From a virus (taxonomy: Duplodnaviria > Caudoviricetes), in IMG/VR virus record IMGVR_UViG_3300028388_004484, positions 414 to 64,413 of that record: a DNA stretch of 64,000 bases. One strand, given 5' to 3'. The notes under the pieces were generated by a model. That model did no database searches. It was not told the origin of the DNA and was given only the letters and a program-made list of their open reading frames with translations. Below are positions 1 to 64,000 of the stretch, piece by piece. How positions within the stretch are numbered: position 1 is the first letter of the stretch; every line of letters starts with the position of its first letter. The translations under genes were made by a program, and so were the position numbers.

Positions 1-20
1 TTAAAATCATCGGGTACGCC

Positions 21-923
21 ATGTCGATGGGGACGGTCATAGCGATGGCCGGCGACGAAGTGATTATGCCGGAAAACTCGTTCTTCATGATTCATAACCC
101 GTGGACCATTGCGATGGGCGACTACCAGGACCTTGCACAAGAATCCGAATTCCTGGAAGTCCTGGCGAATGAACTCGCTTTAATCTACGCGAACCGGACT
201 GGCCTTTCGCTTGCCCGGATCCGCGAAATGATGGACGCGGAAACGTGGTTGACGGCGCCGGAAGCGCTGGAACTTGGTTTTGTCGACCGCCTTACTTCCG
301 GGGTACGCTTCGAAGCAAGCCTTTCGAAGCGGGAAATGGAAGCCCTTTACAACATTCCCGACACGCTAAAAAACAATGTCGAAATGAGTAAGAAAAAGAA
401 TCTATTAAACGCCTTGACGGAAGCCGTCGAAAACTTCTTCGGATCCGCAAAGGAAGAAACGCCCGCGGAAGCGCATGAAGAAACCGCATCGACCACGACC
501 ACCGAAGAAGATATTCCCGGCGAAGATCCGGAAAATCATGCGGCGGATCCGGCGGAAAATAAAGCGGATGAACCCGCGGAAGCGATAACCGAAGAAACGG
601 AAGAAGTCGAAGCGGAAGAACCGGCCCCGGATCCAGAACTTATTGCGGCCCGCAAAAAAGTTAATAGCCTGGAAATGCGTGTGGCAGAATTGGAAGATTC
701 CATGCTACAGGTCGCCGGCTTTATTGATCGCCTTCCGGAAATGCTGGCGCAGAAAGATAAGTCAGAAGCCCTTGCCGCACGCCTTGTTTCCGTCGAAAAG
801 GCCATTTCTGAAAATTCGAAGGTCAAAGAAGGCCGAAGTAACAGCGTTCCCGGCGAAGCCCTTTCCGAAGCGGAAAAAACTTTCAAAGCAAAAATTAAGC
901 GGCCGCGGATCCCTACGGAATAA
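21..923 (+). CDS. ClpP-like prohead protease with acidic/coiled-coil scaffold C-terminus (5' truncated by the window edge)
   Basis: SMGTVIAMAG, FFMIHNPW and ETWLTAPEALELGFVD are ClpP-family motifs; directly upstream of the capsid gene. Confidence 0.9.
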   Translation: MSMGTVIAMAGDEVIMPENSFFMIHNPWTIAMGDYQDLAQESEFLEVLANELALIYANRTGLSLARIREMMDAETWLTAPEALELGFVDRLTSGVRFEASLSKREMEALYNIPDTLKNNVEMSKKKNLLNALTEAVENFFGSAKEETPAEAHEETASTTTTEEDIPGEDPENHAADPAENKADEPAEAITEETEEVEAEEPAPDPELIAARKKVNSLEMRVAELEDSMLQVAGFIDRLPEMLAQKDKSEALAARLVSVEKAISENSKVKEGRSNSVPGEALSEAEKTFKAKIKRPRIPTE

Positions 924-975
924 CCCCGGTTGCCGACTGGTGAAATAATAATTTTTTTCAAAAAAAAATCTGAAA

Positions 976-2184
976 ATGTTACATCAAATAGTGCCGAACT
1001 ATATTCCGTCGAATAATTCCTTTTTCTTTTCGGCGGATGAACTGAACAGCTTCCAGCGGGCGCAGTACGCAGATACCTTCGGCTTCTGGCAAAACCGCTT
1101 CCGGCTTTACTCCTATATGCAAATGAACAGCTTGCGAAAGTTCGTCGTGCATAGCCCGAAAGGCCATCCCCTTATGTGGCAGCCGTATAAGGCTTGCGCC
1201 GCCGATCCTACCGGGTCGCTGACGATCGGGCAGCGGGAAATTGAACCGACGCCGATCATGATTTTCGAACAGTTTTGCCACGATACGATTATCAATTCCG
1301 CTTTCCAGCACCTTATTCGCTGGGACGCTTCCGGGACCGAAGACATGGACCCCGAAATGATGCAAATTTTCGGGCAATTGGTTGATGAACTTCTTTCGAA
1401 CGCGGCCTACGGATTCCGCCTTGCCCTTACTTCCGGGCAGCTTTACGACGTCGACGCCGTGACGTATTCCGCCGATAACCCGGCGAATATTACGGACCTG
1501 TTTAAGCGCACGCACGGTTCTGTCCGGGGGTGGGTGAAATTGGTAACGGACCTTGCGCAGGCGGAATACCCCCACTTGGATTTAGCCCTAACTAACGACG
1601 GTGATTTTAACGCCCTGGGCGACTTTACCGGCGACATTGTCGACCTGCTGGATGCCCTTAAGTCGAACGCTACGAAGAAATTCCGGACCCTGATAAACCG
1701 CGGCGGCATCGTTCGCGGATCCGGGCAGGTATTCCAGCCGCTGGTAGTCCTTTCGGATTCCTTTTATAACGCCGTAGTCGACTACCACAATGCGCAGGCT
1801 GTTACCCCGGCCACGAATTCGATGCGGATCGTTCAGCGCGAAGAACGGGTGCCCGGAAGCGATACCCCGACGATCGTTTACTACCTTGACAACCGCCTTC
1901 CGATCATTCCCCTTTCTGATATTTCCGGCTTCGACCAGTACCTGGCCGGCGACACGCATTTCGCGGGAATCGTTGCAAGCGGAAACATTCAACTCGGCAC
2001 CAGCTTCACGCAGATTCCGGAAGATATTGAAAACAACGGTATGGGCTTCCTTATCGCCCGGAATAACAACGCGACCGATGCGAACTTCGGGCAGTATGCT
2101 ATTCGAAGCACGGCCCTGGGCGTGTCGGCTATTGCGGATCCGGAATACATGGTTTCAACCGTGAATTATACCGAGCCGGCATAA
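976..2184 (+). CDS. major capsid protein (putative)
   Basis: 402 aa ORF directly after the protease/scaffold, followed by a strong hairpin; call is from synteny. Confidence 0.7.
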   Translation: MLHQIVPNYIPSNNSFFFSADELNSFQRAQYADTFGFWQNRFRLYSYMQMNSLRKFVVHSPKGHPLMWQPYKACAADPTGSLTIGQREIEPTPIMIFEQFCHDTIINSAFQHLIRWDASGTEDMDPEMMQIFGQLVDELLSNAAYGFRLALTSGQLYDVDAVTYSADNPANITDLFKRTHGSVRGWVKLVTDLAQAEYPHLDLALTNDGDFNALGDFTGDIVDLLDALKSNATKKFRTLINRGGIVRGSGQVFQPLVVLSDSFYNAVVDYHNAQAVTPATNSMRIVQREERVPGSDTPTIVYYLDNRLPIIPLSDISGFDQYLAGDTHFAGIVASGNIQLGTSFTQIPEDIENNGMGFLIARNNNATDANFGQYAIRSTALGVSAIADPEYMVSTVNYTEPA

Positions 2185-2224
2185 GGGCGCCACGATAGTA
2201 ATGTCTTGCTTCTTAATATAAATT

Positions 2225-2250
2225 GGTAAGGGCGATAAAACGCCCTTACC
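2225..2250 (+). terminator. hairpin after the capsid gene (terminator or stability stem)
   Basis: GGTAAGGGCG-ATAAAA-CGCCCTTACC, perfect 10 bp stem, weak U tail. Confidence 0.55.
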
Positions 2251-2272
2251 TACCTTCTAAAATCAAAAAGTT

Positions 2273-2839
2273 ATGCCCGATTTTTCTGGTTCTCTTAACG
2301 ACATATCGACGAATACCGTTTGCGCGGATAAGGGCGGTCTTTTAACCGTCTATTGGATCCCCGAAAGCGACATCGACTGGTCGACCGTTACCTGGGATGA
2401 TGCCGGCTACGCGGTTACGGCCTGGGCCATGCTAGCCATGGCGACCTGGAACAAGATCGAATTCGAACGGACCGCCGGCCGGCTGGACGCCCTGTATACG
2501 GAAGAAAACGGATACTACGAAGTATCCCTTCTGAACCTTCTTTTTTCTGGTCACTCCGCTGCCAGGTCTGTGGCGATCGGTCAGGCGATTCCCGTCTGTA
2601 ATATCGTCGCACAGGTATTTGACAACAACGGCAACGCCCGCATTTTAGGCAAGGAATACGATTCCGGCGCGTGGGTTAATCCCCTGAAAAATTGCCGCAT
2701 TACGCGACACCTGGATACGACCGGCGGCTTCGGCGCCGCTGACGATAAGGCCCGGGACGAATTCGACCTTACGGCGCAGCACCTGCTGCCGCTTCCGTAT
2801 TCAACCGTTTCCCTGTCGACTATGGAAACCCTGCTTTAA
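2273..2839 (+). CDS. major tail (tube) protein, putative
   Basis: 188 aa, N-terminal C-x3-GG-hydrophobic motif as in Bacteroidota phage tube proteins; beta-rich. Confidence 0.55.
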   Translation: MPDFSGSLNDISTNTVCADKGGLLTVYWIPESDIDWSTVTWDDAGYAVTAWAMLAMATWNKIEFERTAGRLDALYTEENGYYEVSLLNLLFSGHSAARSVAIGQAIPVCNIVAQVFDNNGNARILGKEYDSGAWVNPLKNCRITRHLDTTGGFGAADDKARDEFDLTAQHLLPLPYSTVSLSTMETLL

Positions 2840-2849
2840 TCTTTAAAGT

Positions 2850-3095
2850 ATGGGTAGAAGAAGAAAAAAGCGATATGAATACCGGCCGACGGCCGAAGCT
2901 GTGGAAACCCCGCGGACAATAGCCTGGAATGGTGTTCATATCGCCATTGGTAAAACGGTAACGATAAAGCGGACGCCGCCGGCCCTTCCGAAGGTGGTCC
3001 GGGAAGCTACGCCGGAAGAATACGAAACCCTTTTTGAAGAAAAGGGGCTGACGAATCTTATCGAAAAAGTTGAAATTTCCGAAGAAGAAGAATAA
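2850..3095 (+). CDS. hypothetical protein
   Basis: ORF abuts the portal start. Confidence 0.6.
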   Translation: MGRRRKKRYEYRPTAEAVETPRTIAWNGVHIAIGKTVTIKRTPPALPKVVREATPEEYETLFEEKGLTNLIEKVEISEEEE

Positions 3096-4412
3096 ATGTT
3101 CACCTTAAAGAATCCTTTGCCGCAAGCGATCCGGGACAATGCGCTTCTGCGAAATTTTTACCGGGAATATAACCTTGTGCCGTATGCCGGTTCTTCAAGT
3201 TATAGCGGCCATTCTTTTTTGCGGATTCTTTGCGACCTTTACGAACTTTCGCCTTCGCACGGAACCTGCATCGAAGATAAGCGATTCTGGGCTTTTGAGG
3301 GCGATCTTTCCGTCGTACCTAAAGGAAGAAGCGGGTTAAAGTCGGAAGATAGCCAGGAAGCACTTCCTGTGGCCGAACAGGAAGCTTTTGTCGATGAATA
3401 CGAAGCGGCCGGGCTTGACTTTTCAAAGCTGGCCGAAATCGTTTCTGTATGTTCTTTGAATGAGCAAAAAACCGGGAACGCCTTCCTTCGCTACCGAGAA
3501 ATTCAAGTCGGAGCGGCCCGGGTTGTCCAGGTCATGCCATTGGATCCGGTCGAAGTCATGTACTTGAATACGGCGCCCGGGGAACCGCGTAGCGTCGTTA
3601 TTAGTAAGGATTTTTTCGCCGGCAAATTTCACAATGAAAGGCCGCCGGAAGTTGTACGGGTTTATCCGGGATTTTCCGAAGGGCAGAACTACCGGGAAAC
3701 GGTTTTCCATTGGAAGAACAAGCGCGACGGATCCGATTGGTATGGGCGCCCTTCTACTTTGCAGACCCTTTACTGGCAGTACGTCGAATGGAAGAAAGCG
3801 GAAACTGAAGGGAAAATATCCGGAACGGAAACGACGGCTAAATATATCTTCGGAGCGATGAAACCGAACCCCCTGGCACAGGCCGTCGACGGCGAAGATC
3901 CTGAACAGGAATTCGCACGCTGGGCCGCGAACCTTCGGAAGATAGTAACGGCGAAAGGGGAAATAGAAGATGTCGAAGGTGTCGGCTTTATCGGATACCC
4001 CTTCGAAGGCCAAGCGCCTACACTTTACAAAATGGACGTTTTCCGAGATTCGAATTACCTGGAAACAACTATAAATTTTGCTTCCGACTATATCTACGCA
4101 TCGCACAGGTGGGGAAAAGCAATAAGCGGATTTAGTCAAGCGGCGGCGAATATCGGCGGCAATGTTTTGATCGACGAATTTTTATTCCGCAACGCAAGCG
4201 CTATTAAGCCCTTGCAAAGGAAATGGTCGAATAGAATGAAGCGGGTTTTTACCCTTATCGCCGATTTTACCGGCGGAAACCGCCTTCGGGATTACGGGAT
4301 AAAATTCGAAGATAAGGTCGAAAATTTAGTCGAAAGCTTAAAAGATGACACTATTAACGAAGAAGGAAGTACAGACTTTATCGAAGATAGGCCAGGACCT
4401 ACCGATCTGTAG
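3096..4412 (+). CDS. portal protein
   Basis: 438 aa; LYELSPSHGTCIEDK and WYGRP motifs as in Bacteroidota phage portals. Confidence 0.75.
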   Translation: MFTLKNPLPQAIRDNALLRNFYREYNLVPYAGSSSYSGHSFLRILCDLYELSPSHGTCIEDKRFWAFEGDLSVVPKGRSGLKSEDSQEALPVAEQEAFVDEYEAAGLDFSKLAEIVSVCSLNEQKTGNAFLRYREIQVGAARVVQVMPLDPVEVMYLNTAPGEPRSVVISKDFFAGKFHNERPPEVVRVYPGFSEGQNYRETVFHWKNKRDGSDWYGRPSTLQTLYWQYVEWKKAETEGKISGTETTAKYIFGAMKPNPLAQAVDGEDPEQEFARWAANLRKIVTAKGEIEDVEGVGFIGYPFEGQAPTLYKMDVFRDSNYLETTINFASDYIYASHRWGKAISGFSQAAANIGGNVLIDEFLFRNASAIKPLQRKWSNRMKRVFTLIADFTGGNRLRDYGIKFEDKVENLVESLKDDTINEEGSTDFIEDRPGPTDL

Positions 4413-4998
4413 CATGGCCGATATTCAACAGGCCGAAATTTCGCAGCGCCGGCAGGTTCTGGGAAAAGACTTTTACGACCTTCTTTTATCTTCGGCCACC
4501 GATTATTCCGGAACGCCGGAATACGAAAAGGGAACGACTTATGTTGACGGCGATGTTGTTTTTTTTGGCGGAACGGTTTATCAGGCAAACAAAACGACGG
4601 CGGCCCTTCCAAGCTATAAAGAGGACTGGTTGCTTGCTCAAAAATTCGCAGATTCCGACCTGGAAAAACTATGGACCACCTTCTTAGGCCGTTACCTTTC
4701 ATTGATAGTGGTTAAAAATTCAATGGCGCCGGCGGCTACGAAGATAAAGTCCGGAAACATCGTCCGGGTCGACGGCGAACAGGTCCGCGGCGCCGACGAA
4801 ACAGAACGGGCGGAACTCGCAACGTGGCTTTCCGCGCAGATTAAAATAACGTTCGATAATATGCACGACTTTATCCTGGAAAATAGGAACGTCGTGGTGT
4901 ACCAACTTTATAAAGGCCTGGAAGGCCTGCAAGATGATGAAATAACGCTAAATAACGACGCTCAAAGGAGCGATAAAGGTAATTATTGGGCGGTATGA
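4345..4998 (+). CDS. head-tail adaptor with inserted CBM5/12-like module
   Basis: IQQAE..R.VLG.DFYD.L adaptor-like segment; insert YEKGTTYVDGDVVFFGGTVYQA...W. Confidence 0.55.
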   Translation: MTLLTKKEVQTLSKIGQDLPICSMADIQQAEISQRRQVLGKDFYDLLLSSATDYSGTPEYEKGTTYVDGDVVFFGGTVYQANKTTAALPSYKEDWLLAQKFADSDLEKLWTTFLGRYLSLIVVKNSMAPAATKIKSGNIVRVDGEQVRGADETERAELATWLSAQIKITFDNMHDFILENRNVVVYQLYKGLEGLQDDEITLNNDAQRSDKGNYWAV

Positions 4999-5285
4999 TC
5001 GAAGCGGAAAAAAGCTTTAAAGCGCGGGTTTTTTCTTCGGTTATTAAGCAGGGCGGCCGGCTGGCGCCTAAAGGTATGGCCGAAGCCCGACTTAAGGAAT
5101 GCGAAAAATGTGAATACGCCGGAAAGGTCCGGCCGCTTCCGAAGTTAGAATTAAGGGGATGCACCCTTTGCGGATGCCCCTTTATTACGAAGCCCTTTAT
5201 GCTTGAATTTTTAGGAAATCCGACGGCTTGCCCGCACCCGGAAGGGAACAAATGGGAAGAAGTCGACACATATTTTTTGGAATAA
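4986..5285 (+). CDS. small Cys-rich (Zn-binding) protein
   Basis: RLKECEKC, CTLCGC and CP..W pattern. Confidence 0.6.
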   Translation: MGGMIEAEKSFKARVFSSVIKQGGRLAPKGMAEARLKECEKCEYAGKVRPLPKLELRGCTLCGCPFITKPFMLEFLGNPTACPHPEGNKWEEVDTYFLE

Positions 5286-5298
5286 AAAATTTTGAACC

Positions 5299-6012
5299 AT
5301 GAGTTTTGATGTGCGTGAATATGGCCGAATTAAGGCGAACCCCGAAGAGCTGGGCAGCTTCGTTTCGGTAGACAAAAAAGAATATTATGGAACGGAACCC
5401 GGTTACGATAGTGTAACGACTTCCGGTTTTTCGGGCGCCGTTTCGAATATTGTTTTCGAAGGGAACACCCTTACCCTGGAAAATCCCATTACGGTAGATT
5501 CCGACGCTGACGCCGTTCTTCTGCAAGCCGAAATCGTTAAGGCCCTGACCACTAACGGAATTGTAGAAGAATTTCAACCCTGGGTAAAGGTCACGAACGC
5601 TTCCGGCGACGACTTTACCGTCGAACATATCGGTGTCGGCACGCTTTCTGCCGTCGGCGGCGAAGCTACGACCCGAAAAACGACCATTATCAATGCGACG
5701 AATTACACCGGATCCTTTGTTGCTACGCTTGGCGTCGTTTCGGTGAACGGCGCGGCCGGCACCGCTCTGGCGAACGACCCATACGCATGGTCAGGGACCC
5801 CGGCGACGGATAACGCGACCGCGGCGCAGTTGGCGACGGATCTTGGCCTGGCCCTTACGGCCCAGGGCTTCGACTACAAGTCGATTGCCGTTTCCGCGAA
5901 CACCACTGACAGCGACTACGATGTTACTGTCTACGGCCGCAAAAGTCAAAAAATCACTATCGGCGGTACGGCCCTTTCCGAAGCTACCGGAAGCGCGCAG
6001 GAATTTGTATAA
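5299..6012 (+). CDS. putative structural protein
   Basis: Ala/Thr/Gly-rich beta-type composition in the structural operon; hairpin downstream. Confidence 0.5.
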   Translation: MSFDVREYGRIKANPEELGSFVSVDKKEYYGTEPGYDSVTTSGFSGAVSNIVFEGNTLTLENPITVDSDADAVLLQAEIVKALTTNGIVEEFQPWVKVTNASGDDFTVEHIGVGTLSAVGGEATTRKTTIINATNYTGSFVATLGVVSVNGAAGTALANDPYAWSGTPATDNATAAQLATDLGLALTAQGFDYKSIAVSANTTDSDYDVTVYGRKSQKITIGGTALSEATGSAQEFV

Positions 6013-6075
6013 CATATTTCGGAAGGTAGAAGCGGCGGCCCTTCCTTCGCTTTTACCTTCCTTAAACTTCCCATT

Positions 6076-6879
6076 ATGAAAAGGAATGCTTTAGTTATTC
6101 CACTTCTATTTCTGTGCTTTATTTCGTTTGGGCAAAATATACCTTCGTGGATGTTTACAAGCGGGATCGAAAGTGATGACCGCTTTCTTCTTTTTACGGA
6201 AGGATGGCGCCGGACGGGGCGGTATATAACGGGGGAAACGCTTTTTAACCTTTTTGACCAAAGATACGATGAAAGGTACAAGCCTTTTGAACCCCCGCAG
6301 CGGCAAACAATTTTCATCCCCGGGGGAAGTAATAGGACTGTAACTAAGGAAGAAATTGGAAGGTATGGGGTGGATATTATCGTCGGATCCGGGGTCACCT
6401 TTCTTACCCTGGAATGCGTGGATAGCACCTACGTAGGCGAAGCCGAAGCGGTAATAAACCTTTACACGAACTCTATATTAACCGGAATTGGAACGGTTAC
6501 GGTTGCGGTTACTGACGGATGTTCAAGCGATCTTGTTATTTACTCCCTTAATGAGATTGCATATAATTCCCCTTATATCACCTTTTTTAACGGCGGCGGC
6601 TCCTCTTCTTATTTGGCCAGCTATAGGTACAACCACAAACAAAGCATTTCCGAAACCTATACCGGGGGAACTACGGACGAAAACGGCGACATGACAAAAG
6701 TTAACCCCTTCGCTGGAACTTCGGCCCGAATTTCCGTCAATGTCTTAGGAACAACCCCCTACCATGCGCAGGTTCATACCTTTGCCGGCGGGAATTATAC
6801 CGTTCGATTTTTCAATATGGACGGGACCCCGGCCGCATCGACACAAATTGATTTCTACGTCATCGCTACATACAACTAA
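6076..6879 (+). CDS. signal-peptide-bearing fibre-like protein 1
   Basis: MKRNALVIPLLFLCFISFG|Q signal; N-terminal domain paralogous to the next gene. Confidence 0.6.
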   Translation: MKRNALVIPLLFLCFISFGQNIPSWMFTSGIESDDRFLLFTEGWRRTGRYITGETLFNLFDQRYDERYKPFEPPQRQTIFIPGGSNRTVTKEEIGRYGVDIIVGSGVTFLTLECVDSTYVGEAEAVINLYTNSILTGIGTVTVAVTDGCSSDLVIYSLNEIAYNSPYITFFNGGGSSSYLASYRYNHKQSISETYTGGTTDENGDMTKVNPFAGTSARISVNVLGTTPYHAQVHTFAGGNYTVRFFNMDGTPAASTQIDFYVIATYN

Positions 6880-8619
6880 ATGACCATGCAAAAGATATTG
6901 TTTTTTTTCTTATTAATCGTCGTAGTTAATTCCGCGGGCGCGCAAAGCCTTCCTGATTGGATGTATACGAAGGATTTTGAAAGTGATGACCGAATTTTGA
7001 TCTTTAAAGACGACTGGAAAAAAAAGGGGCGGTATATGACCGGCGCAGATTTTTTCAATCTGCTTGACGGGAAATATGCGAATGCTGGTAGCGACGACCA
7101 GACCCTTTCTTTGGTTGGCAATACGCTTTCGATTGAAAGCGGAAATTCGGTTGACCTTTCTTCCCTGGCGGCGACAACTTATTGGGACCTTAATACGGAT
7201 ACCCTAACGAATAACACGGGGAACCTTGTTCTTATTCAACCAGAACAGAAATTACATACCAGGGTTGATGCATTATCAGGTGCATTTTCAGAATTGACAA
7301 TGGATACCGTCAATGTTGTTTCACAAGTACAAAGCTCGCTAGGAGATCAAAGTTATCTCAATCTTAGGCGAACAGAAACCTTTGGTTGGGTGACTGCTTC
7401 TGCCTATAAAATTGACCCTTACCAGTACTCTTCCTTTCAAGCAAGGGATGGCTATTTTGACGTTTATGTCGAGGATGATTTCGCTGCCGCACAAATGCGG
7501 ATCAAAACGGCAGATTCCTACATTGACGTTTCAGAATTAGGCATAGGTGATATAAGCCCCGACGCAAAGCTTGACGTAGCCGGAAGCGTTCGAATAGACT
7601 CTTTTCTGGTCAACCCGACCGACGGTTACGGCGCGGTGGGCGAAGTTATTACCAGGACGGCAAACGGCTGGGAATGGTCACCGGTTGCCGGATATTGGGA
7701 CCTAAATACCGATACCCTTACGAATAACGCCGGAGCTACAGTTTACACTACAGCAGGTGATGTTTATACGGAAGCAACCGGGGTGACTGGCGTTTATGTT
7801 TCCTCATTAGAACAGGATAGCATGATAACTACCCTGAAAAATTCCAACGGCCTGGATTATGCACAATTATATCTTAGGCAAACGGCGTCAACTGGAAACG
7901 TACAACTTTCGGTTTATGACGATTCCCCTTATGGCTATTCAGAAATAGATTTAGCCGACAATTATTTCAATGTAGAAATCAATGACGGCGGGGGGGCTTC
8001 TTACTTTAATTTACGAACGACAAACGGCGGTTACATTTCAACGCCTGGAAACTTCGGAATAGGTGATTTTTCCCCTGATGCAAAATTGGACGTACAGGGT
8101 TCTATCCGTTTAGATTCCTTTTTAATTAACCCCACGGACGGATACGGCGCGGTGGGTGAAGTTATTACCAGAACCACCAACGGCTGGGAATGGCAAGCCC
8201 CTGCCTACCATAATAACTACATTGACGCCACACCTTCCACGGTGACGATAACGAATACTACAAATTACTTCACCGTCGGCGGTTTTGCTCAGTTAATTTC
8301 TTCCGGGGCCTTCACCGAAACGGACAGCACAATTACTTACACCGGCGCGGCGACAATTCCGGTTCGAATTGACTGGCACGTCTCATTTTCTGGCGATCCT
8401 TCTGATGAATTGGAAGGTGAGGTTTTTATTAACGATGTTGCGACAGGTATTTCGTGGGATCGCAAGCTAGGGACCGGCGGCGACGTTGGTGCAGCTTCTA
8501 CGGCCGGCATTTTCAGCCTTTCGCAGAATGACGTTATCAAGGTAAAGGTTCAGAACCTGACGGCCGCAAACAACATTTCAGTTACAAAGTCGTCGGTCGT
8601 GGTCGTAGAAATAAAGTAA
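6880..8619 (+). CDS. signal-peptide-bearing fibre-like protein 2 with an internal duplication of about 170 aa
   Basis: MQKILFFFLLIVVVNSAGA|Q; DDQTLSL repeat; two copies of YWDLNTDTLTNN...GIGDxSPDAKLDV...GWEW; jelly-roll-like C-terminus. Confidence 0.65.
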   Translation: MTMQKILFFFLLIVVVNSAGAQSLPDWMYTKDFESDDRILIFKDDWKKKGRYMTGADFFNLLDGKYANAGSDDQTLSLVGNTLSIESGNSVDLSSLAATTYWDLNTDTLTNNTGNLVLIQPEQKLHTRVDALSGAFSELTMDTVNVVSQVQSSLGDQSYLNLRRTETFGWVTASAYKIDPYQYSSFQARDGYFDVYVEDDFAAAQMRIKTADSYIDVSELGIGDISPDAKLDVAGSVRIDSFLVNPTDGYGAVGEVITRTANGWEWSPVAGYWDLNTDTLTNNAGATVYTTAGDVYTEATGVTGVYVSSLEQDSMITTLKNSNGLDYAQLYLRQTASTGNVQLSVYDDSPYGYSEIDLADNYFNVEINDGGGASYFNLRTTNGGYISTPGNFGIGDFSPDAKLDVQGSIRLDSFLINPTDGYGAVGEVITRTTNGWEWQAPAYHNNYIDATPSTVTITNTTNYFTVGGFAQLISSGAFTETDSTITYTGAATIPVRIDWHVSFSGDPSDELEGEVFINDVATGISWDRKLGTGGDVGAASTAGIFSLSQNDVIKVKVQNLTAANNISVTKSSVVVVEIK

Positions 8620-8626
8620 GATACTA

Positions 8627-9844
8627 ATGAGGAATAAGGCGTTTATACTTCTTTTCTTTACCCTATCTATTTTTTCGGCTTGTAGATCACAGTCGGGGTT
8701 AATTGAAGTTGAATGCCTTCGCGGCGTTGAAATAGCGGGCAACTATTGTTACTTCTGCCCGCCGAACGGGTCGACGGTTTTTGACGGATTAAAAATAGAC
8801 TACGGAAACGGTCGCCTTCTTTATATCCGCAAGCCCTATGTGGCCCGTTTCCGGGACGCTGACAGTTTGACGGTTATCACCTTCGACCGCGAACAAAGGG
8901 CTTCGTTCAGGCTATCACAAACGGTCTACCCGACTATGGATACCTTACGTAGCATTATCGAAGCTTGCGCGGCGGATCCGGTAACGCCGGTCGATACGGT
9001 CGACTGCTGTCCGACGGTCGATACATTTATGGTAGTTGACGGGATCCTTTATTTTAGCCTTTCTTCCGAAGATGTCGTTTATTCCGCAAATATTTGCTGC
9101 GACACTGCCGGCGGCGTCGTTTCCGTTTATCGGCAATACTTCGCAGATGTCACCGGGGATACGCTAACGGTATCCGTTCATGGGGATACTTTACCCGGGA
9201 TAAGTCGGCATATCGCCGTATACGTCGAAGGGATCCGGCAGAAGGAAGGGCCGCCGGGGGCGGGGGACTATCAGTATTCGGATTCTACTATCGTTTTTAA
9301 TTATTCGCTTGCCGGCGAAGATGCATGGATATGGTTTATAGACCGCGCCGAAGGGATAACGACCTACCAGGAGTTTTTTACAGACGTTTCGGCCGATACG
9401 GTTTTAATATCGGGATCCTTCCCGGCGGACACGGCGCAAGTTAATGTTTTCGTCGAAGGGATCCGGCAGATACAAGGGGCGCCCGGATCCGGCGACTACC
9501 GGATTAACGGGAACAGGATCGATTTTAATTATACCCTTTCTTCGGAAGATGTCGAAGTATGGTTTATTGACCAAACGGGACCCCTTTCCATTTTTTCAGA
9601 AACTTTCCTTGATGCTACCGGAACAACGGTAACGGTTACGGCGAACGGCGGAACGATTCCGGCCTTAAATCAGGCGACTTTGGTTTTTGTCGAAGGATTA
9701 AACCAGCAGGAAGGAAGCGCCGGAGACTACGAAACATCCGGAAGTAATTTCAATTTCAAATATACGCTTTCTTCGGAAGATGTATCGACGCATTTCCTTA
9801 TCGGCACTACCGATATGGGGGTGCTTGGCCTTTTTCAAAATTAA
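8627..9844 (+). CDS. exported or lipoprotein repeat protein
   Basis: MRNKAFILLFFTLSIFSAC lipobox-like signal; three repeats of V(Y/F)VEG..Q..G...GDY...F.Y.L..ED; Cys pairs. Confidence 0.65.
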   Translation: MRNKAFILLFFTLSIFSACRSQSGLIEVECLRGVEIAGNYCYFCPPNGSTVFDGLKIDYGNGRLLYIRKPYVARFRDADSLTVITFDREQRASFRLSQTVYPTMDTLRSIIEACAADPVTPVDTVDCCPTVDTFMVVDGILYFSLSSEDVVYSANICCDTAGGVVSVYRQYFADVTGDTLTVSVHGDTLPGISRHIAVYVEGIRQKEGPPGAGDYQYSDSTIVFNYSLAGEDAWIWFIDRAEGITTYQEFFTDVSADTVLISGSFPADTAQVNVFVEGIRQIQGAPGSGDYRINGNRIDFNYTLSSEDVEVWFIDQTGPLSIFSETFLDATGTTVTVTANGGTIPALNQATLVFVEGLNQQEGSAGDYETSGSNFNFKYTLSSEDVSTHFLIGTTDMGVLGLFQN

Positions 9845-9850
9845 TAACCC

Positions 9851-12800
9851 ATGGAGCAAAGAAGAAACGATAAAGTAAAGCGGATCCTTTTTTTACTTAT
9901 CATGCTGGAACTTTTCGCGGTCGTTATTTTCGCGCAGGACCCGAGAACGCGACCCCTTCCGAAGCGACTTTCCCCGGCTTCGGCTTCCGGGCAGTTTATT
10001 ATCGCCGATGGTAGCCTGGATGGGCAATGGAATTCGGCCGTTATTTGGGATGGAACTTATCTTCTTCTTAACGGCGATACGGTCGCCGTTCTTCCCCTGG
10101 GCGCTATCGTCGAAATAGACGGCGACACAACAAACGAATTACAAATACTTTCGATTTCCGGGGATACGCTTACAATATCGGACGGGAATTCCGTTATACT
10201 GCCGGCCGGCGGCGGGGGAACCGATGACCAGACGCTTTCTTTGGTTGGAACAGACCTTTCAATCGAAAGCGGGAATACGGTAAGTTTAGCGGCTTTACAG
10301 GACGGAACCGGGACGGATGACCAGACGCTTTCCATTTCAAATGATACTCTGACTATCGAAAGCGGTAATTTTGTCGTTCTTCCGGGCGGCGGGACGGATG
10401 ACCAGACCCTTTCTTTAGTTACGAACACCCTTTCAATCGAAAGCGGAAATTCGGTCGACCTTTCGCCATATTTGGACAACACGGACGCGCAGACGCTTTC
10501 TTTGGGCGGGACGGTCCTTTCTATTACCGGCGGTAATTCCGTCGATCTGGCGCCCTTGCAGGACGGGACAGGAACCGACGATCAGGTTCTGTCGATCTCA
10601 AATGATACCCTTTACATTGAGGACGGGAACAACGTCGTTTTAACGCCCTATTTGGACAATACAGACGCGCAGGCCCTTTCTTTGGTGGGAACGGATCTTT
10701 CTATTACCGGCGGCAATACCGTCGACCTGGTAAGCTTGCAGGACGGATACTTGGGCGCTGATATTGCGGCGAATACGGCGACGTATGACGCAGGCGGAAC
10801 GGCTGATTTCAAAATAATTGATCCTGACAGCATTTACTTTGATATTGATGGCGCTGGTGGTGTTATGGACTATTTTTTAATGAGTGAAAGCGGCCTATAT
10901 TGGGGCGTTGGCAATACAGCTTCTTTCCGTTCTTACTTTTCAGCAAGTTCTACGGGAACGACGGTTTGGACGATTATCGGGTCAGATATGCAGATTAATA
11001 TGCTATCATCCGCAAGCGACTTTTCACTTACCGTGGGTGGGGATATTAACTTTGGGAATTCAAGCACTGACGCCATTAATATATATGGCCGTTATGCCCT
11101 TGCGAACGATTCGCCAAGTATTATTTCTGGGGATACGTCAGTAATGATTTGGCGCGGAACCGGGGCAACTACTATTTCAGAAATGATACTTTTGGATGAC
11201 CTAATATCGAGCGCAGGCACGGACGATCAGGTTCTGTCGATCTCAAATGATACGTTGAGCATTGAAAGCGGAAACTTCGTCGTTCTTCCTTCCGGCGCGG
11301 CCGATAATTGGGGAACGCAGTCCGTTATTTCATCTTCTTGGTTTTCCGGAACCGGCATAGTGGGCGACACCCTTGATTTAGCTCAAAACGGCGCTACTGC
11401 CGGCCAAACGATTAAATGGTTTGATGGCTTCGGATGGCTTCCGGGAATAGATAACAATACGAACCTAACAAACGAACAAGTCCAGGATTATTTCGCCCAG
11501 CTTTTAGTAGGAAATACGGAAACCGGCATTACGGTAACTTATGACGACGCCGGCGACCTTTTGAATTTTGAGGTAACCGGCGGCGGCGCGACCGGCGGCG
11601 GGATCTACGGAGGTGATGGCAATTTAGGGGCGGTTGGCTTCCAGGATTATTTGAGTGTAGGAATTGATTCTTCGCAAGTCCTTAGCTTCGAAATTGACGC
11701 AAGCCCTACCTTTTGGGGCGGTGGGCTAAGGATTTACACCGACTACAATAATGACGATGCGATTTCTACGGCCTTTAAGATCGCCACCCCTTCCGATAGT
11801 CTTTGGTTTGAACACTTCAACCAGGGAACGAAAATGGTTTACCAAACTCCTACTTCGCAGTACACCGATTTTAGTATAGAAGTTAAGCCGTCGACCCTGG
11901 CCGCTTCCGGCGGTCTTGACCTTAACGGCGGTTTAAACGTGGATTCCGTCGGGCTTGTGAATTTTTGGAACAGGACGACGACGCAAAGGGACCTTTTGCC
12001 GGCGTCCATTATCGACGAAGGAGATCTATTTTATAATACCACTTTAAGCGCCTTTCAGTATTGGGACGGTTCAGCTTGGGTAACATTCCCGGGCGGCGGG
12101 ACCGGCGGCATTTATAGCGGGGACGGTTCCTTAATTGAGGTTACCAGTGTAACCGTTCCGGCCAATGATTACCTTGAATTTTTAGTAACCCCGGGTCCTA
12201 CCAATCATGGAAAGGCGATCCATATTGACTTAGGTTCCCAAACTGACGATATGACTTCCATTCCCTTTTCGATAACGTCTAATAGCAATGATTCCCTTTA
12301 TTTTGAATTCAAGGATGTGCAGACGCCGACGATCGCCTACCAAGCCGGCGGCGGCAATGCTTTCGGCCTTGCTATTGACGCCCTGGGCGGTCCTTCTGCC
12401 GTAGCTACCCGGGGCAGCGGCTGGCTTGAATTGAACGGGTCAAGGGTTGACACGCTGGGCCTTTTCAAACCCCTTTCGGCCACGACAGCAACACGCAATA
12501 CATGGGGCGTGTCAAACGTCTGGCAGCCGACTTCTGGGTATATGTTCTATAATACGGACAGTCTAAAATATCAATACTACGACGGTTCTTCATGGCAAAC
12601 CTTCCCCGGATCAGGGGGCGGCACTTCCGGCGTTCAATCCGTTTCGGGTTCTGGCGCTATTTCCGTGGGCGGAACGGCCGCGGATCCGGTCGTATCATGG
12701 AATGCGGGCAATATTGTAATTAACGAGGCAATAGATTTTGACGATTACATTTTATGGTATGGCGCCCTTTCACGCCGGGCGACGGTCGACACCCTTTTAG

Positions 12801-13201
12801 GCTTTGATGTTTTTCAGTTAAACGGGGTTGACCTTGAAGTATCTCAACGCCTTGACGGCGACGCGACTTATTCCCTTAGTCTTATGCCTCTGGGCGTTGT
12901 TCCGCCGGCAAGTGATGTGAGCAACACGACGACTTTTACGGCTACGGCCGGAGAAATAAATTTGGTCGACGTAACAAGCGGCACCGTTTCCGTGACGCCA
13001 CCTGCCGGGCCGGCGGCCGGCGATCGTTTCGCCGTCGTAGATAGCCGGAATAATGCCGGAACAAACAACATCACAGTCAACTTTTCCGGGTCGACGCAAA
13101 AGCTTTGGGGGACCGTTCAAAACTATGTCCTAAGCACAAACGGGGAATACGCCGAATTTGTGTACATGGGCGCGAATACGGGTTGGATCCTTACTAAATA
13201 G
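9851..13201 (+). CDS. large signal-peptide-bearing tail fibre/adhesin-like protein
   Basis: KRILFLLIMLELFAVVIFA|Q; many DDQTLS/DAQTLS repeats; YNTT...FQYWDGSAW fibre motifs; C-terminal segment resembling T4 gp9/gp10-type modules. Confidence 0.7.
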   Translation: MEQRRNDKVKRILFLLIMLELFAVVIFAQDPRTRPLPKRLSPASASGQFIIADGSLDGQWNSAVIWDGTYLLLNGDTVAVLPLGAIVEIDGDTTNELQILSISGDTLTISDGNSVILPAGGGGTDDQTLSLVGTDLSIESGNTVSLAALQDGTGTDDQTLSISNDTLTIESGNFVVLPGGGTDDQTLSLVTNTLSIESGNSVDLSPYLDNTDAQTLSLGGTVLSITGGNSVDLAPLQDGTGTDDQVLSISNDTLYIEDGNNVVLTPYLDNTDAQALSLVGTDLSITGGNTVDLVSLQDGYLGADIAANTATYDAGGTADFKIIDPDSIYFDIDGAGGVMDYFLMSESGLYWGVGNTASFRSYFSASSTGTTVWTIIGSDMQINMLSSASDFSLTVGGDINFGNSSTDAINIYGRYALANDSPSIISGDTSVMIWRGTGATTISEMILLDDLISSAGTDDQVLSISNDTLSIESGNFVVLPSGAADNWGTQSVISSSWFSGTGIVGDTLDLAQNGATAGQTIKWFDGFGWLPGIDNNTNLTNEQVQDYFAQLLVGNTETGITVTYDDAGDLLNFEVTGGGATGGGIYGGDGNLGAVGFQDYLSVGIDSSQVLSFEIDASPTFWGGGLRIYTDYNNDDAISTAFKIATPSDSLWFEHFNQGTKMVYQTPTSQYTDFSIEVKPSTLAASGGLDLNGGLNVDSVGLVNFWNRTTTQRDLLPASIIDEGDLFYNTTLSAFQYWDGSAWVTFPGGGTGGIYSGDGSLIEVTSVTVPANDYLEFLVTPGPTNHGKAIHIDLGSQTDDMTSIPFSITSNSNDSLYFEFKDVQTPTIAYQAGGGNAFGLAIDALGGPSAVATRGSGWLELNGSRVDTLGLFKPLSATTATRNTWGVSNVWQPTSGYMFYNTDSLKYQYYDGSSWQTFPGSGGGTSGVQSVSGSGAISVGGTAADPVVSWNAGNIVINEAIDFDDYILWYGALSRRATVDTLLGFDVFQLNGVDLEVSQRLDGDATYSLSLMPLGVVPPASDVSNTTTFTATAGEINLVDVTSGTVSVTPPAGPAAGDRFAVVDSRNNAGTNNITVNFSGSTQKLWGTVQNYVLSTNGEYAEFVYMGANTGWILTK

Positions 13202-13228
13202 ATTTTTCAAATATTAAATTTTCATACT

Positions 13229-13582
13229 ATGAGTAGTAAAGTAGGAATTGAGCAAACGAAGGAAATGCGGGACTTCCTTATCGACCTTGCGAACCTTTTG
13301 GATAAGGAACTGGCCGACGGTTTCCAATGGCAGCAGGACCTCATTTCGACCGCATCGCTTTGGCGGTCCGGATATGCTGCCTTTGAAGGGGCGAAGGAAA
13401 TTCCCGCCGAATTTCTGGACATGGACGACCAGGAGCGCGCCGAATACATTTCCGGTTTTTCGCGCCTGGACATTCGCGACGATAAGGCTGAACAACTTGC
13501 CGAAGTCATTATGGAAGAATCCGCAAACATCTTCTTTTCGATCAAAAGAGTGGCGGACGCTATAAAGCAGGCAAAAGGATAA
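13229..13582 (+). CDS. hypothetical protein
   Basis: ORF followed by a UUCG hairpin. Confidence 0.6.
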   Translation: MSSKVGIEQTKEMRDFLIDLANLLDKELADGFQWQQDLISTASLWRSGYAAFEGAKEIPAEFLDMDDQERAEYISGFSRLDIRDDKAEQLAEVIMEESANIFFSIKRVADAIKQAKG

Positions 13583-13633
13583 CGGCAGGGCGCTTCGGCG
13601 CCCTTCCTATTTGGCAGCAAAAAGCAAGTTCCC

Positions 13634-14557
13634 ATGAACACCCGAATGACGCTGCCCGGAAGCTTTAAAAAGCACGGAGACTTTTTAAGGACCCTTTCTG
13701 AAAAAGATATTATCCGGATCCGGGAAGCAAAGGAACAAAGGAAAGGGATTTTTCGTCTTTTAATATTTTCAGACGCCCACGGCCTTTTAGTCGACCCAAA
13801 GGCCAGAGATTGTTTATTTGCCGTTATTCAAGAAAACGACTTCGACGAAATTGTCGACAACGGGGATACCCTTGACTTCCCTTATCTTTCCAACCATTCG
13901 AAAAAAATTAACCGGGTAAATGACGAAACGGATTTACTTCGTAATTACGACGAAATAAAGGAAATCGAATTTACCCGGCGGACCTTTTTCGAACCCCTTC
14001 GGGAAATATCATCGGCGAAGATCGTAAAACGGGACGGCAACCACGACGAAAGGATAACAAAGCCGAAGAAGTATTCTAAAGAACAACTGGAAAGGCTAAA
14101 TTCGATTTTCATCGCTTACGATTCTTCGAACTTAGGGCGGATCCTTCGACTTCCCGAATTAGGGGTCGAATACGACCCGGCGCCAATACGCAAATACTTC
14201 GATATGTTTTTTCTTGTTCACGGCCTTTCGGTTTCAAAGTATTCGGCCTATAAGAACCTGGAACAATATCACCGAAGCGGAAGCAGCGGCCATACTCACC
14301 GCCTAAATTCAACTTACGTTGAAAAGTGGGGGAAAACTATGTGCTGGATCGAAAGCGGATGCCTTCGATTAACGGAATCCGTGGAATATTTCCCTACGGC
14401 GGTAGTTGCAAATTGGCAGCAGGGTTTTGTTACGGTAACTTTCGACCTTCGGGAAGATCCGGAAAAGCCTACCTTTTACGCAAAAACGCACCCGATAATT
14501 AACGGAAGCACGGAGTATAATGGGAAGGTTTATTCTTATAGGGACTTCCGGAAATAA
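13634..14557 (+). CDS. calcineurin-like metallophosphoesterase
   Basis: DAH, GDTLD, GNHDE, HG and GHTH motifs. Confidence 0.85.
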   Translation: MNTRMTLPGSFKKHGDFLRTLSEKDIIRIREAKEQRKGIFRLLIFSDAHGLLVDPKARDCLFAVIQENDFDEIVDNGDTLDFPYLSNHSKKINRVNDETDLLRNYDEIKEIEFTRRTFFEPLREISSAKIVKRDGNHDERITKPKKYSKEQLERLNSIFIAYDSSNLGRILRLPELGVEYDPAPIRKYFDMFFLVHGLSVSKYSAYKNLEQYHRSGSSGHTHRLNSTYVEKWGKTMCWIESGCLRLTESVEYFPTAVVANWQQGFVTVTFDLREDPEKPTFYAKTHPIINGSTEYNGKVYSYRDFRK

Positions 14558-14582
14558 AAACGGCCCGGGAATCCCCCGGGCC
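14552..14582 (-). terminator. intrinsic terminator of the repressor transcript
   Basis: GGCCCGGG/CCCGGGCC stem; the A-run at 14552-14560 is the U tail on the minus strand. Confidence 0.75.
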
Positions 14583-14611
14583 ACTAAAAGCAAGTTAAAA
14601 TGAACATTATA
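14552..14611 (-). ncRNA. candidate antisense RNA in the repressor 3' UTR
   Basis: minus strand reads GUUCAUUUUAACUUGCUUUUAG directly before the terminator; complementary to lytic gene leaders. Confidence 0.5.
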
Positions 14612-14947
14612 TTAATGGTCATTTTCTTTTAATTGTTTTTTTAGACGGCGGATTTCTTCCCGAAGTCTTTTATTTTCCGCTTCCGGGTCATTAACATCTT
14701 TTAACAGCATCGGAACGTATGGCGTATCAAAGAATTCCGGATTAATTCCCAGCGCTTCCAACTTCGCTAAACGGGTTCTTATTAACCTGGAAAAGGCTGG
14801 GGCGGTTTCCGTGGCCCATGTGGAAACTCTGCTTTGGGTACGGTCTAAAAATTTTGCTATATCTGCCTGTGTTAACCCTTTTTTGTCTTTAAGGTGCATT
14901 AGGACAAGGTTTAATCGAAAGCCGGCTTCTTTGGTTTGATCTTTCAT
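14612..14947 (-). CDS. XRE-family HTH repressor (CI-like)
   Basis: GLTQADIAKFLDRTQSRVSTW HTH plus C-terminal coiled coil; the only convincing minus-strand gene; divergent from the replication operon. Confidence 0.8.
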   Translation of the reverse strand: MKDQTKEAGFRLNLVLMHLKDKKGLTQADIAKFLDRTQSRVSTWATETAPAFSRLIRTRLAKLEALGINPEFFDTPYVPMLLKDVNDPEAENKRLREEIRRLKKQLKENDH

Positions 14948-14995
14948 AGATTGCTACTTTCTATTCGTTTTATATGGAAACCATTGTAAAATGAG

Positions 14996-15023
14996 TATCT
15001 TTGTGGAATTAATAGCAAAGATA
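14996..15023. promoter_or_regulatory. pair of oppositely oriented Bacteroidota -7 boxes (genetic switch)
   Basis: TATCTTTG at 14996-15003 (+) and CAAAGATA at 15016-15023 (TATCTTTG on minus). Confidence 0.6.
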
Positions 15024-15056
15024 AGTTTTTTATAATAAAACATATAACTTAAGAAG

Positions 15057-15320
15057 ATGAAGCGGATTTATATCCTTTTTTTCGATAGCGGTTTTTCAAT
15101 GCACACCAGTAAGAAAAAAGCCCTTCGGGCCGTCGAAGAACGGCTGGAAAACCCACGGGTAAATGGTTTCAAGTTTAACTACCAGCGTCTTTGCGAAGCC
15201 CTTCCAAAAGCAAATCCCATCGGGAAGGTAACTATTAAAGGCGAAGATGATCGAAGCGCTTCGATCGTAATGGCGCCCTTGAATTACGATGTTTTAGTAA
15301 CTATTCCCGGCGAAGAATAA
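15057..15320 (+). CDS. hypothetical protein (first lytic-side gene)
   Basis: ORF divergent from the repressor. Confidence 0.6.
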   Translation: MKRIYILFFDSGFSMHTSKKKALRAVEERLENPRVNGFKFNYQRLCEALPKANPIGKVTIKGEDDRSASIVMAPLNYDVLVTIPGEE

Positions 15321-15340
15321 CGCATCTAAAAAGATATTAT

Positions 15341-15382
15341 ATCCGATTTATTTGATTTTTCGGATTTTTGGCACTAACTTAG
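15341..15382 (+). promoter_or_regulatory. class B promoter/operator ATCCG-N-TTTATTTGA-N5-CGGAT
   Basis: repeated at 18643, 27187, 30646, 30764 and 34508. Confidence 0.6.
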
Positions 15383-15404
15383 CGGTCCATTAAAAGCAAG
15401 AAAT

Positions 15405-16538
15405 ATGAAATGGACCGCTTCACTGCCGCTCGCGGCGATTTCCGTAAACTTTCCTTCCCTTACCGTAAAGGATGCCGTCGTTCTGGATTGGTTTACTTCA
15501 TTTGTCCATACCGGACGAATGGAATACAAAGATTCCGGCGGCCGTCTTTTTTATTGGGTGTCCTACGAAGAAATCATTACAGAAATTCCGATGCTTCGCT
15601 GGACAACTACGGATCCGGTTTACCGGGCTTTTCGCCGCATGGTTAAGGCCGGAATTTTTGATGCCCATCCGGACAATGCTAAGGAGAACAAAGCCTTTTA
15701 TGCTTTCGGGCCTGGATACGAAAAAATCAGGGCTTTCGATCCTATCGAATTTTTTAACGCTTTCGGCCGGAAAGGGACCCCCGGTCAAAATCAGGAAGAA
15801 CGCGAAGGGACCCCCGGTCAAAATAACGGCCGACCCCCGGTTAAAAAACCGGGTAATAATAATATAAGTAATATTAGTACAAATATAGTCCAAAACGATT
15901 TTGGACATCAATCTTTTGACCTTCCCGGAATCGAAGAAGAAAAAGAAGAAGGCGGCCCGGATCTTTTCGAAGGGGTCGATATATCCTTCGAAAGCTTTTG
16001 GAACGCCTACGGACGAAAGGAATCGAAGAAAAGGGCGAAAAGATCATGGAAGAACCTTCCTAAATATAAAAAAAAGTTGGCGATCGAAAAAGTCGCGCCT
16101 TACGACGAATTCCTTAAAGCGAATCCGTGGCGGGACAAGATGCTTCCTACGACCTGGATTTCCGGGGAACGTTGGAACGATGACTTTTCGACAAAAGCTT
16201 CCGGTTCTATTTCCGTTGAAGATTTAATCGACGTAGAAGCCGATGCGGCCCTTGTAAGGAGCTTTAAGGCCTTCCGGGGTATAGTCGCCGATAAGGCACC
16301 GGAAGTACTTTCCTGCGCCGGGCAATTAACGCTCAGTCAATATATCGAAGTCGCTACCGGTCGCGCCTTCCCGGGATATAAAAAGAAAATGACTACGGCG
16401 GGCTTAAAGTCGAAGATCCTTTCCGCGGTCGAAGCCATGGGAACTATCGACGCATATAAGGTCCGGCGCCCGGACTTTAAGATGATCGACTACCTAAAAG
16501 ACTACATTCTTTTTTCTGGAAAAAAGATTTACAAGTAA
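15405..16538 (+). CDS. replication initiator protein
   Basis: N-terminal wHTH-like region, central iteron-encoded linker, FESFWNAYGRKESKKRA...PTTWISGERWND domain typical of phage initiators. Confidence 0.8.
   Translation: MKWTASLPLAAISVNFPSLTVKDAVVLDWFTSFVHTGRMEYKDSGGRLFYWVSYEEIITEIPMLRWTTTDPVYRAFRRMVKAGIFDAHPDNAKENKAFYAFGPGYEKIRAFDPIEFFNAFGRKGTPGQNQEEREGTPGQNNGRPPVKKPGNNNISNISTNIVQNDFGHQSFDLPGIEEEKEEGGPDLFEGVDISFESFWNAYGRKESKKRAKRSWKNLPKYKKKLAIEKVAPYDEFLKANPWRDKMLPTTWISGERWNDDFSTKASGSISVEDLIDVEADAALVRSFKAFRGIVADKAPEVLSCAGQLTLSQYIEVATGRAFPGYKKKMTTAGLKSKILSAVEAMGTIDAYKVRRPDFKMIDYLKDYILFSGKKIYK
15774..15900 (+). repeat. replication origin: three iterons GACCCCCGGTYAAAA plus AT-rich element
   Basis: iterons at 15774, 15807 and 15832 followed by ATAAGTAATATTAGTACAAATATAG inside the initiator gene (lambda O-like layout). 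Confidence 0.75.
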
Positions 16539-16555
16539 TTCAAAAGCAAGTTGAA

Positions 16556-18634
16556 ATGACAGACTTTAAAAAATTCGCATTACGCTATTTTGATTCCGGC
16601 CACCGGGTTATTCCTATGAAATTTTCCCCTTCGGGTGATAAGGTGCCTATGGCGGCCTGGGGCAAATACCGGGAACGGCAAAGCCGGGAAGATGTCATCC
16701 GCGAATTCTCAAAAAACGGGATCGACGGCATAATGATAATTACCGGGGTTAATGGCCTTGAAGTAATAGACGTAGACCAAAAGTATGCTTTGCATCCGGG
16801 TCTTATGCTTAAGATGTTAGCGCACAATTCCGCTTTCGGTGGGATCGACGTTCAGCGTCTGGTCACGCAGACGACGAAAAACGGCGGATGGCATATTATC
16901 TACCGGACCGCGGCGCCGGGTCCTAATCAGGAACTTGCGCGCCGGCCGGCGACGTATAATGAACTCGCTAAGGAGAACGAAAAAGTTCGCGCCTTTAATG
17001 AAAGACTAAAGGCGGAACAATTTATGGGCAGGCGGACGCAGGAAAGCCTACAAAACGAGTTCAAAAGCCCGGCGGACCTTCCGAAGGTATTAATTGAAAC
17101 TCGCGGCCGTGGTGGATTGCTGGTCGTTCATCCTACACCTGGTTACGAAATAGATTCCGGCGACCTTTGCGATATTCCGAATATCGGCGAAGCGGACCGA
17201 ACCGCGCTTTTCCAGGCGGCCCGTGCCTTAAATCAGCAGGTTTCTAAAAGGGAACTTTCCATAATTGATACGGAAATAAACCGGAACTTCAAGCCGATGC
17301 CGGGTACGGAAGAAGGAACGCCGTGGAACGATTACAACATTAACGGCGATTGGAAGGATCTTTTAGAACGAAACGGATGGACCTTCAACCACAAGCGGAA
17401 GGATTCATCTACCGGCAATGATTATTACTACTTTACGCGACCCGGGAAGAAAACAGGGGTAAGTCTAGGATGGAACGACACCCGGAAGTTTTTTTGGGTG
17501 CATACTTCTTCGACCTTCCTTGAAAAGGACCGCGGGTATACCCTTACGGCGATGCGTGCGGCCCTTGAATTTCACGGCAATTACCGGGAAGCGTGCCGGG
17601 CGCTTAGAAAGGAAGGCTTCGGTAGCGATGACTACGTAAAGGTAACGGCCCAAACGAAAACAGATGTATTAGAATTGGGCCGCTGGCGGATAACGGACCC
17701 CCGGCCGGAAAACGTTTGGTTGTTGAAGATAATGGACCGCGGCGAATGGAAGCCGATAGGCGGCGAAGGGCAAATTATGGTTATCGACGGATACGAAAAG
17801 TCCGGCAAAAGTACTTTCGTCGGCGCCGTTTCCGGTTCTTCTTCAAACCCTGGGAAAGAAGTTTTGGGACTTAAAGCGACGGAAGCAATGCGCGGCCGGG
17901 CTGTTATAGACATAGATACGGAAATGGATGACCCTTCTTACGATTCTTCGCGGCGGATCCGGATGCACACGGCCGGTTTCACTAAGGAGATGCCCGAAAA
18001 TTACTATTCTTACAATCTTAGGGAAATGTTGACCGCGGCGGAACGGTGGGAACGTATTATGCAAATTGTCGAAGCCGTGCCGAACCCCGGCGTTCTTATT
18101 TTAGATGGCGGGATGGACCTTGTAAACAACCAAAACGACTTGGAAGAAAATCAACTTGTTTCGCGGCGGATCATGAAGATAGCTTCTAAATATAAGATGC
18201 TAGTGGTAGTTATTATCCATTTTTCGAAGTCGGGAACCGGCTTCGGCCACCTTGCCGGCTTCCTTAACCGGAAGCTGAATGTTCAGTTTACGATTTCAAA
18301 AGATGACGACAGGGAAGTAATGACGGTAACGAATCCGCGGATACGTGGTCAGCGTTATTTAGAAGCCTTTGATATTAAATGGTGCGACGGAAGGCCGCAG
18401 CGGGTCGATCATTTAATCAAAGAAGAAGAAGATTTTTGGACCGCTTCCGGCGTCGTCGATCCGGATAAGAACGGAAACGGCGCCCAGGAAGCCACACAGG
18501 GCGAATGGAAGCAGTTTTCCGTGGTCCCTTCCCTTCCCATTAACGGGAACGGAAAAGCGCATCACAACGGAAATAGCGTTCAGATTTCCAGGGACCGGGC
18601 GCCCGGATCCGACGAAATGATCGAATTCGATTAA
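16556..18634 (+). CDS. bifunctional primase-polymerase / P-loop helicase
   Basis: VIDVD, TTKNGGWHIIY, IETRGRGG..VVHPT prim-pol motifs; GYEKSGKS Walker A; DIDTEM; LILDG. Confidence 0.85.
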   Translation: MTDFKKFALRYFDSGHRVIPMKFSPSGDKVPMAAWGKYRERQSREDVIREFSKNGIDGIMIITGVNGLEVIDVDQKYALHPGLMLKMLAHNSAFGGIDVQRLVTQTTKNGGWHIIYRTAAPGPNQELARRPATYNELAKENEKVRAFNERLKAEQFMGRRTQESLQNEFKSPADLPKVLIETRGRGGLLVVHPTPGYEIDSGDLCDIPNIGEADRTALFQAARALNQQVSKRELSIIDTEINRNFKPMPGTEEGTPWNDYNINGDWKDLLERNGWTFNHKRKDSSTGNDYYYFTRPGKKTGVSLGWNDTRKFFWVHTSSTFLEKDRGYTLTAMRAALEFHGNYREACRALRKEGFGSDDYVKVTAQTKTDVLELGRWRITDPRPENVWLLKIMDRGEWKPIGGEGQIMVIDGYEKSGKSTFVGAVSGSSSNPGKEVLGLKATEAMRGRAVIDIDTEMDDPSYDSSRRIRMHTAGFTKEMPENYYSYNLREMLTAAERWERIMQIVEAVPNPGVLILDGGMDLVNNQNDLEENQLVSRRIMKIASKYKMLVVVIIHFSKSGTGFGHLAGFLNRKLNVQFTISKDDDREVMTVTNPRIRGQRYLEAFDIKWCDGRPQRVDHLIKEEEDFWTASGVVDPDKNGNGAQEATQGEWKQFSVVPSLPINGNGKAHHNGNSVQISRDRAPGSDEMIEFD

Positions 18635-18706
18635 AATATTTTATCCGCTTTATTTGATAATGCGGATAATATTCTTTATCATTGTGTCACATTAAAACCA
18701 ATAACG

Positions 18707-19120
18707 ATGAGCCTAGTAAACAGCATTAGAATTATCGGTAACCTGGGCAAAGATCCGGAAGTCCGAAACCTTCAAAACGGGGCGAAAGTCGCGAAATTTT
18801 CCGTCGCCACAACGGAACGCTTTACGAACGCGGCCGGCGAAAAGATCACAAACACCGACTGGCATACCGTCGTAGTTTGGCGGAAGCTGGCCGAAATCGC
18901 AGAAGCGCACCTTCGTAAGGGAATGAAAGTCGTAATAGAAGGTAAGATGAATTACCCCACATGGCAAGACAAAGACGGGAACACCCGCTACGGCGCCGAA
19001 ATTGTCGGCGACCGTTTCGAAATTATTAACTGGAACGATGCCGGCGGAAATGCTTCGGCCCCGGATCCGGAGCCGGCGGAAAAGGAAAACGTGGCCGCTG
19101 ACGACGATCTGCCCTTTTAA
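18707..19120 (+). CDS. ssb: single-stranded DNA-binding protein
   Basis: IIGNLGKDPEVR, TDWHTVVVW, C-terminal DDLPF. Confidence 0.95.
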   Translation: MSLVNSIRIIGNLGKDPEVRNLQNGAKVAKFSVATTERFTNAAGEKITNTDWHTVVVWRKLAEIAEAHLRKGMKVVIEGKMNYPTWQDKDGNTRYGAEIVGDRFEIINWNDAGGNASAPDPEPAEKENVAADDDLPF

Positions 19121-19128
19121 AGTAAAGA

Positions 19129-19395
19129 GTGATGCGGTTAATCGATGAAAATACGGCAAATGATCTTTTGGCGAAGGTCGAAAGTATAGAGTGTAAACTG
19201 ACTTTTGTTAAAGAGGGCGGCGCCCTGGAAATTCCAATGACGGAAGAAGAGGCAATAAGGGCTTTTGGGTTTAAAGAAAGGACCTTTAAGCAGTGGCGAA
19301 GGCAGGGCGCCTTCCCTTCTTACAAAATAGGTAAAAGCCACATTTTTGTTTTTGTTTCTGAAATCAATGAATGGATAAGAAGGCACAAAATATAA
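19129..19395 (+). CDS. excisionase-like HTH protein
   Basis: MTEEEA...KERTFKQWRRQGAFPSYKIG..F..SEINEWI. Confidence 0.7.
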   Translation: MMRLIDENTANDLLAKVESIECKLTFVKEGGALEIPMTEEEAIRAFGFKERTFKQWRRQGAFPSYKIGKSHIFVFVSEINEWIRRHKI

Positions 19396-19871
19396 GCTAT
19401 CCGGGGGAAGGGCGAAACCCGAACGGCCCTTCCTTTCCGGAGCGGCTTGAAAAGTCGCATGAAGCCGTTAATGCGACGCTGTTCCTACTTAGCGACCGGG
19501 GACATAGAATTACCCTTCCGCCGACACACCTTCGCCCCAGCCGTTCACAATGGAAGGAATACACGGATAATGGGGACCTTGAAATAAGCTTCCGGATCGA
19601 AGTAAAGCACCGAACGGACCTTTCCTTTTCTTCCGCGGAAACATTTCCGTATGAAACGGTAATTGTCAACGAAGTGCGAAAAGTTGAAAAATATAAGGTG
19701 GCGCCGATATGGTATTTTATCTGGAACTCCGACCTTTCTTTTTATGCCTTTATCGACGCAAAAAAGACGCGCAAGCACTGGACGAAAACGACCCGGTATG
19801 ACCACAAAAGCGAAAAGGAATGCGTATTTTATGAATGTCCCAAAAAATATGTACGGTTTATAAAACGCTAA
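19371..19871 (+). CDS. putative PD-(D/E)XK nuclease
   Basis: D.GDL...IEVK motif. Confidence 0.5.
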   Translation: MDKKAQNISYPGEGRNPNGPSFPERLEKSHEAVNATLFLLSDRGHRITLPPTHLRPSRSQWKEYTDNGDLEISFRIEVKHRTDLSFSSAETFPYETVIVNEVRKVEKYKVAPIWYFIWNSDLSFYAFIDAKKTRKHWTKTTRYDHKSEKECVFYECPKKYVRFIKR

Positions 19872-19926
19872 GAAATCCTGCTGTTTGAATTAAGTTTCTT
19901 AAAGCCCCTGGAAAGCCGTGGGAACC

Positions 19927-20017
19927 GTCGGAAAGGGAAATGGCCCTGGTGGAAGTTTATAAGTCCTGTTGCGATAGCCCCCACCTTCCGCTGCCGGTTC
20001 GAATCCGGCTTCCGTCA
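19927..20017 (+). ncRNA. tRNA-like element with an expanded anticodon loop
   Basis: perfect T-arm GCCGG-TTCGAAT-CCGGC; acceptor GTCGGAA/TTCCGTC (6 of 7); AGGG/CCCT and GGTGG/CCACC stems. Confidence 0.4.
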
Positions 20018-20026
20018 CAAATTAAA

Positions 20027-20290
20027 ATGAAAAATATTAATCAATCAAACCCCAGCGATAACATCAAAGGGGCAAAAATTTTCCGCATGGCTACCTATAA
20101 AATAAAAATGACCCTGCCAACACAGTGGGTTATCACAACAGAAGCTTCATCTGAAGAAGAAGCAATTCAAAAAGCATTGAAAGCGGATCCGCCATCACAA
20201 CTTGCTTATCAAGATGACGATGAATGGCAGCCTGACATCATGGAATGGCCGTTTGTTGCTGGAATGACTATTGATGCATATGAAGATTGA
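20027..20290 (+). CDS. hypothetical protein (start probably 20027 or 20087)
   Basis: ITTEASSEEEAIQKA is a common small phage protein motif. Confidence 0.55.
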   Translation: MKNINQSNPSDNIKGAKIFRMATYKIKMTLPTQWVITTEASSEEEAIQKALKADPPSQLAYQDDDEWQPDIMEWPFVAGMTIDAYED

Positions 20291-20317
20291 TTTAAGCAAT
20301 TTAAAAGAAAAATGATT

Positions 20318-20565
20318 ATGATAACAAAAAAAAAGCAGCAAAATTCTGGGCTGATTATTTTGATGCAGATAAGCAAGAAGGATTGCACTGTCACCACATG
20401 ACAATTGATTGCATGGTGCTTTTTGCACAAGAGCAAGTAAAAAACTGCTCTATACCCGTTGTTGTAGGGCGAAGCGAATTAAAGGCTTTTGCTGAATACC
20501 TTGATGAAATACATGGTGGAGAATTTGCAGTAAATGAAATTGATAACTTTATGAAAAGCCTTTGA
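20318..20565 (+). CDS. hypothetical protein spanning the first cassette junction; frameshifted at an A9 run
   Basis: ATG at 20318 needs a -1 shift at 20326-20334 to join the frame ending ...IPVVVGRSELK...MKSL*. Confidence 0.4.
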
Positions 20566-20629
20566 TTGCCTACAACGGCAAGGCATACCCGCAGGCTGGG
20601 ATTTTAACTTAGATATTTAAAAAGATAGA

Positions 20630-20908
20630 ATGATGCAGCTTAATTTATTCACTGAACTATCCAACGAATCATTAAACCCCAGATTGAGGGTATGTAATGT
20701 TGGCGGTAGTGTTTCTTATCGTCAGCGTTTCGGATTAAATAACCCACCTAAAGGAACAATCCTGAGATTGAAATACATGCCAGGGCTTAAATGGTATCTT
20801 CACTGGGAAGATTGTACCGATGGAGAAGATATAGTTCAAGGGTGGTTCGGCACATCTAAAAAAGCTAAAAACTATGCGCAGGAAAATGGTTGGTTGGTTC
20901 TGTCTTAA
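20630..20908 (+). CDS. hypothetical protein starting inside an attC-like loop and reading into cassette 2
   Basis: the junction GTTGGCGGTAGT encodes VGGS; the stop overlaps the inverse core. Confidence 0.6.
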   Translation: MMQLNLFTELSNESLNPRLRVCNVGGSVSYRQRFGLNNPPKGTILRLKYMPGLKWYLHWEDCTDGEDIVQGWFGTSKKAKNYAQENGWLVLS

Positions 20909-21038
20909 CATTACCGCCAACGGTTTGGCTATGTGCCGTTGTGAGGTACGAGCAATGGACATATAGCCGTTGTTATGTACTGGCACGGTGAATTACTGAT
21001 AAGGTTGATTAAATGAACGAAACTAATAATTTTTAAAA

Positions 21039-21824
21039 ATGAGCGATGGCAAATATGCTTTTGAAAAAAGCAAGATAATACAAGGTGATTGCCTTGAAAA
21101 GATGAAAATGATACCCGATAAAAGTATAGACTTTATTTGTTGTGACCTGCCCTATGGTATGACTGCTCCTAAATGGGATGAAATAATACCTGCTGATAAA
21201 CTTTGGGAACAATATAATAGGATAATATCTGAAAATGGAACGATAGCTTTATTTGCTTCACAGCCTTTTACAACCAAGCTAATAAGTAGTAATGAGAAGG
21301 ATTACAGATATGTATGGTATTGGGTAAAAAACCAAGCGACAAACTTCTTCCACGCTAAACGAATGCCTACGAGGAAAGTTGAGGAAGTTGTAATATTTAA
21401 AAAGGGCAAATACTACCCACAAATAACCGAAGGACACATACCAACAAACAGTGCGAAGGGGTGTAGTAATGGCAAAGCCTATCACGGAACAAACACGAGA
21501 GATTATGAAGGGGGTAAAACTACAAGATACCCAACAAACTTGCTTGAATTTAAGTGTGTAGATAATTACAGTAGAATACACTCCGCACAAAAACCTGTTG
21601 AATTGATTGAGTACCTTGTAAGGACATATACTGATGAGTTTGATTTGGTACTTGATAATACGAGTGGAAGCGGAACACTTGCAGAAGCCTGTATAAATAC
21701 GAACCGAAACTTTATAATTATTGAGAAAAACCCAATTGACTTTGAAAAAGGCAAAGAAAGGGTGGGAAAGATTTTTAAAAATTATGGGCTTGACCTACAA
21801 CCTTTATTAGATGAACGAATGTAG
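21039..21824 (+). CDS. N6-adenine/N4-cytosine DNA methyltransferase (beta class), cassette 3
   Basis: IIQGDCLE, DLPYG, HSAQKPVELIEYL, VLDNTSGSGT. Confidence 0.9.
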   Translation: MSDGKYAFEKSKIIQGDCLEKMKMIPDKSIDFICCDLPYGMTAPKWDEIIPADKLWEQYNRIISENGTIALFASQPFTTKLISSNEKDYRYVWYWVKNQATNFFHAKRMPTRKVEEVVIFKKGKYYPQITEGHIPTNSAKGCSNGKAYHGTNTRDYEGGKTTRYPTNLLEFKCVDNYSRIHSAQKPVELIEYLVRTYTDEFDLVLDNTSGSGTLAEACINTNRNFIIIEKNPIDFEKGKERVGKIFKNYGLDLQPLLDERM

Positions 21825-21907
21825 TGCTTGTACATAACGGCTAAGCGCATATGCCGTGCGTAGCATGGTCATATACGTAGTGTTGGGCGCATTTCAAATA
21901 TTACAAT

Positions 21908-22147
21908 ATGACAACATTCGAAAGACTTGCAAATAAAATAAGACGCGATGTAGGTATAGAAACTTATGACCTAAAACGAACCTATGCAAGATCAGCTAAA
22001 GCATCAGGCGCACCCGTTTGGATTGGGAAAATAAAGGGGTCTAATCTTGAGGTCGTGAGCGGATATACCGCCACCGAGTTACTAAAGTCTCCAAAGCTAA
22101 AAAAGGTTAGCGGGTGGTCTTTCGGTGAAATAGAGATCGAGCCTTAA
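21908..22147 (+). CDS. hypothetical protein, cassette 4
   Basis: single ORF bounded by cassette inverted repeats. Confidence 0.7.
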   Translation: MTTFERLANKIRRDVGIETYDLKRTYARSAKASGAPVWIGKIKGSNLEVVSGYTATELLKSPKLKKVSGWSFGEIEIEP

Positions 22148-22253
22148 TTGCGCCCAACGGTTTGGCTATACGCCTGTACTTGTATGGCGTATAGGTGTTG
22201 TTGTAGGTATGTAAGCCTACGGAATTAAAAACGAAAACTTTAAAATAGATACA

Positions 22254-22439
22254 ATGGACGAATTATTGAAACAACTTGGATTTGAATACATGACTGGGTC
22301 AATTTGGAAGCATGAGAAAATAGGTATTATCTCAATTTCTGAGAATGATAAACCAATTGATTTAGTGCAAAAGATATATGATAGGGGCTATGAAGAGTGT
22401 CAAATAATAATAAGGTCAAGTCTTGGCATTAAAGGTTAG
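22254..22439 (+). CDS. hypothetical protein, cassette 5
   Basis: single ORF bounded by cassette inverted repeats. Confidence 0.7.
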   Translation: MDELLKQLGFEYMTGSIWKHEKIGIISISENDKPIDLVQKIYDRGYEECQIIIRSSLGIKG

Positions 22440-22505
22440 TAGGCTTATTACCTACAACGGTTTGGTTATGCACAGAAATTTTAACGACTTAAAATTCGAA
22501 AAAAA

Positions 22506-22706
22506 ATGGAGAATGTATTTTTTTATGTTTCGTGGGCGATCCTTCCATTAGCCTGGATCATTTTCACCTTGAAGGGTATCCGGACTTACTTCCGGATGAA
22601 CATGAGACCCCTAAATAAGATAATCGGCGCGGTAATTTACATTGCCCTTTTGGTTTCTTTCGCCTTTTTGGGTAACGCTATCTTCGGCGCCCTAAACATA
22701 CTTTGA
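22506..22706 (+). CDS. small two-TM membrane protein
   Basis: two hydrophobic stretches. Confidence 0.6.
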   Translation: MENVFFYVSWAILPLAWIIFTLKGIRTYFRMNMRPLNKIIGAVIYIALLVSFAFLGNAIFGALNIL

Positions 22707-22823
22707 GATTCATCGTAAGTTTGGTTAAGGTCCGGGCCGCCTTCGCGTTTTTTTTTTCACCCGTCAATGGTTTCTAGGTGTTTTTGGGGTAGTTGGCGGC
22801 CCACCTTTTTTAAAAAAAAATCA

Positions 22824-22937
22824 ATGAAGAATTTAAAGAAAGTGCTAGTACTTATCGCCCTTCTAATAGTCGCGTTCCTGGCCGGTGCTGCGATGCTTAG
22901 CGTGTTCCTTGCCGAAGGAATAAGGGACGCTTTTTAA
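22824..22937 (+). CDS. 37 aa single-TM peptide (not in the ORF track)
   Basis: MKNLKKVLVLIALLIVAFLAGAAMLSVFLAEGIRDAF read directly from the sequence; A-rich leader. Confidence 0.5.
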   Translation: MKNLKKVLVLIALLIVAFLAGAAMLSVFLAEGIRDAF

Positions 22938-23094
22938 GGTTTTTTCATATATTTTGCTTTTGGTTTTTTAACGAATGGTAAAGCGCGGCCCGGTTTCCAA
23001 TTTTGCCGGGTCGCTTTCTTATGCGCTTTATCCGTTTTTTCGTATTTTTATAGTGCTTGTTTTGAACCCTTTTTTTTTACTCAAATCTTCAATT

Positions 23095-23421
23095 ATGAAC
23101 TTTTTAGAATTCGCATCCGCCGTGAACGGCGAAGCCCTTTCCGGCGCTGCTATTAACAACTGGCTGCAAATCGAAGTAGACAACTCCGACAAAACAATTC
23201 CGCCGGCGGAACGGCCGCTTAAGTTTGTAAAGGTAGTATTCGGCCTTAATTCGGAAGTCGGCGAAGTACTTACCGACATGACCGCGGCATCTTTCCGGGT
23301 TGAGGACATTAATTTCGAAAGCCGGCAGGTCGACTTCGAACCCATTCAGGCCCCGGTCGTTATCGACCCCGGGACCGGGGGAACGACCGGCACCGGATCT
23401 TCCGCGGGTGAGGGAAACTAA
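23095..23421 (+). CDS. hypothetical protein (start probably 23095)
   Basis: the upstream part of the listed ORF overlaps a terminator-like hairpin. Confidence 0.55.
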   Translation: MNFLEFASAVNGEALSGAAINNWLQIEVDNSDKTIPPAERPLKFVKVVFGLNSEVGEVLTDMTAASFRVEDINFESRQVDFEPIQAPVVIDPGTGGTTGTGSSAGEGN

Positions 23422-23518
23422 TTCCGTCCGACTGGACGTTTCTGCTTAACCTGATAAGCCAGGGGCTTGCGCCTATAAGATAGCCGGCCCGGCCCCTGGC
23501 CCGTTTTAAAAAAATCCC

Positions 23519-23665
23519 ATGAAAGATATACCCACCTGGGCGATGATTGTCCTAGCTTTTCTTTTTTCGGCCTTATCGGCGATTGCCGCCGTTCTTATTT
23601 CCGACTTTAAAAAACTCCTTTCTTATGTCGAAGAATTCTTTACACCTTCCGATAGGGAAGAATAA
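23519..23665 (+). CDS. 48 aa single-TM peptide (not in the ORF track)
   Basis: MKDIPTWAMIVLAFLFSALSAIAAVLISDFKK... read directly. Confidence 0.45.
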   Translation: MKDIPTWAMIVLAFLFSALSAIAAVLISDFKKLLSYVEEFFTPSDREE

Positions 23666-23921
23666 GAAGCGGATCTTTGTAAGCACGGCCCACCTTCGGC
23701 AAAATAGGAAGATGGAAACCCCTTCCCTTCCGCCGATAATCTGCACGACGGAAAGCGGGCGCCATGAAAATGCTTTCGAAATTATCGCCAGGGATTCCGC
23801 CGGGAAGGAAGTTTTCCGGGTCGTGTACCGGCCATTGGATCCGGTAACGACCCATACGGAAGTATGGATCGAAACCACGGTCGACCTGGAACTAAAAAAG
23901 TCTTATCTTTATGACCATTGA
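23625..23921 (+). CDS. hypothetical protein
   Basis: ORF 23583-23921 with likely ATG at 23625. Confidence 0.55.
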   Translation: MSKNSLHLPIGKNKKRIFVSTAHLRQNRKMETPSLPPIICTTESGRHENAFEIIARDSAGKEVFRVVYRPLDPVTTHTEVWIETTVDLELKKSYLYDH

Positions 23922-24129
23922 AATGCTTTATTCGCTACTGTCATCTAAAGGTATGACCGCCGACATAGAAATCCAGCCGTCGAAAGCGCATGAATATATC
24001 CGGGTGTCAATCCGGAAGGACTTCCGCCGTATATCCGTCCGGATAACGGCCGAAGAATTCCGACAGGCGTTCGAAGGGGCGGGTGTTATTCAAAAGAAAA
24101 TCATTGCCGGCATTGCGGCCCTGGAATAG
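23911..24129 (+). CDS. hypothetical protein
   Basis: ORF overlapping the previous stop. Confidence 0.55.
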   Translation: MTIEMLYSLLSSKGMTADIEIQPSKAHEYIRVSIRKDFRRISVRITAEEFRQAFEGAGVIQKKIIAGIAALE

Positions 24130-24145
24130 CCGTGTGCATTTTGTT

Positions 24146-24360
24146 TTCTTACGATTTTCTTACACGCAAAAGTTTAGTTTTTACTAAACTTCTGTCGCTC
24201 AATAATTTTACTTTCCGGTCCTGTAGTTCAAGGGATAGAACGACCTTTACCTTCTTTTGCTTCTTCCTGCCTTTAAAATGCCGTTTTAAATAAGGCCGGA
24301 TCGCTTTTTTGAAGCGGTAGAAAGCAGCAGGGGCTTGTTCGGTTCTTACCTATTTCTTAC
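24146..24360 (+). other. attP: core resembling a tRNA 5' end, flanked by arm-type repeats
   Basis: GGTCCTGTAGTTCAAGGGATAGAACG (24217-24242) looks like a tRNA acceptor plus D arm; TTCTTAC pairs at 24146/24157 and 24343/24354; adjacent to the integrase. Confidence 0.7.
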
Positions 24361-24379
24361 ATTTGAAAAAAAGCAAGAC

Positions 24380-25597
24380 ATGAAAATTAACTTCCGATGG
24401 AACCGGCGGAAGAAAACCGACGGCCGCGGCCGGGCGCCGGTAGAACTCCGAATTTATATTAATGGCCTGGAAAGGTACGTAAATACCGGGATACTTTTAA
24501 AGGCCGGGCAGTGGAACGGGAAAGTGCAGCGGTCGAAAGATCACCCCGAAGCCGCTGCAATAAACCTTCGTTTGTCTGACCTGGAAAATAGGGCCTTCCG
24601 GTTTTATCATTCCCGCCTTTCCGAAGGGCTTCCCCTTTCGGCCGGATCCGTCAAAGATTTTTTAGAAGGGAACATCCAGCGGCCAGAAGAACTTATATCT
24701 TTTATCGAAGATATGATCCGGATGAACCCGAAGGGCCTTTCCGAAGGAACGCTTAAGCAGCGGCGAACGATGGTCGCTTACCTTCGGGACTTCCGGCGCC
24801 AGATCCCTTTTTCGGAAGTCGATGGATATTTTGTTACGGCCTTTGAAGGGTATCTTCGTAAATTTGAAGATAACTACGGGGCAGGCTCGCGAACCCGGGG
24901 CGCAAAAAAACTTTCGGGCAACTACATTTCTTCCCTTCTTTCGATCCTGAAAATTTATACCGGGGAAGCGATGCGGCAAGGCATAATTCGTGCGGATCCC
25001 TTTATCGGAATTAGGATCCAAAAAACTAAAAGCGAACGTACCTACCTGACGATGGAAGAGATTAAAGCCTTTTCCCGGGTAACAATGCCGGGCCGGCGTG
25101 CCCGCTTCGAAGAAAGCATGGATAAATTTTTATTCTGCGCATATACAGGCCTTCGATATTCGGATTTAATTGACCTGAAAGGGAAACATATTAAAACGTC
25201 GATTGGCGGTCTTAGGCTCGTTAAAAAGCCGTTAAAGACAAAACGAGTTGGAACGACGATTAATCTTCCCTTATATTCTCTTTTTTGGGGACGGCCCGAA
25301 GCGATCGTTAAAAAATGGATGGAAGGGAAGCGGCCTAAAGATTCCCTGGCGCCCGGGCTTGACCTTTCAACTTACAATAATCATTTAAATGAGATTGCTC
25401 AAGCTGCCGGGATCCGGAAGCGGGTAACAAGCCATGCGGCCCGGCATACCTTTGCGATGATCCTATTAAACGATTTCCGCTTCCCTGTCGAATACGTCCG
25501 GCGGCTGATGGGGCATTCTGATATTTCGACAACGGAAGTATACGCAAAACTTACCGATCAAAGCTTAGATAGGCTTATCGATTCAGCTTTTGAATAA
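24380..25597 (+). CDS. int: tyrosine integrase (Bacteroidota type, arm-binding N-terminus)
   Basis: GRAPVELRIYING N-terminus; YTGLRYSD, SHAARHTFA, MGHSDISTTEVYA catalytic motifs. Confidence 0.93.
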   Translation: MKINFRWNRRKKTDGRGRAPVELRIYINGLERYVNTGILLKAGQWNGKVQRSKDHPEAAAINLRLSDLENRAFRFYHSRLSEGLPLSAGSVKDFLEGNIQRPEELISFIEDMIRMNPKGLSEGTLKQRRTMVAYLRDFRRQIPFSEVDGYFVTAFEGYLRKFEDNYGAGSRTRGAKKLSGNYISSLLSILKIYTGEAMRQGIIRADPFIGIRIQKTKSERTYLTMEEIKAFSRVTMPGRRARFEESMDKFLFCAYTGLRYSDLIDLKGKHIKTSIGGLRLVKKPLKTKRVGTTINLPLYSLFWGRPEAIVKKWMEGKRPKDSLAPGLDLSTYNNHLNEIAQAAGIRKRVTSHAARHTFAMILLNDFRFPVEYVRRLMGHSDISTTEVYAKLTDQSLDRLIDSAFE

Positions 25598-25682
25598 TCC
25601 GCTTCATTTTTTGAAGCGGATTATTCAACTTTTAGGATTCATTTCGTCTAATATAGTGGATGGAATAAATTGTATCTTTTTT

Positions 25683-25720
25683 GCCCCGGTGGTTTTGCAC
25701 GTCGCCGGGGCTTTTTCTTT
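25683..25720 (+). terminator. intrinsic terminator
   Basis: GCCCCGG/CCGGGGC stem plus T tail. Confidence 0.65.
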
Positions 25721-25805
25721 GCCCTTCCTTACGCTTTTTTTGTTTTGGCGATCTTGGCGTTAATGGCGTGCGCCAAAAAGGCCAAGAACTTTTTTTCATC
25801 TTTTT

Positions 25806-25860
25806 TGTCAAAATATTTAGACAACTGAAAAGAAGGCATTAACTTAGCATCATTGAAAAA
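25806..25860 (+). promoter_or_regulatory. class A early promoter/operator, first of 11 copies
   Basis: palindrome TGTCAAAA-NN-TTTGACA-like plus TAACTTAG -7-like box plus CATCAT. Confidence 0.75.
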
Positions 25861-25877
25861 CAAAAAAGCGACTACGT

Positions 25878-26648
25878 ATGAACCGGATCGAAAAAACAAT
25901 GGGGCGCCTTCGGGCACTCCCCGCTTCCGAAAAAAGGAAGCTTCTTCGCGGCCTTCGGGATTCTTACCTTGAACTTGGCGCCGAAAAAGGCCTTAAGGGT
26001 TTTACCTACGACGGGGAACCGATCGAAGGTTTCCTTCCGCGGCAATATGAGTATATGAAAATTTCGGATGTAACCGGCGCCCGGATCCGGCACTTTCTCT
26101 GTGTCGACGGCCTTACGTTTCATCCGTCGGAGTTGTGGCCGAAGATGTCGAATTCCGAAATAGCTTCCGCGGCCCGGGAAGCCGAAGAACGGGAACGGAA
26201 AGCCGAAGGGTATATTTCAGAATTAAAACGGCGCGGGTGGATCGACGCCGTTCGGGATTGTGTGTATACGGCCCGGGCGCTAGGCTTTGAAATTACACCG
26301 TGGGAATATACCGGCTGGGCAGTCCTTCCGGAATGGCGGTTTATTAACCGGGAAAACGGCGCGAACCGGCTTTTGTCGCAGTACTGCCATGGGATATACC
26401 CGGAAGTTATCCGCTTCGATCATTCCAGGGACTGGCAGATAATTGACCACGCCCCTATTTCCCGCCTTTTCCCCGCCCAGGATCGCTACCTTTATCGCCT
26501 GGAAAATATCAAAACCGGCACCGTTTCTGGTAAAAAAGATTTCTTCCGGCCGGAAGAAGTAAAAGAGTTAAACAAACGAATGGCGGAAATCGAAGCCCCT
26601 TACCGTTATTACCCATATTCGGAATATTCGGAAAAAAATAAAAAATAA
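25878..26648 (+). CDS. hypothetical early protein
   Basis: ORF behind a class A promoter. Confidence 0.65.
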   Translation: MNRIEKTMGRLRALPASEKRKLLRGLRDSYLELGAEKGLKGFTYDGEPIEGFLPRQYEYMKISDVTGARIRHFLCVDGLTFHPSELWPKMSNSEIASAAREAEERERKAEGYISELKRRGWIDAVRDCVYTARALGFEITPWEYTGWAVLPEWRFINRENGANRLLSQYCHGIYPEVIRFDHSRDWQIIDHAPISRLFPAQDRYLYRLENIKTGTVSGKKDFFRPEEVKELNKRMAEIEAPYRYYPYSEYSEKNKK

Positions 26649-26718
26649 ATGTCAAAAAGCTTTGACGGTCCAAGCTAAAGCATTAACTTAGCATCATTGA
26701 AAACAAAAACAAGTTAAA

Positions 26719-26922
26719 ATGAATTACTTTGAAGATCCCTTAAGAATCATTAGAATCAAAATTGGTGAACTTGAAATGGCCCTTCGCTACGAATACGGCT
26801 TCGACCCGGAACCTGTAAAGGAAGAAATCCGGATCCTAAAGGCGGAACTTCGCGAAAAGGAAGCGGCCCTGGAATACGAAGAAGAAATCCGCCGCATGGA
26901 CACGGACTATCCGCTGGACTAA
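26719..26922 (+). CDS. hypothetical early protein
   Basis: class A promoter, leader motif, UUCG terminator. Confidence 0.65.
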   Translation: MNYFEDPLRIIRIKIGELEMALRYEYGFDPEPVKEEIRILKAELREKEAALEYEEEIRRMDTDYPLD

Positions 26923-26983
26923 GGGTTAAATAACGGTTAATATTTGGGGCTTCGGCCCCTTTTTTTTATGCAAAAGCAATGAT

Positions 26984-27172
26984 ATGAACTACGGCGAATG
27001 GCAAATTAAAGTAGATAGCCTTATTTTCAAAAGGCAAAAAAGGCGTCCTGGTGGCTATAAGAAAAGCCGGTGGCGGTCCGGCGGAACCGTCTTTATTTCT
27101 ATGTACAAAGAAGGGTTAAGCCCGGAAAATGCCGCTTTCTTATGGGGATTAAATCACATTAAACGGAAATGA
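26984..27172 (+). CDS. hypothetical protein
   Basis: ORF with AAAAGCAA leader. Confidence 0.5.
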   Translation: MNYGEWQIKVDSLIFKRQKRRPGGYKKSRWRSGGTVFISMYKEGLSPENAAFLWGLNHIKRK

Positions 27173-27231
27173 TGCACGACTTTAATATCCGCTTTATTTG
27201 AAAAGGCGGATATTATTCCTATCTTTGCCCT

Positions 27232-27621
27232 ATGCTTAGGAAAATAAAAAAGTTGGTTGACTGGCGGGCGATTTATCTAGTGTATACGACGGCGAAACGC
27301 GGCCGGGTAAAAATCGGAATTACCGGCTGGCTGTGGCTTCGCTCGGAGCAGATTGACGAAAGTATAAAGGGATCGAAGGAACGGCCGTTTTTCTGGGGCT
27401 ACACTTTGGCATCTGAATTCCTTGAAAAAAAAGTACTTCATTCCCGCTTTCGGAAAAGGCGGAAGCCGTGGAAGGGATCCGGAAGAACCGAATGGTTTGA
27501 TTTAGGGATTTTGGGAACAATAGAAGCCATCTTTTGGATAACCATTTTTAGCTTTTTAAGCTGGGCGATCCTTATTCTTTTTTCCGCCTTCGTTTTTATT
27601 CAATTATTCGAAATATTATAA
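27232..27621 (+). CDS. GIY-YIG/T5orf172-like protein with C-terminal TM helix
   Basis: IYLV...VKIGIT...LEKKVLHSRF...GRTEWF followed by a hydrophobic tail. Confidence 0.7.
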   Translation: MLRKIKKLVDWRAIYLVYTTAKRGRVKIGITGWLWLRSEQIDESIKGSKERPFFWGYTLASEFLEKKVLHSRFRKRRKPWKGSGRTEWFDLGILGTIEAIFWITIFSFLSWAILILFSAFVFIQLFEIL

Positions 27622-27631
27622 AATTAAAATT

Positions 27632-28309
27632 ATGTTCCTGGATAAAGTAAAAGAATTTCACAATGCGTTTGGCCTTCCCGTTAAGGAATCTTTTTTCATC
27701 CCTTACATTGACCGGATCCGACTTCGCCGGAAATTGATACAGGAAGAAGTTAAAGAGTTTAACGAAAAGGGCATAAGCCTGGAAGCCCGGGCGAAGGAAC
27801 TCATGGATATAATCTACGTTCTGGCCGGCGCGGCCCTGGAATTCGGCATCGTCGAACCCTTTAAGGCGGCCGAACGGGTATCCCTTCGGGTATACAATGT
27901 GCATTCGGCCGACTTCGGCCATTCGGCCCATCCGAATGAATTCCAATTTAGGACATTCAACGATCAGTTTTCCTTTTATACCCCGGCCCTGGCATCGGCG
28001 ATGGGTCACGGGAATCAGGAAAGCGCCGTATCATCCATAAACGGACTTCTTTTCGAAGCCGTCGGAATGGCTACGGCCATGAATCTTTTCGGCCTTGAAG
28101 AAAAGTTTTTGGAAGTTCACCGATCGAATATGTCAAAAACGATCAGAAGCTTAAAAGAAGCCGAAGCAGAAGCCGAATACTACACCATCGAAAAAGGCGT
28201 CCCCACGGCGCCGCATAAAGCCCACAATGGATTTTACTTAATCAAAAGGAAGTCCGACGGGAAGGTATTAAAGCCCCGAACTTATTCACCTGCAAAAATA
28301 ACGATATGA
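27632..28309 (+). CDS. MazG-like NTP pyrophosphohydrolase
   Basis: VKEFHNAF, LIQEEVKE, KELMDIIYV, EVHRSNMSK, DGKVLKP. Confidence 0.85.
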   Translation: MFLDKVKEFHNAFGLPVKESFFIPYIDRIRLRRKLIQEEVKEFNEKGISLEARAKELMDIIYVLAGAALEFGIVEPFKAAERVSLRVYNVHSADFGHSAHPNEFQFRTFNDQFSFYTPALASAMGHGNQESAVSSINGLLFEAVGMATAMNLFGLEEKFLEVHRSNMSKTIRSLKEAEAEAEYYTIEKGVPTAPHKAHNGFYLIKRKSDGKVLKPRTYSPAKITI

Positions 28310-28530
28310 GTACTGTCGGCAAGCATTTCAATGAACAGGAAGCCCGGGGATTAATCCGGGCAATTTTCGGATCCTACTTAAGCCGAAACGTTCGAAACCT
28401 TAAGCGGATCCTTTCAAACCTTTTTTTAGAAGAAGAAATCCTTTGGAAGCTTCGGGAAGATGGGTATTTGAAATTTTTAGAATTCGGCCCTTCGGATAAC
28501 GAAAAGCATTTCGAACGCAGAATAAATTAA
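28306..28530 (+). CDS. hypothetical protein
   Basis: ATGA overlap with the previous gene. Confidence 0.5.
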   Translation: MSTVGKHFNEQEARGLIRAIFGSYLSRNVRNLKRILSNLFLEEEILWKLREDGYLKFLEFGPSDNEKHFERRIN

Positions 28531-28536
28531 GAACCA

Positions 28537-29154
28537 ATGAAGATTTTATTTTTTGATACGGAAACGACGGGCGTTCCCGCGAACTACAAGTCGGAACCAA
28601 AGTACTGGCCACGCCTTGTTCAGCTTTCTTTTATCGTCACTGACGAAAATGGGAATCGATTCTTGGAAGCGGACCATATCGTTAAGCCGAAAGGCTTCCA
28701 AATCCCGAAGGACGCAAGCGACATCCACGGCATTTCCCACGAAAAAGCTACGAAAATTGGGCAGCCCCTGGAAGCGGTCCTTCGGTCCTTCGGGCAGCAC
28801 TTTAAAGCCGCCGATCTTATTGTTGCACACAATTACCATTTTGATCGACACATTGTCGACGGCGAATTTTACCGGGTATGGAATAAGTATTTTATGCCGC
28901 TCCGCCCTTCCTTCTGTACCATGAAGGCAACGACGGAATGGATGGCCCTTCCCGGCCGCTACGGTTTTAAATTCCCGAAGTTGACGGAACTTTATTTAAA
29001 GCTTTTTGACCGGGAATTCGATAACCAGCATAATGCCCTTTTTGATACACAGGCAACGGTCGACATCTATTTCGAACTTGTCCGGCGGGAAATTATCCCG
29101 GCGCCGGAAACCTTTCTTTTAGTTGCAAAAAAGCTGGGCGCGACCCAAGAATAA
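28537..29154 (+). CDS. DEDDh 3'-5' exonuclease (DnaQ-like)
   Basis: FFDTETTG, AHNYHFD, HNALFD. Confidence 0.9.
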   Translation: MKILFFDTETTGVPANYKSEPKYWPRLVQLSFIVTDENGNRFLEADHIVKPKGFQIPKDASDIHGISHEKATKIGQPLEAVLRSFGQHFKAADLIVAHNYHFDRHIVDGEFYRVWNKYFMPLRPSFCTMKATTEWMALPGRYGFKFPKLTELYLKLFDREFDNQHNALFDTQATVDIYFELVRREIIPAPETFLLVAKKLGATQE

Positions 29155-29155
29155 T

Positions 29156-29359
29156 ATGGAATACCTTTTAACCGCACTCCTTTTCGCTTTATTTATGACC
29201 TTTATCTTTTCTCCTTTCCTTAGCGGATCCGGAAAGGAAGAAAAAAAATCGAAGTACGCCTTTCGCAGGGATCCTTCTAAACGGTCAACGCGCCGGAAGC
29301 CGAAGCGCCGGATGCACGTTTTCATAAAGGAAGGGAAAAACAACCATAAACCGTTATGA
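29156..29359 (+). CDS. small membrane-anchored basic protein
   Basis: N-terminal TM then K/R-rich tail; overlaps the amidase start. Confidence 0.45.
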   Translation: MEYLLTALLFALFMTFIFSPFLSGSGKEEKKSKYAFRRDPSKRSTRRKPKRRMHVFIKEGKNNHKPL

Positions 29360-29982
29360 TATTTATACTTGACGCCGGCCACGGGGGAATAGATCCTTTC
29401 GGCCGCTATACTACAAAAGGGAAAAGTTTTACACACGCGGAAGGGACCTTCCACCGCGGTAAAACTTTTTACGAAGGCGTTTTTAATCGAAGGCTAACGG
29501 ATATAGTCTTTGATTCCTTGAAAGAATTTAATATACCTGTTGTAAAAGTTTACCATGATTATCTGGATTTAGATCTTTCCTTACGGGTATACCGGGCGAA
29601 CGGCTTTTACAATAAGTTTGGCGATGGCGTTTTAATAAGTAATCATGCAAATGCAAGTCATGCACATACGGCCCGGGGATTTGAAGTTTTTTCAGGTCCT
29701 GGATTCTCGCAATCTGATAAGATAGCGGATGAATACTTCCGCAATGTAAAGGATTTTTTAGGCGATTGCATTCAATACCGGCCGGGCGGATCCACGGCAG
29801 GGAAGGAAGCGAATTTTTTCCTTCTCCGAAACTTTGACGGCCCGGCTATCCTGGCCGAACATCTTTTCTTCGATAACTACGACGATGCCATTCTTTTAAT
29901 GGATCCTATTATTATCGAAAAGTTCGCACAAGCACAGGTACAAACCATTTTAGATATTTATTATGACCGTAGAAGAATTTAG
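29356..29982 (+). CDS. N-acetylmuramoyl-L-alanine amidase (Amidase_3 endolysin)
   Basis: LDAGHGG, YEGVFNR, SNHANA, ILAEHLF. Confidence 0.9.
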   Translation: MIFILDAGHGGIDPFGRYTTKGKSFTHAEGTFHRGKTFYEGVFNRRLTDIVFDSLKEFNIPVVKVYHDYLDLDLSLRVYRANGFYNKFGDGVLISNHANASHAHTARGFEVFSGPGFSQSDKIADEYFRNVKDFLGDCIQYRPGGSTAGKEANFFLLRNFDGPAILAEHLFFDNYDDAILLMDPIIIEKFAQAQVQTILDIYYDRRRI

Positions 29983-30643
29983 AAATTTGCAACGGAAGGC
30001 GGACCCCTTCGCCCCCTTATTTCCTGACCTTTCGGAAACCGCCGGTAAGGTCATTATTGGATTCGACCCCCACGCTTCCACGCCGGGCGTTGCCGCCTAC
30101 GATGCCAGGGAGGGAAAGGTACACGCCTTCGAAACGATAAAAAAGGCGGACATGAAAGAATGGTTAGAAAAGACGTTATCCGTGCCGGGTTTTTACGAAA
30201 GGGCCTTCGCCCGGGTAGAAATGCCGACCCGACAAACGACCTACGGCCACATTCAGCGTATGACGAAAGCCGCCGGCCGGAATCGCTTTTCTTCGAAGTT
30301 CGAAAAGCAAGTGTTTGGGATAATATGGAATTCGTCGAAGGGCGAAACGATCGCCGAAGATTTTATTGAGATCCTAAAGTCTTGCGCGGTCCCTTTCGAA
30401 GTTGTCCGAAGTGACGACCGTATTAATTGCGAAACGCTAAGATACGCTAAGGGGAAAAGCGGTCCGGCCCTTGAAACTTATTTTTCAACTCGCGCGCTGA
30501 AAACCGGCTTCCGGATCTTTCCTTCGAAGATGAAAGCAGAAACGGCCCGTCATTTTTACGGAACCCGGAAGCCTGGAAATAAAGAAAGTCGTGACGCCCT
30601 ACTTTTATCCTTCCCGGAAGTGATTTATAAAAAATTCGGGTAA
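29963..30643 (+). CDS. RuvC-like resolvase/nuclease
   Basis: IIGFDP...GVAAY, VEMP, ESRDALLL. Confidence 0.6.
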   Translation: MTVEEFRNLQRKADPFAPLFPDLSETAGKVIIGFDPHASTPGVAAYDAREGKVHAFETIKKADMKEWLEKTLSVPGFYERAFARVEMPTRQTTYGHIQRMTKAAGRNRFSSKFEKQVFGIIWNSSKGETIAEDFIEILKSCAVPFEVVRSDDRINCETLRYAKGKSGPALETYFSTRALKTGFRIFPSKMKAETARHFYGTRKPGNKESRDALLLSFPEVIYKKFG

Positions 30644-30689
30644 TTATGCGGATTATTTGATATTTCAATTAATAAAACGTACATTTGCC

Positions 30690-30744
30690 ATGTTCCATTT
30701 CACTTGCTTCCCGGGTAGGATTTAATCCTTCCCGGTTTTTTTTT
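30690..30744 (+). ncRNA. candidate stand-alone sRNA of about 55 nt
   Basis: class B promoter (TACATTTG 30680-30687), seed CATTTCACTTGCTT, terminator CCGGG..CCCGG plus T9; no ORF. Confidence 0.5.
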
Positions 30745-30826
30745 GCCCTTCGCATTATTTTATATTCAGTTTATTTGATATTTCGGATTTTTCACTTATC
30801 TTTACGACGAACTTAAAAAATAGGCC

Positions 30827-31027
30827 ATGTCGAAGGAATCCGAAAAAGTACTTGATATAATTTTTTTACACCAGGACTTGTGCGCCGAACTTTCTCCGCC
30901 GGAAGGTCAAGAAAGCTTTACCCGTGCCGAACTGATGGCCTGGAATAGAATAATGATCCGGCTTATGGCCGCTAAAGGATACTTGGATTTTAAAAAAATA
31001 CCGGAAAATTACTTCTTCCCATTCTAA
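30827..31027 (+). CDS. hypothetical protein
   Basis: ORF behind a class B promoter. Confidence 0.55.
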   Translation: MSKESEKVLDIIFLHQDLCAELSPPEGQESFTRAELMAWNRIMIRLMAAKGYLDFKKIPENYFFPF

Positions 31028-31044
31028 AACTAAAAAGCAAGAAA

Positions 31045-31896
31045 ATGCGAACTTCTGAATCTATTAAGAACCTTTCAAAGGCCCTGGTAGCCTTTCATTC
31101 TTCCGTCGGGCCTATACCCCGGACCGCTGTAAATCCTTACCACAATAGCCGATACGCGCCGCTGGGCGTCATCCTGGCCGCCATCCGGGAACCGCTTTCA
31201 AAAAGCGGCCTTTCGGTAACCCAATGGCCGGAAGGCAAGAACGCCCTTACTACTCGCTTGCTGCATGAATCAGGCGAATGGATGGAAGCGACCTACGAAA
31301 TGACGCCGAAAAAACAAGACCCGCAGGGCGAAGGATCCGCCATTACCTATATGCGGCGCTACGCTTTGGGTGGCATCCTTTCGCTTGAAATTGAAGATGA
31401 TGACGACGGCAACACGGCCACCGCCTTAAGTCAAAAAAAACCGGCAGCGCGGGCACGGCAAAACAATGGAAAAACCGGAAATTCCGATAAGTCCAAAAAT
31501 TCCGGTAAGTCGAAAAAGCCGGACCGCTTTACAAAAGTCATGGCGGAACGGAACCGGGAAAAGCTTTCCGCGCAGGTCAAAAAGGATGGCGCCGATAAGG
31601 TCATCGAAGCGATAAAAGAAACGTACCCGAAAGGGATCGAACCGACGGCGGCAGCTTTTATCCGGGCATTAACCGAAATCAAAAAGCCGAAAGAAAATAC
31701 GCCGAAGCGAAAGGGTGCCTTTACGCTTCCTTTGTTACAGGAGAACCGGGAAAGTATTATCAAAATGTTATCTGAAAGTCGCCTGGACGAAGTTCTTCTT
31801 AAGCTTGGTGGCGGTTACGAAGATGGCGTTACCCCGGAAGCTTCCGCGGCCCTTATCGACATTTCTAAAAAGATAGCCGAAAAGGCGAATGCCTAA
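31045..31896 (+). CDS. ERF-family single-strand annealing protein
   Basis: NPYHNSRYAPL, LLHESGEW, DPQGEGSAITYMRRYAL, DDDGN. Confidence 0.9.
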   Translation: MRTSESIKNLSKALVAFHSSVGPIPRTAVNPYHNSRYAPLGVILAAIREPLSKSGLSVTQWPEGKNALTTRLLHESGEWMEATYEMTPKKQDPQGEGSAITYMRRYALGGILSLEIEDDDDGNTATALSQKKPAARARQNNGKTGNSDKSKNSGKSKKPDRFTKVMAERNREKLSAQVKKDGADKVIEAIKETYPKGIEPTAAAFIRALTEIKKPKENTPKRKGAFTLPLLQENRESIIKMLSESRLDEVLLKLGGGYEDGVTPEASAALIDISKKIAEKANA

Positions 31897-32071
31897 AGAT
31901 ATTCTGGTTTCCGCAGGCGGCCCCCTTTCCTTTCCTTCGATAGCCACCGGCCGCCTGCCTTTTTTTTTCTTAAATCAAAAAAGCAAGTTGTTATCTCATG
32001 AAAAAGAAAATTATTTTAAAAAGCGGCCGCAGGATTGTCGAAGATGACTTTCTAGGCTATAAAGAAAAATC

Positions 32072-32254
32072 ATGCATCAATTAAGGGACAAAATCGAAAA
32101 GCGGATTTTAAGAATAATCGAAGCCGAAGGCGAAGCCGATTTTGATGGCAAGGAATTTATTCTTTCGGATTCCTTCGGAGTTATCGCCGACAAAATAACC
32201 CGGGCCATATTCGACGGATCCCTTTTTGAAGAAGATGATAGGTGTGAACCTTGA
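32072..32254 (+). CDS. hypothetical protein (start uncertain)
   Basis: may begin at ATG 31998 if there is a homopolymer indel. Confidence 0.4.
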   Translation: MHQLRDKIEKRILRIIEAEGEADFDGKEFILSDSFGVIADKITRAIFDGSLFEEDDRCEP

Positions 32255-32296
32255 AAATTGACAAAGTGGCCGTCCTGGCCGTATAAACCAAAAGCA

Positions 32297-33202
32297 ATGA
32301 AACTACCATTCAAAAGTATCTCCCCTTCCGTTTTGTGGTTATGGAATAACGACAAAGCCGGCTTCGAAAGCCGGTATTTTCAGAAATCCGAAATGGAAAA
32401 GACGACCACGCCCGTAGGCTATTTTAAGCGCCGGGTAATGGAAGGAATCTATACGGCGATGACCGACGGCGAAATGCCAGAATCCACCGACGTCTTACTT
32501 ATCATTTCCGCAATGGAAGAAGCGTTCGGCATCGGGCAAATTAATGTCCCCTTCGAAGCGGTTATTCGCGACGCCTTCGGGATACGAATTTCGGTCGACA
32601 ACTTTCTTTCAGCGGATCCTTCCGGCACGCCCAGGCTGGAATACTTCGATATGTCGGCGGCCGGGCGGGAACCCCGGTCGGAAACGTCGAAGTGGGGCGC
32701 CCTTACCTACTGGCGGAAGTTTGGGATAGTGCCGAATACGACATTACATCGCTTCCCGACTTCGGTTAATAAATCGGAAGTAAAAATCCAATGGCCGAAG
32801 GCCGAATCCTTTACCCTTACATGGGAACCGGGCGACCTTCGACTTCTTGAAGAAGAAATAATCGATACGACCGAAGATATAAGCCGGCACTACCGGGCCA
32901 GCTTAGGCGAATACGGTCCAACGGGGCCTGTGCTTGACGAATACGAAAAGGCGGACGCCGAATATAAGGCCGCGAAAAAAGCCCGGGAAAACGCAAGGAA
33001 AAGGCTATCAGAGGAAATGGCAGCGCACAACCTGGACCGCTTCCGCGCAAACGAAAGGTTATTCTACTTTACTGAAAGGACGACTTTCGATTTCCCGGAA
33101 TATGTACGGGAAGCAGAAGCCCGCCTTGAAGAACTTAAGCAGAAGGCGATCGACGCCGGCGACGCCGAACCGAAGCGAACCAAGATCTTTTACGCACGCT
33201 AA
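32297..33202 (+). CDS. divergent PD-(D/E)XK exonuclease-like recombination protein
   Basis: ISPS.L..W start and position next to ERF; catalytic motif not clearly intact. Confidence 0.4.
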   Translation: MKLPFKSISPSVLWLWNNDKAGFESRYFQKSEMEKTTTPVGYFKRRVMEGIYTAMTDGEMPESTDVLLIISAMEEAFGIGQINVPFEAVIRDAFGIRISVDNFLSADPSGTPRLEYFDMSAAGREPRSETSKWGALTYWRKFGIVPNTTLHRFPTSVNKSEVKIQWPKAESFTLTWEPGDLRLLEEEIIDTTEDISRHYRASLGEYGPTGPVLDEYEKADAEYKAAKKARENARKRLSEEMAAHNLDRFRANERLFYFTERTTFDFPEYVREAEARLEELKQKAIDAGDAEPKRTKIFYAR

Positions 33203-33207
33203 TTTTG

Positions 33208-33279
33208 GACCCCGTGGGCAAGTGGTCAAGCCGTCGGCCTTTCAAGCCGAAGTCGCCGGTTCGAATCCGGTCGGGGTTA
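33208..33279 (+). tRNA. tRNA-Glu (UUC)
   Basis: acceptor GACCCCG/CGGGGTT, D arm GGC/GCC, anticodon arm TCGGC-CTTTCAA-GCCGA, T arm GCCGG-TTCGAAT-CCGGT; CCA not encoded. Confidence 0.92.
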
Positions 33280-33299
33280 CTAACTAAAAGCAAGGTAAC

Positions 33300-33818
33300 A
33301 TGAGATTACAGGGAACAGACATTTTCAATTTATCTGGAATGGCCATTATTACAGCACGGCAGCCGAAGAAGGGCGCCGCCGCACAGCGGATCCTTTTTCA
33401 AATGGGATACCGTTATTTGACACGGAAGGGCAATTCGGTTAAGGCTTCCGAAGTCGAAGCGATTTCTATTTTAAAAGATCCGAAAAAGGCAATGACCTGG
33501 ACATCTTCGAAACAAATATCCGGGCATTATGCGAACAAAATTCCGGTTGAAGGTCTTGTTTTGATTGGGAAATTATACGAAGCCGCGAAAAGCCCAATCA
33601 TTACAAAAAACCGGGCGCCGCTTTATGACTTTATTCGCGAATATCAGCGCGTTCTTCCTTCGGCAAGGGTTCGGCCATTTTCCAGCGCTTCAGGTAATAG
33701 CATCATGGTTATTGACCTTCCTTCTGTCAAAGGATACGAACCTGTTTTCATTTTGGAAAACGAAGGAATGTGCCGCCGCTTTTCTTCGCACCTTTTAGAA
33801 GAAGCCATCGGATCATGA
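33300..33818 (+). CDS. hypothetical protein
   Basis: ORF with leader motif. Confidence 0.6.
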   Translation: MRLQGTDIFNLSGMAIITARQPKKGAAAQRILFQMGYRYLTRKGNSVKASEVEAISILKDPKKAMTWTSSKQISGHYANKIPVEGLVLIGKLYEAAKSPIITKNRAPLYDFIREYQRVLPSARVRPFSSASGNSIMVIDLPSVKGYEPVFILENEGMCRRFSSHLLEEAIGS

Positions 33819-34273
33819 AGAAAGAAAGCGAAGAATGGAACCGGCTAAATTTAACCGGCCAAGAAATGTACGCCGAAATAAAATCGCATTTAATGACGGT
33901 TGACGACCTGCTTTGTAATCAACCCTCTGCCCGGGACCTGGAAGCTACGGATGAATGGATCCGGGATGTTCATTCGATGGCCGCACGCCATGACCATGTG
34001 GCAGGCTTAGCGAAAAGCTTCGAAGCGATCCTTATCGCCTATACCATCGACAATATGACGGAAGAAGAATACAAGCGGGTAAAAACTTCTTCAACTATCT
34101 TTACGGCCTACGTCGCAGGGAAATGGCCGAAGGCGGCCGCGGTTATCGAAGAAGCGAAGCATAAAGGAAAAACAATTTTGGCCGCAATGGATGACACCCG
34201 ATCTTTGCTTTCTTCTTTCCGTTCTCTTGCTCAAATGGAAGAAAGCAGTAAAATTAATCAAAGAAGAAATTGA
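33815..34273 (+). CDS. hypothetical helical protein
   Basis: ATGA overlap start at 33815. Confidence 0.6.
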   Translation: MKKESEEWNRLNLTGQEMYAEIKSHLMTVDDLLCNQPSARDLEATDEWIRDVHSMAARHDHVAGLAKSFEAILIAYTIDNMTEEEYKRVKTSSTIFTAYVAGKWPKAAAVIEEAKHKGKTILAAMDDTRSLLSSFRSLAQMEESSKINQRRN

Positions 34274-34386
34274 CGTGCTTTTTTTGTAACTTGAAAACCT
34301 GATAAATTATGCCAAATCCCACTACTAACTTTGCAAGTCTTTACAAAAAAATTTTTGACCTAAAATCGAAAACGGAAGAAGAAGAA

Positions 34387-34473
34387 GAACCAGAGCAAAA
34401 TACGGCCGCCGAAGAAGAAAACGAATGAACCAGAGCAAAATACGGCCGCCGAAGAAGAAAACGAATGAACCAG
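34387..34473 (+). repeat. 40 bp perfect tandem duplication
   Basis: GAACCAGAGCAAAATACGGCCGCCGAAGAAGAAAACGAAT twice plus GAACCAG, at the end of a small acidic ORF 34309-34428. Confidence 0.9.
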
Positions 34474-34559
34474 GGCGCCTTCGGGCGCCTTTTTTTGTGC
34501 TTATATTATTCCTTTTATTTGTATTCCCGTATATTTATCCTTTGAATATACTATAAACC

Positions 34560-35249
34560 ATGAACAAGCAAGTTATTACAACGGGCATTATTATTCTTTT
34601 GCTGGGCTTCCTATTTTCTTCTCTTATTGTCATAATCGAAATGAAGGGCCGCATAAGTCGTCTTGAAAACATTCCGGAAGTTATCATTAGGGATACGGTA
34701 TTTTTAAAGGGAAAGCCGGTCCTGGCGGATCCAAAAATAAAGGAAGTCTTAACGGCGATTCATGTTCCGGTAACAGATAAAGCTGCCCTGGACTCAGTCC
34801 GGCTTGAATATGAAAACGCCGTAGACTTTTATCAAAACATCGTCGATCTTTTGGACCGGGAAGTTCGGCATAAAGATTCTATAATTGACAATTATACCCT
34901 TCTACTTTCTTCCCGGGCTTATTACGATAGTTTATCCGCGGAACTTTACAGCTTTCGGTATAACATAGTTACCGGTGGCCCGCTTCACTCCTTTGATTAT
35001 CAGATCGACGTAAAGAAGGTGACGGAAACCGTAGAAAAGAAAGTGCCGGTTAAGGTATTCCCGGAATGGACCTTTTCGCCGGTCCTGGGCCTTACCTTCG
35101 ACGGTTCCCCGCGGGCTTCCTTCGGGGCGATGGTTGGAAAGGATAATTTGAAAGGCGGATTCTTTTACACACCTGCAGCTGGTGGTCGTAGGGATATTTT
35201 AAGCATTTATACCGGGTTCTATATGCCCTTAAATTACAAAATGAAATGA
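34560..35249 (+). CDS. spanin-like lysis protein (putative)
   Basis: N-terminal TM, coiled coil, C-terminal amphipathic beta strands; directly before the holin. Confidence 0.45.
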   Translation: MNKQVITTGIIILLLGFLFSSLIVIIEMKGRISRLENIPEVIIRDTVFLKGKPVLADPKIKEVLTAIHVPVTDKAALDSVRLEYENAVDFYQNIVDLLDREVRHKDSIIDNYTLLLSSRAYYDSLSAELYSFRYNIVTGGPLHSFDYQIDVKKVTETVEKKVPVKVFPEWTFSPVLGLTFDGSPRASFGAMVGKDNLKGGFFYTPAAGGRRDILSIYTGFYMPLNYKMK

Positions 35250-35710
35250 GGGTAAGAGACATAGCCCTTTCGTTTTACCCGGACTTGCTTAAAGGAGTAA
35301 TGGCCGGCTTCGTAAGTTTTGCCGGATCGTGGTTCCTTCCGGTTTCTAAGTTTATAGCCGCTATTACTATTTTGATAATAGCGGACTATATCACCGGAAC
35401 GAAGGCCGCAAAAAAAAAGGGCGAACGAATTTCTTCCCGGGGAATGCGGCGAACCGTAGAAAAGATTTTTTACTACTTCGCCGCTATCATGTTAACACAC
35501 ATGACGCAGCAGATTTTCTTCCCGTGGTTCCCGCTCGTTTATCCGCTCGTTATTTTTATCGCATGGACGGAACTTCGCAGCACGCTTGAAAATATATCAG
35601 AAGTAACGGGAAATAACGTCGCCGCGGTCGTTATTAACCGGATCTTTAAGAAAATACCATGGATTAAAGAACTGGAAACGGAACTGAAGAAGAAAGATGA
35701 AAAAGATTAA
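35246..35710 (+). CDS. phage holin (family 4-like)
   Basis: IIADYITG, ISSRGMRRTVEK, ELRSTLEN; three TM segments. Confidence 0.85.
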   Translation: MRVRDIALSFYPDLLKGVMAGFVSFAGSWFLPVSKFIAAITILIIADYITGTKAAKKKGERISSRGMRRTVEKIFYYFAAIMLTHMTQQIFFPWFPLVYPLVIFIAWTELRSTLENISEVTGNNVAAVVINRIFKKIPWIKELETELKKKDEKD

Positions 35711-36302
35711 ACTAAGCACTCTTAAGCCGAACCCGAATAACCCCCGGGAAATAACTGAAAAGGGCCTTTCCGATCTTCGGAATTCTATTAAGGAATTCGA
35801 AGAAATGATGTTTTTGCGTCCTATTATCGTTGATGAAAATAACATGATCCTGGGCGGGAATATGCGTTACCAGGGCCTTATCCTTTTGGGATATAAGGAA
35901 ATTCCCGCTTCGTGGGTAACACAGGCAAAGGGCCTTACCGAAGAACAAAAGCAGGAATTTATTATCAAAGATAACGTTTCGTATGGCCGTTGGAATTGGG
36001 ATGATATCGCTAATGGATGGGAAACGGCGAAGTTAAAGTCCTGGGGCCTTGAAATTCCCGGCTGGCTGGGCGAATTTCTACCGGACGACGATGACGACGA
36101 CGACGGGGAAAACGCCGGCGACACGGCCCAGGATAAGCCCAAAGGCGTAATGGGCAACGATTTTTCCGCGCTTGAAATTGTTATGAACCACGACAGTAAG
36201 CTTTTTGTCCTGGGGATCCTTAATGAGGTGCGGAAAGAAAAGGACCTGGAAAGCTTGGAAGATGCTTTGGTTTTTATTTTTCGTGAATATCAAAAATCGT
36301 AA
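35697..36302 (+). CDS. ParB/Srx N-terminal domain protein
   Basis: LKPNPNNPR, RPIIVDE, LGGNMR, FIIKDN. Confidence 0.85.
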   Translation: MKKIKLSTLKPNPNNPREITEKGLSDLRNSIKEFEEMMFLRPIIVDENNMILGGNMRYQGLILLGYKEIPASWVTQAKGLTEEQKQEFIIKDNVSYGRWNWDDIANGWETAKLKSWGLEIPGWLGEFLPDDDDDDDGENAGDTAQDKPKGVMGNDFSALEIVMNHDSKLFVLGILNEVRKEKDLESLEDALVFIFREYQKS

Positions 36303-36305
36303 TTT

Positions 36306-37013
36306 ATGAATGTTAAGAAGAAGGCATTAGTTATCGGCGGAACTTCCGGATACGGCGCCGGCATCGCTTCGGTCCTGGAAGCCGCCGGTTATGAAACGAT
36401 GGCCGTCGGAAGAAGTAGCACCCCTTGGGTAGATGTTACCAAACCGAAGGAAATTTCCGGCGTTCTAAAAACAATGAGATCCGTCGACGTGGTCGTTTAT
36501 TCCGCGGGAATTGCGATCGGGAAAGATTTTCTTTCGGATAAGGAACCCTTTTACCTTCAAAAGGTAATGAATGTAAATACAGTCGGCCTTATGTGGGCGC
36601 TTCATTACTCCTTTCCTTATCTTAAAGAAAGCCGCGGGCATTTCTTCCACGTCGGCAGTATCGCCGCTTACTTTACTTACCCCGGCGGCGTGGATTACTG
36701 CGCTTCAAAAGCGGCCAGTAATTCGATAATGAAGGGGATCCGCCGCGAATGGTTGGGAACCGGGATCCGGACGACTTCTTTGGAAGTCGGTTTGGGGAAT
36801 ACGAACTTTCAGGCCCGCCGATACGACGGCAACAAAGAAAAGGCAAAGAAGCATTTCGATGGCGTTCGAATGATCGAACCCGAAGAATTAGGGGAAGTCG
36901 TTCTTTCCGTTATTCGCCTTCCGGAACATTTGAACATGGACGAAATCATTCTTAAGCCGTTGGATCAGGCTTCTCACGGTTTTACGGTTAAAAACATTCA
37001 AAAACAATTTTAA
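36306..37013 (+). CDS. short-chain dehydrogenase/reductase (YdfG-like)
   Basis: GGTSGYG, SAG, GSIAA, YCASK. Confidence 0.88.
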   Translation: MNVKKKALVIGGTSGYGAGIASVLEAAGYETMAVGRSSTPWVDVTKPKEISGVLKTMRSVDVVVYSAGIAIGKDFLSDKEPFYLQKVMNVNTVGLMWALHYSFPYLKESRGHFFHVGSIAAYFTYPGGVDYCASKAASNSIMKGIRREWLGTGIRTTSLEVGLGNTNFQARRYDGNKEKAKKHFDGVRMIEPEELGEVVLSVIRLPEHLNMDEIILKPLDQASHGFTVKNIQKQF

Positions 37014-37015
37014 CT

Positions 37016-37768
37016 ATGCAAGGCTTTAAACTTTTTAACAGCTATTTCGGCCGTCTTATCGACGACGGCGAAGGGACCGTTATTTACGGATTCGAAAACT
37101 TTACGCCGGACCGGCCAACGCCCCGGGAATTTCACGTTCCAAGCGATGGCGGCTGTTGGGGCTACGTTCATTCCGGGTCGATCGAATTAAATCCGGCCGG
37201 TGCAAAATATTCGATTACCGTACCCGAAGGCTTTTGGTTTTCGACGCCCGCCGGCTTTGTTGCGAAGGCAGAAACATGGGCGGGAAATTTCCGGGTGGCC
37301 GTATGGCAGCGGACCGGATATAAAGGGACCCTTTCCATGGGGCAATGGGAACCGGAAGGGCGCCTGAAATATATCGACGGCTGCAAAGATAGTATCCTTT
37401 ACGCTCCGATTAAAAAGGGCGATCCGTGCCTAAATGCGCTCTATATGCCGGAAGGTATAAACCAAACGATGCACACGCACCCTTCCACCCGGTCCGGCTT
37501 TATTATCGTCGGCGGCGCTGTTTGTGAAACGCCGGCCGGGAAAAATGAGATCGAACAACACCACTTGCGCACCGGGCAGATTTTCTATTTGAAAACGGAT
37601 CAGCTTCATAAATTCCGAAGCGACCACGGCCAGGATGTAACCATGAAGCTTATCGCCTATCATCCGGATAGTGACTTCGGGCCGGAGGATGAAAATCACC
37701 CGATGTTAAATAGAACCATCGTCGAAGGGGTATCAGCAAGCTTAATGCCAGAAATCCGAACAAAGTAA
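37016..37768 (+). CDS. cupin-domain protein
   Basis: QTMHTHPS..G.I..G and H.F cupin motifs. Confidence 0.75.
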   Translation: MQGFKLFNSYFGRLIDDGEGTVIYGFENFTPDRPTPREFHVPSDGGCWGYVHSGSIELNPAGAKYSITVPEGFWFSTPAGFVAKAETWAGNFRVAVWQRTGYKGTLSMGQWEPEGRLKYIDGCKDSILYAPIKKGDPCLNALYMPEGINQTMHTHPSTRSGFIIVGGAVCETPAGKNEIEQHHLRTGQIFYLKTDQLHKFRSDHGQDVTMKLIAYHPDSDFGPEDENHPMLNRTIVEGVSASLMPEIRTK

Positions 37769-37819
37769 AAAACGATCGGCCCGGGTCAATTTCGGCCCGG
37801 GCCAAATGAAAGTAAAAGC

Positions 37820-38992
37820 ATGAGGCGAAGAAAAGAAATAGAAAAAAATGTCTTTGAAGCAACAAAGGACCGGATCCGTTACCTTTATTCTCGCTTTGAT
37901 AACGTGGTCGTTTCTTTTTCGGGCGGGAAAGATTCGACGGCCGCGCTGCATATTACCCGGGAAGTGGCGAAGGAGTTGGGCCGCGGCCCGGTTCATGTCG
38001 TTTTCTTTGATGAAGAGGCTATTCACCCGCCGACTATCGAATATGTCGAAAGGGTCCGCAGGGAACCAGACGTAAAACTTGAATGGTATTGCCTGCCCCT
38101 TCAAAAAGTAAACGCCTGTTCTACAAAAAACCCCTATTGGTATCCGTGGAATCCTGAAAAAAAGGACCTATGGGTGCGCCCGCTTCCGGAAGATGTTATT
38201 ACGGATCATCCGCGCTTTAAGAAAGAACTTTCCTTCCAGGAGTTTTCGGAAGTCCTATTTTACGATATTCCGGAAAGCTTTGTTTTTGTTACCGGGGTCC
38301 GGGCGCAGGAATCCTACCGGCGGCAGCAGATCGTTTTAGCTAAAAAGAACGATAATTATATTTCTAGGCTTCGAAAAAATGTCGCACACGCTCACCCGCT
38401 TTACGACTGGAAAAGCGAAGATGTTTGGCGCCTCGTTACCGAAACCGGGATCGACTACAATAAGACCTACGATATTTTAAATAAAACGAAGCTATACAAT
38501 AGTTTGCTTTTCCAGCGTGTCGCGCCGCCTTACGGCCAGGAATCGATTCAGAATCTTTGGTTTTACGCCGAATGCTGGCCGGAAATGTGGCATAAGATGT
38601 TAAACCGCGTCCCCGGGGTAGCGACGGCGTGGAGATACGCGAAAACGGAACTTTATGGCGTCGGGGATTTTACGAAGCCCGAAGAATTGACATGGAAGCA
38701 GTACTTAAATGTTATCGTAAAAAGGTACGGGAATAAGGAACGGAAGATTATTCGGAGAAATATTAATGATATAATAAAGAAGCATTACGATAAAACAGAT
38801 TTAGCGATTCCGGAAGAAAGCAACCATCCGCTTACCGGCGTATGCTGGAAAGACCTTTGCAAAATTGCAACTAGGGGCGATCTAAAAGGCCGGGCCGCGA
38901 ACAACTTTGATCTTAAGGCGATCCGGGTCCGGGAAAAGTTGGGAATTGAATCATACGAAGAAGCGTTGAAAATTTATGGAAAAAAGAAGTAA
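37820..38992 (+). CDS. PAPS-reductase-like PP-loop protein (IbrA/YbdN-like)
   Basis: SFSGGKDS, FFDEEA, GVRAQESYRR, PLYDW...DVW, QRVAPPY. Confidence 0.88.
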   Translation: MRRRKEIEKNVFEATKDRIRYLYSRFDNVVVSFSGGKDSTAALHITREVAKELGRGPVHVVFFDEEAIHPPTIEYVERVRREPDVKLEWYCLPLQKVNACSTKNPYWYPWNPEKKDLWVRPLPEDVITDHPRFKKELSFQEFSEVLFYDIPESFVFVTGVRAQESYRRQQIVLAKKNDNYISRLRKNVAHAHPLYDWKSEDVWRLVTETGIDYNKTYDILNKTKLYNSLLFQRVAPPYGQESIQNLWFYAECWPEMWHKMLNRVPGVATAWRYAKTELYGVGDFTKPEELTWKQYLNVIVKRYGNKERKIIRRNINDIIKKHYDKTDLAIPEESNHPLTGVCWKDLCKIATRGDLKGRAANNFDLKAIRVREKLGIESYEEALKIYGKKK

Positions 38993-39491
38993 AGAAAATC
39001 AGCCGGTTAATAATGTGATCTGGCGGCACCGATCGGAATTAAAGCCAAACGGCTATAACCCTAACGTGGTCGCACCGCCGGAGCTTGAATTACTGAAAAT
39101 TTCGATCCTTGAAGATGGGTGGACTCAGCCGATCGTTATTAACTCTGATAACGAAATCGTAGACGGTTTTCACCGTTGGACTGTGTCCGGCCACCAAGAA
39201 GTTTTCGCCATGACTTCCGGAATGGTCCCTACGGTAACGATTATTCCAAAGGATAACGAAAGCCAGCAGATGGCTACCATACGGCATAACCGCGCCCGGG
39301 GAACGCACGCCGTTTTGAAGATGGCCGATATTGTAGGCGACATGGTCCGGGAAGGAATTTCGGTCGAAGAAATCATGGCCCGGCTAAAAATGGAAGAAGA
39401 AGAAGTTATCCGACTGGCGAATCGAAAAGGGATCCCAGAAAGCGACCTTATCCGGAATTCTGGTTGGTCGAACGCATGGATACCTGAATAA
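38976..39491 (+). CDS. ParB-like protein (IbrB/YbdM-like)
   Basis: NGYNPNVVAPPE, DGWTQPIV, VDGFHR, ATIRHNRARG. Confidence 0.9.
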   Translation: MEKRSKENQPVNNVIWRHRSELKPNGYNPNVVAPPELELLKISILEDGWTQPIVINSDNEIVDGFHRWTVSGHQEVFAMTSGMVPTVTIIPKDNESQQMATIRHNRARGTHAVLKMADIVGDMVREGISVEEIMARLKMEEEEVIRLANRKGIPESDLIRNSGWSNAWIPE

Positions 39492-39502
39492 AAAAATGGA
39501 TT

Positions 39503-40042
39503 ATGAAAAAGGGAACACGATTAACGAAGAAGAAAAAAATAGCAATCGCCGAAGCTATCTGCGCGAAGTATTCGACGGGTAAATATACGCTTCAAAGTTG
39601 CTGTAAATCGGAAGGTTTGGTCGATACTACCTTTTATTCGTGGTCGAAACAGATACCGGAAGTTGGGGCCGCTTTTAAAAAGGCACAGGAAGCCGCCAGG
39701 GCGAACGAATTTGAAGAACTAAGGGAAATATCCAGAACTACCCTAAAGAAGCGCCTACAGGGATACACGGTAACGGAAAAGAAAACTTTGTACGTTCCAA
39801 GCAAGGACGGGGAACCGGAAATCCGAAGCAGCGAAGTAAGAGAAAAGTATATTCCGCCTTCCGATACGGCCCTTATCTTTTTCCTTACGAATAAAGATCC
39901 GGAAAATTTCAAGCATCGCCGTGCGGTCGAAGTATCCGGCGAACTTAGCACCGGTTCGACTGTTGACTTTTCGAAGCTTTCTGATGAACAAGTCAACCAG
40001 CTTTTAGAAATCTTTGAAAGTCAAAACGGCGATAATGAATGA
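39503..40042 (+). CDS. terS: terminase small subunit
   Basis: HTH, PPSDTALIFFLTNKDP motif; precedes TerL. Confidence 0.8.
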   Translation: MKKGTRLTKKKKIAIAEAICAKYSTGKYTLQSCCKSEGLVDTTFYSWSKQIPEVGAAFKKAQEAARANEFEELREISRTTLKKRLQGYTVTEKKTLYVPSKDGEPEIRSSEVREKYIPPSDTALIFFLTNKDPENFKHRRAVEVSGELSTGSTVDFSKLSDEQVNQLLEIFESQNGDNE

Positions 40043-41517
40043 CGGGGGAAAAGGCGATAAGTATGGTTATTGGCGGCGCCGCGGAGGGTTACCGGCGGTC
40101 CTACTATCGTTTTTTTAAAGGCTTTTGGTCGACGGTTTCCGAAGAAAAATTTGTAGAAGGCCCACATATACGGGTTATCTGCGATGAACTGCAAAAGATA
40201 GGCGAAAAGGTAATTAACCGGCAGCCTAAAGATTACGACCTAATAATCAATGTTCCACCGGGTTCTTCGAAGTCGACAATGGCGACGGTTCTTTTCCCGG
40301 TTTGGTTATGGGTAAATGACCCTTCCCTTCGTACAATTTCCGGATCCTTCGACGGCGGCCTTTCAATGTTCCATGCGCAGCTTTCGAAAGACTGCATAGG
40401 AAGCGACTTATTTCAACGCCTTTTTCCAGGCGTCATTGAAATCCGAAAAGACGTAGATGCCAAAAGCTTCTACATGAACACTTCCGGCGGATTCCGGAAA
40501 ACGACTTCGACGGGCGCTAACATCACCGGGCAGCACGCCCATCTTATCATTGTCGACGACCCATTAAACCCGAAAGCCGCAAAATCGGAAAAGATCCTTC
40601 CTTCTGCTTCCGAATGGATCGACAAAACACTGTCGACCCGGAAAATAGATAAAGCGAATACCCCTATTATTTTAATCATGCAGCGCCTGCATGAACTTGA
40701 CCCGGCCGGAAATTGGATTAAGAAGGCCGAAGAAAGCGGAAAGCGGATCCGCCACATTTGCCTTCCGGCAACATCTGATTATCCGGTCCTGCCGGAAGAA
40801 TTAAGCAAAATTTATACCGACGGCTTCCTTGACCCGGTTCGCTTGGGTCCGAAAGTCCTGTCGGAAGCAAAAACCGATTTAGGAAGTAGGGAATATGCCG
40901 GGCAGTACGGGCAACAGCCGGCGGCCCTGGAAGGGAATATTATCCTTCGGGAATGGTTGCCGGTTCTACCCTACCATAAAGCGCCGGCCGGCGCCCGGAA
41001 GGCCCTAAAGGAATTCGTGGCCGATACGGCCTATAAAGAAAAGACCGAAAATGATCCTTCCGGGATCCTTTGCTATTCGGAGTTTAAAGGATACGTTTTC
41101 TTATGGGATTATGTCGAAGTACGGGCTTCCTTCGGGAAGCTTATTAATACGATGACGGCCTTTATCGAAGAACACGGAACGCGCCGCTTCGATGCCGGCC
41201 CTGTAACGTCGCCGGTTTATATCGAACCGAAGGCAAGCGGAACTTCAATCTTTCAGTACCTGCGCGACTATACCGCGCTTAACGTCGCAGAATGGAAGAT
41301 GCCCGAAGGCGACAAAATCGCCCGGGTAAATTCTATATCGCATATCCTGGAAACAAAGCGTGTCGTCCTGGTCGAAGGTCCATGGAACGAATCCTTTATC
41401 GACCAATGCGCCCGCTTTCCGGACGGCGCCCACGACGAATGCGTCGATACCCTGGTCATGGCGACGGTGAACGCGAAGCTACGGCCGCGAACTACCGGAT
41501 ATTCCTATACTAAGTAA
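40039..41517 (+). CDS. terL: terminase large subunit
   Basis: INVPPGSSKS, IIVDDP, IMQRLHELD, QYGQQP, FPDGAHDECVD. Confidence 0.93.
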   Translation: MTGEKAISMVIGGAAEGYRRSYYRFFKGFWSTVSEEKFVEGPHIRVICDELQKIGEKVINRQPKDYDLIINVPPGSSKSTMATVLFPVWLWVNDPSLRTISGSFDGGLSMFHAQLSKDCIGSDLFQRLFPGVIEIRKDVDAKSFYMNTSGGFRKTTSTGANITGQHAHLIIVDDPLNPKAAKSEKILPSASEWIDKTLSTRKIDKANTPIILIMQRLHELDPAGNWIKKAEESGKRIRHICLPATSDYPVLPEELSKIYTDGFLDPVRLGPKVLSEAKTDLGSREYAGQYGQQPAALEGNIILREWLPVLPYHKAPAGARKALKEFVADTAYKEKTENDPSGILCYSEFKGYVFLWDYVEVRASFGKLINTMTAFIEEHGTRRFDAGPVTSPVYIEPKASGTSIFQYLRDYTALNVAEWKMPEGDKIARVNSISHILETKRVVLVEGPWNESFIDQCARFPDGAHDECVDTLVMATVNAKLRPRTTGYSYTK

Positions 41518-41625
41518 AAAAAAGTCAAAATATTTTGAAAATAATGTCAAAAAAAATTGACTATTAGAAAAACAAGCAGTACTTTTGAATCATCGAAAGA
41601 AATTAAAAAAAACAAAAAGCGAGTT

Positions 41626-42054
41626 ATGAAAAATTTCAACGACAAAATCCGGAAGTTCGACGAAACAACCAAAATAGAAATCCGAAAGCTGGAAAACTTC
41701 ATTTACGAAGCGGAACGCGCCGCGAATACGGCTTGTCAAAACTTCGACCACTTTTTCGGTCTTGGGCGCTTCCTTCCCGGCGCGAACCTTAAGGATATGA
41801 AAAAGAAAGCCGCGGCCGAAGCTTACCGTCTTTCCGAAAAGGCAAAATTAGGCTTCGAATTTTTCGAACTCCTAGAAGCGGATAAAGAATTTTTGCGCGC
41901 CGTTATTTTCGAAGCGATTGAAACGATAAATTATCCGCTTATCAAAGAAGCGAAGTCGAAAATTGAAACCTACAAAAAAGAACGGAAGGCGGCCCGGGAA
42001 GAACTTCTTTCTTCGGCGCCCTTAGCCCTTAAGATGGCATACGGACTTATCTAA
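41626..42054 (+). CDS. hypothetical early protein (start probably 41626)
   Basis: class A promoter at 41545, leader AAAAGCGAGTT-ATG. Confidence 0.65.
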   Translation: MKNFNDKIRKFDETTKIEIRKLENFIYEAERAANTACQNFDHFFGLGRFLPGANLKDMKKKAAAEAYRLSEKAKLGFEFFELLEADKEFLRAVIFEAIETINYPLIKEAKSKIETYKKERKAAREELLSSAPLALKMAYGLI

Positions 42055-42083
42055 TTATTATTAATATCTAAAAGCGAGTTAAG

Positions 42084-42395
42084 ATGAAAAAGCAAGTAAT
42101 TAATAAAGCAAATTGGTCGGGCGAATCCGCCGAAATTCAATTTTCAGAACCTACCGTTGAAAACCCCGGCCGACTGGTAATTCCAGACCTTGACCTTGAC
42201 CTTATTCTTAAGGTAGAAAGCCTTTTGGAAAATAACGACTGGATTAAGGCCTACGACGGCGACGAATTAATCGCGCACGCATTCGAAGTCGACCCCGGGG
42301 AATGGATTGCAAGTACTTCTTCCTTAAAAGACTTTCACCGTGTGGGTAAAAACCCCTACGTTGTCATTTCGGAAATCCTTTTCAACATCATCTAA
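42084..42395 (+). CDS. hypothetical early protein
   Basis: leader motif; weakly similar to the next ORF. Confidence 0.65.
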   Translation: MKKQVINKANWSGESAEIQFSEPTVENPGRLVIPDLDLDLILKVESLLENNDWIKAYDGDELIAHAFEVDPGEWIASTSSLKDFHRVGKNPYVVISEILFNII

Positions 42396-42724
42396 TGAGA
42401 ACCGAAAAAATAGAAATCAAAATGGCGCCCGTTGGTTATGTTTCCGTAACTGCCCGCCGGGCGCCCGGAAGCGAAGCCGGGACCCTGGAAATTTCGGGCC
42501 TGGGCAGCTTCGACGTCCGGTATAAGGAATTCTTAACCGGCGCTAAGATAATCGAAGCACATCACCAGGAAACCCAAACCCTTATAGCCGAAGCGTACAA
42601 ATGGACTTTCTTCGCCGAATGGTGCGCTACGGATCCGGAAGCCGATACCGACTTCTGGCACCCTCACCCCTACGGCGCCCTGGCGATAGCGATTGTTCAT
42701 GTTCATATTGGTAAAAATCAATAA
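42395..42724 (+). CDS. hypothetical early protein
   Basis: TAATG coupling. Confidence 0.6.
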   Translation: MRTEKIEIKMAPVGYVSVTARRAPGSEAGTLEISGLGSFDVRYKEFLTGAKIIEAHHQETQTLIAEAYKWTFFAEWCATDPEADTDFWHPHPYGALAIAIVHVHIGKNQ

Positions 42725-42781
42725 TTATGAAAGACAAAAAAATTGGAATCCGTTAATTTTTTCACCAAATAGTAAGTTATT

Positions 42782-43039
42782 ATGAACCGTAAAGAAGTTA
42801 AAGATTTATCCCCAAAAGTCACCCGGTGCATCCGGAAGCGTATCCCTGGGATGTCAGCGGCCCTAACGAATGCCGTGTCGGCGCATAGCCGGGTCCGTGG
42901 CGGTCGGATGCCGGGCCGGTATAAACTACCGGAAGAACTGACAGAACGCCTTAGATCGGCCGGAATCGAAGATCTGTACTTGGAACTTCGGCCGAAGAAA
43001 CCCCGTGGCCTTCTTATCGCCTTCCCTTCCGAAAGGTAG
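42782..43039 (+). CDS. hypothetical basic protein
   Basis: ORF followed by a terminator. Confidence 0.5.
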   Translation: MNRKEVKDLSPKVTRCIRKRIPGMSAALTNAVSAHSRVRGGRMPGRYKLPEELTERLRSAGIEDLYLELRPKKPRGLLIAFPSER

Positions 43040-43187
43040 GACCAAAAGAAAAAGCCTGTCGGATCCTTCCCGGCAGGTTTTTTTTAATCTTTTTGTCAAA
43101 AAGCTTTGACGTATCAAAAAATAGCATTACTTTTGAATCATCGAAGGAAACAAAAAAAATCATTATTAACCTTTAAAGCAAGTTGAA

Positions 43188-43655
43188 ATGAAAGGAGTAA
43201 ACACCGCAGGAACTAAGAAGCTTTACAAACTTTACGCCGCAGCTGTTAAAAACGGTGGTTTCCTGGAAATTGATAATAACGGCCCGGATTCCGGTTTTAT
43301 GCCGGTAACGGTCCGGATCCTTCCGAAGGAAGGCCGGTTTTACCGTTTTTCGGTCGCGCATAATTACGTCCAAAACGGGGACGTAATGAACGACCCCGAA
43401 ATGACTTTCGTTTTTCCCGACTTTACGGAAAAATACGCCGAATCCGAAGATTGGGGATTTGTTTGGATCGGTCCGGCTACCTTCCGCCAGGATAATATGG
43501 GGCTTTACGGATCCTTCCTTTTCTTAGATGAAAAAGGCGAAGGGGTCAAAAGTTATCGGCCCCGTATGTACGAAGATAACCGGGTTTTTGCTGGTCAGTG
43601 GATGTCGAATATCTGGAATCAGCAAAGTTTAAGCCGGGCGAAGAACCGAATTTAA
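43188..43655 (+). CDS. DUF6908/DUF1249-like protein
   Basis: SVAHNYVQNGDVMNDPEMTF motif. Confidence 0.6.
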   Translation: MKGVNTAGTKKLYKLYAAAVKNGGFLEIDNNGPDSGFMPVTVRILPKEGRFYRFSVAHNYVQNGDVMNDPEMTFVFPDFTEKYAESEDWGFVWIGPATFRQDNMGLYGSFLFLDEKGEGVKSYRPRMYEDNRVFAGQWMSNIWNQQSLSRAKNRI

Positions 43656-43904
43656 GCCCGCCGGCCGGATCCGGAAAGGGTGCCTTCGGGCGCCCTTTTT
43701 TTTTCTTCCTTTTCTTCCTTTTGGAAGGAACGGCAGAAACGGCACGAAAAAAAAATACTACATTTGCGAAAAATATTTGTCAAAATATTTGGACAAATAA
43801 AAGGAAAGCACTAATTTAGTATCATCAAAGGAAATAAGGCTACGAAGGTAGCCAGGGGGATTTCTCCCAGCGGCGGCCCGCCGGTCAGGGCAAATTTTCC
43901 GATC

Positions 43905-44201
43905 ATGTCGAATTTCACTTCCGATGGACGCCTAACTTCAGAAGCCGCGCAAAAATTTTCGCGGAAGGTAATCAACGCCACGAAGCCTTTCGTGCGCGAA
44001 AACCCTCGCAGAGTTGTAATAGCTGCCGTGTCGGCCTACATGCAGCAGGAATTTTCGTTCGGTCGTAGCCTTTGCGACGTAATCGCCGTTAAAGCCTACG
44101 AAGAAGCCCTGGCGGAAATCGAAGCCTACGAAGCGGGACAGGCCGTCATCGACGAAGCCCTGGAAGATTCTTTCGAAAACCTTCCGGAAGATGCCTTTTA
44201 G
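43905..44201 (+). CDS. hypothetical early protein
   Basis: class A promoter at 43778; terminator at 44221. Confidence 0.6.
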   Translation: MSNFTSDGRLTSEAAQKFSRKVINATKPFVRENPRRVVIAAVSAYMQQEFSFGRSLCDVIAVKAYEEALAEIEAYEAGQAVIDEALEDSFENLPEDAF

Positions 44202-44245
44202 GCGGATCCGGCTTCGGGAAGGGCGCCTTCGGGCGCTTTTTTTTT

Positions 44246-44311
44246 CCTGTCCTTCCCTGTCCTTCCTTGCGCTTCCCTGCGCTTCCCTGCGCTTCTATGC
44301 GCTTCCTTGCG
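44246..44311 (+). repeat. 10 bp-period tandem repeat (TGCGCTTCCC-like, about 6.5 copies)
   Basis: read directly. Confidence 0.8.
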
Positions 44312-44453
44312 AATTAATGGGATCTAATATCCGCACGAAAAAAATCATTTTTTTGAAAATATTTGTCAAAATATTTGGACAAACAAAAGGAAAGCATTAA
44401 CTTAGTATCATCAAAGAAACAAAAGAGATTTTTTAAACAAAAAGCGAGTTAAG

Positions 44454-44756
44454 ATGAAAATTTCAGCACATTTCCAACAGGTTTACCGGTCCGAAATCGA
44501 AAAGCCAGAATTCGAAAAGGCGGTTTTTTACGCCATGGGTTGGATCGAATCTAAAATGGAAGCCCGCGAATTCCAGGACCATTTTTCAGGCCTTGAAGGA
44601 CCGGCTTATAAAGAAGCGGCGTATACCTTCTTCGCGGAAGGGATCCAAACCCTTACTTCCCTTATTATGGCTATCGAAATGAACTTTCCGCATCAGACGG
44701 AAGCATTCGAAGAAGCGGCCGCCCTGGTCGCTATCGAAACGCTTTTCGGAGTATAA
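44454..44756 (+). CDS. hypothetical early protein
   Basis: promoter-leader-ORF-terminator unit. Confidence 0.65.
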   Translation: MKISAHFQQVYRSEIEKPEFEKAVFYAMGWIESKMEAREFQDHFSGLEGPAYKEAAYTFFAEGIQTLTSLIMAIEMNFPHQTEAFEEAAALVAIETLFGV

Positions 44757-44761
44757 AAAAC

Positions 44762-44787
44762 GGGGCGCCTTCGGGCGCCTTTTTTTT
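44762..44787 (+). terminator. UUCG terminator of a repeated family (also near 34473, 43678, 44221)
   Basis: GGCGCC-TTCG-GGCGCC plus T run. Confidence 0.8.
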
Positions 44788-44895
44788 CGACCTTTTTTAA
44801 AAATAGTTGTCAAAAAATTTGGACAATTAAGAGAAAAGCACTAATTTAGTATCATCAAAGAAACAAAGGATATTTTCAACTAAAAGCGAGTTAAA

Positions 44896-45468
44896 ATGAA
44901 AGTTACAAAGTCAGTCTTATTAAGTCGCAAACAAGTTACCGAAATCCCCGGCCGGCCGGAATTAAAAATCGGCGCTGAATTCATTTCTACGCATAGCGAC
45001 GGGAAAGTTATCCGCGAAAAAGTCTATTCGCTGATTAAGAAGGTTTGGATTGATTCTAACCTTTATTACGATTGGGAAAATACCGAATACATGGTCGTTT
45101 GTGAATCCGCCTGCGTTTACTACCCTTCCGAAATCGAACCCGAAGAAGTTTTCCCCGAACTTAGCATTAGCCCCGGCGAAGTAAAAGCCCTGGGCCGGAT
45201 CCTTTCCGAAGAACTTTTGGAAGTCGACGAATACTTTTCCCGCGAATTATCCCTTGACGGATCCGGGGACTGCTTCGCGGAAGTAGAAGCTGCGCAGGCC
45301 CGGACGGAAGCGAGGGTTATTAAAATCATGCTTGACCGCTTCGGCGTCGCCGGCGAACGGAAAGCCCTTTTCCATACCTTCGGCCTTTACTATGATCTTC
45401 ATTATAGCTTAGGAAAGGTTTCTTATAAGCCCTGGGAAGTAGCTTTTACCTTCCTTTGGGAAGAATAA
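44896..45468 (+). CDS. hypothetical early protein
   Basis: class A promoter at 44808, leader motif. Confidence 0.65.
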   Translation: MKVTKSVLLSRKQVTEIPGRPELKIGAEFISTHSDGKVIREKVYSLIKKVWIDSNLYYDWENTEYMVVCESACVYYPSEIEPEEVFPELSISPGEVKALGRILSEELLEVDEYFSRELSLDGSGDCFAEVEAAQARTEARVIKIMLDRFGVAGERKALFHTFGLYYDLHYSLGKVSYKPWEVAFTFLWEE

Positions 45469-45526
45469 TTTTTCAACCCGGACCCTATAAACGACCTTTA
45501 CTTTTTCACCTTAAAAATTACCTATC

Positions 45527-46000
45527 ATGAAATTTTCGAATATAATTGCCGATAAAAAGGAAGCTTCAATTTTACGGGGCGCCCTTTTGGAAGCCTTCCC
45601 GACAATCAACAATATGACTATAACGCCTGGATCTTTCGGCCGCGTGTTTATCTTCGGCTTTAACGATGCGCAGCGCCTTGCGACTTCGATTCGATCTTTA
45701 GGCCTGGAAGCCGACGTTTCGACCAGGAACGGCGAATTAACCAACGGTATGTACCAGGTATCTTTTGATCTTTTCGTCCCCTGGGCGCGTCGTGACCGCG
45801 CTCTGTTCTATTTTTTGGCTTCCCGCGGTTACTGCATGAACTTGCACGGCGATATTTTAAACCGCGACCGGGAAAAGCTTTTAGACGACTACCGGCGCGG
45901 CCGGACGACGGCGCGGATGATCCGGGAAGCCCTGGCAGAAGCTGACCGCCTGGAACTTGGCGACAAATTTTTTCGGGAATACGTTTTGAAAAATCTTTAG
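45527..46000 (+). CDS. hypothetical protein
   Basis: ORF. Confidence 0.6.
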   Translation: MKFSNIIADKKEASILRGALLEAFPTINNMTITPGSFGRVFIFGFNDAQRLATSIRSLGLEADVSTRNGELTNGMYQVSFDLFVPWARRDRALFYFLASRGYCMNLHGDILNRDREKLLDDYRRGRTTARMIREALAEADRLELGDKFFREYVLKNL

Positions 46001-46041
46001 GTCCGGCGCCGGCGCCGTATCTTTATCAAAATTTACTGACC

Positions 46042-46269
46042 ATGTTTTACTGTCTATATCATGCCGAAGAACTGCCCGAAGAAGGGATCGAACGCGACCG
46101 ATGGATGATAAAGGCCCGGCCACGCGGCCCTTTTGTGAAAAAAGAAAATGCGGAAGATGCCGGGCGGCGGCGGGCGGCGCGGCGCGGTGGTTCATACGTC
46201 GTATATGAATGTTCCGACCTGATAAGAGCCTGGCGCATTGCTAGGAAAAAAATCTATCCTTCTAATTAA
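46042..46269 (+). CDS. hypothetical protein
   Basis: ORF ending at the antisense seed and terminator. Confidence 0.5.
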   Translation: MFYCLYHAEELPEEGIERDRWMIKARPRGPFVKKENAEDAGRRRAARRGGSYVVYECSDLIRAWRIARKKIYPSN

Positions 46270-46280
46270 CTCGCTTTTCG

Positions 46281-46310
46281 GCCCGCATGAAAAATGCGGG
46301 CTTTTTTTTT
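46281..46310 (+). terminator. intrinsic terminator preceded by an antisense leader copy
   Basis: GCCCGCAT/ATGCGGGC plus T9. Confidence 0.8.
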
Positions 46311-46420
46311 GATCTTTCCAAAAAATAACTGTCCAAATATTTTGACAATTAAGGGAAAAGCACTAATTTAGTATCATCAAAGGAACAAAAGAGATTTTAA
46401 AACCTTAAAAGCAAGTTGAG

Positions 46421-46780
46421 ATGATAATTATTTCTCATTCCTTATTCCGAAGCGAAACGGCCGATAATCGGCCTTACGCTACCCTTTCCACTACTGTTAC
46501 CCTTCCGAATAATACCGGATACGAAATTACGGAAACGATTATCGGATCCGGATCCGGATCCCTTCGGGTTCGTTTCCTTCGCGGTGGGCAACTGAATTCC
46601 GCTTCCCGGGCCTACCGGGGTGTAGGTTATATCGGGACCCCTTTTGCTTCCTGGAAAGCGATCCGGGAAAAGTATTCCGGCCTTCGGAAAGGTGGGATCA
46701 TGGAAGAAGTCCGGGAAGCGCACGGCGATCAAAAAAGCCGGATCCTTTCCGAAATCGTCCAGCCGGGACCGTCGAAATAA
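46421..46780 (+). CDS. hypothetical early protein
   Basis: class A promoter at 46330, leader motif. Confidence 0.6.
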   Translation: MIIISHSLFRSETADNRPYATLSTTVTLPNNTGYEITETIIGSGSGSLRVRFLRGGQLNSASRAYRGVGYIGTPFASWKAIREKYSGLRKGGIMEEVREAHGDQKSRILSEIVQPGPSK

Positions 46781-46821
46781 ATTAAAGGGGCTTCGGCCCC
46801 GAACTTTAAAAGCCTGGAATC

Positions 46822-47028
46822 ATGCCTAAAAGAGTTAAGTATCAAAATTTTGAAGTTACCGGGGAAGAACCTTATTACCCCGGGGAATTTTTTTCCGTAG
46901 TTGTTGCTGCCCGTAACGCTGCGCACGCGCGCCGGTATATTCGCTGGTTGCACGACCTGGAAAGAAGCATAAAGCTTTCGGCTGTTCCTACGGATGCCGA
47001 AGCGACCGAAGAAGCAGACAGATTTTAA
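46822..47028 (+). CDS. hypothetical protein
   Basis: ORF. Confidence 0.5.
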   Translation: MPKRVKYQNFEVTGEEPYYPGEFFSVVVAARNAAHARRYIRWLHDLERSIKLSAVPTDAEATEEADRF

Positions 47029-47048
47029 AACCTTAAAAGCGAGTTAAG

Positions 47049-47558
47049 ATGAACAATTATGAAGTAAAAGACGGACTTACCCCGTCGGAACGGTGGTCCT
47101 ATTTAAAGCAGCGTTATCACGCCTTACAGGATGAATATCCAGAATTAGGGGCCTTCCCTATCGAAAAAGGAAAAACGCGGCGGGCCATTGGACAATGTAA
47201 GTTTAAAAGCCGGCATTCCGGCGCTATTTTCATTTCCTGGCCGTTTATCCAGGTTAACGACCTGGAAAAAATGTGGAAAATCATCGCGCATGAAGCTGCG
47301 CACGCCCTGGCGTCAATACATGATAACGCCCGCGACCATGATCGGAAATTCAAGCGATGGGCGCGCCGGCTTAACGCGCCGGAAGGTCACGCGGTGGACT
47401 TCGTTAATGCGCCGGAATTAAAGTACACTGTATCATGCGTCGCCTGCGGATACGAAGTTGGATATTCCCGCAAACCGAAATATGAAATGTCATGTGCGAA
47501 ATGTTCCCCGGGGCGCTTCGACCCTTCAAAAGTCATGAAAATAAAAGTTAATTGGTGA
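47049..47558 (+). CDS. SprT-like zinc metalloprotease
   Basis: RRAIGQC, HEAAH, H.R.F..W, C-terminal CxxC pairs. Confidence 0.85.
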   Translation: MNNYEVKDGLTPSERWSYLKQRYHALQDEYPELGAFPIEKGKTRRAIGQCKFKSRHSGAIFISWPFIQVNDLEKMWKIIAHEAAHALASIHDNARDHDRKFKRWARRLNAPEGHAVDFVNAPELKYTVSCVACGYEVGYSRKPKYEMSCAKCSPGRFDPSKVMKIKVNW

Positions 47559-47752
47559 TGAAAAAAACGAAGAAGAAAAAACTGATTCCCCGGAACATCC
47601 GGAACCGGAACGCGAAGGCGAAACGACGGCTTTTGAAAAATCGCCGGATCCGGGTTTGTGCGAAAACTATTTGTTTATCCTGAAAAATAAAATCATGCTG
47701 GAAAATCCGATGTATTTAGCAGACCTTCCCGAAAGCATCACACGATAAACGT

Positions 47753-47971
47753 CGTTTGCACGGCTTGCAAACGATTCGCAAACGAAGCCCCGGCGGTCAG
47801 TCTTTTCTGACTTCCGGGGCTTTTATTTTTCGGTCGTTTGCGCCCTTCCCCATCGTCGTTTGCGCCAGTTTGCTAAAGGCTTCCGGCCGATCCGGTCGAA
47901 CCGTTTGGACCGTTTGCAAGTCAAACGATTTTGACGCAAACGAAAAAATTCTTACATTGCAAACGTTTGCA
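47753..47971. repeat. GCAAACG heptamer cluster over the promoter region
   Basis: 9 perfect copies in both orientations, including the palindrome TGCAAACGTTTGCA. Confidence 0.85.
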
Positions 47972-48012
47972 CCTTCCGCGGTGCTATTTAAGAAGCAAAA
48001 AAGACGAATAAG

Positions 48013-49806
48013 ATGGCTTTTAACACCGACAATTCAAGGACTTTTGCCCGCTTTTACGGGCGCTACATGAAGCAGTTTGTTTGGGCGAAGCGCGGCGCGC
48101 ACGTCCTGAACTTCCTTTTTTCCCTTCTTTCCGTAAAAACTTTCATGGAAAGCAGCACTATAAGCCACGCTTTTGGGGTATGGCTTTCGGTCGCTTCCCT
48201 ATCTATAGGCGCCTTCGTAGCGATATGGATTGAAAAGTTAATAGATAGTAATGTCAGCATCTGGGAAGTTCAAAAAGTAAAGGGATATTCCGGGGAATAC
48301 TGGTCCAAAATGAAGCGGCCTATTACCGTTTTAGCCCTTTTTGGCCTTTTCTTAAGTCCTGTCCTTTCCTTTATGGGCGCTACCCTATTGGGCGAAAAAA
48401 CGGCGCCTGAATTCGAATATACGGACATCACAGAATTGAAGCGCGAATACGACGGCAAAAAATACCGTGAGCGGCAAACGTTCGGTGCTGACCGGGCGGA
48501 AATAAAGGAAAGGTATAAAGGCCTTGCCGATGCTGAAAAAGGGCGCTACGCGGGCCTTATTTCCGAATGGCGGAATTACCGGAAGAAGTACAATCGGCTA
48601 AAAGACGCCGGTAATGGCTGGGCCCAGGGTTACATTGACAAAGCCGATGCCAGCATTAAGGACCTGGAAAGCGATCTTTCAATCGCATTGGCGGAACTTG
48701 AAAAGCAGAAAGCTTCGGAGTTATCCGGAATTGACAAAAGAGAATCCGAAGCCGTAACGATGATTTCCGCGGAATATCAGCGGGAAAAAGCAAAGATCGA
48801 AGAAGGCGATGAAAGGAATAAGGGCATTACGGAAACGGTAAAAGGCCTATACTTCTACTTCCTGGTATTCCTGGGCCTTGCTTCTTCCGGTTTTTTGTGG
48901 TTTTACTACCATCTTGCGGCCATCTATTTTCATGGCGCCGGGAAGGAACTACCGGAAGAAGAAGCGGACCCGGATCGCACTGTTATTGAGCGCGCTTTTT
49001 CAATCGCCGGAAAAGCTGTAAACGCCCGCGCAAATAGGTTTTTAGATGGTTTGGAAAAGAAAATCGACGCAGAACCCCGGGCTTCTTCGGCTTCGGTTCC
49101 TTCTTCGGGAAGTTATGCCCGGGATCCGGAAGGCGGGTTTTTCTTCCGGGCTAATGCCGTAACAGAAAGCGACCTGCAAACGAGCGCAAACGATCCGGCC
49201 GGGGTTATGCAAACGAGCGCAAACGATCCGGCCGGATCGGTAGAAGCCCCCGCAAACGGACCCACAAACGATTATGCGCAAACGTCGCAAACGCAGGTGG
49301 AAACTGGGATTCACGCTATAAACGAAAACCCGAATGAGAAAGTAAACGAAGAAGCAAGGGCCGCTTTCGAAGCAGCACGGCAGGCGCTGGAAGATGAACG
49401 CAGGAAGATCCGGGAAGAAGCCGAAGCACGGAAGGCGGAAGCCGAAAAAGACCGTTTGCGGGCGGAAGCGAAAAAGGAAAACCCGGCGCCTTCCGGGCCG
49501 GCCGTCGAAGTCATCGACGGAAAGGTTAAGTTCTACCATAAGAACCGGCAAACCGGAAAGTGGGAATGGAAGGACCGCCGTTCGGTAACGGGAAGTAAAA
49601 GCCGGTACGCGCATTCCGTATTAAACATTGAAACCGAACTTAATCACGCCCGGCGCCGCACTTCCGTTTTCCGGGATACAAACAAATGGTCCGATGACGT
49701 CCTGGCCAAACATATCCGAAGCCTGGAAAAAAAGCTTTCCGGTCATACGGAAAATCTTAACTACTGGACACGGGCGCTACAAATGATTGACGAAATGGAA
49801 AAATAA
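48013..49806 (+). CDS. multi-pass membrane protein with coiled coil and basic C-terminal domain
   Basis: three N-terminal hydrophobic segments, long coiled coil, fourth TM, repeat linker, basic tail. Confidence 0.75.
   Translation: MAFNTDNSRTFARFYGRYMKQFVWAKRGAHVLNFLFSLLSVKTFMESSTISHAFGVWLSVASLSIGAFVAIWIEKLIDSNVSIWEVQKVKGYSGEYWSKMKRPITVLALFGLFLSPVLSFMGATLLGEKTAPEFEYTDITELKREYDGKKYRERQTFGADRAEIKERYKGLADAEKGRYAGLISEWRNYRKKYNRLKDAGNGWAQGYIDKADASIKDLESDLSIALAELEKQKASELSGIDKRESEAVTMISAEYQREKAKIEEGDERNKGITETVKGLYFYFLVFLGLASSGFLWFYYHLAAIYFHGAGKELPEEEADPDRTVIERAFSIAGKAVNARANRFLDGLEKKIDAEPRASSASVPSSGSYARDPEGGFFFRANAVTESDLQTSANDPAGVMQTSANDPAGSVEAPANGPTNDYAQTSQTQVETGIHAINENPNEKVNEEARAAFEAARQALEDERRKIREEAEARKAEAEKDRLRAEAKKENPAPSGPAVEVIDGKVKFYHKNRQTGKWEWKDRRSVTGSKSRYAHSVLNIETELNHARRRTSVFRDTNKWSDDVLAKHIRSLEKKLSGHTENLNYWTRALQMIDEMEK
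49176..49293 (+). repeat. intragenic GCAAACG heptamer cluster
   Basis: 7 perfect direct copies plus 1 variant, in two different reading frames. Confidence 0.85.
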
Positions 49807-49959
49807 ATTTTGGGATTGTGATTTGTTTTATGCCTCTGCCTTAAAAGGGCAGGGGCTTTTTTTTTACCTTTTAGTCAGAAATGTTTGACAATTAAATTAA
49901 AAAGCCATACCTTGCCTTCGTTTTAAGTCATAAAATTTTGATAAATTAAAGCCGAACTA

Positions 49960-50217
49960 ATGGAAGCTACATTAATGAAGAAAATGAGTAGGATTAAAAC
50001 GGGGCAAGATGCCTTTCTTTGGCTGAAGGACCGTTACCTAAAAAACCGGGCCTTACTTAATTTAAGCCAGATCGAAATGTTCTGCGGCCTGGGCGCGACT
50101 TCCCTTTTCCGGGCGATCGAAAGGGATCAAACCGATATGCGCGAAAGTGATAAACTTGTGCGGTTTATCGAATTCCTACAGGACGGAATCCTGCCGGCGG
50201 CGGAAAAAGAAGAATAA
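49960..50217 (+). CDS. putative HTH DNA-binding protein
   Basis: LNLSQIEMFCGLGATSLFRAI; class A-like operator upstream. Confidence 0.5.
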   Translation: MEATLMKKMSRIKTGQDAFLWLKDRYLKNRALLNLSQIEMFCGLGATSLFRAIERDQTDMRESDKLVRFIEFLQDGILPAAEKEE

Positions 50218-50340
50218 AACGGACATTTCCCGGGCGGCCTTTTGTCTTTTCGGTAATATTTGCTATATTTGATAAGCAGAATTTTTCAAATTGGTTAGTT
50301 TTCGCAGGGGCTTCGGCCCTTGCTTTTAAAGCAAGTTGAA

Positions 50341-50565
50341 ATGAACAAAAACACACCAACTCCTTACCTTTTATTCCGGGCTAAGGAAATCGCCGAAGCG
50401 CTTCCGGCGCCGGAAGATCCCAAAAAATGCAAAGTTAAGTCTATTCATCCCCGCCTTCCTGGTCAGGTTCTTAAGCACGCTTCTGGCGCCTACGTTATAG
50501 GGTTCGGTGGCGGAATTGACTTAAAAGTTAACGGCCAGGACTTCCAGGCTATAAAAATAAGGTGA
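50341..50565 (+). CDS. hypothetical protein (start probably 50341)
   Basis: leader AAAGCAAGTTGAAATG. Confidence 0.55.
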   Translation: MNKNTPTPYLLFRAKEIAEALPAPEDPKKCKVKSIHPRLPGQVLKHASGAYVIGFGGGIDLKVNGQDFQAIKIR

Positions 50566-50566
50566 A

Positions 50567-51241
50567 ATGATTTACGTAGGAGTAATGCCGACTTCTTCAC
50601 TTCCGTCAGCGTCACGGATTGCGCATATCGAATTTAAGGAAGAAAAGATGACCGCCGGAAAGATGGTGAAGTACTGGTATGTTTGGGTAATAGACCCGGA
50701 TCGCATTCCGCCGGCCTTCCCGGAAGATACCCTTCAAAAGGAGAAGGTACGCAAGCTGGATAAGATATTTAACCGGCTTAAGAACAAATTTTTAACTCTG
50801 GCCGTGGCTCTTGCCGTAACTCTGGCCGCTACGCCTTCCGGGGCGCAAATTATCTTTACGCCCGGGGATCTGCCATGGATCGACGAAAGCGGAATGTACG
50901 TTTATCCAGCCGAAGTGATAAGCGTATACGATGGCGACACTTTTACGGCGAAAGTCGATTTGGGTTTTTCGGTTTCCGTCGTTCATACCTTCCGCCTTGC
51001 GAACGTCGATACCCCGGAAGTGAGGGGTGCGGAACGTCCGGAAGGGGTCCGGGTCCGGGACTATGTCCGGGGCTTAATCGAAGGGAAGGAAGTATTTCTT
51101 ATGACCTACGACGATAGGACCGGGAAGTACGGGCGCTACCTTTCCGACGTTTGGACGCTTATCGAACTTGAAAAATCCGTTTTTTGGATAAACCTTGGCC
51201 CGCACCTTTTGGAAAACGGGATGGCGGACAAATACGAATAA
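50567..51241 (+). CDS. thermonuclease (SNase-like) with internal TM/signal segment
   Basis: VYDGDT, RLANVDTPE, GKYGRYL. Confidence 0.85.
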   Translation: MIYVGVMPTSSLPSASRIAHIEFKEEKMTAGKMVKYWYVWVIDPDRIPPAFPEDTLQKEKVRKLDKIFNRLKNKFLTLAVALAVTLAATPSGAQIIFTPGDLPWIDESGMYVYPAEVISVYDGDTFTAKVDLGFSVSVVHTFRLANVDTPEVRGAERPEGVRVRDYVRGLIEGKEVFLMTYDDRTGKYGRYLSDVWTLIELEKSVFWINLGPHLLENGMADKYE

Positions 51242-51488
51242 GACCTTAACTTAACCGGATCCATGTGCTAATTTTTGCTATTCTTTTACTCTGCGCGGCC
51301 TTTTTCCTTCGGAAGAAATGGAATCCGCCGGCGGACCTGGAAACCGGCTATTTAGGACCATTAGCCGTAGGAAAGGAAGTAAAAAGCCGGATCCGGGAAA
51401 GATCGGAGCAAAAATAAATTGTCAAAAAAGCTTGACTTTTTGAGATGCTTTATTTAGCTTTACATCATCAACTAAATAACGAGTTAAA

Positions 51489-51980
51489 ATGAAGGACTAC
51501 AAAGTATTTATTCCTTTTCCGATTGTTGCGGTATCTTACGGATATTCGGAAAGTCGAATCGAAAGTATAATACCTTCGGGTGTTTACTCCGTAATTGAAG
51601 ATACGGGATCTTATGAAAAAAACCCGTCGCAAGTATTAATACAATTTGCCGGCGCTGAATTTTGGCTTTACCTTTCCAGGCATACGCCGTGGGATCATTT
51701 CCCCGTCGAAGGCGTATTTCCCGTTTATCAGGATTTTGACTTTTCTTTTCTTTATATGGATGTTTCGAATGAAGAAATGACCGAAAATTTACAAGCCTTG
51801 CGGCCGGCTTCCGCTTCCGTCGAAGAATATGTTTTTGGTGACGCCGACATTTGGGAAGAATGGGAAGGCTTCGGATCGATCCGGGCCGCATGGCTTTCCG
51901 CGGTCATGTACGATAGGTCTTATTATTTTGTTACCCGAAAAAGAATGGACCATATTTTTACAATGGCCCTGGGCGATTGA
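51489..51980 (+). CDS. hypothetical early protein
   Basis: class A promoter at 51420. Confidence 0.6.
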   Translation: MKDYKVFIPFPIVAVSYGYSESRIESIIPSGVYSVIEDTGSYEKNPSQVLIQFAGAEFWLYLSRHTPWDHFPVEGVFPVYQDFDFSFLYMDVSNEEMTENLQALRPASASVEEYVFGDADIWEEWEGFGSIRAAWLSAVMYDRSYYFVTRKRMDHIFTMALGD

Positions 51981-52133
51981 AATAATAGAAGAAAAGCGGT
52001 AAATTGCCTACAAGACCCACGGGTTTCATGCCCTGCCCGGTTAACTAGACTTCATGTCTAGGATGAAACCGGCCGGGGCTTTTTTATTTTCTGCTTTATC
52101 CGATTTGCCGTATATTTCGGGAAAATTATTGCC

Positions 52134-52715
52134 ATGAGTAAAATCGCTGAATTAATCAAAATCTTGAAAGAAGATACCTTGCCCAGGAGCGAAAACCGAA
52201 AAATGGGCCTATCTTTTAATAACCTAATATTTTCCCTGGTCGCTATTTACCCGGAAAGCCGGCAGGAACTTTTCGCCGTTTTCAAAAACCGGCTTTCGGT
52301 AAGGAAGAAGGGGGAACCGGCGGTTTCTAAAAAGTCGGAAGCGATCTTTGGAAAATCGGATATGACGCCGTACATCGACCCGGATTGCCCGGGTTGCCCG
52401 CCGAAGGAGACATCCGGCCCGGGCCTTAAGCCGGTAAAGGTCCAAGCGGAAGAAGCGGAAGAAGCCGACTTCGAACTGCCCGGAGAACTTTACGACGATG
52501 ACGACGACGACGTTATTACAGTTCAGGATGTTCGCGACGTATCGACCCGGGAAGAACTGGATACCTTCTTCGGGGTAGGGGATGTTGCCGACGACATAAT
52601 TATCGAAAACGCCCGGGCCTTTATGGGTTCTTTGGGAAAGGAATATAATTCCCGACTGCGAAGCGTGAATGCTGTTTTAAATGAATTCTTCCGAAAGGTA
52701 ATCGAAGAAGCATGA
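52134..52715 (+). CDS. hypothetical acidic protein
   Basis: first ORF of the tail operon. Confidence 0.6.
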   Translation: MSKIAELIKILKEDTLPRSENRKMGLSFNNLIFSLVAIYPESRQELFAVFKNRLSVRKKGEPAVSKKSEAIFGKSDMTPYIDPDCPGCPPKETSGPGLKPVKVQAEEAEEADFELPGELYDDDDDDVITVQDVRDVSTREELDTFFGVGDVADDIIIENARAFMGSLGKEYNSRLRSVNAVLNEFFRKVIEEA

Positions 52716-53557
52716 CAAAAGATGTAAAAGAACTTCCGGCCGGTTACGTCGAACTGAACACGGAAATAGGGGTCTTTAAGATTCCTATTTCTGTGTCAGA
52801 AATTACCTTTTCGGAATTTCTTGACTTCCGGGCCGCGGAAGATAAGTTCTTTGAAGTTGTATCGCCGGAAAGCTACGAAAAAACGCCGCAGGAAGCCGAT
52901 GCGTCGCCGCTGCTTGACGATCTTTCTGGAATAGACGACTACGACCCGAAGAAGGCAGAAGACGCCCTGGCGGCCATTATTTCCGTCTTTGTCCGTGGGC
53001 CGGTCGAAAAGTTGCCCCTAAATTTCCCCGGTGAAGATCCTTCGGAAGCCTTGCGCCGGCCTTTCGCTTTCGACTTCCTTTCGAAATTCAGGCTTTACGG
53101 CCACCTTTTTTCCCTTATTCGTGACAAAATGGAAGAAGTCGAAAAGGAAGGAATCGATCATACCTTTTCCGCGGAATATAAGGGCGAAGCTTTTTTCATT
53201 GAGCCCGACGACGCAAAAAGGGTTTTAATGCTTAAGACTTACGAAGCCGGCGAAGTCGTTACCATTTCACGTAATGACCAACTTCTTACCGAAGCGATTG
53301 AAAAGAACGGGGATCCTTCCCGGGCGATTGAATTCGAACGAGAACTTAGGGCGATGGCCGTTTTGCTTCGAAAGAAAGGTGAACGCCTTCCTTCCAATAT
53401 CCGTGACTTGACGCAATTTATTGACGACCGGGCGCGGCATTTCTCCGCACTTCCGATGGACATCGTTCTTCGCGTCCGTTTTTTTTTGGCCAGTACCTTT
53501 CAAGACTTGAAAAGAATGGCCATTATGCGCTTTTTATACATGGAGCGCCACGGATAA
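52712..53557 (+). CDS. putative tail assembly chaperone
   Basis: EITFSEF.D start and ..RVRFF end with a T9 slippery site; upstream of the tape measure gene. Confidence 0.5.
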   Translation: MTKDVKELPAGYVELNTEIGVFKIPISVSEITFSEFLDFRAAEDKFFEVVSPESYEKTPQEADASPLLDDLSGIDDYDPKKAEDALAAIISVFVRGPVEKLPLNFPGEDPSEALRRPFAFDFLSKFRLYGHLFSLIRDKMEEVEKEGIDHTFSAEYKGEAFFIEPDDAKRVLMLKTYEAGEVVTISRNDQLLTEAIEKNGDPSRAIEFERELRAMAVLLRKKGERLPSNIRDLTQFIDDRARHFSALPMDIVLRVRFFLASTFQDLKRMAIMRFLYMERHG

Positions 53558-53565
53558 ACCTGCCG

Positions 53566-53796
53566 GTGCGGAATACCGAAGAAGCGAAGGCACGAAGCAG
53601 GGCGGAACGGGTAATAAGGGCCGCTTCCGAACAAACGCAAAAACTTATAGGCCTGCAATGGGTCTACGTAGAAGCGATGGAAAACGGGCTTTTCCAGGAC
53701 GGTAAAACGGATCCTTTTGAAGGGGTTTTTCGGGCGGACTTCGAACAGCTAATTTATTTAATCGGCCTTCGGGCCGGAAGAATTAAGGTACAATGA
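53566..53796 (+). CDS. probable -1 frameshift extension of the previous gene
   Basis: frame is open from T9 at 53479 to 53796. Confidence 0.5.
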   Translation: MRNTEEAKARSRAERVIRAASEQTQKLIGLQWVYVEAMENGLFQDGKTDPFEGVFRADFEQLIYLIGLRAGRIKVQ

Positions 53797-54233
53797 TTTT
53801 TCAGATTTTCGACTTTTGGCTTATTTTAGGGATTGCTTCCATTTCTATCGCCGGCGCGGCTAATGCGGTAATGGATACCCTGGTACACCATTACGACCAA
53901 AGTATTTTCCCGAAGATGGGGAAGGCCGTATGGTTCTGGAATCCGAAGGTAAGCTGGCAAAGAAAATGGAAGGACGGGAAGAAGGAAAACGGCGAAGCCT
54001 TCCCGCTTTCTTCGACGGCGCTTGTTTTTCTTACCGATGGATGGCATCTTTTCCAGTTCATACAAAACCGCTTTTATAACATTGCATTTGGCGCCTTTGC
54101 GATTTCCGGCGTTCTTAATCCTTACGAAGGGCCAGTCTGGGTTTTGTTCGTTTTCATCTTTGTTATGGCGGCCGTGGTCCATTCAGTTTCATTTGAAGTT
54201 TTTTACGGGAAAATACTTATTAAAAATGACTGA
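53793..54233 (+). CDS. membrane protein
   Basis: TM helices; VFLTDGWHLF motif. Confidence 0.65.
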   Translation: MIFQIFDFWLILGIASISIAGAANAVMDTLVHHYDQSIFPKMGKAVWFWNPKVSWQRKWKDGKKENGEAFPLSSTALVFLTDGWHLFQFIQNRFYNIAFGAFAISGVLNPYEGPVWVLFVFIFVMAAVVHSVSFEVFYGKILIKND

Positions 54234-54432
54234 AAAAAAATACCTGCTTGTTCAAGTAGGGGACGGCCCGCCGGAAATCGTAGCGGATACGAAATTTAAC
54301 CGGGCCGTGTATGGCGGCATCGTAGCGAAGGCGGCAAACAAGTTTCAAAGAAGTTTTATTGTTTTCGATGGAACGCTTCCGCAATGCCTGGAAGAATTAC
54401 TTGATTACCCCCGGTCAAAAAACCAGGGGTAA
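54226..54432 (+). CDS. hypothetical protein
   Basis: ATG overlapping the previous stop (MTEKKYLL...). Confidence 0.5.
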   Translation: MTEKKYLLVQVGDGPPEIVADTKFNRAVYGGIVAKAANKFQRSFIVFDGTLPQCLEELLDYPRSKNQG

Positions 54433-54530
54433 GGGGGGACCCCCGGTCAAAAAACCAGGGGACCCCCGGTCAAAAAACCGGGGTATACTATAATAAGTAA
54501 TATTAGTATAAATATAGTCCAAAATGAATT
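54407..54530 (+). repeat. second copy of the origin-like element (3 iterons plus AT-rich tract)
   Basis: ACCCCCGGTCAAAAAACC at 54407, 54439 and 54462; 54493-54524 matches 15864-15895 at 31 of 32. Confidence 0.85.
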
Positions 54531-55195
54531 TTGAACTTTTCAAATTAATCCTTCGGCAAATAGTCGTATCATGGCCGTTACAGGATTCCGGCTTTCGGGT
54601 TAATTGTTTTTCCTTCCTTGACGAAAGCGGCGATATAGCGAAGGACGACTTCGGGCGGAATTATGCAGACTACCTTTCCGGCGCCTTTTGGGCCAGGAAT
54701 TGGTTTCTTTCCGGCGCCGAAGAAAATACGATGCGGCGCGAATTCCCGGCGCTTTTGGTTGAATGGAAGCGGACGTTTGCGCACTCTTCTGCTTCTTCAA
54801 TGGTAGCGGAAGTTTATCTTACGATCGTTCAGGATGAAGATTGTCAGGGGCGCGTTTTAGGAATTACCGAAGTCGACATCGAAAATACGACCGCTTTACA
54901 TAACCTTATTCGGGAACTTCGTTCTTTTTCGGAATATGAGATTGCGGACGGATTTGGTGGAACGGTCAGCGCCTGGATGCCGGAAGCCCGGGCGACAATC
55001 GAAGGATACACAGCTAAAACGGGGTACAATCTTTTATCGCACCTTCTTTACCTTCCGGAAAGCTACGACAATTCCTTTTTTGGGGTCGAAGGCTTTCGTT
55101 CTGCGACCTGCTTCCTTCGGGTCGAAATATGCGAAGAAGGAATTTCATTCGACCATGAAACAAAGGAAGTCGAATTAACACCAATTGCACAATGA
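54524..55195 (+). CDS. putative tail terminator/completion protein
   Basis: position; FPALLVE motif. Confidence 0.4.
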   Translation: MNFELFKLILRQIVVSWPLQDSGFRVNCFSFLDESGDIAKDDFGRNYADYLSGAFWARNWFLSGAEENTMRREFPALLVEWKRTFAHSSASSMVAEVYLTIVQDEDCQGRVLGITEVDIENTTALHNLIRELRSFSEYEIADGFGGTVSAWMPEARATIEGYTAKTGYNLLSHLLYLPESYDNSFFGVEGFRSATCFLRVEICEEGISFDHETKEVELTPIAQ

Positions 55196-55683
55196 GCGCG
55201 GAATTAAGGCGGGCGGTCGAAGCTTCCCTTGAAGCGATTATGGCGGCCGCGGCGCAGGAAATAAGAGATCAGGGCCACGTAGCGACAGGGCGGGGAGTAA
55301 AAAGCCTGGAAAAAAGGGTTCGTGAGGCCGGCAGCGTCATTATAGGCGACGTTCTTATCGAATCTTATATGAACTATGTTGATAGCGGAACAAGGCCGCA
55401 CAGGCCGCCATACGGCCCTATAAGGCGGTGGGCGCAAGCGGTTAAGCCGGGCGCAAATTCAAAGGAATTAGATAGCTTCGCTTGGGCCGTCGTTAAAAAG
55501 ATCGAAAAGGAAGGGACGCCAACGGGTGGATCTTTTCGTTTTTCAAATAATGGCCGGCGCAAAAACTGGTCGAAATTCGCTATTTCCGCTTCCGAAAATC
55601 GTTTCGAATCGATTATGGAAGACGAAGGGTGGATCCGGAAAGCTTTAGATAATGTAATTGAGGAAAGCCGGAAAAGAAGGTAA
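55192..55683 (+). CDS. HK97 gp10-like tail completion protein
   Basis: ATGR...S, YMNYVDSGTRPH.PP, AWAVVKKI.KEG. Confidence 0.65.
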   Translation: MSAELRRAVEASLEAIMAAAAQEIRDQGHVATGRGVKSLEKRVREAGSVIIGDVLIESYMNYVDSGTRPHRPPYGPIRRWAQAVKPGANSKELDSFAWAVVKKIEKEGTPTGGSFRFSNNGRRKNWSKFAISASENRFESIMEDEGWIRKALDNVIEESRKRR

Positions 55684-55718
55684 AAGAAGCAAGGCATATC
55701 TTTTAAAAAAAGTATGCC

Positions 55719-58700
55719 ATGAAAGTTATAGCTTATAGAATACGGGTCGACGGCGCGGATATAGTCGTAAAAACGCAACAGGACTTGCGAAAGGCAATCC
55801 GTGACGTAAATAAAGCCCTTGACGATACCGAAATCGGGTCGAAGCGATACCAAAAGTTACAAAAGGAATTAGGCCGGCTAAAGGAAACCCAAAAGCGGGT
55901 TCGGCAGGACACCCGGGATGCCGGCCGCGAATTTATCCGGTCAGCGGACCGCGGTAAGCGTTCTTACCGTTCTTTAAATGCCGAACTTGTAAACCTAAAG
56001 CGGCAGTACAAAGAACTAAGCGAAGCGGACCGGAATTCTAATACCGGCCGCGGCCTTTTAAAGCAGATTCGCGGCCTTTCAAAGGAATTAAAAGGGATTG
56101 ACAAAACGCTGGGGGATAACTTCCGGAATGTGGGAAATTACCAATCAGCTTTAAAAGGGGTATTCGGAAAGCTTGCCCTGGGCGCCGCTGCTTTGGGGAT
56201 CGCTACCGGGATCCGGGAAATAGGAGCGGCGGCAAAGGAAGCCTTCCGAACTTTTGTCGACTTCCGGGATCAAGTTGCGATCCTGGGCGCCGTTTCCGGC
56301 GCGACGGCCGAAGAACTTAAAGTTTTGGAAGAAGAAGCGAAGCGCTTAGGGGAATCAACGCAATTTACAGCATCGCAAGTCGCCGAACTACAAACGAACT
56401 TTGCCCGGGCGGGCTTCGATCCTTCGCAAATTATAGCGGCGACGGAAGCAACCCTGTCTTTGGCGACGGCTACCGGCGAAGATCTGGCACGTTCTTCCGA
56501 AGTTGTAACGACTACGCTTGGCGGCTATCAACTTACGGCGCAGGATACGGAACGGGCCACAAACGCCATGACGGCGGCCTTTAATACTTCCCGTTTGCAG
56601 CTTGAAAGCTTCTTTGAAGCGACAAAAATTGTAGCGCCGAACGCGGCTTCTTTGGGCGTCGAAATTGAACAGGTAAACGCCGTTTTGGGCGCCTTAGCCG
56701 ATGCCGGTATTGATGGAAGTAGTGCGGGGACGGCCCTACGGCGAATCTTCCTTGAAATGTCAAAAGAAAGTAGTAAGCTTTCCGGCGTGCTGGGCGTTAC
56801 CGTAAAAGACGCGGAAAGTTTTAACCTTGCGCTTGAAAGATTAGGGGAAATTGATGTGACCCCCGAATTAGCAGACGAATTAGTCGGCAAGCGGGCCTTA
56901 ACGGCTTTGCAGCTTCTTTCTACGCAGTCGGATAAGATCCGCGGCCTTTCGGCGGCGTATGGGTCCGTAACGGGGGAAATTGATAAGCTAGGCTTAACCA
57001 TTGAAGATATTCCCGAAAAATTCCAGGACCTTGCCAATGCGGCGGAAACGGCCGGTAAAGTTCAGGATTCTTTAGCCGGCGACACGAAAGCCCTGGCATC
57101 GGCCGCCGAAGGTGTGCAAATTTCTTTCGTCGGCGCCTTCGAAGATATTGGGCGAACGATAACGCAATTTATCACTTCGGCCCTTCGAAAAGTATCCGGA
57201 TTTTCCGGCGCCTTCCGAAAGGCATTCGATTTTTTGGTTGATATCTTACGGCCTATCGTCGAAGCCTTCGCAAATTTGGGATCCGCTATTTTTGGCGGAA
57301 CGGAAAAGGTGATAACTTTTGAAGATGTTCTTAGGACCCTTTCATCCGTTCTTACTTTCCTTTCAAATGTTTTGGCGACGGCCGTAAATTGGATGGCCGA
57401 ATTTATCACTGAATTACGGGACGGGATTAATGAGATACCCCTTTTAAAAGGCCTTTTTGACGGGCTTGTTACCGGGGTAAAGGACCTGGTTTCCTTATTC
57501 CTTGACCTTCCGAACATTTTTAACGGCGTTTTAGAATCCGTTAAGGCCTTCCGGGACAATATCAAAAATCTTAATTGGGAAAGAAGCATTAGCGATGCCT
57601 TTGAAAACGGTTACTATTCTGCGCAGCGCCTTGCTTCGGGTATGATGTCCGCGCAGGAAGCGGCCGAAGGTTTGCTAGGAATTGTAAAGGAAGTAAATGA
57701 CCTTCCGATAGGTGTCCGGGCGCCGGGTATACCCGATGCGGCGGCGCCGATAATTACCGATGTTGAACCGGATCCGGAAGGCGATGACACCTTCGACGGA
57801 TTAAAGGAAAGCGCCACCGCGGCGGAAGGTTCTATTAAATTCCTAAAAGATCGGATTTCTTCCCTTAAAAATGAGTTGGAAGATTTAAACGACGATAACA
57901 ACATCGCCGATAAATTAGAAGAAATTATAGACGCAGAAGCGGACCTGGAAAAGGCACAGAAAAGAATAGAATCCATAAAGGAAGATTTGAAATTTGCCGA
58001 CGGGCAAACGATCGACCTTTTAGTCGATGTTATCGACTTTGATTCTTCGGCCGTAGATAGGGAAATTGATCGCATCACCGACGAATCATTTAAGGCGGTC
58101 GAAGAAGCTATCCAACGGGAAGGAATTAAGCGGGTCGAAGCGGCCCGAAAAGCGATCGAATCCGATAAGGAATTTCAGGCGGCGCGGAAGAAGATCGAAG
58201 AAGAAACGCAGCGGGAACTCCTGGAAGCCCGCCTTCGGGCCGCGGAAGAAGGAAGCCTTGCGCAGGCGAAGTTAATACAGGAATTAGCCGACCTGGAAAC
58301 TGATATTAACCGGGAAAAAAACGAGGCGATTTTAAAGCAGGAAGAAGAAGCGGCGACGCAGCGGAAAGCACTTTTGGAAGAAGTTTTAAACGAAAGCTTT
58401 TCGATTATTTCGGATGTTTCGCAGCTTATCTTTTCGATCGACGCCGAACGGATCGAAAACACAAAGAATGCGCAAATAGCGGCTATTAACGAACAGGAAG
58501 AAGCGCGTTTGCAAGAATACGCGAATAATGAAGAAGCACAAAACGAAATCCGGGCCGAAGCGGAAGAAGAACGGCAGAAGATCGAAGCCGAAGCGGCGAA
58601 AAAGCAACAGGCTTTAGCCGTCAAGCAGGCGATTATTAACGCGGCTTTGGCAGTTACCAAAATATTTGCGACGCTTCCGCCACCGGCTAACTTCATCCAG

Positions 58701-59183
58701 GCCGGAATTGTTGCCGTAAAGATGGCCCTGGAAATAGCAAAGATCAAAAATACGACCTTCGCGACTGGCGGCTTTACGGGCTACGGATCCGGGGCGCCCG
58801 ACGAAACCGGGGAACGGCCGGTAGGCATCGTTCACGAAGGGGAATATGTCATACCGAAGCGGGTATTAAGGACCCGGCAGGGAATGGAACTTGCCCGGGC
58901 CGCGGAAATTCTACGGGCGCAAAAACTTGGTTCCCGTTTTCGTCGTTCGATGAAATTTGCCGAAGGCGGTTTTACCACTTCGCCGATACCGGCGACCGCC
59001 GGCGGCGGAATTATTCAGGCGGAAGTAGTTAGCAGAATAAGCGAAGATGATATTCAAGCAATAGCGGATTCAGTCCGGGCCGGTGCGCAGGCCGGAACCC
59101 GGGCCGGAAGCGCGCAGGGCGCAGGGGAATTAGAACGCCGGCGCGTTAGATTAAATAACCTGGAAGAAAAAATTAAAGTCTAA
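55719..59183 (+). CDS. tail tape measure protein (TP901-type core)
   Basis: AKRLGESTQFTASQVAE, LADAGIDGSSAGTALRR; long helical 1154 aa; FATGGFTG. Confidence 0.93.
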   Translation: MKVIAYRIRVDGADIVVKTQQDLRKAIRDVNKALDDTEIGSKRYQKLQKELGRLKETQKRVRQDTRDAGREFIRSADRGKRSYRSLNAELVNLKRQYKELSEADRNSNTGRGLLKQIRGLSKELKGIDKTLGDNFRNVGNYQSALKGVFGKLALGAAALGIATGIREIGAAAKEAFRTFVDFRDQVAILGAVSGATAEELKVLEEEAKRLGESTQFTASQVAELQTNFARAGFDPSQIIAATEATLSLATATGEDLARSSEVVTTTLGGYQLTAQDTERATNAMTAAFNTSRLQLESFFEATKIVAPNAASLGVEIEQVNAVLGALADAGIDGSSAGTALRRIFLEMSKESSKLSGVLGVTVKDAESFNLALERLGEIDVTPELADELVGKRALTALQLLSTQSDKIRGLSAAYGSVTGEIDKLGLTIEDIPEKFQDLANAAETAGKVQDSLAGDTKALASAAEGVQISFVGAFEDIGRTITQFITSALRKVSGFSGAFRKAFDFLVDILRPIVEAFANLGSAIFGGTEKVITFEDVLRTLSSVLTFLSNVLATAVNWMAEFITELRDGINEIPLLKGLFDGLVTGVKDLVSLFLDLPNIFNGVLESVKAFRDNIKNLNWERSISDAFENGYYSAQRLASGMMSAQEAAEGLLGIVKEVNDLPIGVRAPGIPDAAAPIITDVEPDPEGDDTFDGLKESATAAEGSIKFLKDRISSLKNELEDLNDDNNIADKLEEIIDAEADLEKAQKRIESIKEDLKFADGQTIDLLVDVIDFDSSAVDREIDRITDESFKAVEEAIQREGIKRVEAARKAIESDKEFQAARKKIEEETQRELLEARLRAAEEGSLAQAKLIQELADLETDINREKNEAILKQEEEAATQRKALLEEVLNESFSIISDVSQLIFSIDAERIENTKNAQIAAINEQEEARLQEYANNEEAQNEIRAEAEEERQKIEAEAAKKQQALAVKQAIINAALAVTKIFATLPPPANFIQAGIVAVKMALEIAKIKNTTFATGGFTGYGSGAPDETGERPVGIVHEGEYVIPKRVLRTRQGMELARAAEILRAQKLGSRFRRSMKFAEGGFTTSPIPATAGGGIIQAEVVSRISEDDIQAIADSVRAGAQAGTRAGSAQGAGELERRRVRLNNLEEKIKV

Positions 59184-60283
59184 TGGCTATATCTGTAATA
59201 ACATCTCCTAACGATTATGTCGGCTACGACAATTTAATCTGGCGCCTTCTTTTGGATAGTGCCGGGGTAGATCCTATCGTTAAAAGACTGCATTATCAGC
59301 TTTACGACGGCGGCGGAACGGCGATAACAAAAGCTTATGGTGTCGCCTACACTCCGAACGGCGCCTACATTAACTTTGGGGACCTACTTAAAGGCTTCCT
59401 TTCGACGCCATTCCACGACGGTGCGCCTTCAAGTGTCGCTTCGGATTATTCAAAGGAAGTTTATTTGCGATATTGGGAAAGTAGTTACAATAAAGATACC
59501 GGCGACTATACCGAAACCGGGCATACGAATTCGTCGACTGTGACGGTTTTAAATGGCCGTGGACAGTACTTTAATGCGGACCCCTTCGCTAACTATCCGC
59601 TTGTGCCGGTTCTCCTTACACGGCGCCCTTTTAACTTTTCGGCTGCCCGGGATCAAATTGACCATTTATACGTACTGGCGGGGACTACGCCGGTGACGAT
59701 AACGCAAACGGTATATGCTGCTTCCGGGGCGCCGGCATCGGCGGCGCCGAAGGTAATTCCGGCGAACACTGCGCAAGGCGTCAGCCTCATTTCCAAACCA
59801 TGGATAACGCCGGCGATTGACGACTATTATCGTTTGCAGTATTCTATTTCCGCGGGGATCTTTAGCGAAGAAATTAATATCTACGTTAAGGATAGCTGCG
59901 AAGAAGGCCTGGACCTTTATTTTCTGGAAAGCCTTGGCGGGTGGTCATCCTTCCGCTTCAAAAAAGCGCGGCCCGGGGTCCGGCGGAACCTTATCCTTTA
60001 CCGGAATCCGGAAGCTGGCATTTCTTCGACGAAAGCAGACAACTTCGAAACCTTTTCTTTAGAAACGGACCTTCCCATAAGGGATAAAGATTCGCAAAAC
60101 TTTATACGCGAAATGCTTGCCGCGCAGGTACATTACCTGAAAGTCGAAACGTCGAACGGGTCATGGTATCAAAAGTTTATCCTGGATGATAGCGAATTTA
60201 CGCTTTCTTCGGAAACGGGGATGGTTTCAATACGGGTAAAAGGTCGACTTTCTACTAACTACGAAACATTGCCACAAGAATGA
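59183..60283 (+). CDS. tail tip / distal tail protein (putative)
   Basis: after the TMP; FLESLGGWSSFRF motif. Confidence 0.6.
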   Translation: MAISVITSPNDYVGYDNLIWRLLLDSAGVDPIVKRLHYQLYDGGGTAITKAYGVAYTPNGAYINFGDLLKGFLSTPFHDGAPSSVASDYSKEVYLRYWESSYNKDTGDYTETGHTNSSTVTVLNGRGQYFNADPFANYPLVPVLLTRRPFNFSAARDQIDHLYVLAGTTPVTITQTVYAASGAPASAAPKVIPANTAQGVSLISKPWITPAIDDYYRLQYSISAGIFSEEINIYVKDSCEEGLDLYFLESLGGWSSFRFKKARPGVRRNLILYRNPEAGISSTKADNFETFSLETDLPIRDKDSQNFIREMLAAQVHYLKVETSNGSWYQKFILDDSEFTLSSETGMVSIRVKGRLSTNYETLPQE

Positions 60284-62466
60284 ATGACAGGATAGAACTT
60301 GCGGAAAGTACATTCGGCTTCCCGGCGCAGTACCTTGAAGCAGACGGTCGAATTATCTTCGACACCTGGGACGGCTTTACGTTCGAATTAACGGAACGCC
60401 TTTCGGAACTTACCGAAGCGACGCAAATTACCAAAAGCGCGGTCCTGGGCTTCGACCTTCCTTCTACGCCGAAAAATGACTACCTTTTCCGGGCCTTCCG
60501 GACCGCTAATTTGATGTACAACCAATTTTCGGCGTTAAAAGTAACTTGTATAACGGCATCCGGGCGGATCCTACAACAGGATCAAATGTGGTTGTTTTCT
60601 TTTAACGACGCCGAAAAAAGTTACCAGGTCGAAATTTACGACACCGACGACTTTTGGCCGATACAAGCGGAAGAACTAACCTTCGACCAGCTTGACTTAG
60701 GAACCTTTACCGTTTCGGAATTAAACATGATCGACAACTGGCAGACCCCCGAATACGCCGACGGCCAGGATCCTTTTTACTTCGGGCTTGTTCATTACGG
60801 CGGCTTTTGGGGGAATATGAATGAGTTTTTCATGGATGACCTTCGGCCTCTTTTAAGCGTGCCGGCGCTGCTAACTAAAGCTTTTCAAGAAATCGGATGG
60901 ACGTTCGATTCACCGCTCCTTTCTTCGCCGTGGTTTAATCGGCTTTGGGTCTATATCCTTAAGGAAGAATTAAGTTATTCGACCATGGGCGACGGCCTTT
61001 ATAATGCGGAAGCTTCGACGCTTTCTACTTTTACTGTATCAAGAGATACGGGCGTACCAAATGTTGCCCGAAAATACTTCTTATTCGATACCGTAATTAG
61101 CGACCCGGGCGGAAACCTTTTAACGAATACACACGCCACAATCAATGACCATACGGTATACTCCCTTACGGAAGGCGTGCCGGCGGTTATGGGCGTAAGT
61201 ATTGCAGTAACCTTACTCGGTGACGCCCTGGGCGGATCCGCCCGCATAGGCGTGGCCGATGTCGACGACCTGGACAATCCGATCGTTTTAACGTCGCAAA
61301 GCTTTTCCGTCGGGGCAAGTGAAAGTAAGTCGATCGTGTTTGAAGAAGAATTCTATGCGACGACGATTCGAAACATAGCTTTCTTTGTCGAATTCGAAAG
61401 TTCGAACGGGGTCGATCCTACGCCCCTAATTTATGCTATTGCACCGACTATTACCCTTCGCAGCGTTTCCAATAGGGTACACCGCGGCGATACGGTCACT
61501 ATTTCGGAACTCGTTTCTTCGGATTACACGCTTATAGACTTCCTTCGTGGCCTTGCACATTTAGGCAACTTTCGTTTTAACACAGATTGGGGAACCCGGA
61601 CCGTTTCGATGTATCCGGAAATGACCGCCGACGTATACGGCCAGGACGTCGAAGGATTTATTTTCCCTTACGATAGCAATGTCGATGTTTCGGATTCCGT
61701 CATCCCGGAAAGCCTTTTCGCTTCCTTCCCGAAGTCGCGCCCGAATAGATATGTTTCTTTACGGTGGAAGGAATCGAAAGATAGCTTTATTGAGGAATTG
61801 AAGTTACCGGAAGAAGGGCCGCTGCATTCCCGAAAAATCGACCTGGGCGAAGCATTGAAGAAGGAAACGACGATTAATGAAAACCCCTTCTTTGAACCTA
61901 CCGGTAATATTACGATAAACGAGGTTTCCATGCCGGCAATGTGGGATAATACCAATGATGAAATTTCTTATAAAATCGGCCCGCGGATCCTTTACGCCGT
62001 CGGATTTACCCGGCAATATGACCCGGTAACGGGCGACGGCTTCGCCTGGAACTTTGAATTTCAGGTACGGCCGAACCTTCCTTATGTCGCGCAGCTTCCG
62101 GAAGGTTACATCGACACCGGCGCCGGGCCGGAACTGCCCACCGGGAACGTAGTTTTTGGTGATAAAGATCCGGATCTTTTTACAACGTTCTACGCATCGG
62201 CGGTCCTGGACGCCCGTTTTTCTCCTACCTACGAATTTAAGATTAAGGCATCGGATGTTCTTTTCGAATCTTTAGACTTCCGAAGCCGGCTGCATATCGA
62301 ATATGGCCAGGAAACGATTATCGCCCGGCTATTAGAAAAGCGCGAATTCAAAACGGATCTTTCCGAACCCTTTACGATAGTTGTCCGGCCGGAATATCAG
62401 GATGTTGACGTAAAAACCCCATTAGAAGAACTGCCGGCCGCCGGCGAACAGCCTTCGCCCGGATAG
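60280..62466 (+). CDS. baseplate hub / minor tail protein (putative)
   Basis: FDLPSTPKND..F motif; second gene after the TMP. Confidence 0.65.
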   Translation: MNDRIELAESTFGFPAQYLEADGRIIFDTWDGFTFELTERLSELTEATQITKSAVLGFDLPSTPKNDYLFRAFRTANLMYNQFSALKVTCITASGRILQQDQMWLFSFNDAEKSYQVEIYDTDDFWPIQAEELTFDQLDLGTFTVSELNMIDNWQTPEYADGQDPFYFGLVHYGGFWGNMNEFFMDDLRPLLSVPALLTKAFQEIGWTFDSPLLSSPWFNRLWVYILKEELSYSTMGDGLYNAEASTLSTFTVSRDTGVPNVARKYFLFDTVISDPGGNLLTNTHATINDHTVYSLTEGVPAVMGVSIAVTLLGDALGGSARIGVADVDDLDNPIVLTSQSFSVGASESKSIVFEEEFYATTIRNIAFFVEFESSNGVDPTPLIYAIAPTITLRSVSNRVHRGDTVTISELVSSDYTLIDFLRGLAHLGNFRFNTDWGTRTVSMYPEMTADVYGQDVEGFIFPYDSNVDVSDSVIPESLFASFPKSRPNRYVSLRWKESKDSFIEELKLPEEGPLHSRKIDLGEALKKETTINENPFFEPTGNITINEVSMPAMWDNTNDEISYKIGPRILYAVGFTRQYDPVTGDGFAWNFEFQVRPNLPYVAQLPEGYIDTGAGPELPTGNVVFGDKDPDLFTTFYASAVLDARFSPTYEFKIKASDVLFESLDFRSRLHIEYGQETIIARLLEKREFKTDLSEPFTIVVRPEYQDVDVKTPLEELPAAGEQPSPG

Positions 62467-62501
62467 GATAATGTACGCTATTTAAGACAATTCGCTTCAA
62501 T

Positions 62502-62702
62502 ATGTGGAAAATAGAAAACATACCGGAAGAAGTACGGCCGGAAATTCTTAAGTTTTATAAATTATCCGAATTTTCTGATATTGCAGATATTTTTGTGAAG
62601 TATGACGTTATCCCAGGGGGCATGTGCCGTTCGTGCGGTTTCAAGCGAACATTAAAAGCCTGGGTCGAATATGCTATTAATATTTGGGGCCTGGATGGAT
62701 AA
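62502..62702 (+). CDS. hypothetical protein
   Basis: ORF with CxxC. Confidence 0.5.
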   Translation: MWKIENIPEEVRPEILKFYKLSEFSDIADIFVKYDVIPGGMCRSCGFKRTLKAWVEYAINIWGLDG

Positions 62703-62988
62703 AACAGAGTTAAAAGAAAAAAGAAAAGAAGTAGTCCTTAAGCTTTCTAAGCTTTTCGGCCTTGCCGTCGCCACCAAATACGAAGATTTACCAAAAGACG
62801 TAAAAGATTTTTATTCTCATTATAGGTATACCGAATTACTTCGGCCATTAGTTTGCTTCGAATACCGAAAGAAGGAAATAAGCATGGCCGTTTTAGCCCG
62901 AAAGTACAGGATTTCAGAACGGCAAATTAGGTACATGATAAAGATCGGAGATAACATTTTAAACAATAAAAACAAGACAGAAGAATGA
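62695..62988 (+). CDS. HTH protein (Mor-like late activator candidate)
   Basis: SMAVLARKYRISERQIRYMI. Confidence 0.55.
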   Translation: MDKTELKEKRKEVVLKLSKLFGLAVATKYEDLPKDVKDFYSHYRYTELLRPLVCFEYRKKEISMAVLARKYRISERQIRYMIKIGDNILNNKNKTEE

Positions 62989-63455
62989 AGAAGGCTTTTT
63001 ATTTTGTAATCGGCTTAATCGCTATCATTTTTTTTGCGCTTAACTTTTCGGCCTGTGGATCCGAACCGGCGCCGGAAAGCTACGGCCGCGAAATTCCAGT
63101 TTCTGAACGAAGCTTCCCGAAGGCGGAACCGGATAACGCTTCCCTTTCCATTGCTTCGAAGCCCGAAAAGATCCGGAAGGAAGAACGGTTTCAAACACGG
63201 GTCGAAAGCTACATGGCCCTTTTTGCGACCGTTTACAATTCGGCTACGGGCGACTTCCTTACCGTGCGGGGAAAATTTCCCGGCCTGGATGTTCCGGCAG
63301 ATACTACGCTATTAAGTAAAATGCAGGAAGAAGGAATCATCCCGGAAGGGTATAAAGTTACCAGGTTCGAAAAGATGCCCATTTCCTACGTTTATCGTGT
63401 GCCTGTTGAACTGGAAGAAGCGACGCCGGCCGGCGAAGGTCCGGCAAAAGAATAA
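62985..63455 (+). CDS. lipoprotein
   Basis: MKK-hydrophobic-FSAC lipobox. Confidence 0.7.
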   Translation: MKKAFYFVIGLIAIIFFALNFSACGSEPAPESYGREIPVSERSFPKAEPDNASLSIASKPEKIRKEERFQTRVESYMALFATVYNSATGDFLTVRGKFPGLDVPADTTLLSKMQEEGIIPEGYKVTRFEKMPISYVYRVPVELEEATPAGEGPAKE

Positions 63456-63664
63456 CTTGTGTAGGTTTTTCTCATATAGGTTTGACCCCGGGTGTGTGCC
63501 GCCTGGGGTTTTTTTTTGAAAAAAATGTCAAAAAAGCTTGACTAACAAAAGAAGGTTCACTACCTTTACATCGTCTTAAGGAATTAAAAGATTTTCAAAC
63601 TAAAAGCGAGTTAAAGCGGAATAAATTAAATGGGCTTCGGCCCCTAACCTTAAAAAAAAATATT

Positions 63665-63922
63665 ATGAAAATTTCTGAAATGATAGCGAAGTTAATGGAA
63701 GTAAAAGAATTGGCGGGCGATGTCGAAGTAAAGGTTTTTGTCTATGACTATTATACGAAATATCCCCGGGAAGCTACGATATGCGGCGGCCCGAATTCTT
63801 CCCGCAGGTACACTATTAGTTATTCGCCTGGGAGGATTTCATTTCTTAAAGTCGACTTGGATTCCCCGAACGACTTCGGCGAAATTTCGCGTCCCAAAAT
63901 CACTTTCCGTAAAGATTCTTAG
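63665..63922 (+). CDS. hypothetical early protein
   Basis: MKISEMIAKL...GDVEV; class A promoter at 63526. Confidence 0.65.
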   Translation: MKISEMIAKLMEVKELAGDVEVKVFVYDYYTKYPREATICGGPNSSRRYTISYSPGRISFLKVDLDSPNDFGEISRPKITFRKDS

Positions 63923-64000
63923 TCTTAAGAAATTAAAATATTCTTTAAAAACAAGAATAACGATTTTAAGAGCCTGTAAGGCGACTTCTTTAAATGGGCT

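Follow-up and report, generated by a model that had tools for sequence, protein, structure and literature searches.

In the textbook account tailed phages are put together entirely in the cytoplasm, and none is known to export parts of its virion. Coliphages do encode exported proteins in their late or tail regions, such as Lom and Bor of lambda, Llp of T5, and Cor, as well as the Sec-dependent SAR endolysins and spanins, but these are small and non-fibrous, serve in exclusion, serum resistance or lysis, and are not virion parts. A closer likeness to the genes reported here is seen in two Cellulophaga phages, where gp091-094 of phi10:1 (NC_021802.1) and gp085-087 of phi18:3 (NC_021794.1) all carry a leader followed by Gln, and where GenBank tags all seven proteins as structural 'based on experimental MS/MS proteomics analysis', although these annotations could reflect co-purification. 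For phi18:3 we also checked ten further MS proteins, and none of these has a leader. The records of the two phages make no remark on leaders. In prophages of Porphyromonas gingivalis five genes following the Q-rule have been put forward as possible outer-membrane modifiers (Matrishin et al. 2023, PMC10367356). A literature search returned no description of leader-bearing tail fibres, the source study of the Cellulophaga annotations, which may discuss them, lying outside that search.

Here we describe four adjacent ORFs, A to D, in the complete 64.4-kb genome of a temperate tailed phage, which encodes an integrase and whose host belongs to the Bacteroidota. The window, meaning the whole stretch of 64,000 nucleotides that was analysed, contains the features listed in Table 1. 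A reading made from the sequence alone had placed four consecutive ORFs at 6076..13201, and these positions were borne out.

Table 1. Positions of the genes, leaders and domains discussed in the text
Feature	Position	Strand	Remark
Head module, directly 5' of A	21..6012	+	syntenic in 4/4 relatives
Prohead protease, ClpP-type	21-923	+	
Major capsid protein (putative)	976-2184	+	
188-aa protein	between putative capsid and portal-like genes	+	
Portal-like protein	3096-4412	+	
Three conserved small genes	4345-4998, 4986-5285, 5299-6012	+	
ORFs A-D cassette	6076-13201	+	tight packing, one strand
ORF A, 267 aa	6076-6879	+	
A leader, aa 1-19	6076-6132	+	predicted cleavage SFG↓Q
A module common with B, aa 20-66	6133-6273	+	
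ORF B, 579 aa	6880-8619	+	
B leader, aa 1-21	6880-6942	+	predicted cleavage AGA↓Q
B shared module	6943-7086	+	
B DDQTLSL repeat	7081-7170	+	one copy
ORF C, 405 aa	8627-9844	+	
C leader, aa 1-21	8627-8689	+	predicted cleavage CRS↓Q
ORF D, 1116 aa	9851-13201	+	
D leader, aa 1-28	9851-9934	+	predicted cleavage IFA↓Q
D DDQTLSL repeats	10121-10741, 11210-11299	+	
D C-terminal domain, aa 1013-1116	12887..13198	+	XD1 fold of T4 gp9/gp10, CBA120 TSP4
G+C-rich hairpin	13587..13604	+	3' of ORF 13229-13582; first strong terminator-like site past D
Amidase_3 endolysin (lysis)	29356-29982	+	
Phage_holin_4_1 holin (lysis)	35246-35710	+	
Tail tip genes	55719..62466	+	
Tape measure gene	55719-59183	+	
Two large genes	59183-60283, 60280-62466	+	Dit, Tal names by position only

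On the strand that carries the protease, capsid and portal genes, the four ORFs come directly after these, which places them within the structural (late) block. Together they take up 7.1 kb, or 11% of the genome, with gaps of 0, 7 and 6 nt between successive genes. No promoter of their own was found and no strong terminator separates them; the Bacteroidota -33/-7 promoter motif is absent from positions 1-15500, and promoter-like and terminator-like sites across the region are in no excess over shuffled sequence. Four relative phages, with capsid proteins that are 46-58% identical, all keep the order of head genes, C and D. A moron or lysogenic-conversion cassette would have a promoter and terminator to itself and be patchily distributed in close relatives; here A and B are found in this phage only out of the five compared, C and D are found in all five, and the genes after D vary between phages. 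Beyond the baseplate genes the only ORFs after 62466 are of 66-156 aa, and, as the sequence-only reading had seen, there is no fibre gene among them.

Each of the four proteins has a basic N-terminus, then a hydrophobic run of 11-16 residues that is free of charge except for one Glu in D, and then a Gln site. We applied a strict rule under which the start must be net positive, the uncharged run must be 9 residues or longer, the residue at -1 must be small and the one at +1 must be Gln. Three of the four, A, B and C, pass, with D failing solely through the Glu in its 16-residue run, and none of the 82 other plus-strand ORFs of the window does so; the chance of four adjacent hits among 90 ORFs is 3.4e-5. 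When the relatives are included, 15 of the 17 cassette proteins pass, the two failures each having a single acidic residue in the hydrophobic run (Glu in D, Asp in the D homologue of L004), against 0/62 of the relatives' other ORFs and 0/144 once the window ORFs are added. The small residue at -1 (Gly, Ala, Ser and Ala in A to D) and Gln at +1 are present in all four window proteins and in 17/17 across the five phages. The leaders are kept in 4/4 relatives though their sequence drifts, the Gln at +1 being retained, and since homology of C and D to the relatives begins at residues 1-11 the leader is part of the conserved ORF. Judged by these comparisons the leaders of A-D are real and selected, and it is well supported that translation of each protein includes a Sec leader of the Bacteroidota type. 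The prediction of export is itself well supported. The strict rule and the conservation in relatives thus agree with the original suggestion of four adjacent fibre-like genes with export signal peptides, as does the description of the Q-rule as a Bacteroidota trait (PMC10653852) with the suggestion that Gln at +1 is typical of Sec substrates in this phylum.

Pfam, NCBIfam and PDB sequence searches with A-D gave no match; within the set there is a PHROG tail-fibre match with an E-value of 8.9e-4. A and B share a module directly after the leader, in which 56 aa align at 48% identity with an E-value of 2e-16 and 45 aa at 51%, matching the domain of about 45 aa that had been noticed in the first two ORFs. 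From the sequences this shared module is real, and its role in docking is putative. Its profile, run against 1.84 billion proteins, returned A and B alone, plus one spurious 13-residue match. A has no homologue in anything that was searched, its C-terminal part belongs to no known family, and an Atlas search with it gave scores up to 0.80 and no usable lead. B continues with two long repeats, each having a GIGDxSPDAKLDV motif, and then a C-terminal beta domain. A complex prediction for three copies of the D C-terminal domain with three of the A/B module scored 0.02, which carries no weight either way.

The mature part of C consists of a Cys-rich N-terminal domain and three modules of about 75 aa each; its structure model (pLDDT 47) was too poor for a fold search. 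Cys30, 41, 44 and 114 are kept in 5/5 homologues, and C with its leader is conserved in 4/4 relatives. It had been proposed that C has a lipobox-like site, but the Cys in question, Cys19, occurs in only one of the five homologues and the other four have a small residue directly before Gln, so C is not regarded as a lipoprotein. The suggestion of disulfides, made from Cys pairs, holds up for A (2) and C (8) and fails for B and D, which have none in the mature part.

D, which together with its leader is conserved in 4/4 relatives, has a conserved N-terminal region (Q.P.TR...), eight DDQTLSL-type repeats, against one in B, and two 'YxYWDGxxW' motifs (FQYWDGSAW and YQYYDGSSW); the sequence-only reading had named DDQTLSL repeats, GIGDxSPDAKLDV and FQYWDGSAW. 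The model of its last 104 residues (pLDDT 62-76) matches the XD1 domain of CBA120 TSP4 with a Foldseek E-value of 4e-7, and aa 1013-1116 align with TSP4 residues 75-176 with a VIA Z of 14.0 and an rmsd of 3.2 Å over 101 residues at 23% identity, so that the suspected gp9/gp10-like tip finds a counterpart at the level of the modelled fold. T4 gp9 and gp10 themselves give weaker matches, and CpaA and StcE are also matched. Table 2 of PMC8825819 likewise lists XD1 matches to CpaA and StcE. Since the fold is also found in proteases that bacteria secrete, where it forms a domain that binds glycans, it is no proof of a role in the virion. The CBA120 set, a branched receptor-binding complex with domains like T4 gp10, resembles A-D in having several fibre proteins side by side, two of which share an N-terminal module, and TSP1-4 and T4 gp9/gp10 have the XD1 fold in common with D; they differ in having no leaders and in being assembled in the cytoplasm. 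In TSP4, according to the domain description in PMC8825819, the XD domains lie at the N-terminus and it is XD2 and XD3, rather than XD1, that serve for docking, whereas the XD1 of D is C-terminal. A docking platform of the XD2/XD3 type, considered for this domain, is weakened since the match is to XD1.

The Cellulophaga proteins form adjacent runs of four and three genes that end the structural block, as A-D form a run, and they are fibre-like or sugar-cutting; short motifs of B and D recur in gp085 and gp086 of phi18:3. They have no significant sequence similarity to A-D, however (best BLAST E 0.04), some of them are enzymes of the pectate-lyase type, a kind absent from A-D, and the two phages are lytic and of other families. 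The P. gingivalis prophages share with this phage a temperate habit, a Bacteroidota host and leaders predicted to expose Gln, but where PMC10367356 deals with the Q-rule genes it describes for them neither a fibre nature nor clustering in a virion operon nor presence in virions.

We propose, with a probability of about 0.5, that A-D are fibres which, once exported, mature in the periplasm and become part of the particles at lysis. They would form an outer set of host-recognition appendages, made by a route not described for tailed phages. Sec would export them and signal peptidase I would cut before the Gln, which host glutaminyl cyclase would then convert to pyroglutamate. In the periplasm the proteins would fold and trimerise, A and C gaining disulfides, and C and D may receive host O-glycans. 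Heads and tails would be made in the cytoplasm and would meet the fibres only when the holin opens the inner membrane or after lysis, which is the weakest step of the scheme; the holin and amidase of this phage, both canonical, would let the two compartments mix at the end of infection. The private module at the mature N-terminus of A and B would be in keeping with a single partner on which both dock; D has its gp9/gp10-type XD1 domain at the far end. The proposal is weakened by the leaderless fibres of two cultured Bacteroidota phages and by the public gene call of A. A more general form of it, which we hold with slightly less confidence, is that a wide set of Bacteroidota phages complete their tailed virions outside the cytoplasm, with Sec-exported fibres that would be pyroglutamate-capped, disulfide-bonded and perhaps O-glycosylated by periplasmic enzymes of the host and would dock on finished particles only at holin opening, their modules being exchanged with host surface fibres linked to type IX secretion (T9SS).

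It could instead be that A-D are exported and never enter the virion, acting as envelope or surface proteins in lysogenic conversion, receptor masking or superinfection exclusion, much as the chromosomal 'tail fiber domain-containing' proteins of Saprospiraceae, Flavobacteriales and Cyclobacteriaceae may be imagined to do. Like the A-D set, these exported proteins show the leader and Gln, repeats of the DDQTLSL type and the 'YxYWDGxxW' motif, and most of the closest relatives of the repeat region are exported proteins of bacteria. Leaders are found on at least 85 of the best 118 matches to D, and leader and Gln in 18/18 chromosomal repeat loci with an intact 5' end. Eight such loci were scanned, and all had housekeeping neighbours and no phage hallmark, with a small Por_Secre_tail protein directly upstream in four of them and PorP/SprF or CHU_C genes nearby in four. 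It is this adjoining of T9SS genes to homologues outside prophages that favours a role in the envelope. On a prophage-type contig, L001, the gene after a D-like one encodes a small protein that has a T9SS sorting domain and is homologous to the chromosomal small protein; this domain marks a cell-surface fate. The integrase and the view taken of the Porphyromonas genes point the same way. The chromosomal proteins nevertheless differ from A-D in neighbourhood and N-terminal domain, and they often have the intramolecular chaperone Peptidase_S74 at the C-terminus, or a T9SS sorting domain or partner. In A-D there is no Pfam match to Por_Secre_tail or CHU_C up to an E-value of 1 and none to Peptidase_S74, and our own profile of the small CTD proteins found nothing in six frames of the window; with no T9SS domain, conserved lipobox or Peptidase_S74, nothing would carry A-D beyond the periplasm. 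An envelope role also sits poorly with the synteny of C and D in all five phages within the late operon, with the share of the genome given to the genes, and, by analogy, with the annotation of the leader-bearing phi10:1 and phi18:3 proteins as virion-borne. Attachment to the virion is favoured by the late operon, the phage-fibre domains and those same Cellulophaga proteins, and we regard a purely envelope role as the less likely of the two, though the strongest rival. Of the original pair of readings, periplasmic fibres joined at lysis or a cell-surface structure, the export on which both depend is well supported, and the evidence does not settle the choice of fate.

Two further explanations concern the leaders themselves. 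Uncleaved, they could act as signal anchors that hold A-D on the periplasmic side of the inner membrane, for example for staging, until lysis. The 16-residue length of the run of D and the acidic residues in this run and in that of its L004 homologue would suit such a role, and fibre-like neighbours with lipoboxes in L104/L105 and L005, a feature of their sequences that suggests membrane anchoring, show that tethering may occur in other lineages; yet at 11-16 residues the runs are on the short side for crossing a membrane, and the small residue and Gln that follow in every cassette protein are the pattern of signal peptidase I, making anchoring improbable. Least probable to our minds is that the leaders go unused, through a downstream start or failed export, and that A-D are ordinary cytoplasmic tail fibres. 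The public gene call does begin A at Met26, thus without a leader, and a Met is found at the equivalent position of B. The DDQTLSL-type repeat is found at 66 IMG/VR loci, mostly in ordinary leaderless fibres (54 of the 63 loci having the 5' end). Against this, the segment between leader and inner Met is conserved between A and B (QNIPSW and QSLPDW), C has no in-frame Met ahead of residue 104, and leaders with Gln at +1 recur in all relatives and in none of the other 144 ORFs.

If A-D are indeed fibres that mature in the periplasm, the parts that set host range could carry pyroglutamate, disulfides and glycans made by the host, which no cytoplasmic expression system reproduces, and this would bear on the engineering and production of Bacteroidota phages and of their receptor-binding proteins. 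A leader and Gln on fibre genes would then be a simple sequence mark for placing uncultured phages with Bacteroidota hosts, and phage fibres would be tied to the exported fibre proteins that Bacteroidota genomes encode, a large and unstudied group.

Single-protein IMG/VR scans with B, D and the capsid protein gave no locus. Cultured phages gave no tblastn match when the capsid protein, C and the L005 fibre were used as queries, and no prophage was found when the capsid was aligned against species genomes. The C-terminal domain of D does recur in another siphophage, where it ends the protein in the tail-tip position with 53% identity.

Each of the four adjacent fibre-like ORFs, A to D, begins with a leader of the Sec type. 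In all four, Lys or Arg is followed by an uncharged hydrophobic run of 11–16 residues and a predicted cleavage site before Gln, as positioned by the sequence-only reading that had proposed export signals on these consecutive genes. The sites were predicted from the (-1, +1) pattern. A strict rule, under which the start must carry a net positive charge, the uncharged run must span 9 residues or more, and a small residue must occupy -1 with Gln at +1, picked out 15 of the 17 cassette proteins of this phage and four relatives. The two that it missed, D and its homologue in L004, each carry a single acidic residue within the run and still end FA↓Q or FG↓Q. The rule selected none of the 82 other plus-strand ORFs of the window and none of 62 in the loci of the relatives, and the chance of four adjacent matches among 90 ORFs is 3.4e-5. 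Most Bacteroidota substrates of Sec and signal peptidase I are described in PMC10653852 as exposing Gln, which glutaminyl cyclase converts to pyroglutamate. Export of A–D is well supported and very probable. It would seem improbable that the leaders are uncleaved anchors, and slightly more so that they are unused.

Positions of the cassette ORFs and of other annotated phage genes (↓, predicted cleavage)
Feature	Position	Strand	Leader end
ORF A	6076-6879	+	SFG↓Q
ORF B	6880-8619	+	AGA↓Q
ORF C	8627-9844	+	CRS↓Q
ORF D	9851-13201	+	IFA↓Q
ClpP-type prohead protease	21-923
Integrase	24335-25597
Amidase_3 endolysin	29356-29982
Phage_holin_4_1 holin	35246-35710
Large terminase	40039-41517
Tape measure	55719-59183

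The domain previously noticed as common to the first two proteins was recovered as a module directly after the leaders of A and B (48% identity over 56 aa, E 2e-16). Its profile, searched against 1.84 billion representative proteins, found only A and B besides one spurious 13-residue match, and a word-indexed search gave no homologue of A. In B a single DDQTLSL repeat and two long repeats that contain GIGDxSPDAKLDV are also present. In the public annotation A is called from Met26, which drops the leader (window 6076–6150), so automatic annotation can conceal leaders; because the stretch ahead of Met26 is conserved between A and B, the upstream start is favoured. In C the N-terminal domain is rich in Cys, with Cys30, 41, 44 and 114 present in five of five homologues, and is followed by three modules of ~75 aa. 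The leader of C had been read as ending in a lipobox, a reading we rejected: Cys19 is found in only one of the five homologues and the other four end in a small residue followed by Gln, making cleavage at CRS↓Q the better reading. The suggestion of disulfides from Cys pairs holds for A and C (2 and 8 cysteines in the mature part) and fails for B and D, which have none.

D carries eight DDQTLSL-type repeats and ends in a domain (last 104 residues, model pLDDT 62–76) that Foldseek matched to the N-terminal part of tailspike 4 (TSP4) of CBA120 with an E of 4e-7. Alignment of this model to TSP4 residues 75–176 with VIA-align gave a Z of 14.0 (rmsd 3.2 Å, 101 residues), against 10.8 for a Klebsiella phage baseplate protein and weaker matches to T4 gp9 and gp10 (E 0.06–0.08). 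As TSP4 residues 80–178 are described as an XD1 domain with T4 gp9 as nearest relative (PMC8825819), the predicted structure bears out, at the level of fold, the gp9/gp10-like tip proposed earlier. According to the same source, two secreted proteases, CpaA and StcE, use this fold for glycan binding; both also came up among the structural matches, so the XD1 fold by itself does not prove a virion role for D.

The contig of 64,413 bases has a 97-base repeat at both ends, indicating a complete phage genome, of which bases 414–64413 form the window. A replication initiator and a primase/polymerase are also encoded, and the 438-aa product of 3096–4412 has a portal-like structure (TM 0.67–0.76 to Phage_portal-bearing clusters of the ESM Atlas). 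The terminase is nearest to those of Croceibacter, Riemerella, Chryseobacterium and Cellulophaga phages (41–47% identity), which fits a Bacteroidota host. The gaps between the cassette ORFs are 0, 7 and 6 nt. Within 1–15500 neither sigma-70-like promoters nor terminator-like hairpins exceeded shuffles. The Bacteroidota promoter pattern, with elements at -33 and -7, occurs 4 times in the window against 2.05 expected, and not at all in 1–15500. As the first strong plus-strand hairpin lies at 13587–13604, A–D look, from sequence, to be co-transcribed with the head genes.

Alignment of the repeat matched 66 IMG/VR loci. Among the 63 with the ORF 5' end, which were not de-replicated, 54 are leaderless, 8 have a leader and Gln and one a leader without Gln. 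From these loci, and from a further scan that used D-type proteins as queries, we traced the four relatives (contigs behind L003/L094, L004/L095, L096 and L097+L098), whose capsid proteins are 46–58% identical. All four have the order tail-tip gene, small exported protein, protease, capsid, 188-aa gene, portal, three small genes, C and D, with C and D leader-bearing throughout and more leader-bearing genes 3' of D (284/287 aa and 847–858 aa). A and B are missing from all four. Across the lineage the first 150 residues of D share 38–45% identity; its C-terminal ends and the accessory genes vary, a pattern consistent with cassettes being exchanged at the business end, though with five genomes this is anecdotal. 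The unrelated phage contigs L005 and L104/L105 also have leader- or lipobox-bearing fibre-like genes between tail and lysis genes, and the tail-tip-position protein of L104/L105 ends in the XD1-type domain of D (53–55% identity).

Cultured phages offer analogues. In Cellulophaga phage phi18:3 (NC_021794.1) the adjacent gp085–087, directly before the endolysin gene, all have a leader and Gln, and their structural annotation is given as 'based on experimental MS/MS proteomics analysis'; ten other MS-annotated phi18:3 proteins examined do not have this combination. Homologues of gp085, aligning mostly from residue 1, carry a structural annotation in 38 Cellulophaga phage records. In phi10:1, of another family, four consecutive MS-annotated proteins 3' of the tail genes (gp091–094) all have a leader and Gln, and phi38:2 has two leader-bearing genes after the portal. 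In Croceibacter phage P2559Y and Cellulophaga phage phi18:1, neither tail nor fibre proteins have leaders, so the habit is lineage-specific. The literature searched, which did not cover the PNAS article that underlies the Cellulophaga annotations, yielded nothing on leader-bearing fibres; the one related publication was Matrishin et al, 2023 (PMC10367356), in which five Q-rule genes of unknown function are described in Porphyromonas prophages and outer-membrane modification is suggested.

With a narrower alignment of the repeat, 23 loci were recovered from species genomes, chiefly Saprospiraceae/Lewinellaceae, Flavobacteriales and Cyclobacteriaceae; all 18 with an intact 5' end have a leader and Gln. 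In the best 118 of 569 D matches (E up to 1e-10), 85 passed a strict leader test, 82 of these with a small residue before Gln, and about 10 further leaders missed by the threshold were seen by eye. The repeat family thus consists mainly of exported Bacteroidota proteins. Among 115 neighbouring proteins at eight of the ten bacterial loci with long flanks (the other two were left out) there were no phage hallmark families, only housekeeping genes. Four of the eight have Peptidase_S74 on the fibre protein, four a small protein with a type IX secretion (T9SS) sorting domain directly upstream and four CHU_C or PorP/SprF genes nearby. In the prophage-type contig L001 a D-like gene and a homologue of this small T9SS protein form a pair (Por_Secre_tail E 2.8e-5, which misses the Pfam cut-off; E 1e-41 with its own profile, which was built from five proteins including this one). 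This ~163-aa leader-bearing family adjoins exported fibre genes at L069, L073, L080 and L084 (bacterial) and L001 (12409–12969), and looks like the anchor of a fixed fibre-plus-anchor pair.

We favour maturation of A–D in the periplasm, with the fibres joining particles at lysis (probability roughly 0.5), because of their late-operon placement, conservation with virion genes, fibre domains and MS-annotated analogues; on that reading they would be tail fibres, but Sec-routed. The main rival, a role in the envelope without virion attachment, appears rather unlikely. It draws on the chromosomal relatives that adjoin T9SS genes, on lipobox variants seen in other phages and on the phage being temperate; A–D themselves have no T9SS domain, Peptidase_S74 or conserved lipobox. 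In the siphophage lineage of L104 and L105 (8891–12940), fibre-like proteins with lipoprotein-type leaders (...LTSC, ...LAGC) hold the repeats or end domain of D, and a lipid-anchored fibre of this type is not easily accommodated in a virion. The window contributes a complete temperate siphophage and a lineage of five members whose leaders are conserved, together with the XD1-type domain that ends D and a connection to host fibres associated with T9SS.

The Bacteroidota O-glycosylation motif, given as D(S/T)(A/I/L/V/M/T) in PMC8550257, occurs 29 times in the 2267 residues of mature A–D (1.28 per 100 aa, against 0.22 in other plus-strand proteins), a gap for which composition accounts in large part. 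C (8690–9844) has 9 motifs against 2.0 in shuffles, with 0 of 1000 shuffles reaching 9; D (9935–13201) shows a weak excess (14 against 8.4; 38 of 1000 shuffles), and A and B show none over shuffles of each protein. A membrane-anchored protein (34560–35249) is also motif-rich, with 4 in 229 aa.

The module order is unusual (1–6012, 48013–62466), with tape measure and tip preceding protease, capsid, the portal-like gene and A–D; tail genes before protease and capsid, and the portal-like gene 3' of capsid, are kept in all four relatives. A 217-aa protein conserved 3' of the portal (4345–4998, overlapping the end of the portal gene by 68 nt) weakly resembles CBM_5_12 along one stretch (E 3e-4, which does not reach the cut-off). 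An HNH-type endonuclease gene (50567–51241) sits in the morphogenesis region between a 597-aa protein and the tail genes, and a single tRNA-Glu (TTC) gene is at 33208–33280. Directly upstream of the terminase genes lies a phosphoadenosine-phosphosulfate-reductase-like gene (37820–38992; PHROG 2302, E 4e-87), an arrangement also found in P2559Y. Directly 3' of the tail-tip genes, 62985–63455 encodes a small lipoprotein-like protein (156 aa, ...NFSAC↓G), which may have a superinfection-exclusion or lysis accessory role; small exported proteins occupy the matching spot in relatives (L096 1269–1613, L098 1056–1448).

What the first reader, a model, noticed from the sequence alone, without database searches (positions are those of the whole stretch)
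14552..14611. Repressor 3' UTR is antisense to a leader shared by many lytic genes: candidate genome-wide RNA silencing regulon
Seen: AAAAGCRAGTTRARATG, complete or 5'-truncated, ends at the start codons 16556 (prim-pol), 26719, 42084, 43188, 44454, 44896, 46421, 47049, 50341 and 51489. Partial versions precede 13634, 15405 (rep), 24380 (int), 31045, 33300 and 41626. The all-A version CTAAAAGCAAGTTAAAATGAAC is at 14584-14605, where the plus strand gives only a 10-codon ORF. On the minus strand it lies between the repressor stop and the repressor terminator, reading GUUCAUUUUAACUUGCUUUUAG. Within the matched block, targets differ from it only by A-to-G (44880-44900 matches 20 of 21; 42068, 46406 and 47034 have two A-to-G each), which keeps pairing as G:U. 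Known: G:U-tolerant variation and a seed next to a terminator are hallmarks of base-pairing sRNAs. Inference: one transcript supplies both a protein repressor and an RNA that blocks translation starts of early and replication genes.
Basis: partly seen in the sequence, partly recalled or inferred. Interest (0 to 1): 0.9.

Follow-up and report, generated by a model that had tools for sequence, protein, structure and literature searches.

The report
Phage gene-start tag with mirror RNAs
A temperate phage of Bacteroidota puts the same short tag in front of a dozen early genes and also encodes RNA ends that mirror that tag, one of them behind its repressor gene, so it probably switches these genes off together by RNA pairing, though no transcript has been seen.

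Summary
AAAAGCRAGTTRARATG occurs 14 times at up to 2 mismatches against 0.21 expected. All 10 listed sites end at an ATG, and the copy at 14586-14602 lies between the stop (14612-14614) and the terminator (14562-14582) of the only clear minus-strand gene, an HTH protein.

The window holds three units built as [mirror of the tag][1-3 nt][GC hairpin][U-run]:
- (a) the repressor 3'UTR
- (b) a promoter-driven ~55-nt RNA at 30690-30744
- (c) the 3'UTR at 46265-46310

Unit (b) follows a RuvC-like gene. In two distant relatives the orthologous gene is followed by a similar unit that mirrors that phage's own, different tag. This covariation makes anti-leader RNAs likely real here (about 0.8).

For (a) itself there is no comparative support. 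Its seed is partly buried, costing 6-9.5 kcal/mol to open, and it could be an ordinary or vestigial plus-strand leader copy. I put (a) acting as a silencer at about 0.45.

Earlier notes of this scan describe similar anti-leader RNAs in other Bacteroidota phages. I did not check those notes. Four literature searches found no such regulon in print.

The parts
14584..14605 (-). Unit (a) seed. The mirror of the leader plus start codon (GUUCAUUUUAACUUGCUUUUAG), in the 3'UTR of the HTH gene. On the + strand it is a full leader copy with an ATG.
   Evidence: It has the best mean duplex energy (-23.09 kcal/mol) of 42,928 windows tested against 10 leaders. 18 of 94 start regions pair at -12 kcal/mol or better, against a mean of 2.25 for shuffled seeds.
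14553..14582 (-). Intrinsic terminator of the minus-strand transcript: hairpin 14562-14582 followed by GUUUUUAUUU.
   Evidence: There is no U-run on the + strand side.
14612..14947 (-). HTH protein of 111 aa with a coiled-coil tail, the presumed lysogeny repressor. It is the only clear minus-strand gene of the early region.
   Evidence: The family hits are weak, so the role is inferred from position.
14596..14628 (.). Imperfect palindrome AAAATGAaCATTAtatTAATGgTCATTTT across the repressor stop codon. On either strand it pairs with the AUG/CAU part of the copy.
   Evidence: Opening the seed costs 6.1-9.5 kcal/mol in the full mRNA and 0.5 if the RNA begins after the stop. The + strand start costs 8.9, the highest of the 11 leader copies tested.
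14600..14632 (+). 10-codon ORF behind the leader copy, probably a by-product.
16542..16558 (+). Leader, subtype 1 (GCAAGTTGAA), of the prim-pol/helicase gene. No promoter of its own.
26705..26721 (+). Leader variant (AAAAACAAGTTAAA) of a 67-aa gene, behind a class A promoter.
42070..42086 (+). Leader, subtype 2 (GCGAGTTAAG), of an internal gene.
43174..43190 (+). Leader, subtype 1, of the DUF6908 gene.
44440..44456 (+). Leader, subtype 2.
44882..44898 (+). Leader, subtype 2, at the 5' end of the operon that ends with unit (c).
46407..46423 (+). Leader, subtype 1.
47035..47051 (+). Leader, subtype 2, of the SprT-like gene. No promoter of its own.
50327..50343 (+). Leader, subtype 1, directly after a terminator whose 3' arm plus U-run (CTTGCTTTT) mirrors it.
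51475..51491 (+). Leader variant (AATAACGAGTTAAA).
63602..63615 (+). Full leader behind a class A promoter but without an ATG. The real start is 50 nt further on, at 63665.
30656..30744 (+). Unit (b), a stand-alone small-RNA gene. It has -33 TTTG (30656-30659), a 20-nt gap, -7 TACATTTG (30680-30687), the seed CCAUUUCACUUGCUU (30695-30709), hairpin 30711-30735 and a U9 run.
   Evidence: (opening 0.14 kcal/mol). Syntenic covarying units occur in G002 and G004.
29963..30643 (+). RuvC-like gene (226 aa), the synteny anchor of unit (b).
46265..46310 (+). Unit (c). ATTAACTCGCTTTT is a 13-nt exact mirror of subtype 2. It overlaps the stop of ORF 46042-46269 and is followed by hairpin 46281-46301 and a U9 run.
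   Evidence: (the only strong minus-orientation copy, 17.9 bits).

Best explanation
The window is almost the whole 64.4-kb genome of a temperate Bacteroidota phage.

The last 14 nt of the 5'UTR of about 10-13 early, accessory and replication genes is one fixed tag, AAAAGCRAGUURAR, ending at the AUG.

The phage also encodes RNAs whose single-stranded stretch just before an intrinsic terminator mirrors that tag. I expect them to pair with it, cover the start codon region and block, or mark for decay, translation of the whole gene set.

There are three such units. Unit (b) is a small RNA gene with its own promoter and matches tag subtype 1. Unit (c) is the 3' end of an early operon and matches subtype 2. 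Unit (a), the finding, is the 3'UTR of the HTH repressor gene. It carries U opposite all three variable purines and can therefore pair with both subtypes.

In a lysogen the repressor transcript, or a fragment cut from its 3' end, would add a translational lock on leaky early messages, and perhaps on those of superinfecting kin.

Shown here: the tag, its placement, the three units, their predicted pairing, and covariation of unit (b) with the tag in two relatives.

Inferred: that these RNAs are made, that they pair in the cell, the direction of the effect, and above all that unit (a) takes part.
For: 1. The tag is far beyond chance: 14 matches against 0.21 expected. A position-weight scan gives 13 + strand copies at 16.8 bits or more, then a gap down to 12.5.

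2. It is an RNA element. It closes the roughly 40-nt leaders of promoters with -33 TTTG and -7 TAnnTTTG boxes, and it also precedes promoter-less internal genes such as 16556, 42084, 47049 and 33300. The promoter consensus is taken from passages of PMC7366714.

3. Three units share the architecture [mirror][1-3 nt][hairpin][U-run] but have unrelated hairpins.

4. In a local-alignment scan, the five best hits that are not opposite a gene start of 40 or more codons are (a) 38, the opposite strand of the ATG-less leader at 63602 (30), (c) 26, the opposite strand of a leader-like stretch at 31979 inside a + strand ORF (24), and (b) 23. The best two on the + strand are (c) and (b). By duplex energy, (b) and (c) rank 2nd and 5th among distinct + strand loci of 21,464 windows.

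5. Specificity within the genome: the best targets of (b) are subtype 1 genes, those of (c) are subtype 2 genes, and (a) reaches both.

6. Covariation at an orthologous locus. The RuvC-like gene before (b) has orthologues of 30-33% identity in G002 and G004. Each is followed by a terminator-capped unit that mirrors that phage's own leader. In G002 the unit reads CAUGUCUGUGUGGUU against the leader AACCACACAGACAUG. In G004 it reads UGGUUUGUAGUGUUGUUAUUAU against UAAUAACAACCACAAACCA.

7. Swap matrix. Median duplex energy of a unit with its own phage's leaders is -13.4 to -24.2 kcal/mol, and with other phages' leaders -3.0 to -13.6.

8. In G002 the three best + strand non-self hits all abut terminators.

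9. Phages that have the RuvC-like gene but no repeated leader (G003, L163/L242) have no such unit.

10. For (a) in particular: it has the best mean pairing of all 42,928 windows. Its + strand start site is the least accessible of the 11 leader copies tested (8.9 against 2.0-6.6 kcal/mol), so it is a poor translation start.
Against: - For unit (a) there is no comparative support. No close relative exists in the collections searched.
- The local-alignment scans of G002 and G004 show no minus-strand mirror apart from the opposite strands of leaders or gene starts. I did not look for a repressor gene in either.
- G003, which has a 34%-identical HTH homologue, has no repeated leader. I did not examine that homologue's 3'UTR.
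- In the full repressor mRNA the seed is largely paired with the end of the coding region, costing 6.1-9.5 kcal/mol to open.
- I saw no -7 consensus for an internal promoter on the minus strand of 14606-14760 (my reading), so a free small RNA would need processing.
- On the + strand, (a) is indistinguishable from the other leader copies, ATG included. An ATG-less leader at 63602 shows that copies not placed at a gene start exist.
- The all-A state is shared with 26705 at the three variable sites. The A-to-G pattern rests on three positions.
- G001, which is 62% complete, is inconclusive. Its 11-nt mirror before a terminator scores 22 and is not a top hit.
- The terminator-flank test with exact matches is modest. 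Same-genome matches of 11 nt or more are 2 of 67, 2 of 27 and 3 of 77 terminators, and 3 of those 7 are merely the opposite strand of a leader copy. The six cross-genome controls give 0.
- Gene calls, terminators and promoters come from my own simple scripts and reading.
Confidence: 0.45

Rival explanations
1. Anti-leader RNAs are real in this phage (units b and c), but the copy at 14586 is only an ordinary or vestigial + strand leader with a leftover ATG. It happens to lie inside the repressor's transcription unit, and its antisense relation to the other leaders has no function.
For: - The copy has the same strand, sequence and ATG placement as the other 12 strong copies.
- An ATG-less leader copy exists at 63602.
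- With 13 copies and about 95 gene junctions, one landing here is not rare (my rough estimate is about 1 in 7).
- The seed is partly buried in the repressor mRNA.
- Neither G002 nor G004 shows a mirror behind a minus-strand gene.
Against: - The hairpin next to it carries its U-run on the minus side only, so the copy sits inside the repressor's 3'UTR and not behind a + strand terminator.
- The spacing (3 nt to the hairpin, with no U-run between) is that of units (b) and (c), not of true 'terminator then next gene' junctions such as 13634 and 26984.
- As a + strand start it is the least accessible copy and opens only 10 codons.
Confidence: 0.35
2. There is no RNA-RNA regulation. The tag is a translation-initiation enhancer for Shine-Dalgarno-less Bacteroidota ribosomes, or the site of a phage RNA-binding protein in the manner of T4 RegA. 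It would have spread by duplication of promoter-leader cassettes, and the mirror copies would be relics of inverted cassettes.
For: - Whole promoter-plus-leader modules are repeated.
- Related phages have their own repeated modules, and some are C/A-rich like known enhancers (the abstract of PMC3879156 was seen in the listing).
- The tag has A at -11 to -14 and a purine at -3, partly fitting the adenine pattern reported for Bacteroidetes (passage of PMC7366714).
- Inverted cassettes exist in G002.
Against: - Relics do not explain why the mirrors sit 0-6 nt before terminators in three phages, why their hairpins are unrelated, or why the unit after the orthologous RuvC-like gene tracks three different leaders.
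- This phage has almost no minus-strand genes that could leave such relics.
- An enhancer role and an antisense target role are not exclusive.
Confidence: 0.12
3. The copy at 14586 and the palindrome over the repressor stop codon serve convergent transcription control. Late + strand read-through past hairpin 14562-14582 would load ribosomes on the mini-ORF and carry antisense transcription into the repressor gene during lytic growth.
For: - There is no U-run after the hairpin on the + strand, so read-through from the upstream operon is plausible.
- A leader plus ATG is present.
- The palindrome gives a structured RNA on both strands (z = -3.18 on the minus strand).
Against: - The + strand start is the least accessible of all copies.
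- Nothing in the relatives bears on this.
- It does not explain units (b) and (c).
Confidence: 0.08

Closest known systems
c4 antisense RNA of phages P1/P7 (immI), CI RNA of P4, and sar RNA of P22
   Same: A phage-encoded RNA that pairs with the ribosome-binding region of phage messages and contributes to immunity or lysogeny. This description comes from passages of the review PMC12197685.
   Different: Those RNAs act on one operon (ant/icd, or P4's own leader). Here about 10-13 separate genes share one tag. There is no Rfam match. The hosts are proteobacteria with Shine-Dalgarno sites. Here there are three mirrors with different specificity, one of them in a repressor 3'UTR.
3'UTR-derived base-pairing sRNAs (CpxQ, SroC, DapZ and MicL in enterobacteria, recalled; 21 UTR-derived candidates in Bacteroides thetaiotaomicron, PMC7366714 passages)
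   Same: The regulator shares the terminator of a protein-coding mRNA, with the seed just upstream, giving a dual-function transcript.
   Different: No processing site or internal promoter can be shown here. The parental gene is a phage repressor, and the targets are the phage's own genes. Bacteroides lacks obvious Hfq and ProQ homologues (same paper, passage).
GcvB silencing of C/A-rich (ACA) translation enhancers (PMC3879156, abstract as listed)
   Same: One RNA targets a short element that lies next to the start sites of many mRNAs and may itself promote translation.
   Different: GcvB is a host sRNA with degenerate targets. Here the target is a near-identical 14-nt tag fixed at the AUG and specific to each phage.
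T4 RegA translational repressor and RegB nuclease (recalled, not looked up)
   Same: Coordinated post-transcriptional shut-off of many early phage messages through their initiation regions.
   Different: Those effectors are proteins. No homologue was looked for systematically here, since only about 25 of about 95 proteins were scanned.
Anti-leader RNA candidates noted earlier by this scan in other Bacteroidota and crAss-like phages (AI notes that I did not check)
   Same: A terminator-capped RNA whose exposed stretch mirrors a motif at the start codons of a set of phage genes. In some notes it is said to covary in relatives.
   Different: No sequence likeness to this window. None of the notes shown places the mirror in a repressor 3'UTR or reports several mirrors with split specificity.

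Membership tests
   An Rfam 15 scan of the whole window at gathering thresholds found only tRNA-Glu.
   Predicted duplexes of -17 to -28 kcal/mol with 13 start regions. There is no experimental data.
3'UTR-derived base-pairing sRNA | Shares the intrinsic terminator of the parental mRNA | tested here: met
   The seed 14584-14605 lies between stop 14612-14614 and hairpin 14562-14582 plus its U-run. This is predicted from sequence only.
3'UTR-derived base-pairing sRNA | Own 5' end by processing or by an internal promoter | not testable with these tools
   I saw no TAnnTTTG box on the minus strand of 14606-14760 (reading). Processing needs RNA data.
3'UTR-derived base-pairing sRNA | Accessible seed | tested here: inconclusive
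   Opening costs 6.1-9.5 kcal/mol in RNAs that include the coding end, and 0.5 if the RNA starts after the stop.
Syntenic anti-leader sRNA of this phage group (defined here) | Lies directly after the RuvC-like gene | tested here: not met
   This is met by unit (b) at 30690-30744, G002 7270-7340 and G004 about 15811-15880. Unit (a) lies elsewhere.
Syntenic anti-leader sRNA of this phage group (defined here) | The single-stranded stretch mirrors the phage's own leader and abuts a terminator | tested here: met
   Units (a), (b) and (c) and the units of G002 and G004 all show this. The swap matrix gives the specificity.
Syntenic anti-leader sRNA of this phage group (defined here) | Own Bacteroidota-type promoter (-33 TTTG, about 20 nt, -7 TAnnTTTG) | tested here: not met
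   Present for (b) and for G002 7213-7244. Absent for (a), and not evident for G004.
RegA-like protein operator | The phage encodes a RegA-type RNA-binding repressor | not tested
   Only about 25 of about 95 ORF products were scanned against Pfam or PHROGs. None of them was such a protein.

The most novel reading that the evidence does not exclude
The repressor mRNA has two functions. Its protein shuts early promoters, and its 3'UTR is a 'universal' anti-leader, with U opposite every variable purine, that silences the start sites of at least 10 early and replication messages. This would be an RNA layer of lysogenic immunity that could also act on superinfecting kin. Together with two lytic-phase mirrors of split specificity (unit b for tag subtype 1, unit c for subtype 2), it would form a phage-wide, address-based translational programme. 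That programme would co-evolve as a unit in a family of Bacteroidota phages, whose hosts lack Shine-Dalgarno-led initiation and obvious Hfq and ProQ homologues.
Probability: 0.35. Interest if true: 0.85.

Novelty: new variant of a known kind. Interest (0 to 1): 0.7.

Why it matters
Antisense control of single phage genes has been known since P1, P22 and lambda. A phage that tags a whole class of its genes with one fixed address at the start codon, and carries matching RNAs that change with the address in related phages, would be a compact post-transcriptional regulon.

The hosts are Bacteroidota, where mRNAs lack Shine-Dalgarno sites and the usual RNA chaperones have no obvious homologues. Little is known there about how translation is controlled.

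If the mirror in the repressor's 3'UTR works, lysogenic immunity in this phage has an RNA arm.

The system is also easy to test. The seeds and tags are short, the predictions are sharp (compensatory mutations), and the subtype split gives built-in specificity controls.

Tried and rejected
- **Close relatives.** Protein-pattern scans of IMG/VR with the repressor and with prim-pol found none. An exact-motif scan of IMG/VR gave 68 single hits. In the seven loci I inspected they lay in ordinary sequence, apparently by chance. A word-based protein search with prim-pol found only the window's own protein. The best TerL relative is 58% identical.
- **Public sequencing runs.** None was listed for 12000-21900 and no RNA holder was listed.
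- **Known RNA families.** Rfam gave nothing but tRNA-Glu.
- **The tag as a promoter.** Rejected, because promoter-less genes carry it.
- **The tag pairing with 16S rRNA.** Not tested, because no host genome is known. I think it unlikely, since related phages use quite different tags.
- **Duplex-energy ranking in G001.** Dominated by G/U-rich coding sequence and uninformative.
- **Short-motif phages L075, L082, L133, L141 and L179.** Mirror hits were all opposite strands of real gene starts or ambiguous.
- **Widening the RuvC-like set.** A 20-sequence alignment was too diverse for pattern search. A 6-sequence one gave 3 loci.
- **Earlier notes of this scan.** Searches by sequence or by relatives found no look-alike window.
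- **Literature.** Four searches (titles and abstract starts only) turned up no anti-leader regulon in Bacteroidota phages. I read passages of PMC12197685 and PMC7366714 only. That review's supplementary table of 38 uncharacterised phage sRNAs was not seen and might bear on novelty.
Full report
**What the window is.** The window is bases 414-64413 of a single 64,413-bp record with a 97-bp terminal direct repeat, so it is a complete phage genome. Nearly all genes are on the + strand. Leaders are A-rich and lack Shine-Dalgarno sites. The integrase (24335-25597) has the Arm-DNA-bind_5 and SAM_5 domains. TerL relatives lie in Bacteroidota genomes and phages and are at most 58% identical. The host is therefore a member of Bacteroidota, but I could not name it.

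The gene at 14612-14947 on the minus strand encodes a 111-aa HTH protein with a coiled-coil tail. It sits divergent from an 87-aa gene and the replication module of rep (15405), prim-pol (16556) and SSB. 'Repressor' is a reasonable reading, but it is inferred from position.

**The observation.** It holds.
- AAAAGCRAGTTRARATG has 14 matches at up to 2 mismatches against 0.21 expected.
- A weight matrix built from ten sites gives 13 + strand copies at 16.8 bits or more, then a gap to 12.5. There is exactly one strong copy in the opposite orientation, at 46265-46278.
- All ten listed sites end at an ATG, and the six partial sites carry the core.
- The copy at 14586 lies between the repressor's stop and a hairpin whose U-run is on the minus-strand side only.
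- 'Only A-to-G' is true for 6 of 10 sites. 13 of 18 differences are A-to-G, and they fall on three positions.

**What the tag is.** Many tagged genes share a whole module:
- a palindrome GTCAAA(N4-6)TTGAC over the -33 region (9 matches against 0.22 expected)
- a -7 box (TAAYTTAG or TACTTTTG)
- a leader of about 40 nt whose last 14 nt is the tag

These boxes fit the Bacteroides consensus of -33 TTTG and -7 TAnnTTTG, quoted in passages of PMC7366714. The tag also precedes genes with no promoter of their own: prim-pol, 42084, 47049, and 33300 right after tRNA-Glu. So it works at the RNA level, at the start site. It comes in two main subtypes:
- GCAAGTTGAR at 16556, 43188, 46421 and 50341
- GCGAGTTAAR at 42084, 44454, 44896, 47049 and 63602

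Virion genes do not carry it.

**Mirror copies.** Three units share one architecture, [mirror of the tag][1-3 nt][GC hairpin][U-run]:
- Unit (a): minus strand, 14605 to 14553.
- Unit (b): + strand, 30690-30744. It lies behind -33 TTTG (30656), a 20-nt gap and -7 TACATTTG (30680), with no ORF beyond 11 codons.
- Unit (c): + strand, 46265-46310. It overlaps the stop of ORF 46042-46269 and closes the operon that begins with the subtype 2 leader at 44882.

Supporting detail:
- The three hairpins are unrelated in sequence, so the units are not recent copies of each other.
- In a local-alignment scan, the five best hits that are not opposite a gene start of 40 or more codons are (a) 38, the opposite strand of the ATG-less leader at 63602 (30), (c) 26, the opposite strand of a leader-like stretch at 31979 (24), and (b) 23. 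The best two on the + strand are (c) and (b).
- By mean duplex energy, (a) is the best of 42,928 windows. Units (b) and (c) rank 2nd and 5th among distinct + strand loci.
- With about 12 + strand terminators, roughly 0.5% of the strand lies within 25 nt upstream of one. Two of the top five falling there is unlikely by chance. This is my rough estimate, not a formal test.
- Unit (b) pairs best with subtype 1 starts (50341, 15405, 16556, 46421, 43188). Unit (c) pairs best with subtype 2 starts (44454, 42084, 47049, 44896). Unit (a) pairs with both.
- Seeds (b) and (c) are free, costing 0.14 and 0.5-2.0 kcal/mol to open. Seed (a) costs 6.1-9.5 in any RNA that includes the end of the coding region, because an imperfect palindrome (14596-14628) spans the stop codon. 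It costs 0.5 if the RNA begins after the stop.

**Relatives.** No close relative exists in the collections I could reach. Using a TerL alignment I fetched distant ones. Several have their own repeated promoter-leader modules with quite different tags:
- G001: CACAGTCAAAACC...
- G002: CGTTAACAACAAAACCACACAG...
- L075, L082, L133, L141, and an Adhaeribacter prophage, L179

Phage-specific start-site tags are therefore a trait of this group.

**The key result.**
- The gene just before unit (b) is a RuvC-like protein (29963-30643). It has orthologues of 30-33% identity in G002 (6460-7188), G004 (a 65-kb IMG/VR record) and G003.
- In G002 the orthologue is followed by TTTG, a 20-nt gap, TACCTTTG, a first hairpin, the stretch CAUGUCUGUGUGGUU and a terminator. 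That stretch is the exact mirror of G002's own AACCACACAGACAUG.
- In G004 it is followed by UGGUUUGUAGUGUUGUUAUUAU and a terminator, mirroring G004's UAAUAACAACCACAAACCA in two blocks. This is the best + strand hit in 65 kb that is not opposite a gene start.
- G003, and L163/L242, have the gene but no repeated leader, and have no such unit.
- In a swap matrix each unit pairs with its own phage's leaders at a median of -13.4 to -24.2 kcal/mol, and with other phages' leaders at -3.0 to -13.6.
- G002 has two more mirrors in 3'UTRs, at 9235 and 37351. Its three best + strand non-self hits all abut terminators.
- G001, which is 62% complete, is inconclusive.

**Reading.** Seed and tag change together at an orthologous locus in three phages. 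I take that as good evidence (about 0.8) that anti-leader RNAs act on these tags.

Unit (a) has the same build as the supported units. It sits inside the repressor's transcription unit and not behind a + strand terminator. It is a poor + strand start. It is the best all-round partner of the tags.

Against this, (a) has no comparative support, its seed is partly buried, and it has no promoter of its own. It is also identical in form to ordinary leader copies, one of which (63602) demonstrably lacks an ATG and so is not placed at a gene start. The G:U argument is weak, since it rests on three sites.

I put (a) acting as a silencer at about 0.45. The main rival, at 0.35, is that the system is real and (a) is incidental.

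**Comparison with what is known.**
- The mechanism resembles c4 of P1/P7, CI of P4 and sar of P22 (passages of PMC12197685), and 3'UTR-derived sRNAs. It is not a member of the C4 family.
- It differs in that one address is shared by many separate genes, there are several mirrors of split specificity, and one possible mirror lies in a repressor 3'UTR.
- Earlier notes of this scan describe similar anti-leader RNAs in other Bacteroidota and crAss-like phages. I did not check them, and they share no sequence with this window.
- Four literature searches (listings only) showed no published case.

**Limits.**
- No expression data could be had.
- Gene calls, terminators and promoters are my own simple predictions.
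- The statistics on terminator flanks are rough.
- Supplements were closed.

Noticed in passing
window 15007-15036: Two -7-type boxes face each other, TATCTTTG (N12) CAAAGATA, between the HTH gene and the 87-aa gene at 15057. Read as promoters, they would fire in opposite directions from overlapping start points. This is a candidate lysis-lysogeny switch.
   Followed up: no
window 26651-26666, 41546-41561, 43095-43110, 47920-47935, 51421-51436, 63527-63542: The palindrome GTCAAA(N4-6)TTGAC lies over the -33 region of the class A promoters (9 matches against 0.22 expected). It is a likely operator of an unidentified regulator.
   Followed up: partly
window 63527-63667: A class A promoter and a full leader tag (63602-63615) are followed not by an ATG but by a 5-codon ORF wrapped in a hairpin. 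The real start is at 63665. This tagged leader is not placed at a gene start and might act as a decoy or sponge.
   Followed up: partly
window 50305-50343: The terminator before gene 50341 ends in CCCTTGCTTTT, which mirrors the tag that follows it directly (the palindrome CTTGCTTTTAAAGCAAG). The end of the upstream RNA could therefore pair with the next leader.
   Followed up: no
window 30650-30690, 30760-30826, 15340-15404: A second promoter class with a shared upstream element TTATTTGATATTTC(G)GATTTTT drives rep (15405), gene 30827 and small-RNA unit (b).
   Followed up: no
L075, L082, L133, L141, L179 (e.g. L082 840, 3353, 4708, 18610): Other TerL-related Bacteroidota phages, and an Adhaeribacter prophage, each have their own short fixed motif touching the ATG of several genes, for example CAAACACTATG in L082.
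   Followed up: partly
G002 (L152) 9235-9300 and (L153) 37351-37420 in record coordinates: Two further mirrors of the 5' half of G002's leader, each 16 nt with one bulge, lie in 3'UTRs a few bases before terminators.
   Followed up: partly
window 33208-33302: tRNA-Glu (UUC) is followed within 6 nt by a leader tag and the ATG of gene 33300, so the tRNA and the mRNA may be cut from one transcript.
   Followed up: no
window 29963-30643: The RuvC-like protein belongs to a small family. Only 42 representatives reach E of 0.001 or better among 1.84 billion cluster representatives.
   Followed up: partly

What the first reader, a model, noticed from the sequence alone, without database searches (positions are those of the whole stretch)
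20461..22475. Integron-like cassette array inside a phage, with no IntI
Seen: five consecutive units, each bounded by its own inverted repeat. They are GTTGTAGG 20461 / CCTACAAC 20569-76; GTTGGCGGTAGTGTT 20699 / AACATTACCGCCAAC 20907-21; GTTATGTACTGGCAC 20972 / GTGCTTGTACATAAC 21824-38; GTTGGGCGCA 21882 / TGCGCCCAAC 22149-58; GTTGTAGGTATGTAAGCCTAC 22200 / GTAGGCTTATTACCTACAAC 22439-58. Every stop codon lies at or just before the inverse core. In the first four, AAC is followed by an imperfect hairpin with bulges and then the next GTT; the last is truncated. AAC-GGTTTGGYTAT recurs three times. Known: this is integron cassette geometry, where R'' matches the cassette's own 5' core because the circle recombines at G|TT. 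The region lacks the backbone's CCGG/TTCG signature. Cargo includes a DNA methyltransferase. Inference: the phage captures and shuffles cassettes using a host or unrecognised recombinase.
Basis: partly seen in the sequence, partly recalled or inferred. Interest (0 to 1): 0.85.

Follow-up and report, generated by a model that had tools for sequence, protein, structure and literature searches.

The report
Integron-type gene cassette array in phage
A 2-kb stretch of this Bacteroidota phage holds five small genes, one a DNA methyltransferase, packaged as integron-style swappable cassettes separated by folded recombination sites, a kind of phage element first described in 2023 but here built back to front and apparently dependent on a recombinase the phage lacks.

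Summary
All five GTT…/…AAC inverted pairs sit where stated, and such a tiled chain arose in 1 of 1000 random sequences.

The junctions belong to a large family of attC-like sites. A model built from them finds only the island in the whole window, and 126 sites in 38 sources, nearly all viral contigs. It also finds sites in Bacteroidota chromosomes beside Xer-like recombinases.

The integron signature, each cassette's start complementary to its own end, holds in 31 of 39 closely spaced site pairs, against 2.6% of random pairs.

Polaribacter phages P12002L and P12002S carry homologous sites and differ by whole cassettes cut at the AAC. P12002L was published as a phage CALIN whose attC is recombined by IntI1 (Qi et al. 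2023, PMC9892861). The kind is therefore known, and this is a new member.

I did not find these points in print:
- In phages the genes lie on the recombinogenic strand, with the site upstream of its gene. This is the reverse of bacterial arrays.
- The associated recombinase lacks the IntI-specific domain.

This scan has flagged the same kind on other DNA many times.

The parts
20448..20470 (+). Left boundary E0. This is a right half-site only: an L'-like CTCTATACCC, the spacer GTT, then GTT at 20461 and arm GTAGGGC. No matching AAC or L'' half was detected upstream.
   Evidence: Sequence. Direct repeat D14 with the E4 right half. Not found by the model.
20461..20576 (+). Unit 1: GTTGTAGG…CCTACAAC. 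It encodes the C-terminal part of an ORF that begins upstream (in-frame ATG at 20398, TTG at 20383) and stops at 20563-20565.
   Evidence: No family hit.
20574..20701 (+). Junction E1, a long attC-like site: AAC-GGCAAGG, stem 20584-20604 / 20674-20694, TAAT, GTT. Its loop holds the ATG (20630) of the next ORF.
   Evidence: Inverted repeat I2, 21 nt at 81%. Fold z -2.0. Heuristic scan. Not detected by model R1.
20630..20908 (+). 92-aa ORF of unit 2. It starts in the E1 loop and reads through GTT 20699. The arms are 20699-20713 and 20907-20921.
   Evidence: No family hit.
20919..20974 (+). Junction E2, an attC-like site: AAC-GGTTT-GGCTATGTGCC…GGACATATAGCC-GTT-GTT.
   Evidence: Model R1, 72.5 bits, E 9e-17. 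Fold z -3.1. About 80% identical to the site upstream of the P12002L/S methyltransferase.
21039..21824 (+). Unit 3 cargo: orphan N6_N4 DNA methyltransferase, 261 aa. The arms are 20972-20986 and 21824-21838.
   Evidence: PF01555 E 3e-21. phrog_67 E 4e-66. 43% aa identity to the P12002L gene 0038 product.
21836..21884 (+). Junction E3, an attC-like site.
   Evidence: Model R1, 36.3 bits, E 4e-7. Fold.
21908..22147 (+). Unit 4 cargo: 79-aa protein of unknown function. The arms are 21882-21894 and 22146-22158.
   Evidence: Two metagenomic homologues at 77% and 71% identity.
22156..22202 (+). Junction E4, an attC-like site.
   Evidence: Model R1, 50.1 bits, E 8e-11. Fold z -2.9 on the top strand.
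22254..22439 (+). Unit 5 cargo: 61-aa protein of unknown function. The arms start at 22200 and end at 22458.
22456..22475 (+). Right boundary E5: AAC-GGTTTG followed directly by GTTATGCACAG. It is either a site that has lost its hairpin or a left half-site. The array ends here.
   Evidence: Model R1, 19.5 bits, E 0.011, with the 43 hairpin positions deleted.
24335..25597 (+). Phage tyrosine integrase (Arm-DNA-bind_5, SAM_5 and Phage_integrase domains). It is not the array-type recombinase and is listed as context only.
   Evidence: It scores 71 bits to NF040815, against 249 bits for the array-associated enzyme. tblastn with the array recombinases found nothing in the window.

Best explanation
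The island 20.46-22.48 kb is an integron-type cassette array with no integrase of its own (CALIN-like). It belongs to an attC family shared by many phages of marine and other Bacteroidota and by their hosts' chromosomal arrays.

Each site has this layout: a cassette-specific 7-nt arm plus AAC, a 5-6 nt unpaired spacer, an imperfect hairpin with a loop of variable length, a 3-4 nt spacer, then GTT plus the next cassette-specific arm.

The mobile unit is inferred to run from one AA|C to the next. It comprises the hairpin, the GTT arm, the 5' leader, the gene and the arm' ending in AA. As a circle, the two arms pair into a 10-bp R box around the hairpin.

The folded strand is the coding strand in phages. 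A tyrosine recombinase would cleave it in the 5' AAC, and replication would resolve the exchange, as in integrons.

The enzyme is most likely a Xer-like recombinase that lacks the IntI insertion. It is encoded next to such arrays in host chromosomes and in a few phages. This phage lacks it, so gain and loss would depend on the host or a co-infecting phage.

The recognisable cargo is dominated by orphan DNA methyltransferases, so the array probably serves as an exchangeable store of anti-restriction and other accessory genes.

Shown: the anatomy, the family, the covariation, the end complementarity, the breakpoints and the recombinase adjacency in hosts. Inferred: the chemistry, the identity of the enzyme and present-day activity in this phage.
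For: - Chain of five tiled pairs: 1 of 1000 nulls.
- Model R1 with filters off hits only the island in 64 kb on both strands: 4 hits at E<=0.011, the next at E 1.1.
- The exact two-part pattern occurs in 30 IMG/VR contigs and 62 genome contigs, mostly Bacteroidota.
- 126 model hits in 38 sources, almost all on one strand per locus (one weak opposite-strand hit in L032). Arrays reach 17 or more sites in 13 kb.
- Covariation: 92.6% of cells paired against 74.5% shuffled (0 of 500 shuffles reach it). 252 against 87 double-sided changes. 7 of 9 hairpin pairs covary.
- Cassette-own complementarity of at least 8 nt: 35 of 73 consecutive site pairs, and 31 of 39 with spacing under 600 nt. Across-junction pairing gives 8 of 113, and random pairs give 494 of 18,976.
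- P12002L against P12002S: 4 of 5 indel or replacement breakpoints lie at AACG(T) or within about 14 nt after it.
- Between unrelated loci, homology starts 3-6 nt before the end of AAC in 308 of 383 HSPs. In 273 of 383 it runs at least 12 nt past the GTT.
- Xer-like recombinase genes lie 1-7 kb from model hits in 5 of 5 regions tested. The Gaetbulibacter array has a site in every intergenic gap and the same own-arm rule.
- One carrier phage has a 41%-identical recombinase directly after its array.
- Published: the bottom strand of an attC from P12002L is recombined into attI1 by IntI1 (PMC9892861, section 3.4).
Against: - No recombination was observed for this window. No close relatives of this phage were found, and no sequencing runs were listed.
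- Both ends of the array are defective sites, and the model does not detect E1, so the array could be a decaying relic.
- One L/S crossover (bp2) lies about 10 nt inside the left hairpin arm rather than at AA|C. Ordinary recombination between repeats therefore also acts here.
- Own-arm complementarity fails for some cassettes, for example the P12002 methyltransferase GTTACCTG…TTGCTAAC.
- The R boxes fit RYYYAAC/GTTRRRY only loosely.
- I could not run IntegronFinder's attC model.
- Alignment A3 was fitted to the model, which inflates the pair counts.
- I could not verify that the published P12002L_attC2 is one of my model hits, because figures and supplements were not available.
Confidence: 0.8

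Rival explanations
1. The hairpins are regulatory RNA or DNA elements between phage genes, such as terminators, RNA-processing sites or promoter-stem-loop modules like the PeSLs of T4-type phages (recalled from memory). Genes are swapped by ordinary homologous recombination between these repeats, not by site-specific recombination.
For: - The hairpin and the following 5' leader are conserved together across unrelated phages.
- A conserved G·U-type wobble makes the coding-strand transcript fold better than its complement.
- One L/S crossover lies inside the repeat rather than at AAC.
- 33 of 34 carrier virus records lack a tyrosine recombinase.
Against: - The same asymmetric element sits on the non-coding strand in bacterial arrays: 22 opposite, 1 same and 3 unclear on contigs of at least 100 kb. 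It is therefore not tied to sense transcripts.
- The cassette-specific 10-bp arms that pair start with end have no role in this model.
- The hairpins lack the T-runs of the backbone's terminators.
- The sites adjoin a dedicated recombinase in hosts and in one phage.
- IntI1 recombines a P12002L site.
Confidence: 0.1
2. The array is a passive relic. A piece of an integron-type array was picked up once by illegitimate recombination, and it is now only inherited and decaying, with no shuffling in this phage lineage.
For: - Both array ends are half or hairpin-less sites, and E1 is divergent.
- There is no array-type recombinase in the window.
- GC is lower than the backbone.
- No relatives were available to show turnover.
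Against: - Gene polarity relative to the site is the phage type. Across viral loci the tally is 98 same, 1 opposite and 16 unclear, against the reverse in chromosomes. The array therefore cannot be a simple capture of a host array.
- Three internal sites score E<=4e-7, and all five own-arm pairs are intact.
- The closest cultured carriers show cassette gain and loss.
Confidence: 0.25
3. The units are small transposable elements (MITE- or IS-like) with terminal inverted repeats, or IS200/IS605-type hairpin-guided elements moved by an HUH transposase.
For: Each gene is flanked by inverted repeats and subterminal hairpins.
Against: - The arms differ from cassette to cassette, and only GTT/AAC are constant. 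A sequence-specific transposase would not recognise them.
- Neither the island nor its flanks hold a transposase gene.
- The units abut head to tail, sharing one hairpin, with no target duplications.
- The enzyme found beside the arrays is a tyrosine recombinase.
Confidence: 0.03
4. The inverted repeats are chance matches in AT-rich DNA.
For: There are 40 perfect 8-nt GTTx/xAAC pairs within 1.2 kb in the window.
Against: - Chain of five: 1 of 1000 and 0 of 500 nulls.
- Three arms are 13-15 nt long.
- The model hits are confined to the island.
- The rule is replicated in 16 other loci.
Confidence: 0.01

Closest known systems
CALINs (clusters of attC sites lacking an integron integrase) in bacteriophage genomes: Qi, Rajabal, Ghaly, Tetu and Gillings 2023, Front Microbiol 14:1091391 (PMC9892861). 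I read the abstract, passages and section 3.4.
   Same: - It is an array of attC-type sites and small co-oriented genes in a phage with no IntI.
- Orphan DNA methyltransferases are the cargo.
- One published case, Polaribacter phage P12002L, carries sites homologous to the window's E2 (about 80% identity) upstream of a homologous methyltransferase.
   Different: - The paper reports 2 predicted sites in P12002L, 17 CALINs in 10,705 phages, and calls the frequency 'not high'.
- Here the family is found in 30 IMG/VR contigs by one exact pattern, with arrays of 17 or more sites.
- The paper notes 'divergent directions' in P12002L and does not describe the reversed gene polarity, the AAC-side breakpoint or the Xer-like recombinase.
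- Its supplements, which I could not open, may list more.
Sedentary chromosomal integrons (IntI, attI, Pc and an attC cassette array). The attC anatomy is taken from Nivina et al. 2016, NAR 44:7792 (PMC5027507, passages read).
   Same: - An R box with conserved AAC/GTT.
- An unpaired central spacer.
- An imperfect L-box hairpin.
- A variable terminal loop.
- A cassette 5' end complementary to its own 3' inverse core.
- The breakpoint in the 5' AAC of the better-folding strand.
- Stop codons inside the site.
   Different: - The window has no IntI, attI or Pc.
- The R box is 10 bp instead of 7.
- In phages the genes lie on the recombinogenic ('bottom') strand, so the site precedes its gene.
- The recombinase beside homologous host arrays has Xer-like spacing of its catalytic arginines (92-93 aa). 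It leaves positions 180-242 of the IntI model TIGR02249 unmatched, so it lacks the IntI-specific additional domain.
- That recombinase is co-oriented with the cassettes.
PeSL (promoter-early stem-loop) modules of T4-type phage hyperplastic regions.
   Same: Short conserved stem-loop modules flank small, variable accessory genes in phage genomes and are thought to mediate modular shuffling.
   Different: - As recalled, PeSLs act through homologous recombination and carry a promoter.
- They have no AAC/GTT R box, no cassette-own arm complementarity and no dedicated tyrosine recombinase.
- They are not shared with host chromosomal arrays.
Xer/dif-dependent mobile elements (IMEXs such as CTX phage, which uses a folded single strand). 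Recalled from memory.
   Same: A Xer-type tyrosine recombinase acts on a folded single-stranded hairpin site. The element depends on an enzyme it does not encode.
   Different: IMEXs integrate a whole element at the chromosomal dif site. Here there are many sites in tandem bounding single genes, and the recombinase is a distinct array-linked paralogue with an extra N-terminal domain of about 100 aa.

Membership tests
Integron attC site | Conserved 5'-AAC-3' and 5'-GTT-3' triplets forming the inner end of an R box | tested here: met
   119 of 126 model hits have both triplets. All five window junctions have AAC, and E1-E4 have GTT.
Integron attC site | R'' and R' consensus RYYYAAC / GTTRRRY | tested here: inconclusive
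   A purine follows GTT in 31 of 31 pattern hits. The next positions are not consistently RRY. In the window only GTTGGGC/GCCCAAC fits fully.
Integron attC site | Imperfect L-box hairpin maintained by structure rather than sequence | tested here: met
   7 of 9 pairs show double-sided changes. 92.6% of cells are paired against 74.5% in shuffles and 23-52% with slid partners. Caveat: the alignment was fitted to the model.
Integron attC site | Unpaired central spacer, asymmetric between the arms | tested here: met
   5-6 nt (GGTTT-type) follow AAC, and 3-4 nt (NNNT) precede GTT, in all aligned sites.
Integron attC site | Extrahelical bases on the arm opposite the AAC of the recombinogenic strand | tested here: inconclusive
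   E2-type sites have one extra base on the 3' arm. Most sites instead carry a conserved G·T at one stem position: 87 GU, 27 AU and 2 GC. There is no structure-based test.
Integron attC site | Variable terminal structure; total length of roughly 57-141 nt (range recalled from memory) | tested here: met
   The inner parts measure 38-119 nt, plus two 10-nt arms. Window sites: 42-50 nt inner, and E1 122 nt.
Integron attC site | A cassette's 5' core is complementary to its own 3' inverse core, not to the partner across the junction | tested here: met
   Own arms: 35 of 73, and 31 of 39 at under 600 nt. Across the junction: 8 of 113. Random pairs: 2.6%. Window: 5 of 5.
Integron attC site | Recombined as a folded single strand by an integron integrase | not testable with these tools
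   Published for one attC of P12002L with IntI1 (PMC9892861). I could not confirm that this site is one of my model hits, and no window site has been tested.
Integron attC site | Detected by the curated attC covariance model (IntegronFinder or HattCI) | not testable with these tools
   Neither model is available here, and Rfam has no matching family. My own model R1 is a substitute built from this family.
Complete integron | Adjacent IntI: a tyrosine recombinase with the IntI-specific additional domain | tested here: not met
   The only recombinase in the window (24335-25597) scores 43 bits to TIGR02249, whose cut-off is 265. It has phage-integrase domains.
Complete integron | An attI site and Pc promoter at the head of the array | not tested
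   The array starts with a right half-site. I ran no promoter analysis.
CALIN | At least two attC sites clustered, with no integron integrase nearby | tested here: met
   Three full sites, one long site and one truncated site lie within 2 kb. No IntI is present. This depends on accepting the attC membership above.
Array-linked Xer-like recombinase system of Bacteroidota (working name, not a published family) | A recombinase of the NF040815 type next to the array | tested here: not met
   It is absent from the window. It is present beside homologous arrays in 5 of 5 chromosomal regions tested and in 1 of 34 carrier virus records.
MITE / IS element | Terminal inverted repeats of constant sequence recognised by a transposase | tested here: not met
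   The arms differ in every cassette. No transposase lies in or beside the island.

The most novel reading that the evidence does not exclude
Phages of Bacteroidota maintain their own pool of 'reversed' integron cassettes. The gene lies on the recombinogenic strand, the attC lies upstream of it, and the breakpoint is at the AA|C.

This pool is separate from the cassette pool of their hosts, although both use one attC family and one enzyme family. That enzyme is a Xer-like recombinase without the IntI domain, encoded beside host arrays and by a few phages.

The array would then be an actively exchanged counter-defence locus rich in methyltransferases, run by a second, IntI-independent lineage of integron-like systems. 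The opposite polarity in the two pools would bear on how cassettes are born.
Probability: 0.45. Interest if true: 0.8.

Novelty: new member of a known kind. Interest (0 to 1): 0.6.

Why it matters
Integrons are the classic bacterial device for capturing and reshuffling genes. They were long thought rare in Bacteroidota and nearly absent from phages.

This window adds one more phage cassette array. It also led to three wider observations:
- The same site family is common in uncultured Bacteroidota phages, with arrays of up to 17 or more cassettes.
- The same family lines host chromosomal arrays next to a Xer-like enzyme that standard integron finders would not call IntI.
- Phage cassettes are built in the opposite polarity to bacterial ones.

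If these hold, phages have a dedicated, site-specific way to swap anti-restriction and other accessory genes.

The two polarities give a natural contrast for the unsolved question of how cassettes acquire their attC site.

A culturable test system already exists in Polaribacter phages P12002L and P12002S.

Tried and rejected
- Close relatives of the phage. There was no nucleotide match for 16 kb around the island in 50,697 phage records. Only methyltransferase-level matches appeared in phages and plasmids. The primase/polymerase protein found no relatives in IMG/VR.

- Context of the 79-aa cassette protein.

- Rfam. No family matched the island.

- Short pattern. CAACGGTTTGGYTAT alone gave 118 or more single hits in IMG/VR, which I first took for chance. 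Later, 9 showed the full hairpin by a regex, two of them window copies, leaving 7 in other loci. About two dozen of 100 such loci gave significant model hits. That set therefore failed as a negative control. The rest of the window serves as the control instead.

- Mis-specified pattern. One search (NNN instead of NNNN) returned 0 and was corrected.

- A junction from L127 found nothing in cultured phages.

- The window integrase as the cassette recombinase is considered unlikely.

With the boundary at AAC, an ORF that starts in a site's loop lies wholly inside one cassette.

- Sequencing runs: none was listed for window:19500-23500.

- Literature searches for this site family or its recombinase in Flavobacteria or Bacteroidota found only general statements that integrons occur in the phylum. 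The supplements of PMC9892861 were closed and may hold site coordinates.

- One search was an empty script. One search stopped on a script error and was repeated.
Full report
**1. The observation.** The window is a complete 64.4-kb virus record with direct terminal repeats, and all its long ORFs lie on the + strand. Between 20.3 and 22.5 kb the GC content falls to 0.36-0.40, against about 0.47 elsewhere.

Each stop codon lies just before or inside the inverse core. AACGGTTTGGYTAT occurs three times, only in this island.

One 8-nt GTTx/xAAC pair means little, since there are 40 in the window. A head-to-tail chain of five arose in 1 of 1000 Markov nulls and 0 of 500 island-composition nulls.

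The junctions fold as hairpins, with z-scores of -3.1 and -2.9 for E2 and E4 and -2.0 for the long E1. All five share AACGG on the left. On the right all have a stem, 3-4 nt, and then GTT.

**2. Gene content.** The cargo is:
- the tail of an ORF that starts upstream of the first GTT;
- a 92-aa ORF that starts in the loop of E1;
- an N6_N4 DNA methyltransferase;
- a 79-aa protein;
- a 61-aa protein.

Only the methyltransferase has a family match. The flanks are replication genes: replication initiator, primase/polymerase, SSB and an excisionase-like protein. A Bacteroidota-type phage integrase lies 1.9 kb downstream.

**3. A family of sites.**
- Among loci hit by the short motif in IMG/VR, several showed the full hairpin.
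- Three of these share one hairpin, while the DNA before TACAAC and after GTTA is unrelated.
- The two-part pattern AACGGTTTGGYTAT-N20-50-TATAGC-N4-GTT hits 30 viral contigs.
- A covariance model built from 35 sites finds 126 sites in 38 sources. Almost all lie on one strand per locus; the exception is one weak opposite-strand hit in L032. Arrays reach 17 sites in 13 kb in L032 and 14 in L139.
- With filters off, the model hits the window only inside the island.
- The hairpin is supported by covariation: 92.6% of cells paired against 74.5% shuffled, and 252 against 87 double-sided changes. One position is a conserved G·T, so the modelled strand folds better than its complement. That alignment was fitted to the model, which favours the structure.

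**4. The integron signature.** With duplicate loci removed, the arm after the GTT of one site is complementary (at least 8 nt, counting GTT) to the arm before the AAC of the next site in 35 of 73 pairs. The figure is 31 of 39 when the sites are under 600 nt apart. The comparison values are 8 of 113 for the two arms of one junction and 2.6% for random pairs.

The complementary part is GTT plus 7 nt. It ends at the stop codon, which is often the TAA of TAAC. The inner parts measure 38-119 nt. This matches the attC anatomy as Nivina et al. describe it (PMC5027507, passages).

**5. Where the units break.** Polaribacter phages P12002L and P12002S carry homologous sites. They are 99% identical in their backbone but differ in cassette content. 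Of five indel or replacement events:
- three have boundaries at AACG(T);
- one crosses over about 10 nt further on, inside the left hairpin arm;
- one is unrelated to the sites.

The extra methyltransferase of P12002S is inserted as hairpin + GTT + gene + …AAC.

Between unrelated loci, homology begins 3-6 nt before the end of AAC in 308 of 383 HSPs. In 273 of 383 it continues at least 12 nt beyond the GTT. The window's methyltransferase is 43% identical in protein to the P12002L one. Its upstream hairpin is 82% identical, and its downstream junction only 21%.

In phages the hairpin therefore belongs to the gene that follows it, and the breakpoint is the AAC. This also means that ORFs starting in a site's loop, such as 20630-20908, stay within one cassette.

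**6. Hosts and enzyme.** The same pattern occurs in 62 genome contigs, nearly all Bacteroidota. They include Polaribacter, Maribacter, Gaetbulibacter, Cyclobacterium, Algoriphagus and Saprospiraceae.

On contigs of at least 100 kb the flanking genes lie on the strand opposite to the site: 22 opposite, 1 same, 3 unclear. In viral loci they lie on the same strand: 98 same, 1 opposite, 16 unclear.

The bacterial cargo includes a GNAT acetyltransferase, a beta-lactamase-fold protein, a CAAX protease and DUF6653.

In five genomes no protein reaches the IntI cut-off. Xer-like recombinases of 376-408 aa give the best partial matches. Model hits lie 1-7 kb from 5 of 5 of these genes, in constant relative orientation.

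In Gaetbulibacter every intergenic gap downstream of the recombinase holds a site of about 138 nt. The own-arm rule holds there, and a half-site abuts the recombinase gene.

The enzyme passes NF040815 ('site-specific tyrosine recombinase/integron integrase') at 249 bits, cut-off 220. It fails TIGR02249 at 214 bits, cut-off 265, with model positions 180-242 unmatched. Its best solved relatives are XerC-like, XerA and IntI4 proteins. Its catalytic arginines are 92-93 residues apart. I read this, from memory of XerD and IntI1, as absence of the IntI-specific domain.

Homologues occur in 4 of 5 further genomes, one of them a Polaribacter MAG. They occur in 5 of 62 bacterial 8-kb loci and in none of the viral loci held at the time.

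Only 1 of 34 carrier virus records has any tyrosine recombinase. That one is a 270-aa protein, 41% identical to the Gaetbulibacter enzyme, directly after its array.

**7. Mechanism.** Nivina et al. state that IntI cleaves between A and C of the AAC on the folded bottom strand. In this family, the modelled strand folds better, carries the breakpoint in its 5' AAC, and is the non-coding strand in bacterial arrays. It therefore corresponds to the canonical bottom strand.

In phages the genes lie on that same strand, so phage cassettes are reversed: the site comes first and the gene after. A host array captured as a block would keep the bacterial polarity, so the phage pool appears distinct.

I infer strand-specific single-strand exchange at AA|C by the Xer-like enzyme, supplied here by the host or another phage. 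This is not shown.

**8. Function.** Six of ten larger cassette ORFs from other viral arrays are DNA methyltransferases (C5, N6_N4, Dam), and one is an RNA ligase. I picked these by hand from the 45 longest. P12002L and P12002S carry several more. The array is most simply a store of exchangeable anti-restriction and accessory genes.

**9. What is known.** Qi et al. 2023 screened 10,705 phage genomes and found 17 CALINs. P12002L was among them, with two predicted attC sites and two methyltransferases. They showed that IntI1 recombines the bottom strand of one of these sites into attI1.

IntegronFinder 2.0 reports only one complete integron in Bacteroidetes. Reviews list the phylum among integron carriers.

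My searches found no description of the reversed polarity, the AAC-side unit or the Xer-like enzyme. Earlier agents of this scan reached similar readings on other DNA. Those are unchecked notes and are not independent evidence.

**10. Verdict.** The element is a new member of the published class of phage CALINs. Its wider family has features that are not in print as far as I could see.

Weak points:
- no direct evidence of recombination for this phage;
- defective sites at both array ends;
- one L/S crossover away from AA|C;
- no access to the curated attC models or to the paper's supplements.

Noticed in passing
window 20305-20565: The open frame that runs through the first GTT has no ATG before 20398. 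An ATG at 20313 lies in another frame, just before a run of nine A (20326-20334). This could be a frameshift, a slippery tract or an assembly error.
   Followed up: no
window 19968-20325: Two further GTTx/xAAC pairs lie just upstream of the array, inside ORF 19940-20290: 19968/20139 (13 nt, 2 mismatches) and 20129/20325 (10 nt, 1 mismatch). They could be remnants of older cassettes or chance. The model finds no site there.
   Followed up: partly
L218 6666-8411 (Gaetbulibacter aestuarii array): One intergenic gap of the chromosomal array holds two attC-like sites and a 321-aa ORF on the opposite strand that looks like an inserted transposase. An almost identical 300-nt spacer recurs at 1604-2178.
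   Followed up: no
L032 and L125 (two 71-kb IMG/VR contigs): Both carrier contigs are rated only 20% complete, which implies phages of about 350 kb. L032 alone has 17 or more sites in 13 kb, far more than the published phage examples.
   Followed up: partly
L157, L160, L162, L165, L190, L196, L202, L208: A few pattern hits lie in bins labelled as non-Bacteroidota (Thalassovita, Scalinduaceae, Desulfohalobiaceae, Viridibacillus arvi, Mariprofundus, Lysobacterales, Desulfobacterales, Calditrichales). They may be mis-binned contigs or a wider host range.
   Followed up: no
L149/L150, about 1.2 kb from the right end of both Polaribacter phages (bp1): P12002S has a 383-nt insertion relative to P12002L at a terminator-like hairpin. 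It is unrelated to the attC-type sites.
   Followed up: no
Long-loop sites, e.g. L032 1659, L139 4376, window 20574-20701: Sites with loops of 76-122 nt often contain the start codon of the downstream ORF. Part of the protein, in one case a lipoprotein-like signal peptide, is then encoded inside the recombination site.
   Followed up: partly
L189 310-1985 (Maribacter litoralis): The chromosomal array cargo includes a beta-lactamase-fold protein and a GNAT acetyltransferase, both typical integron cassette functions, in an environmental flavobacterium.
   Followed up: no
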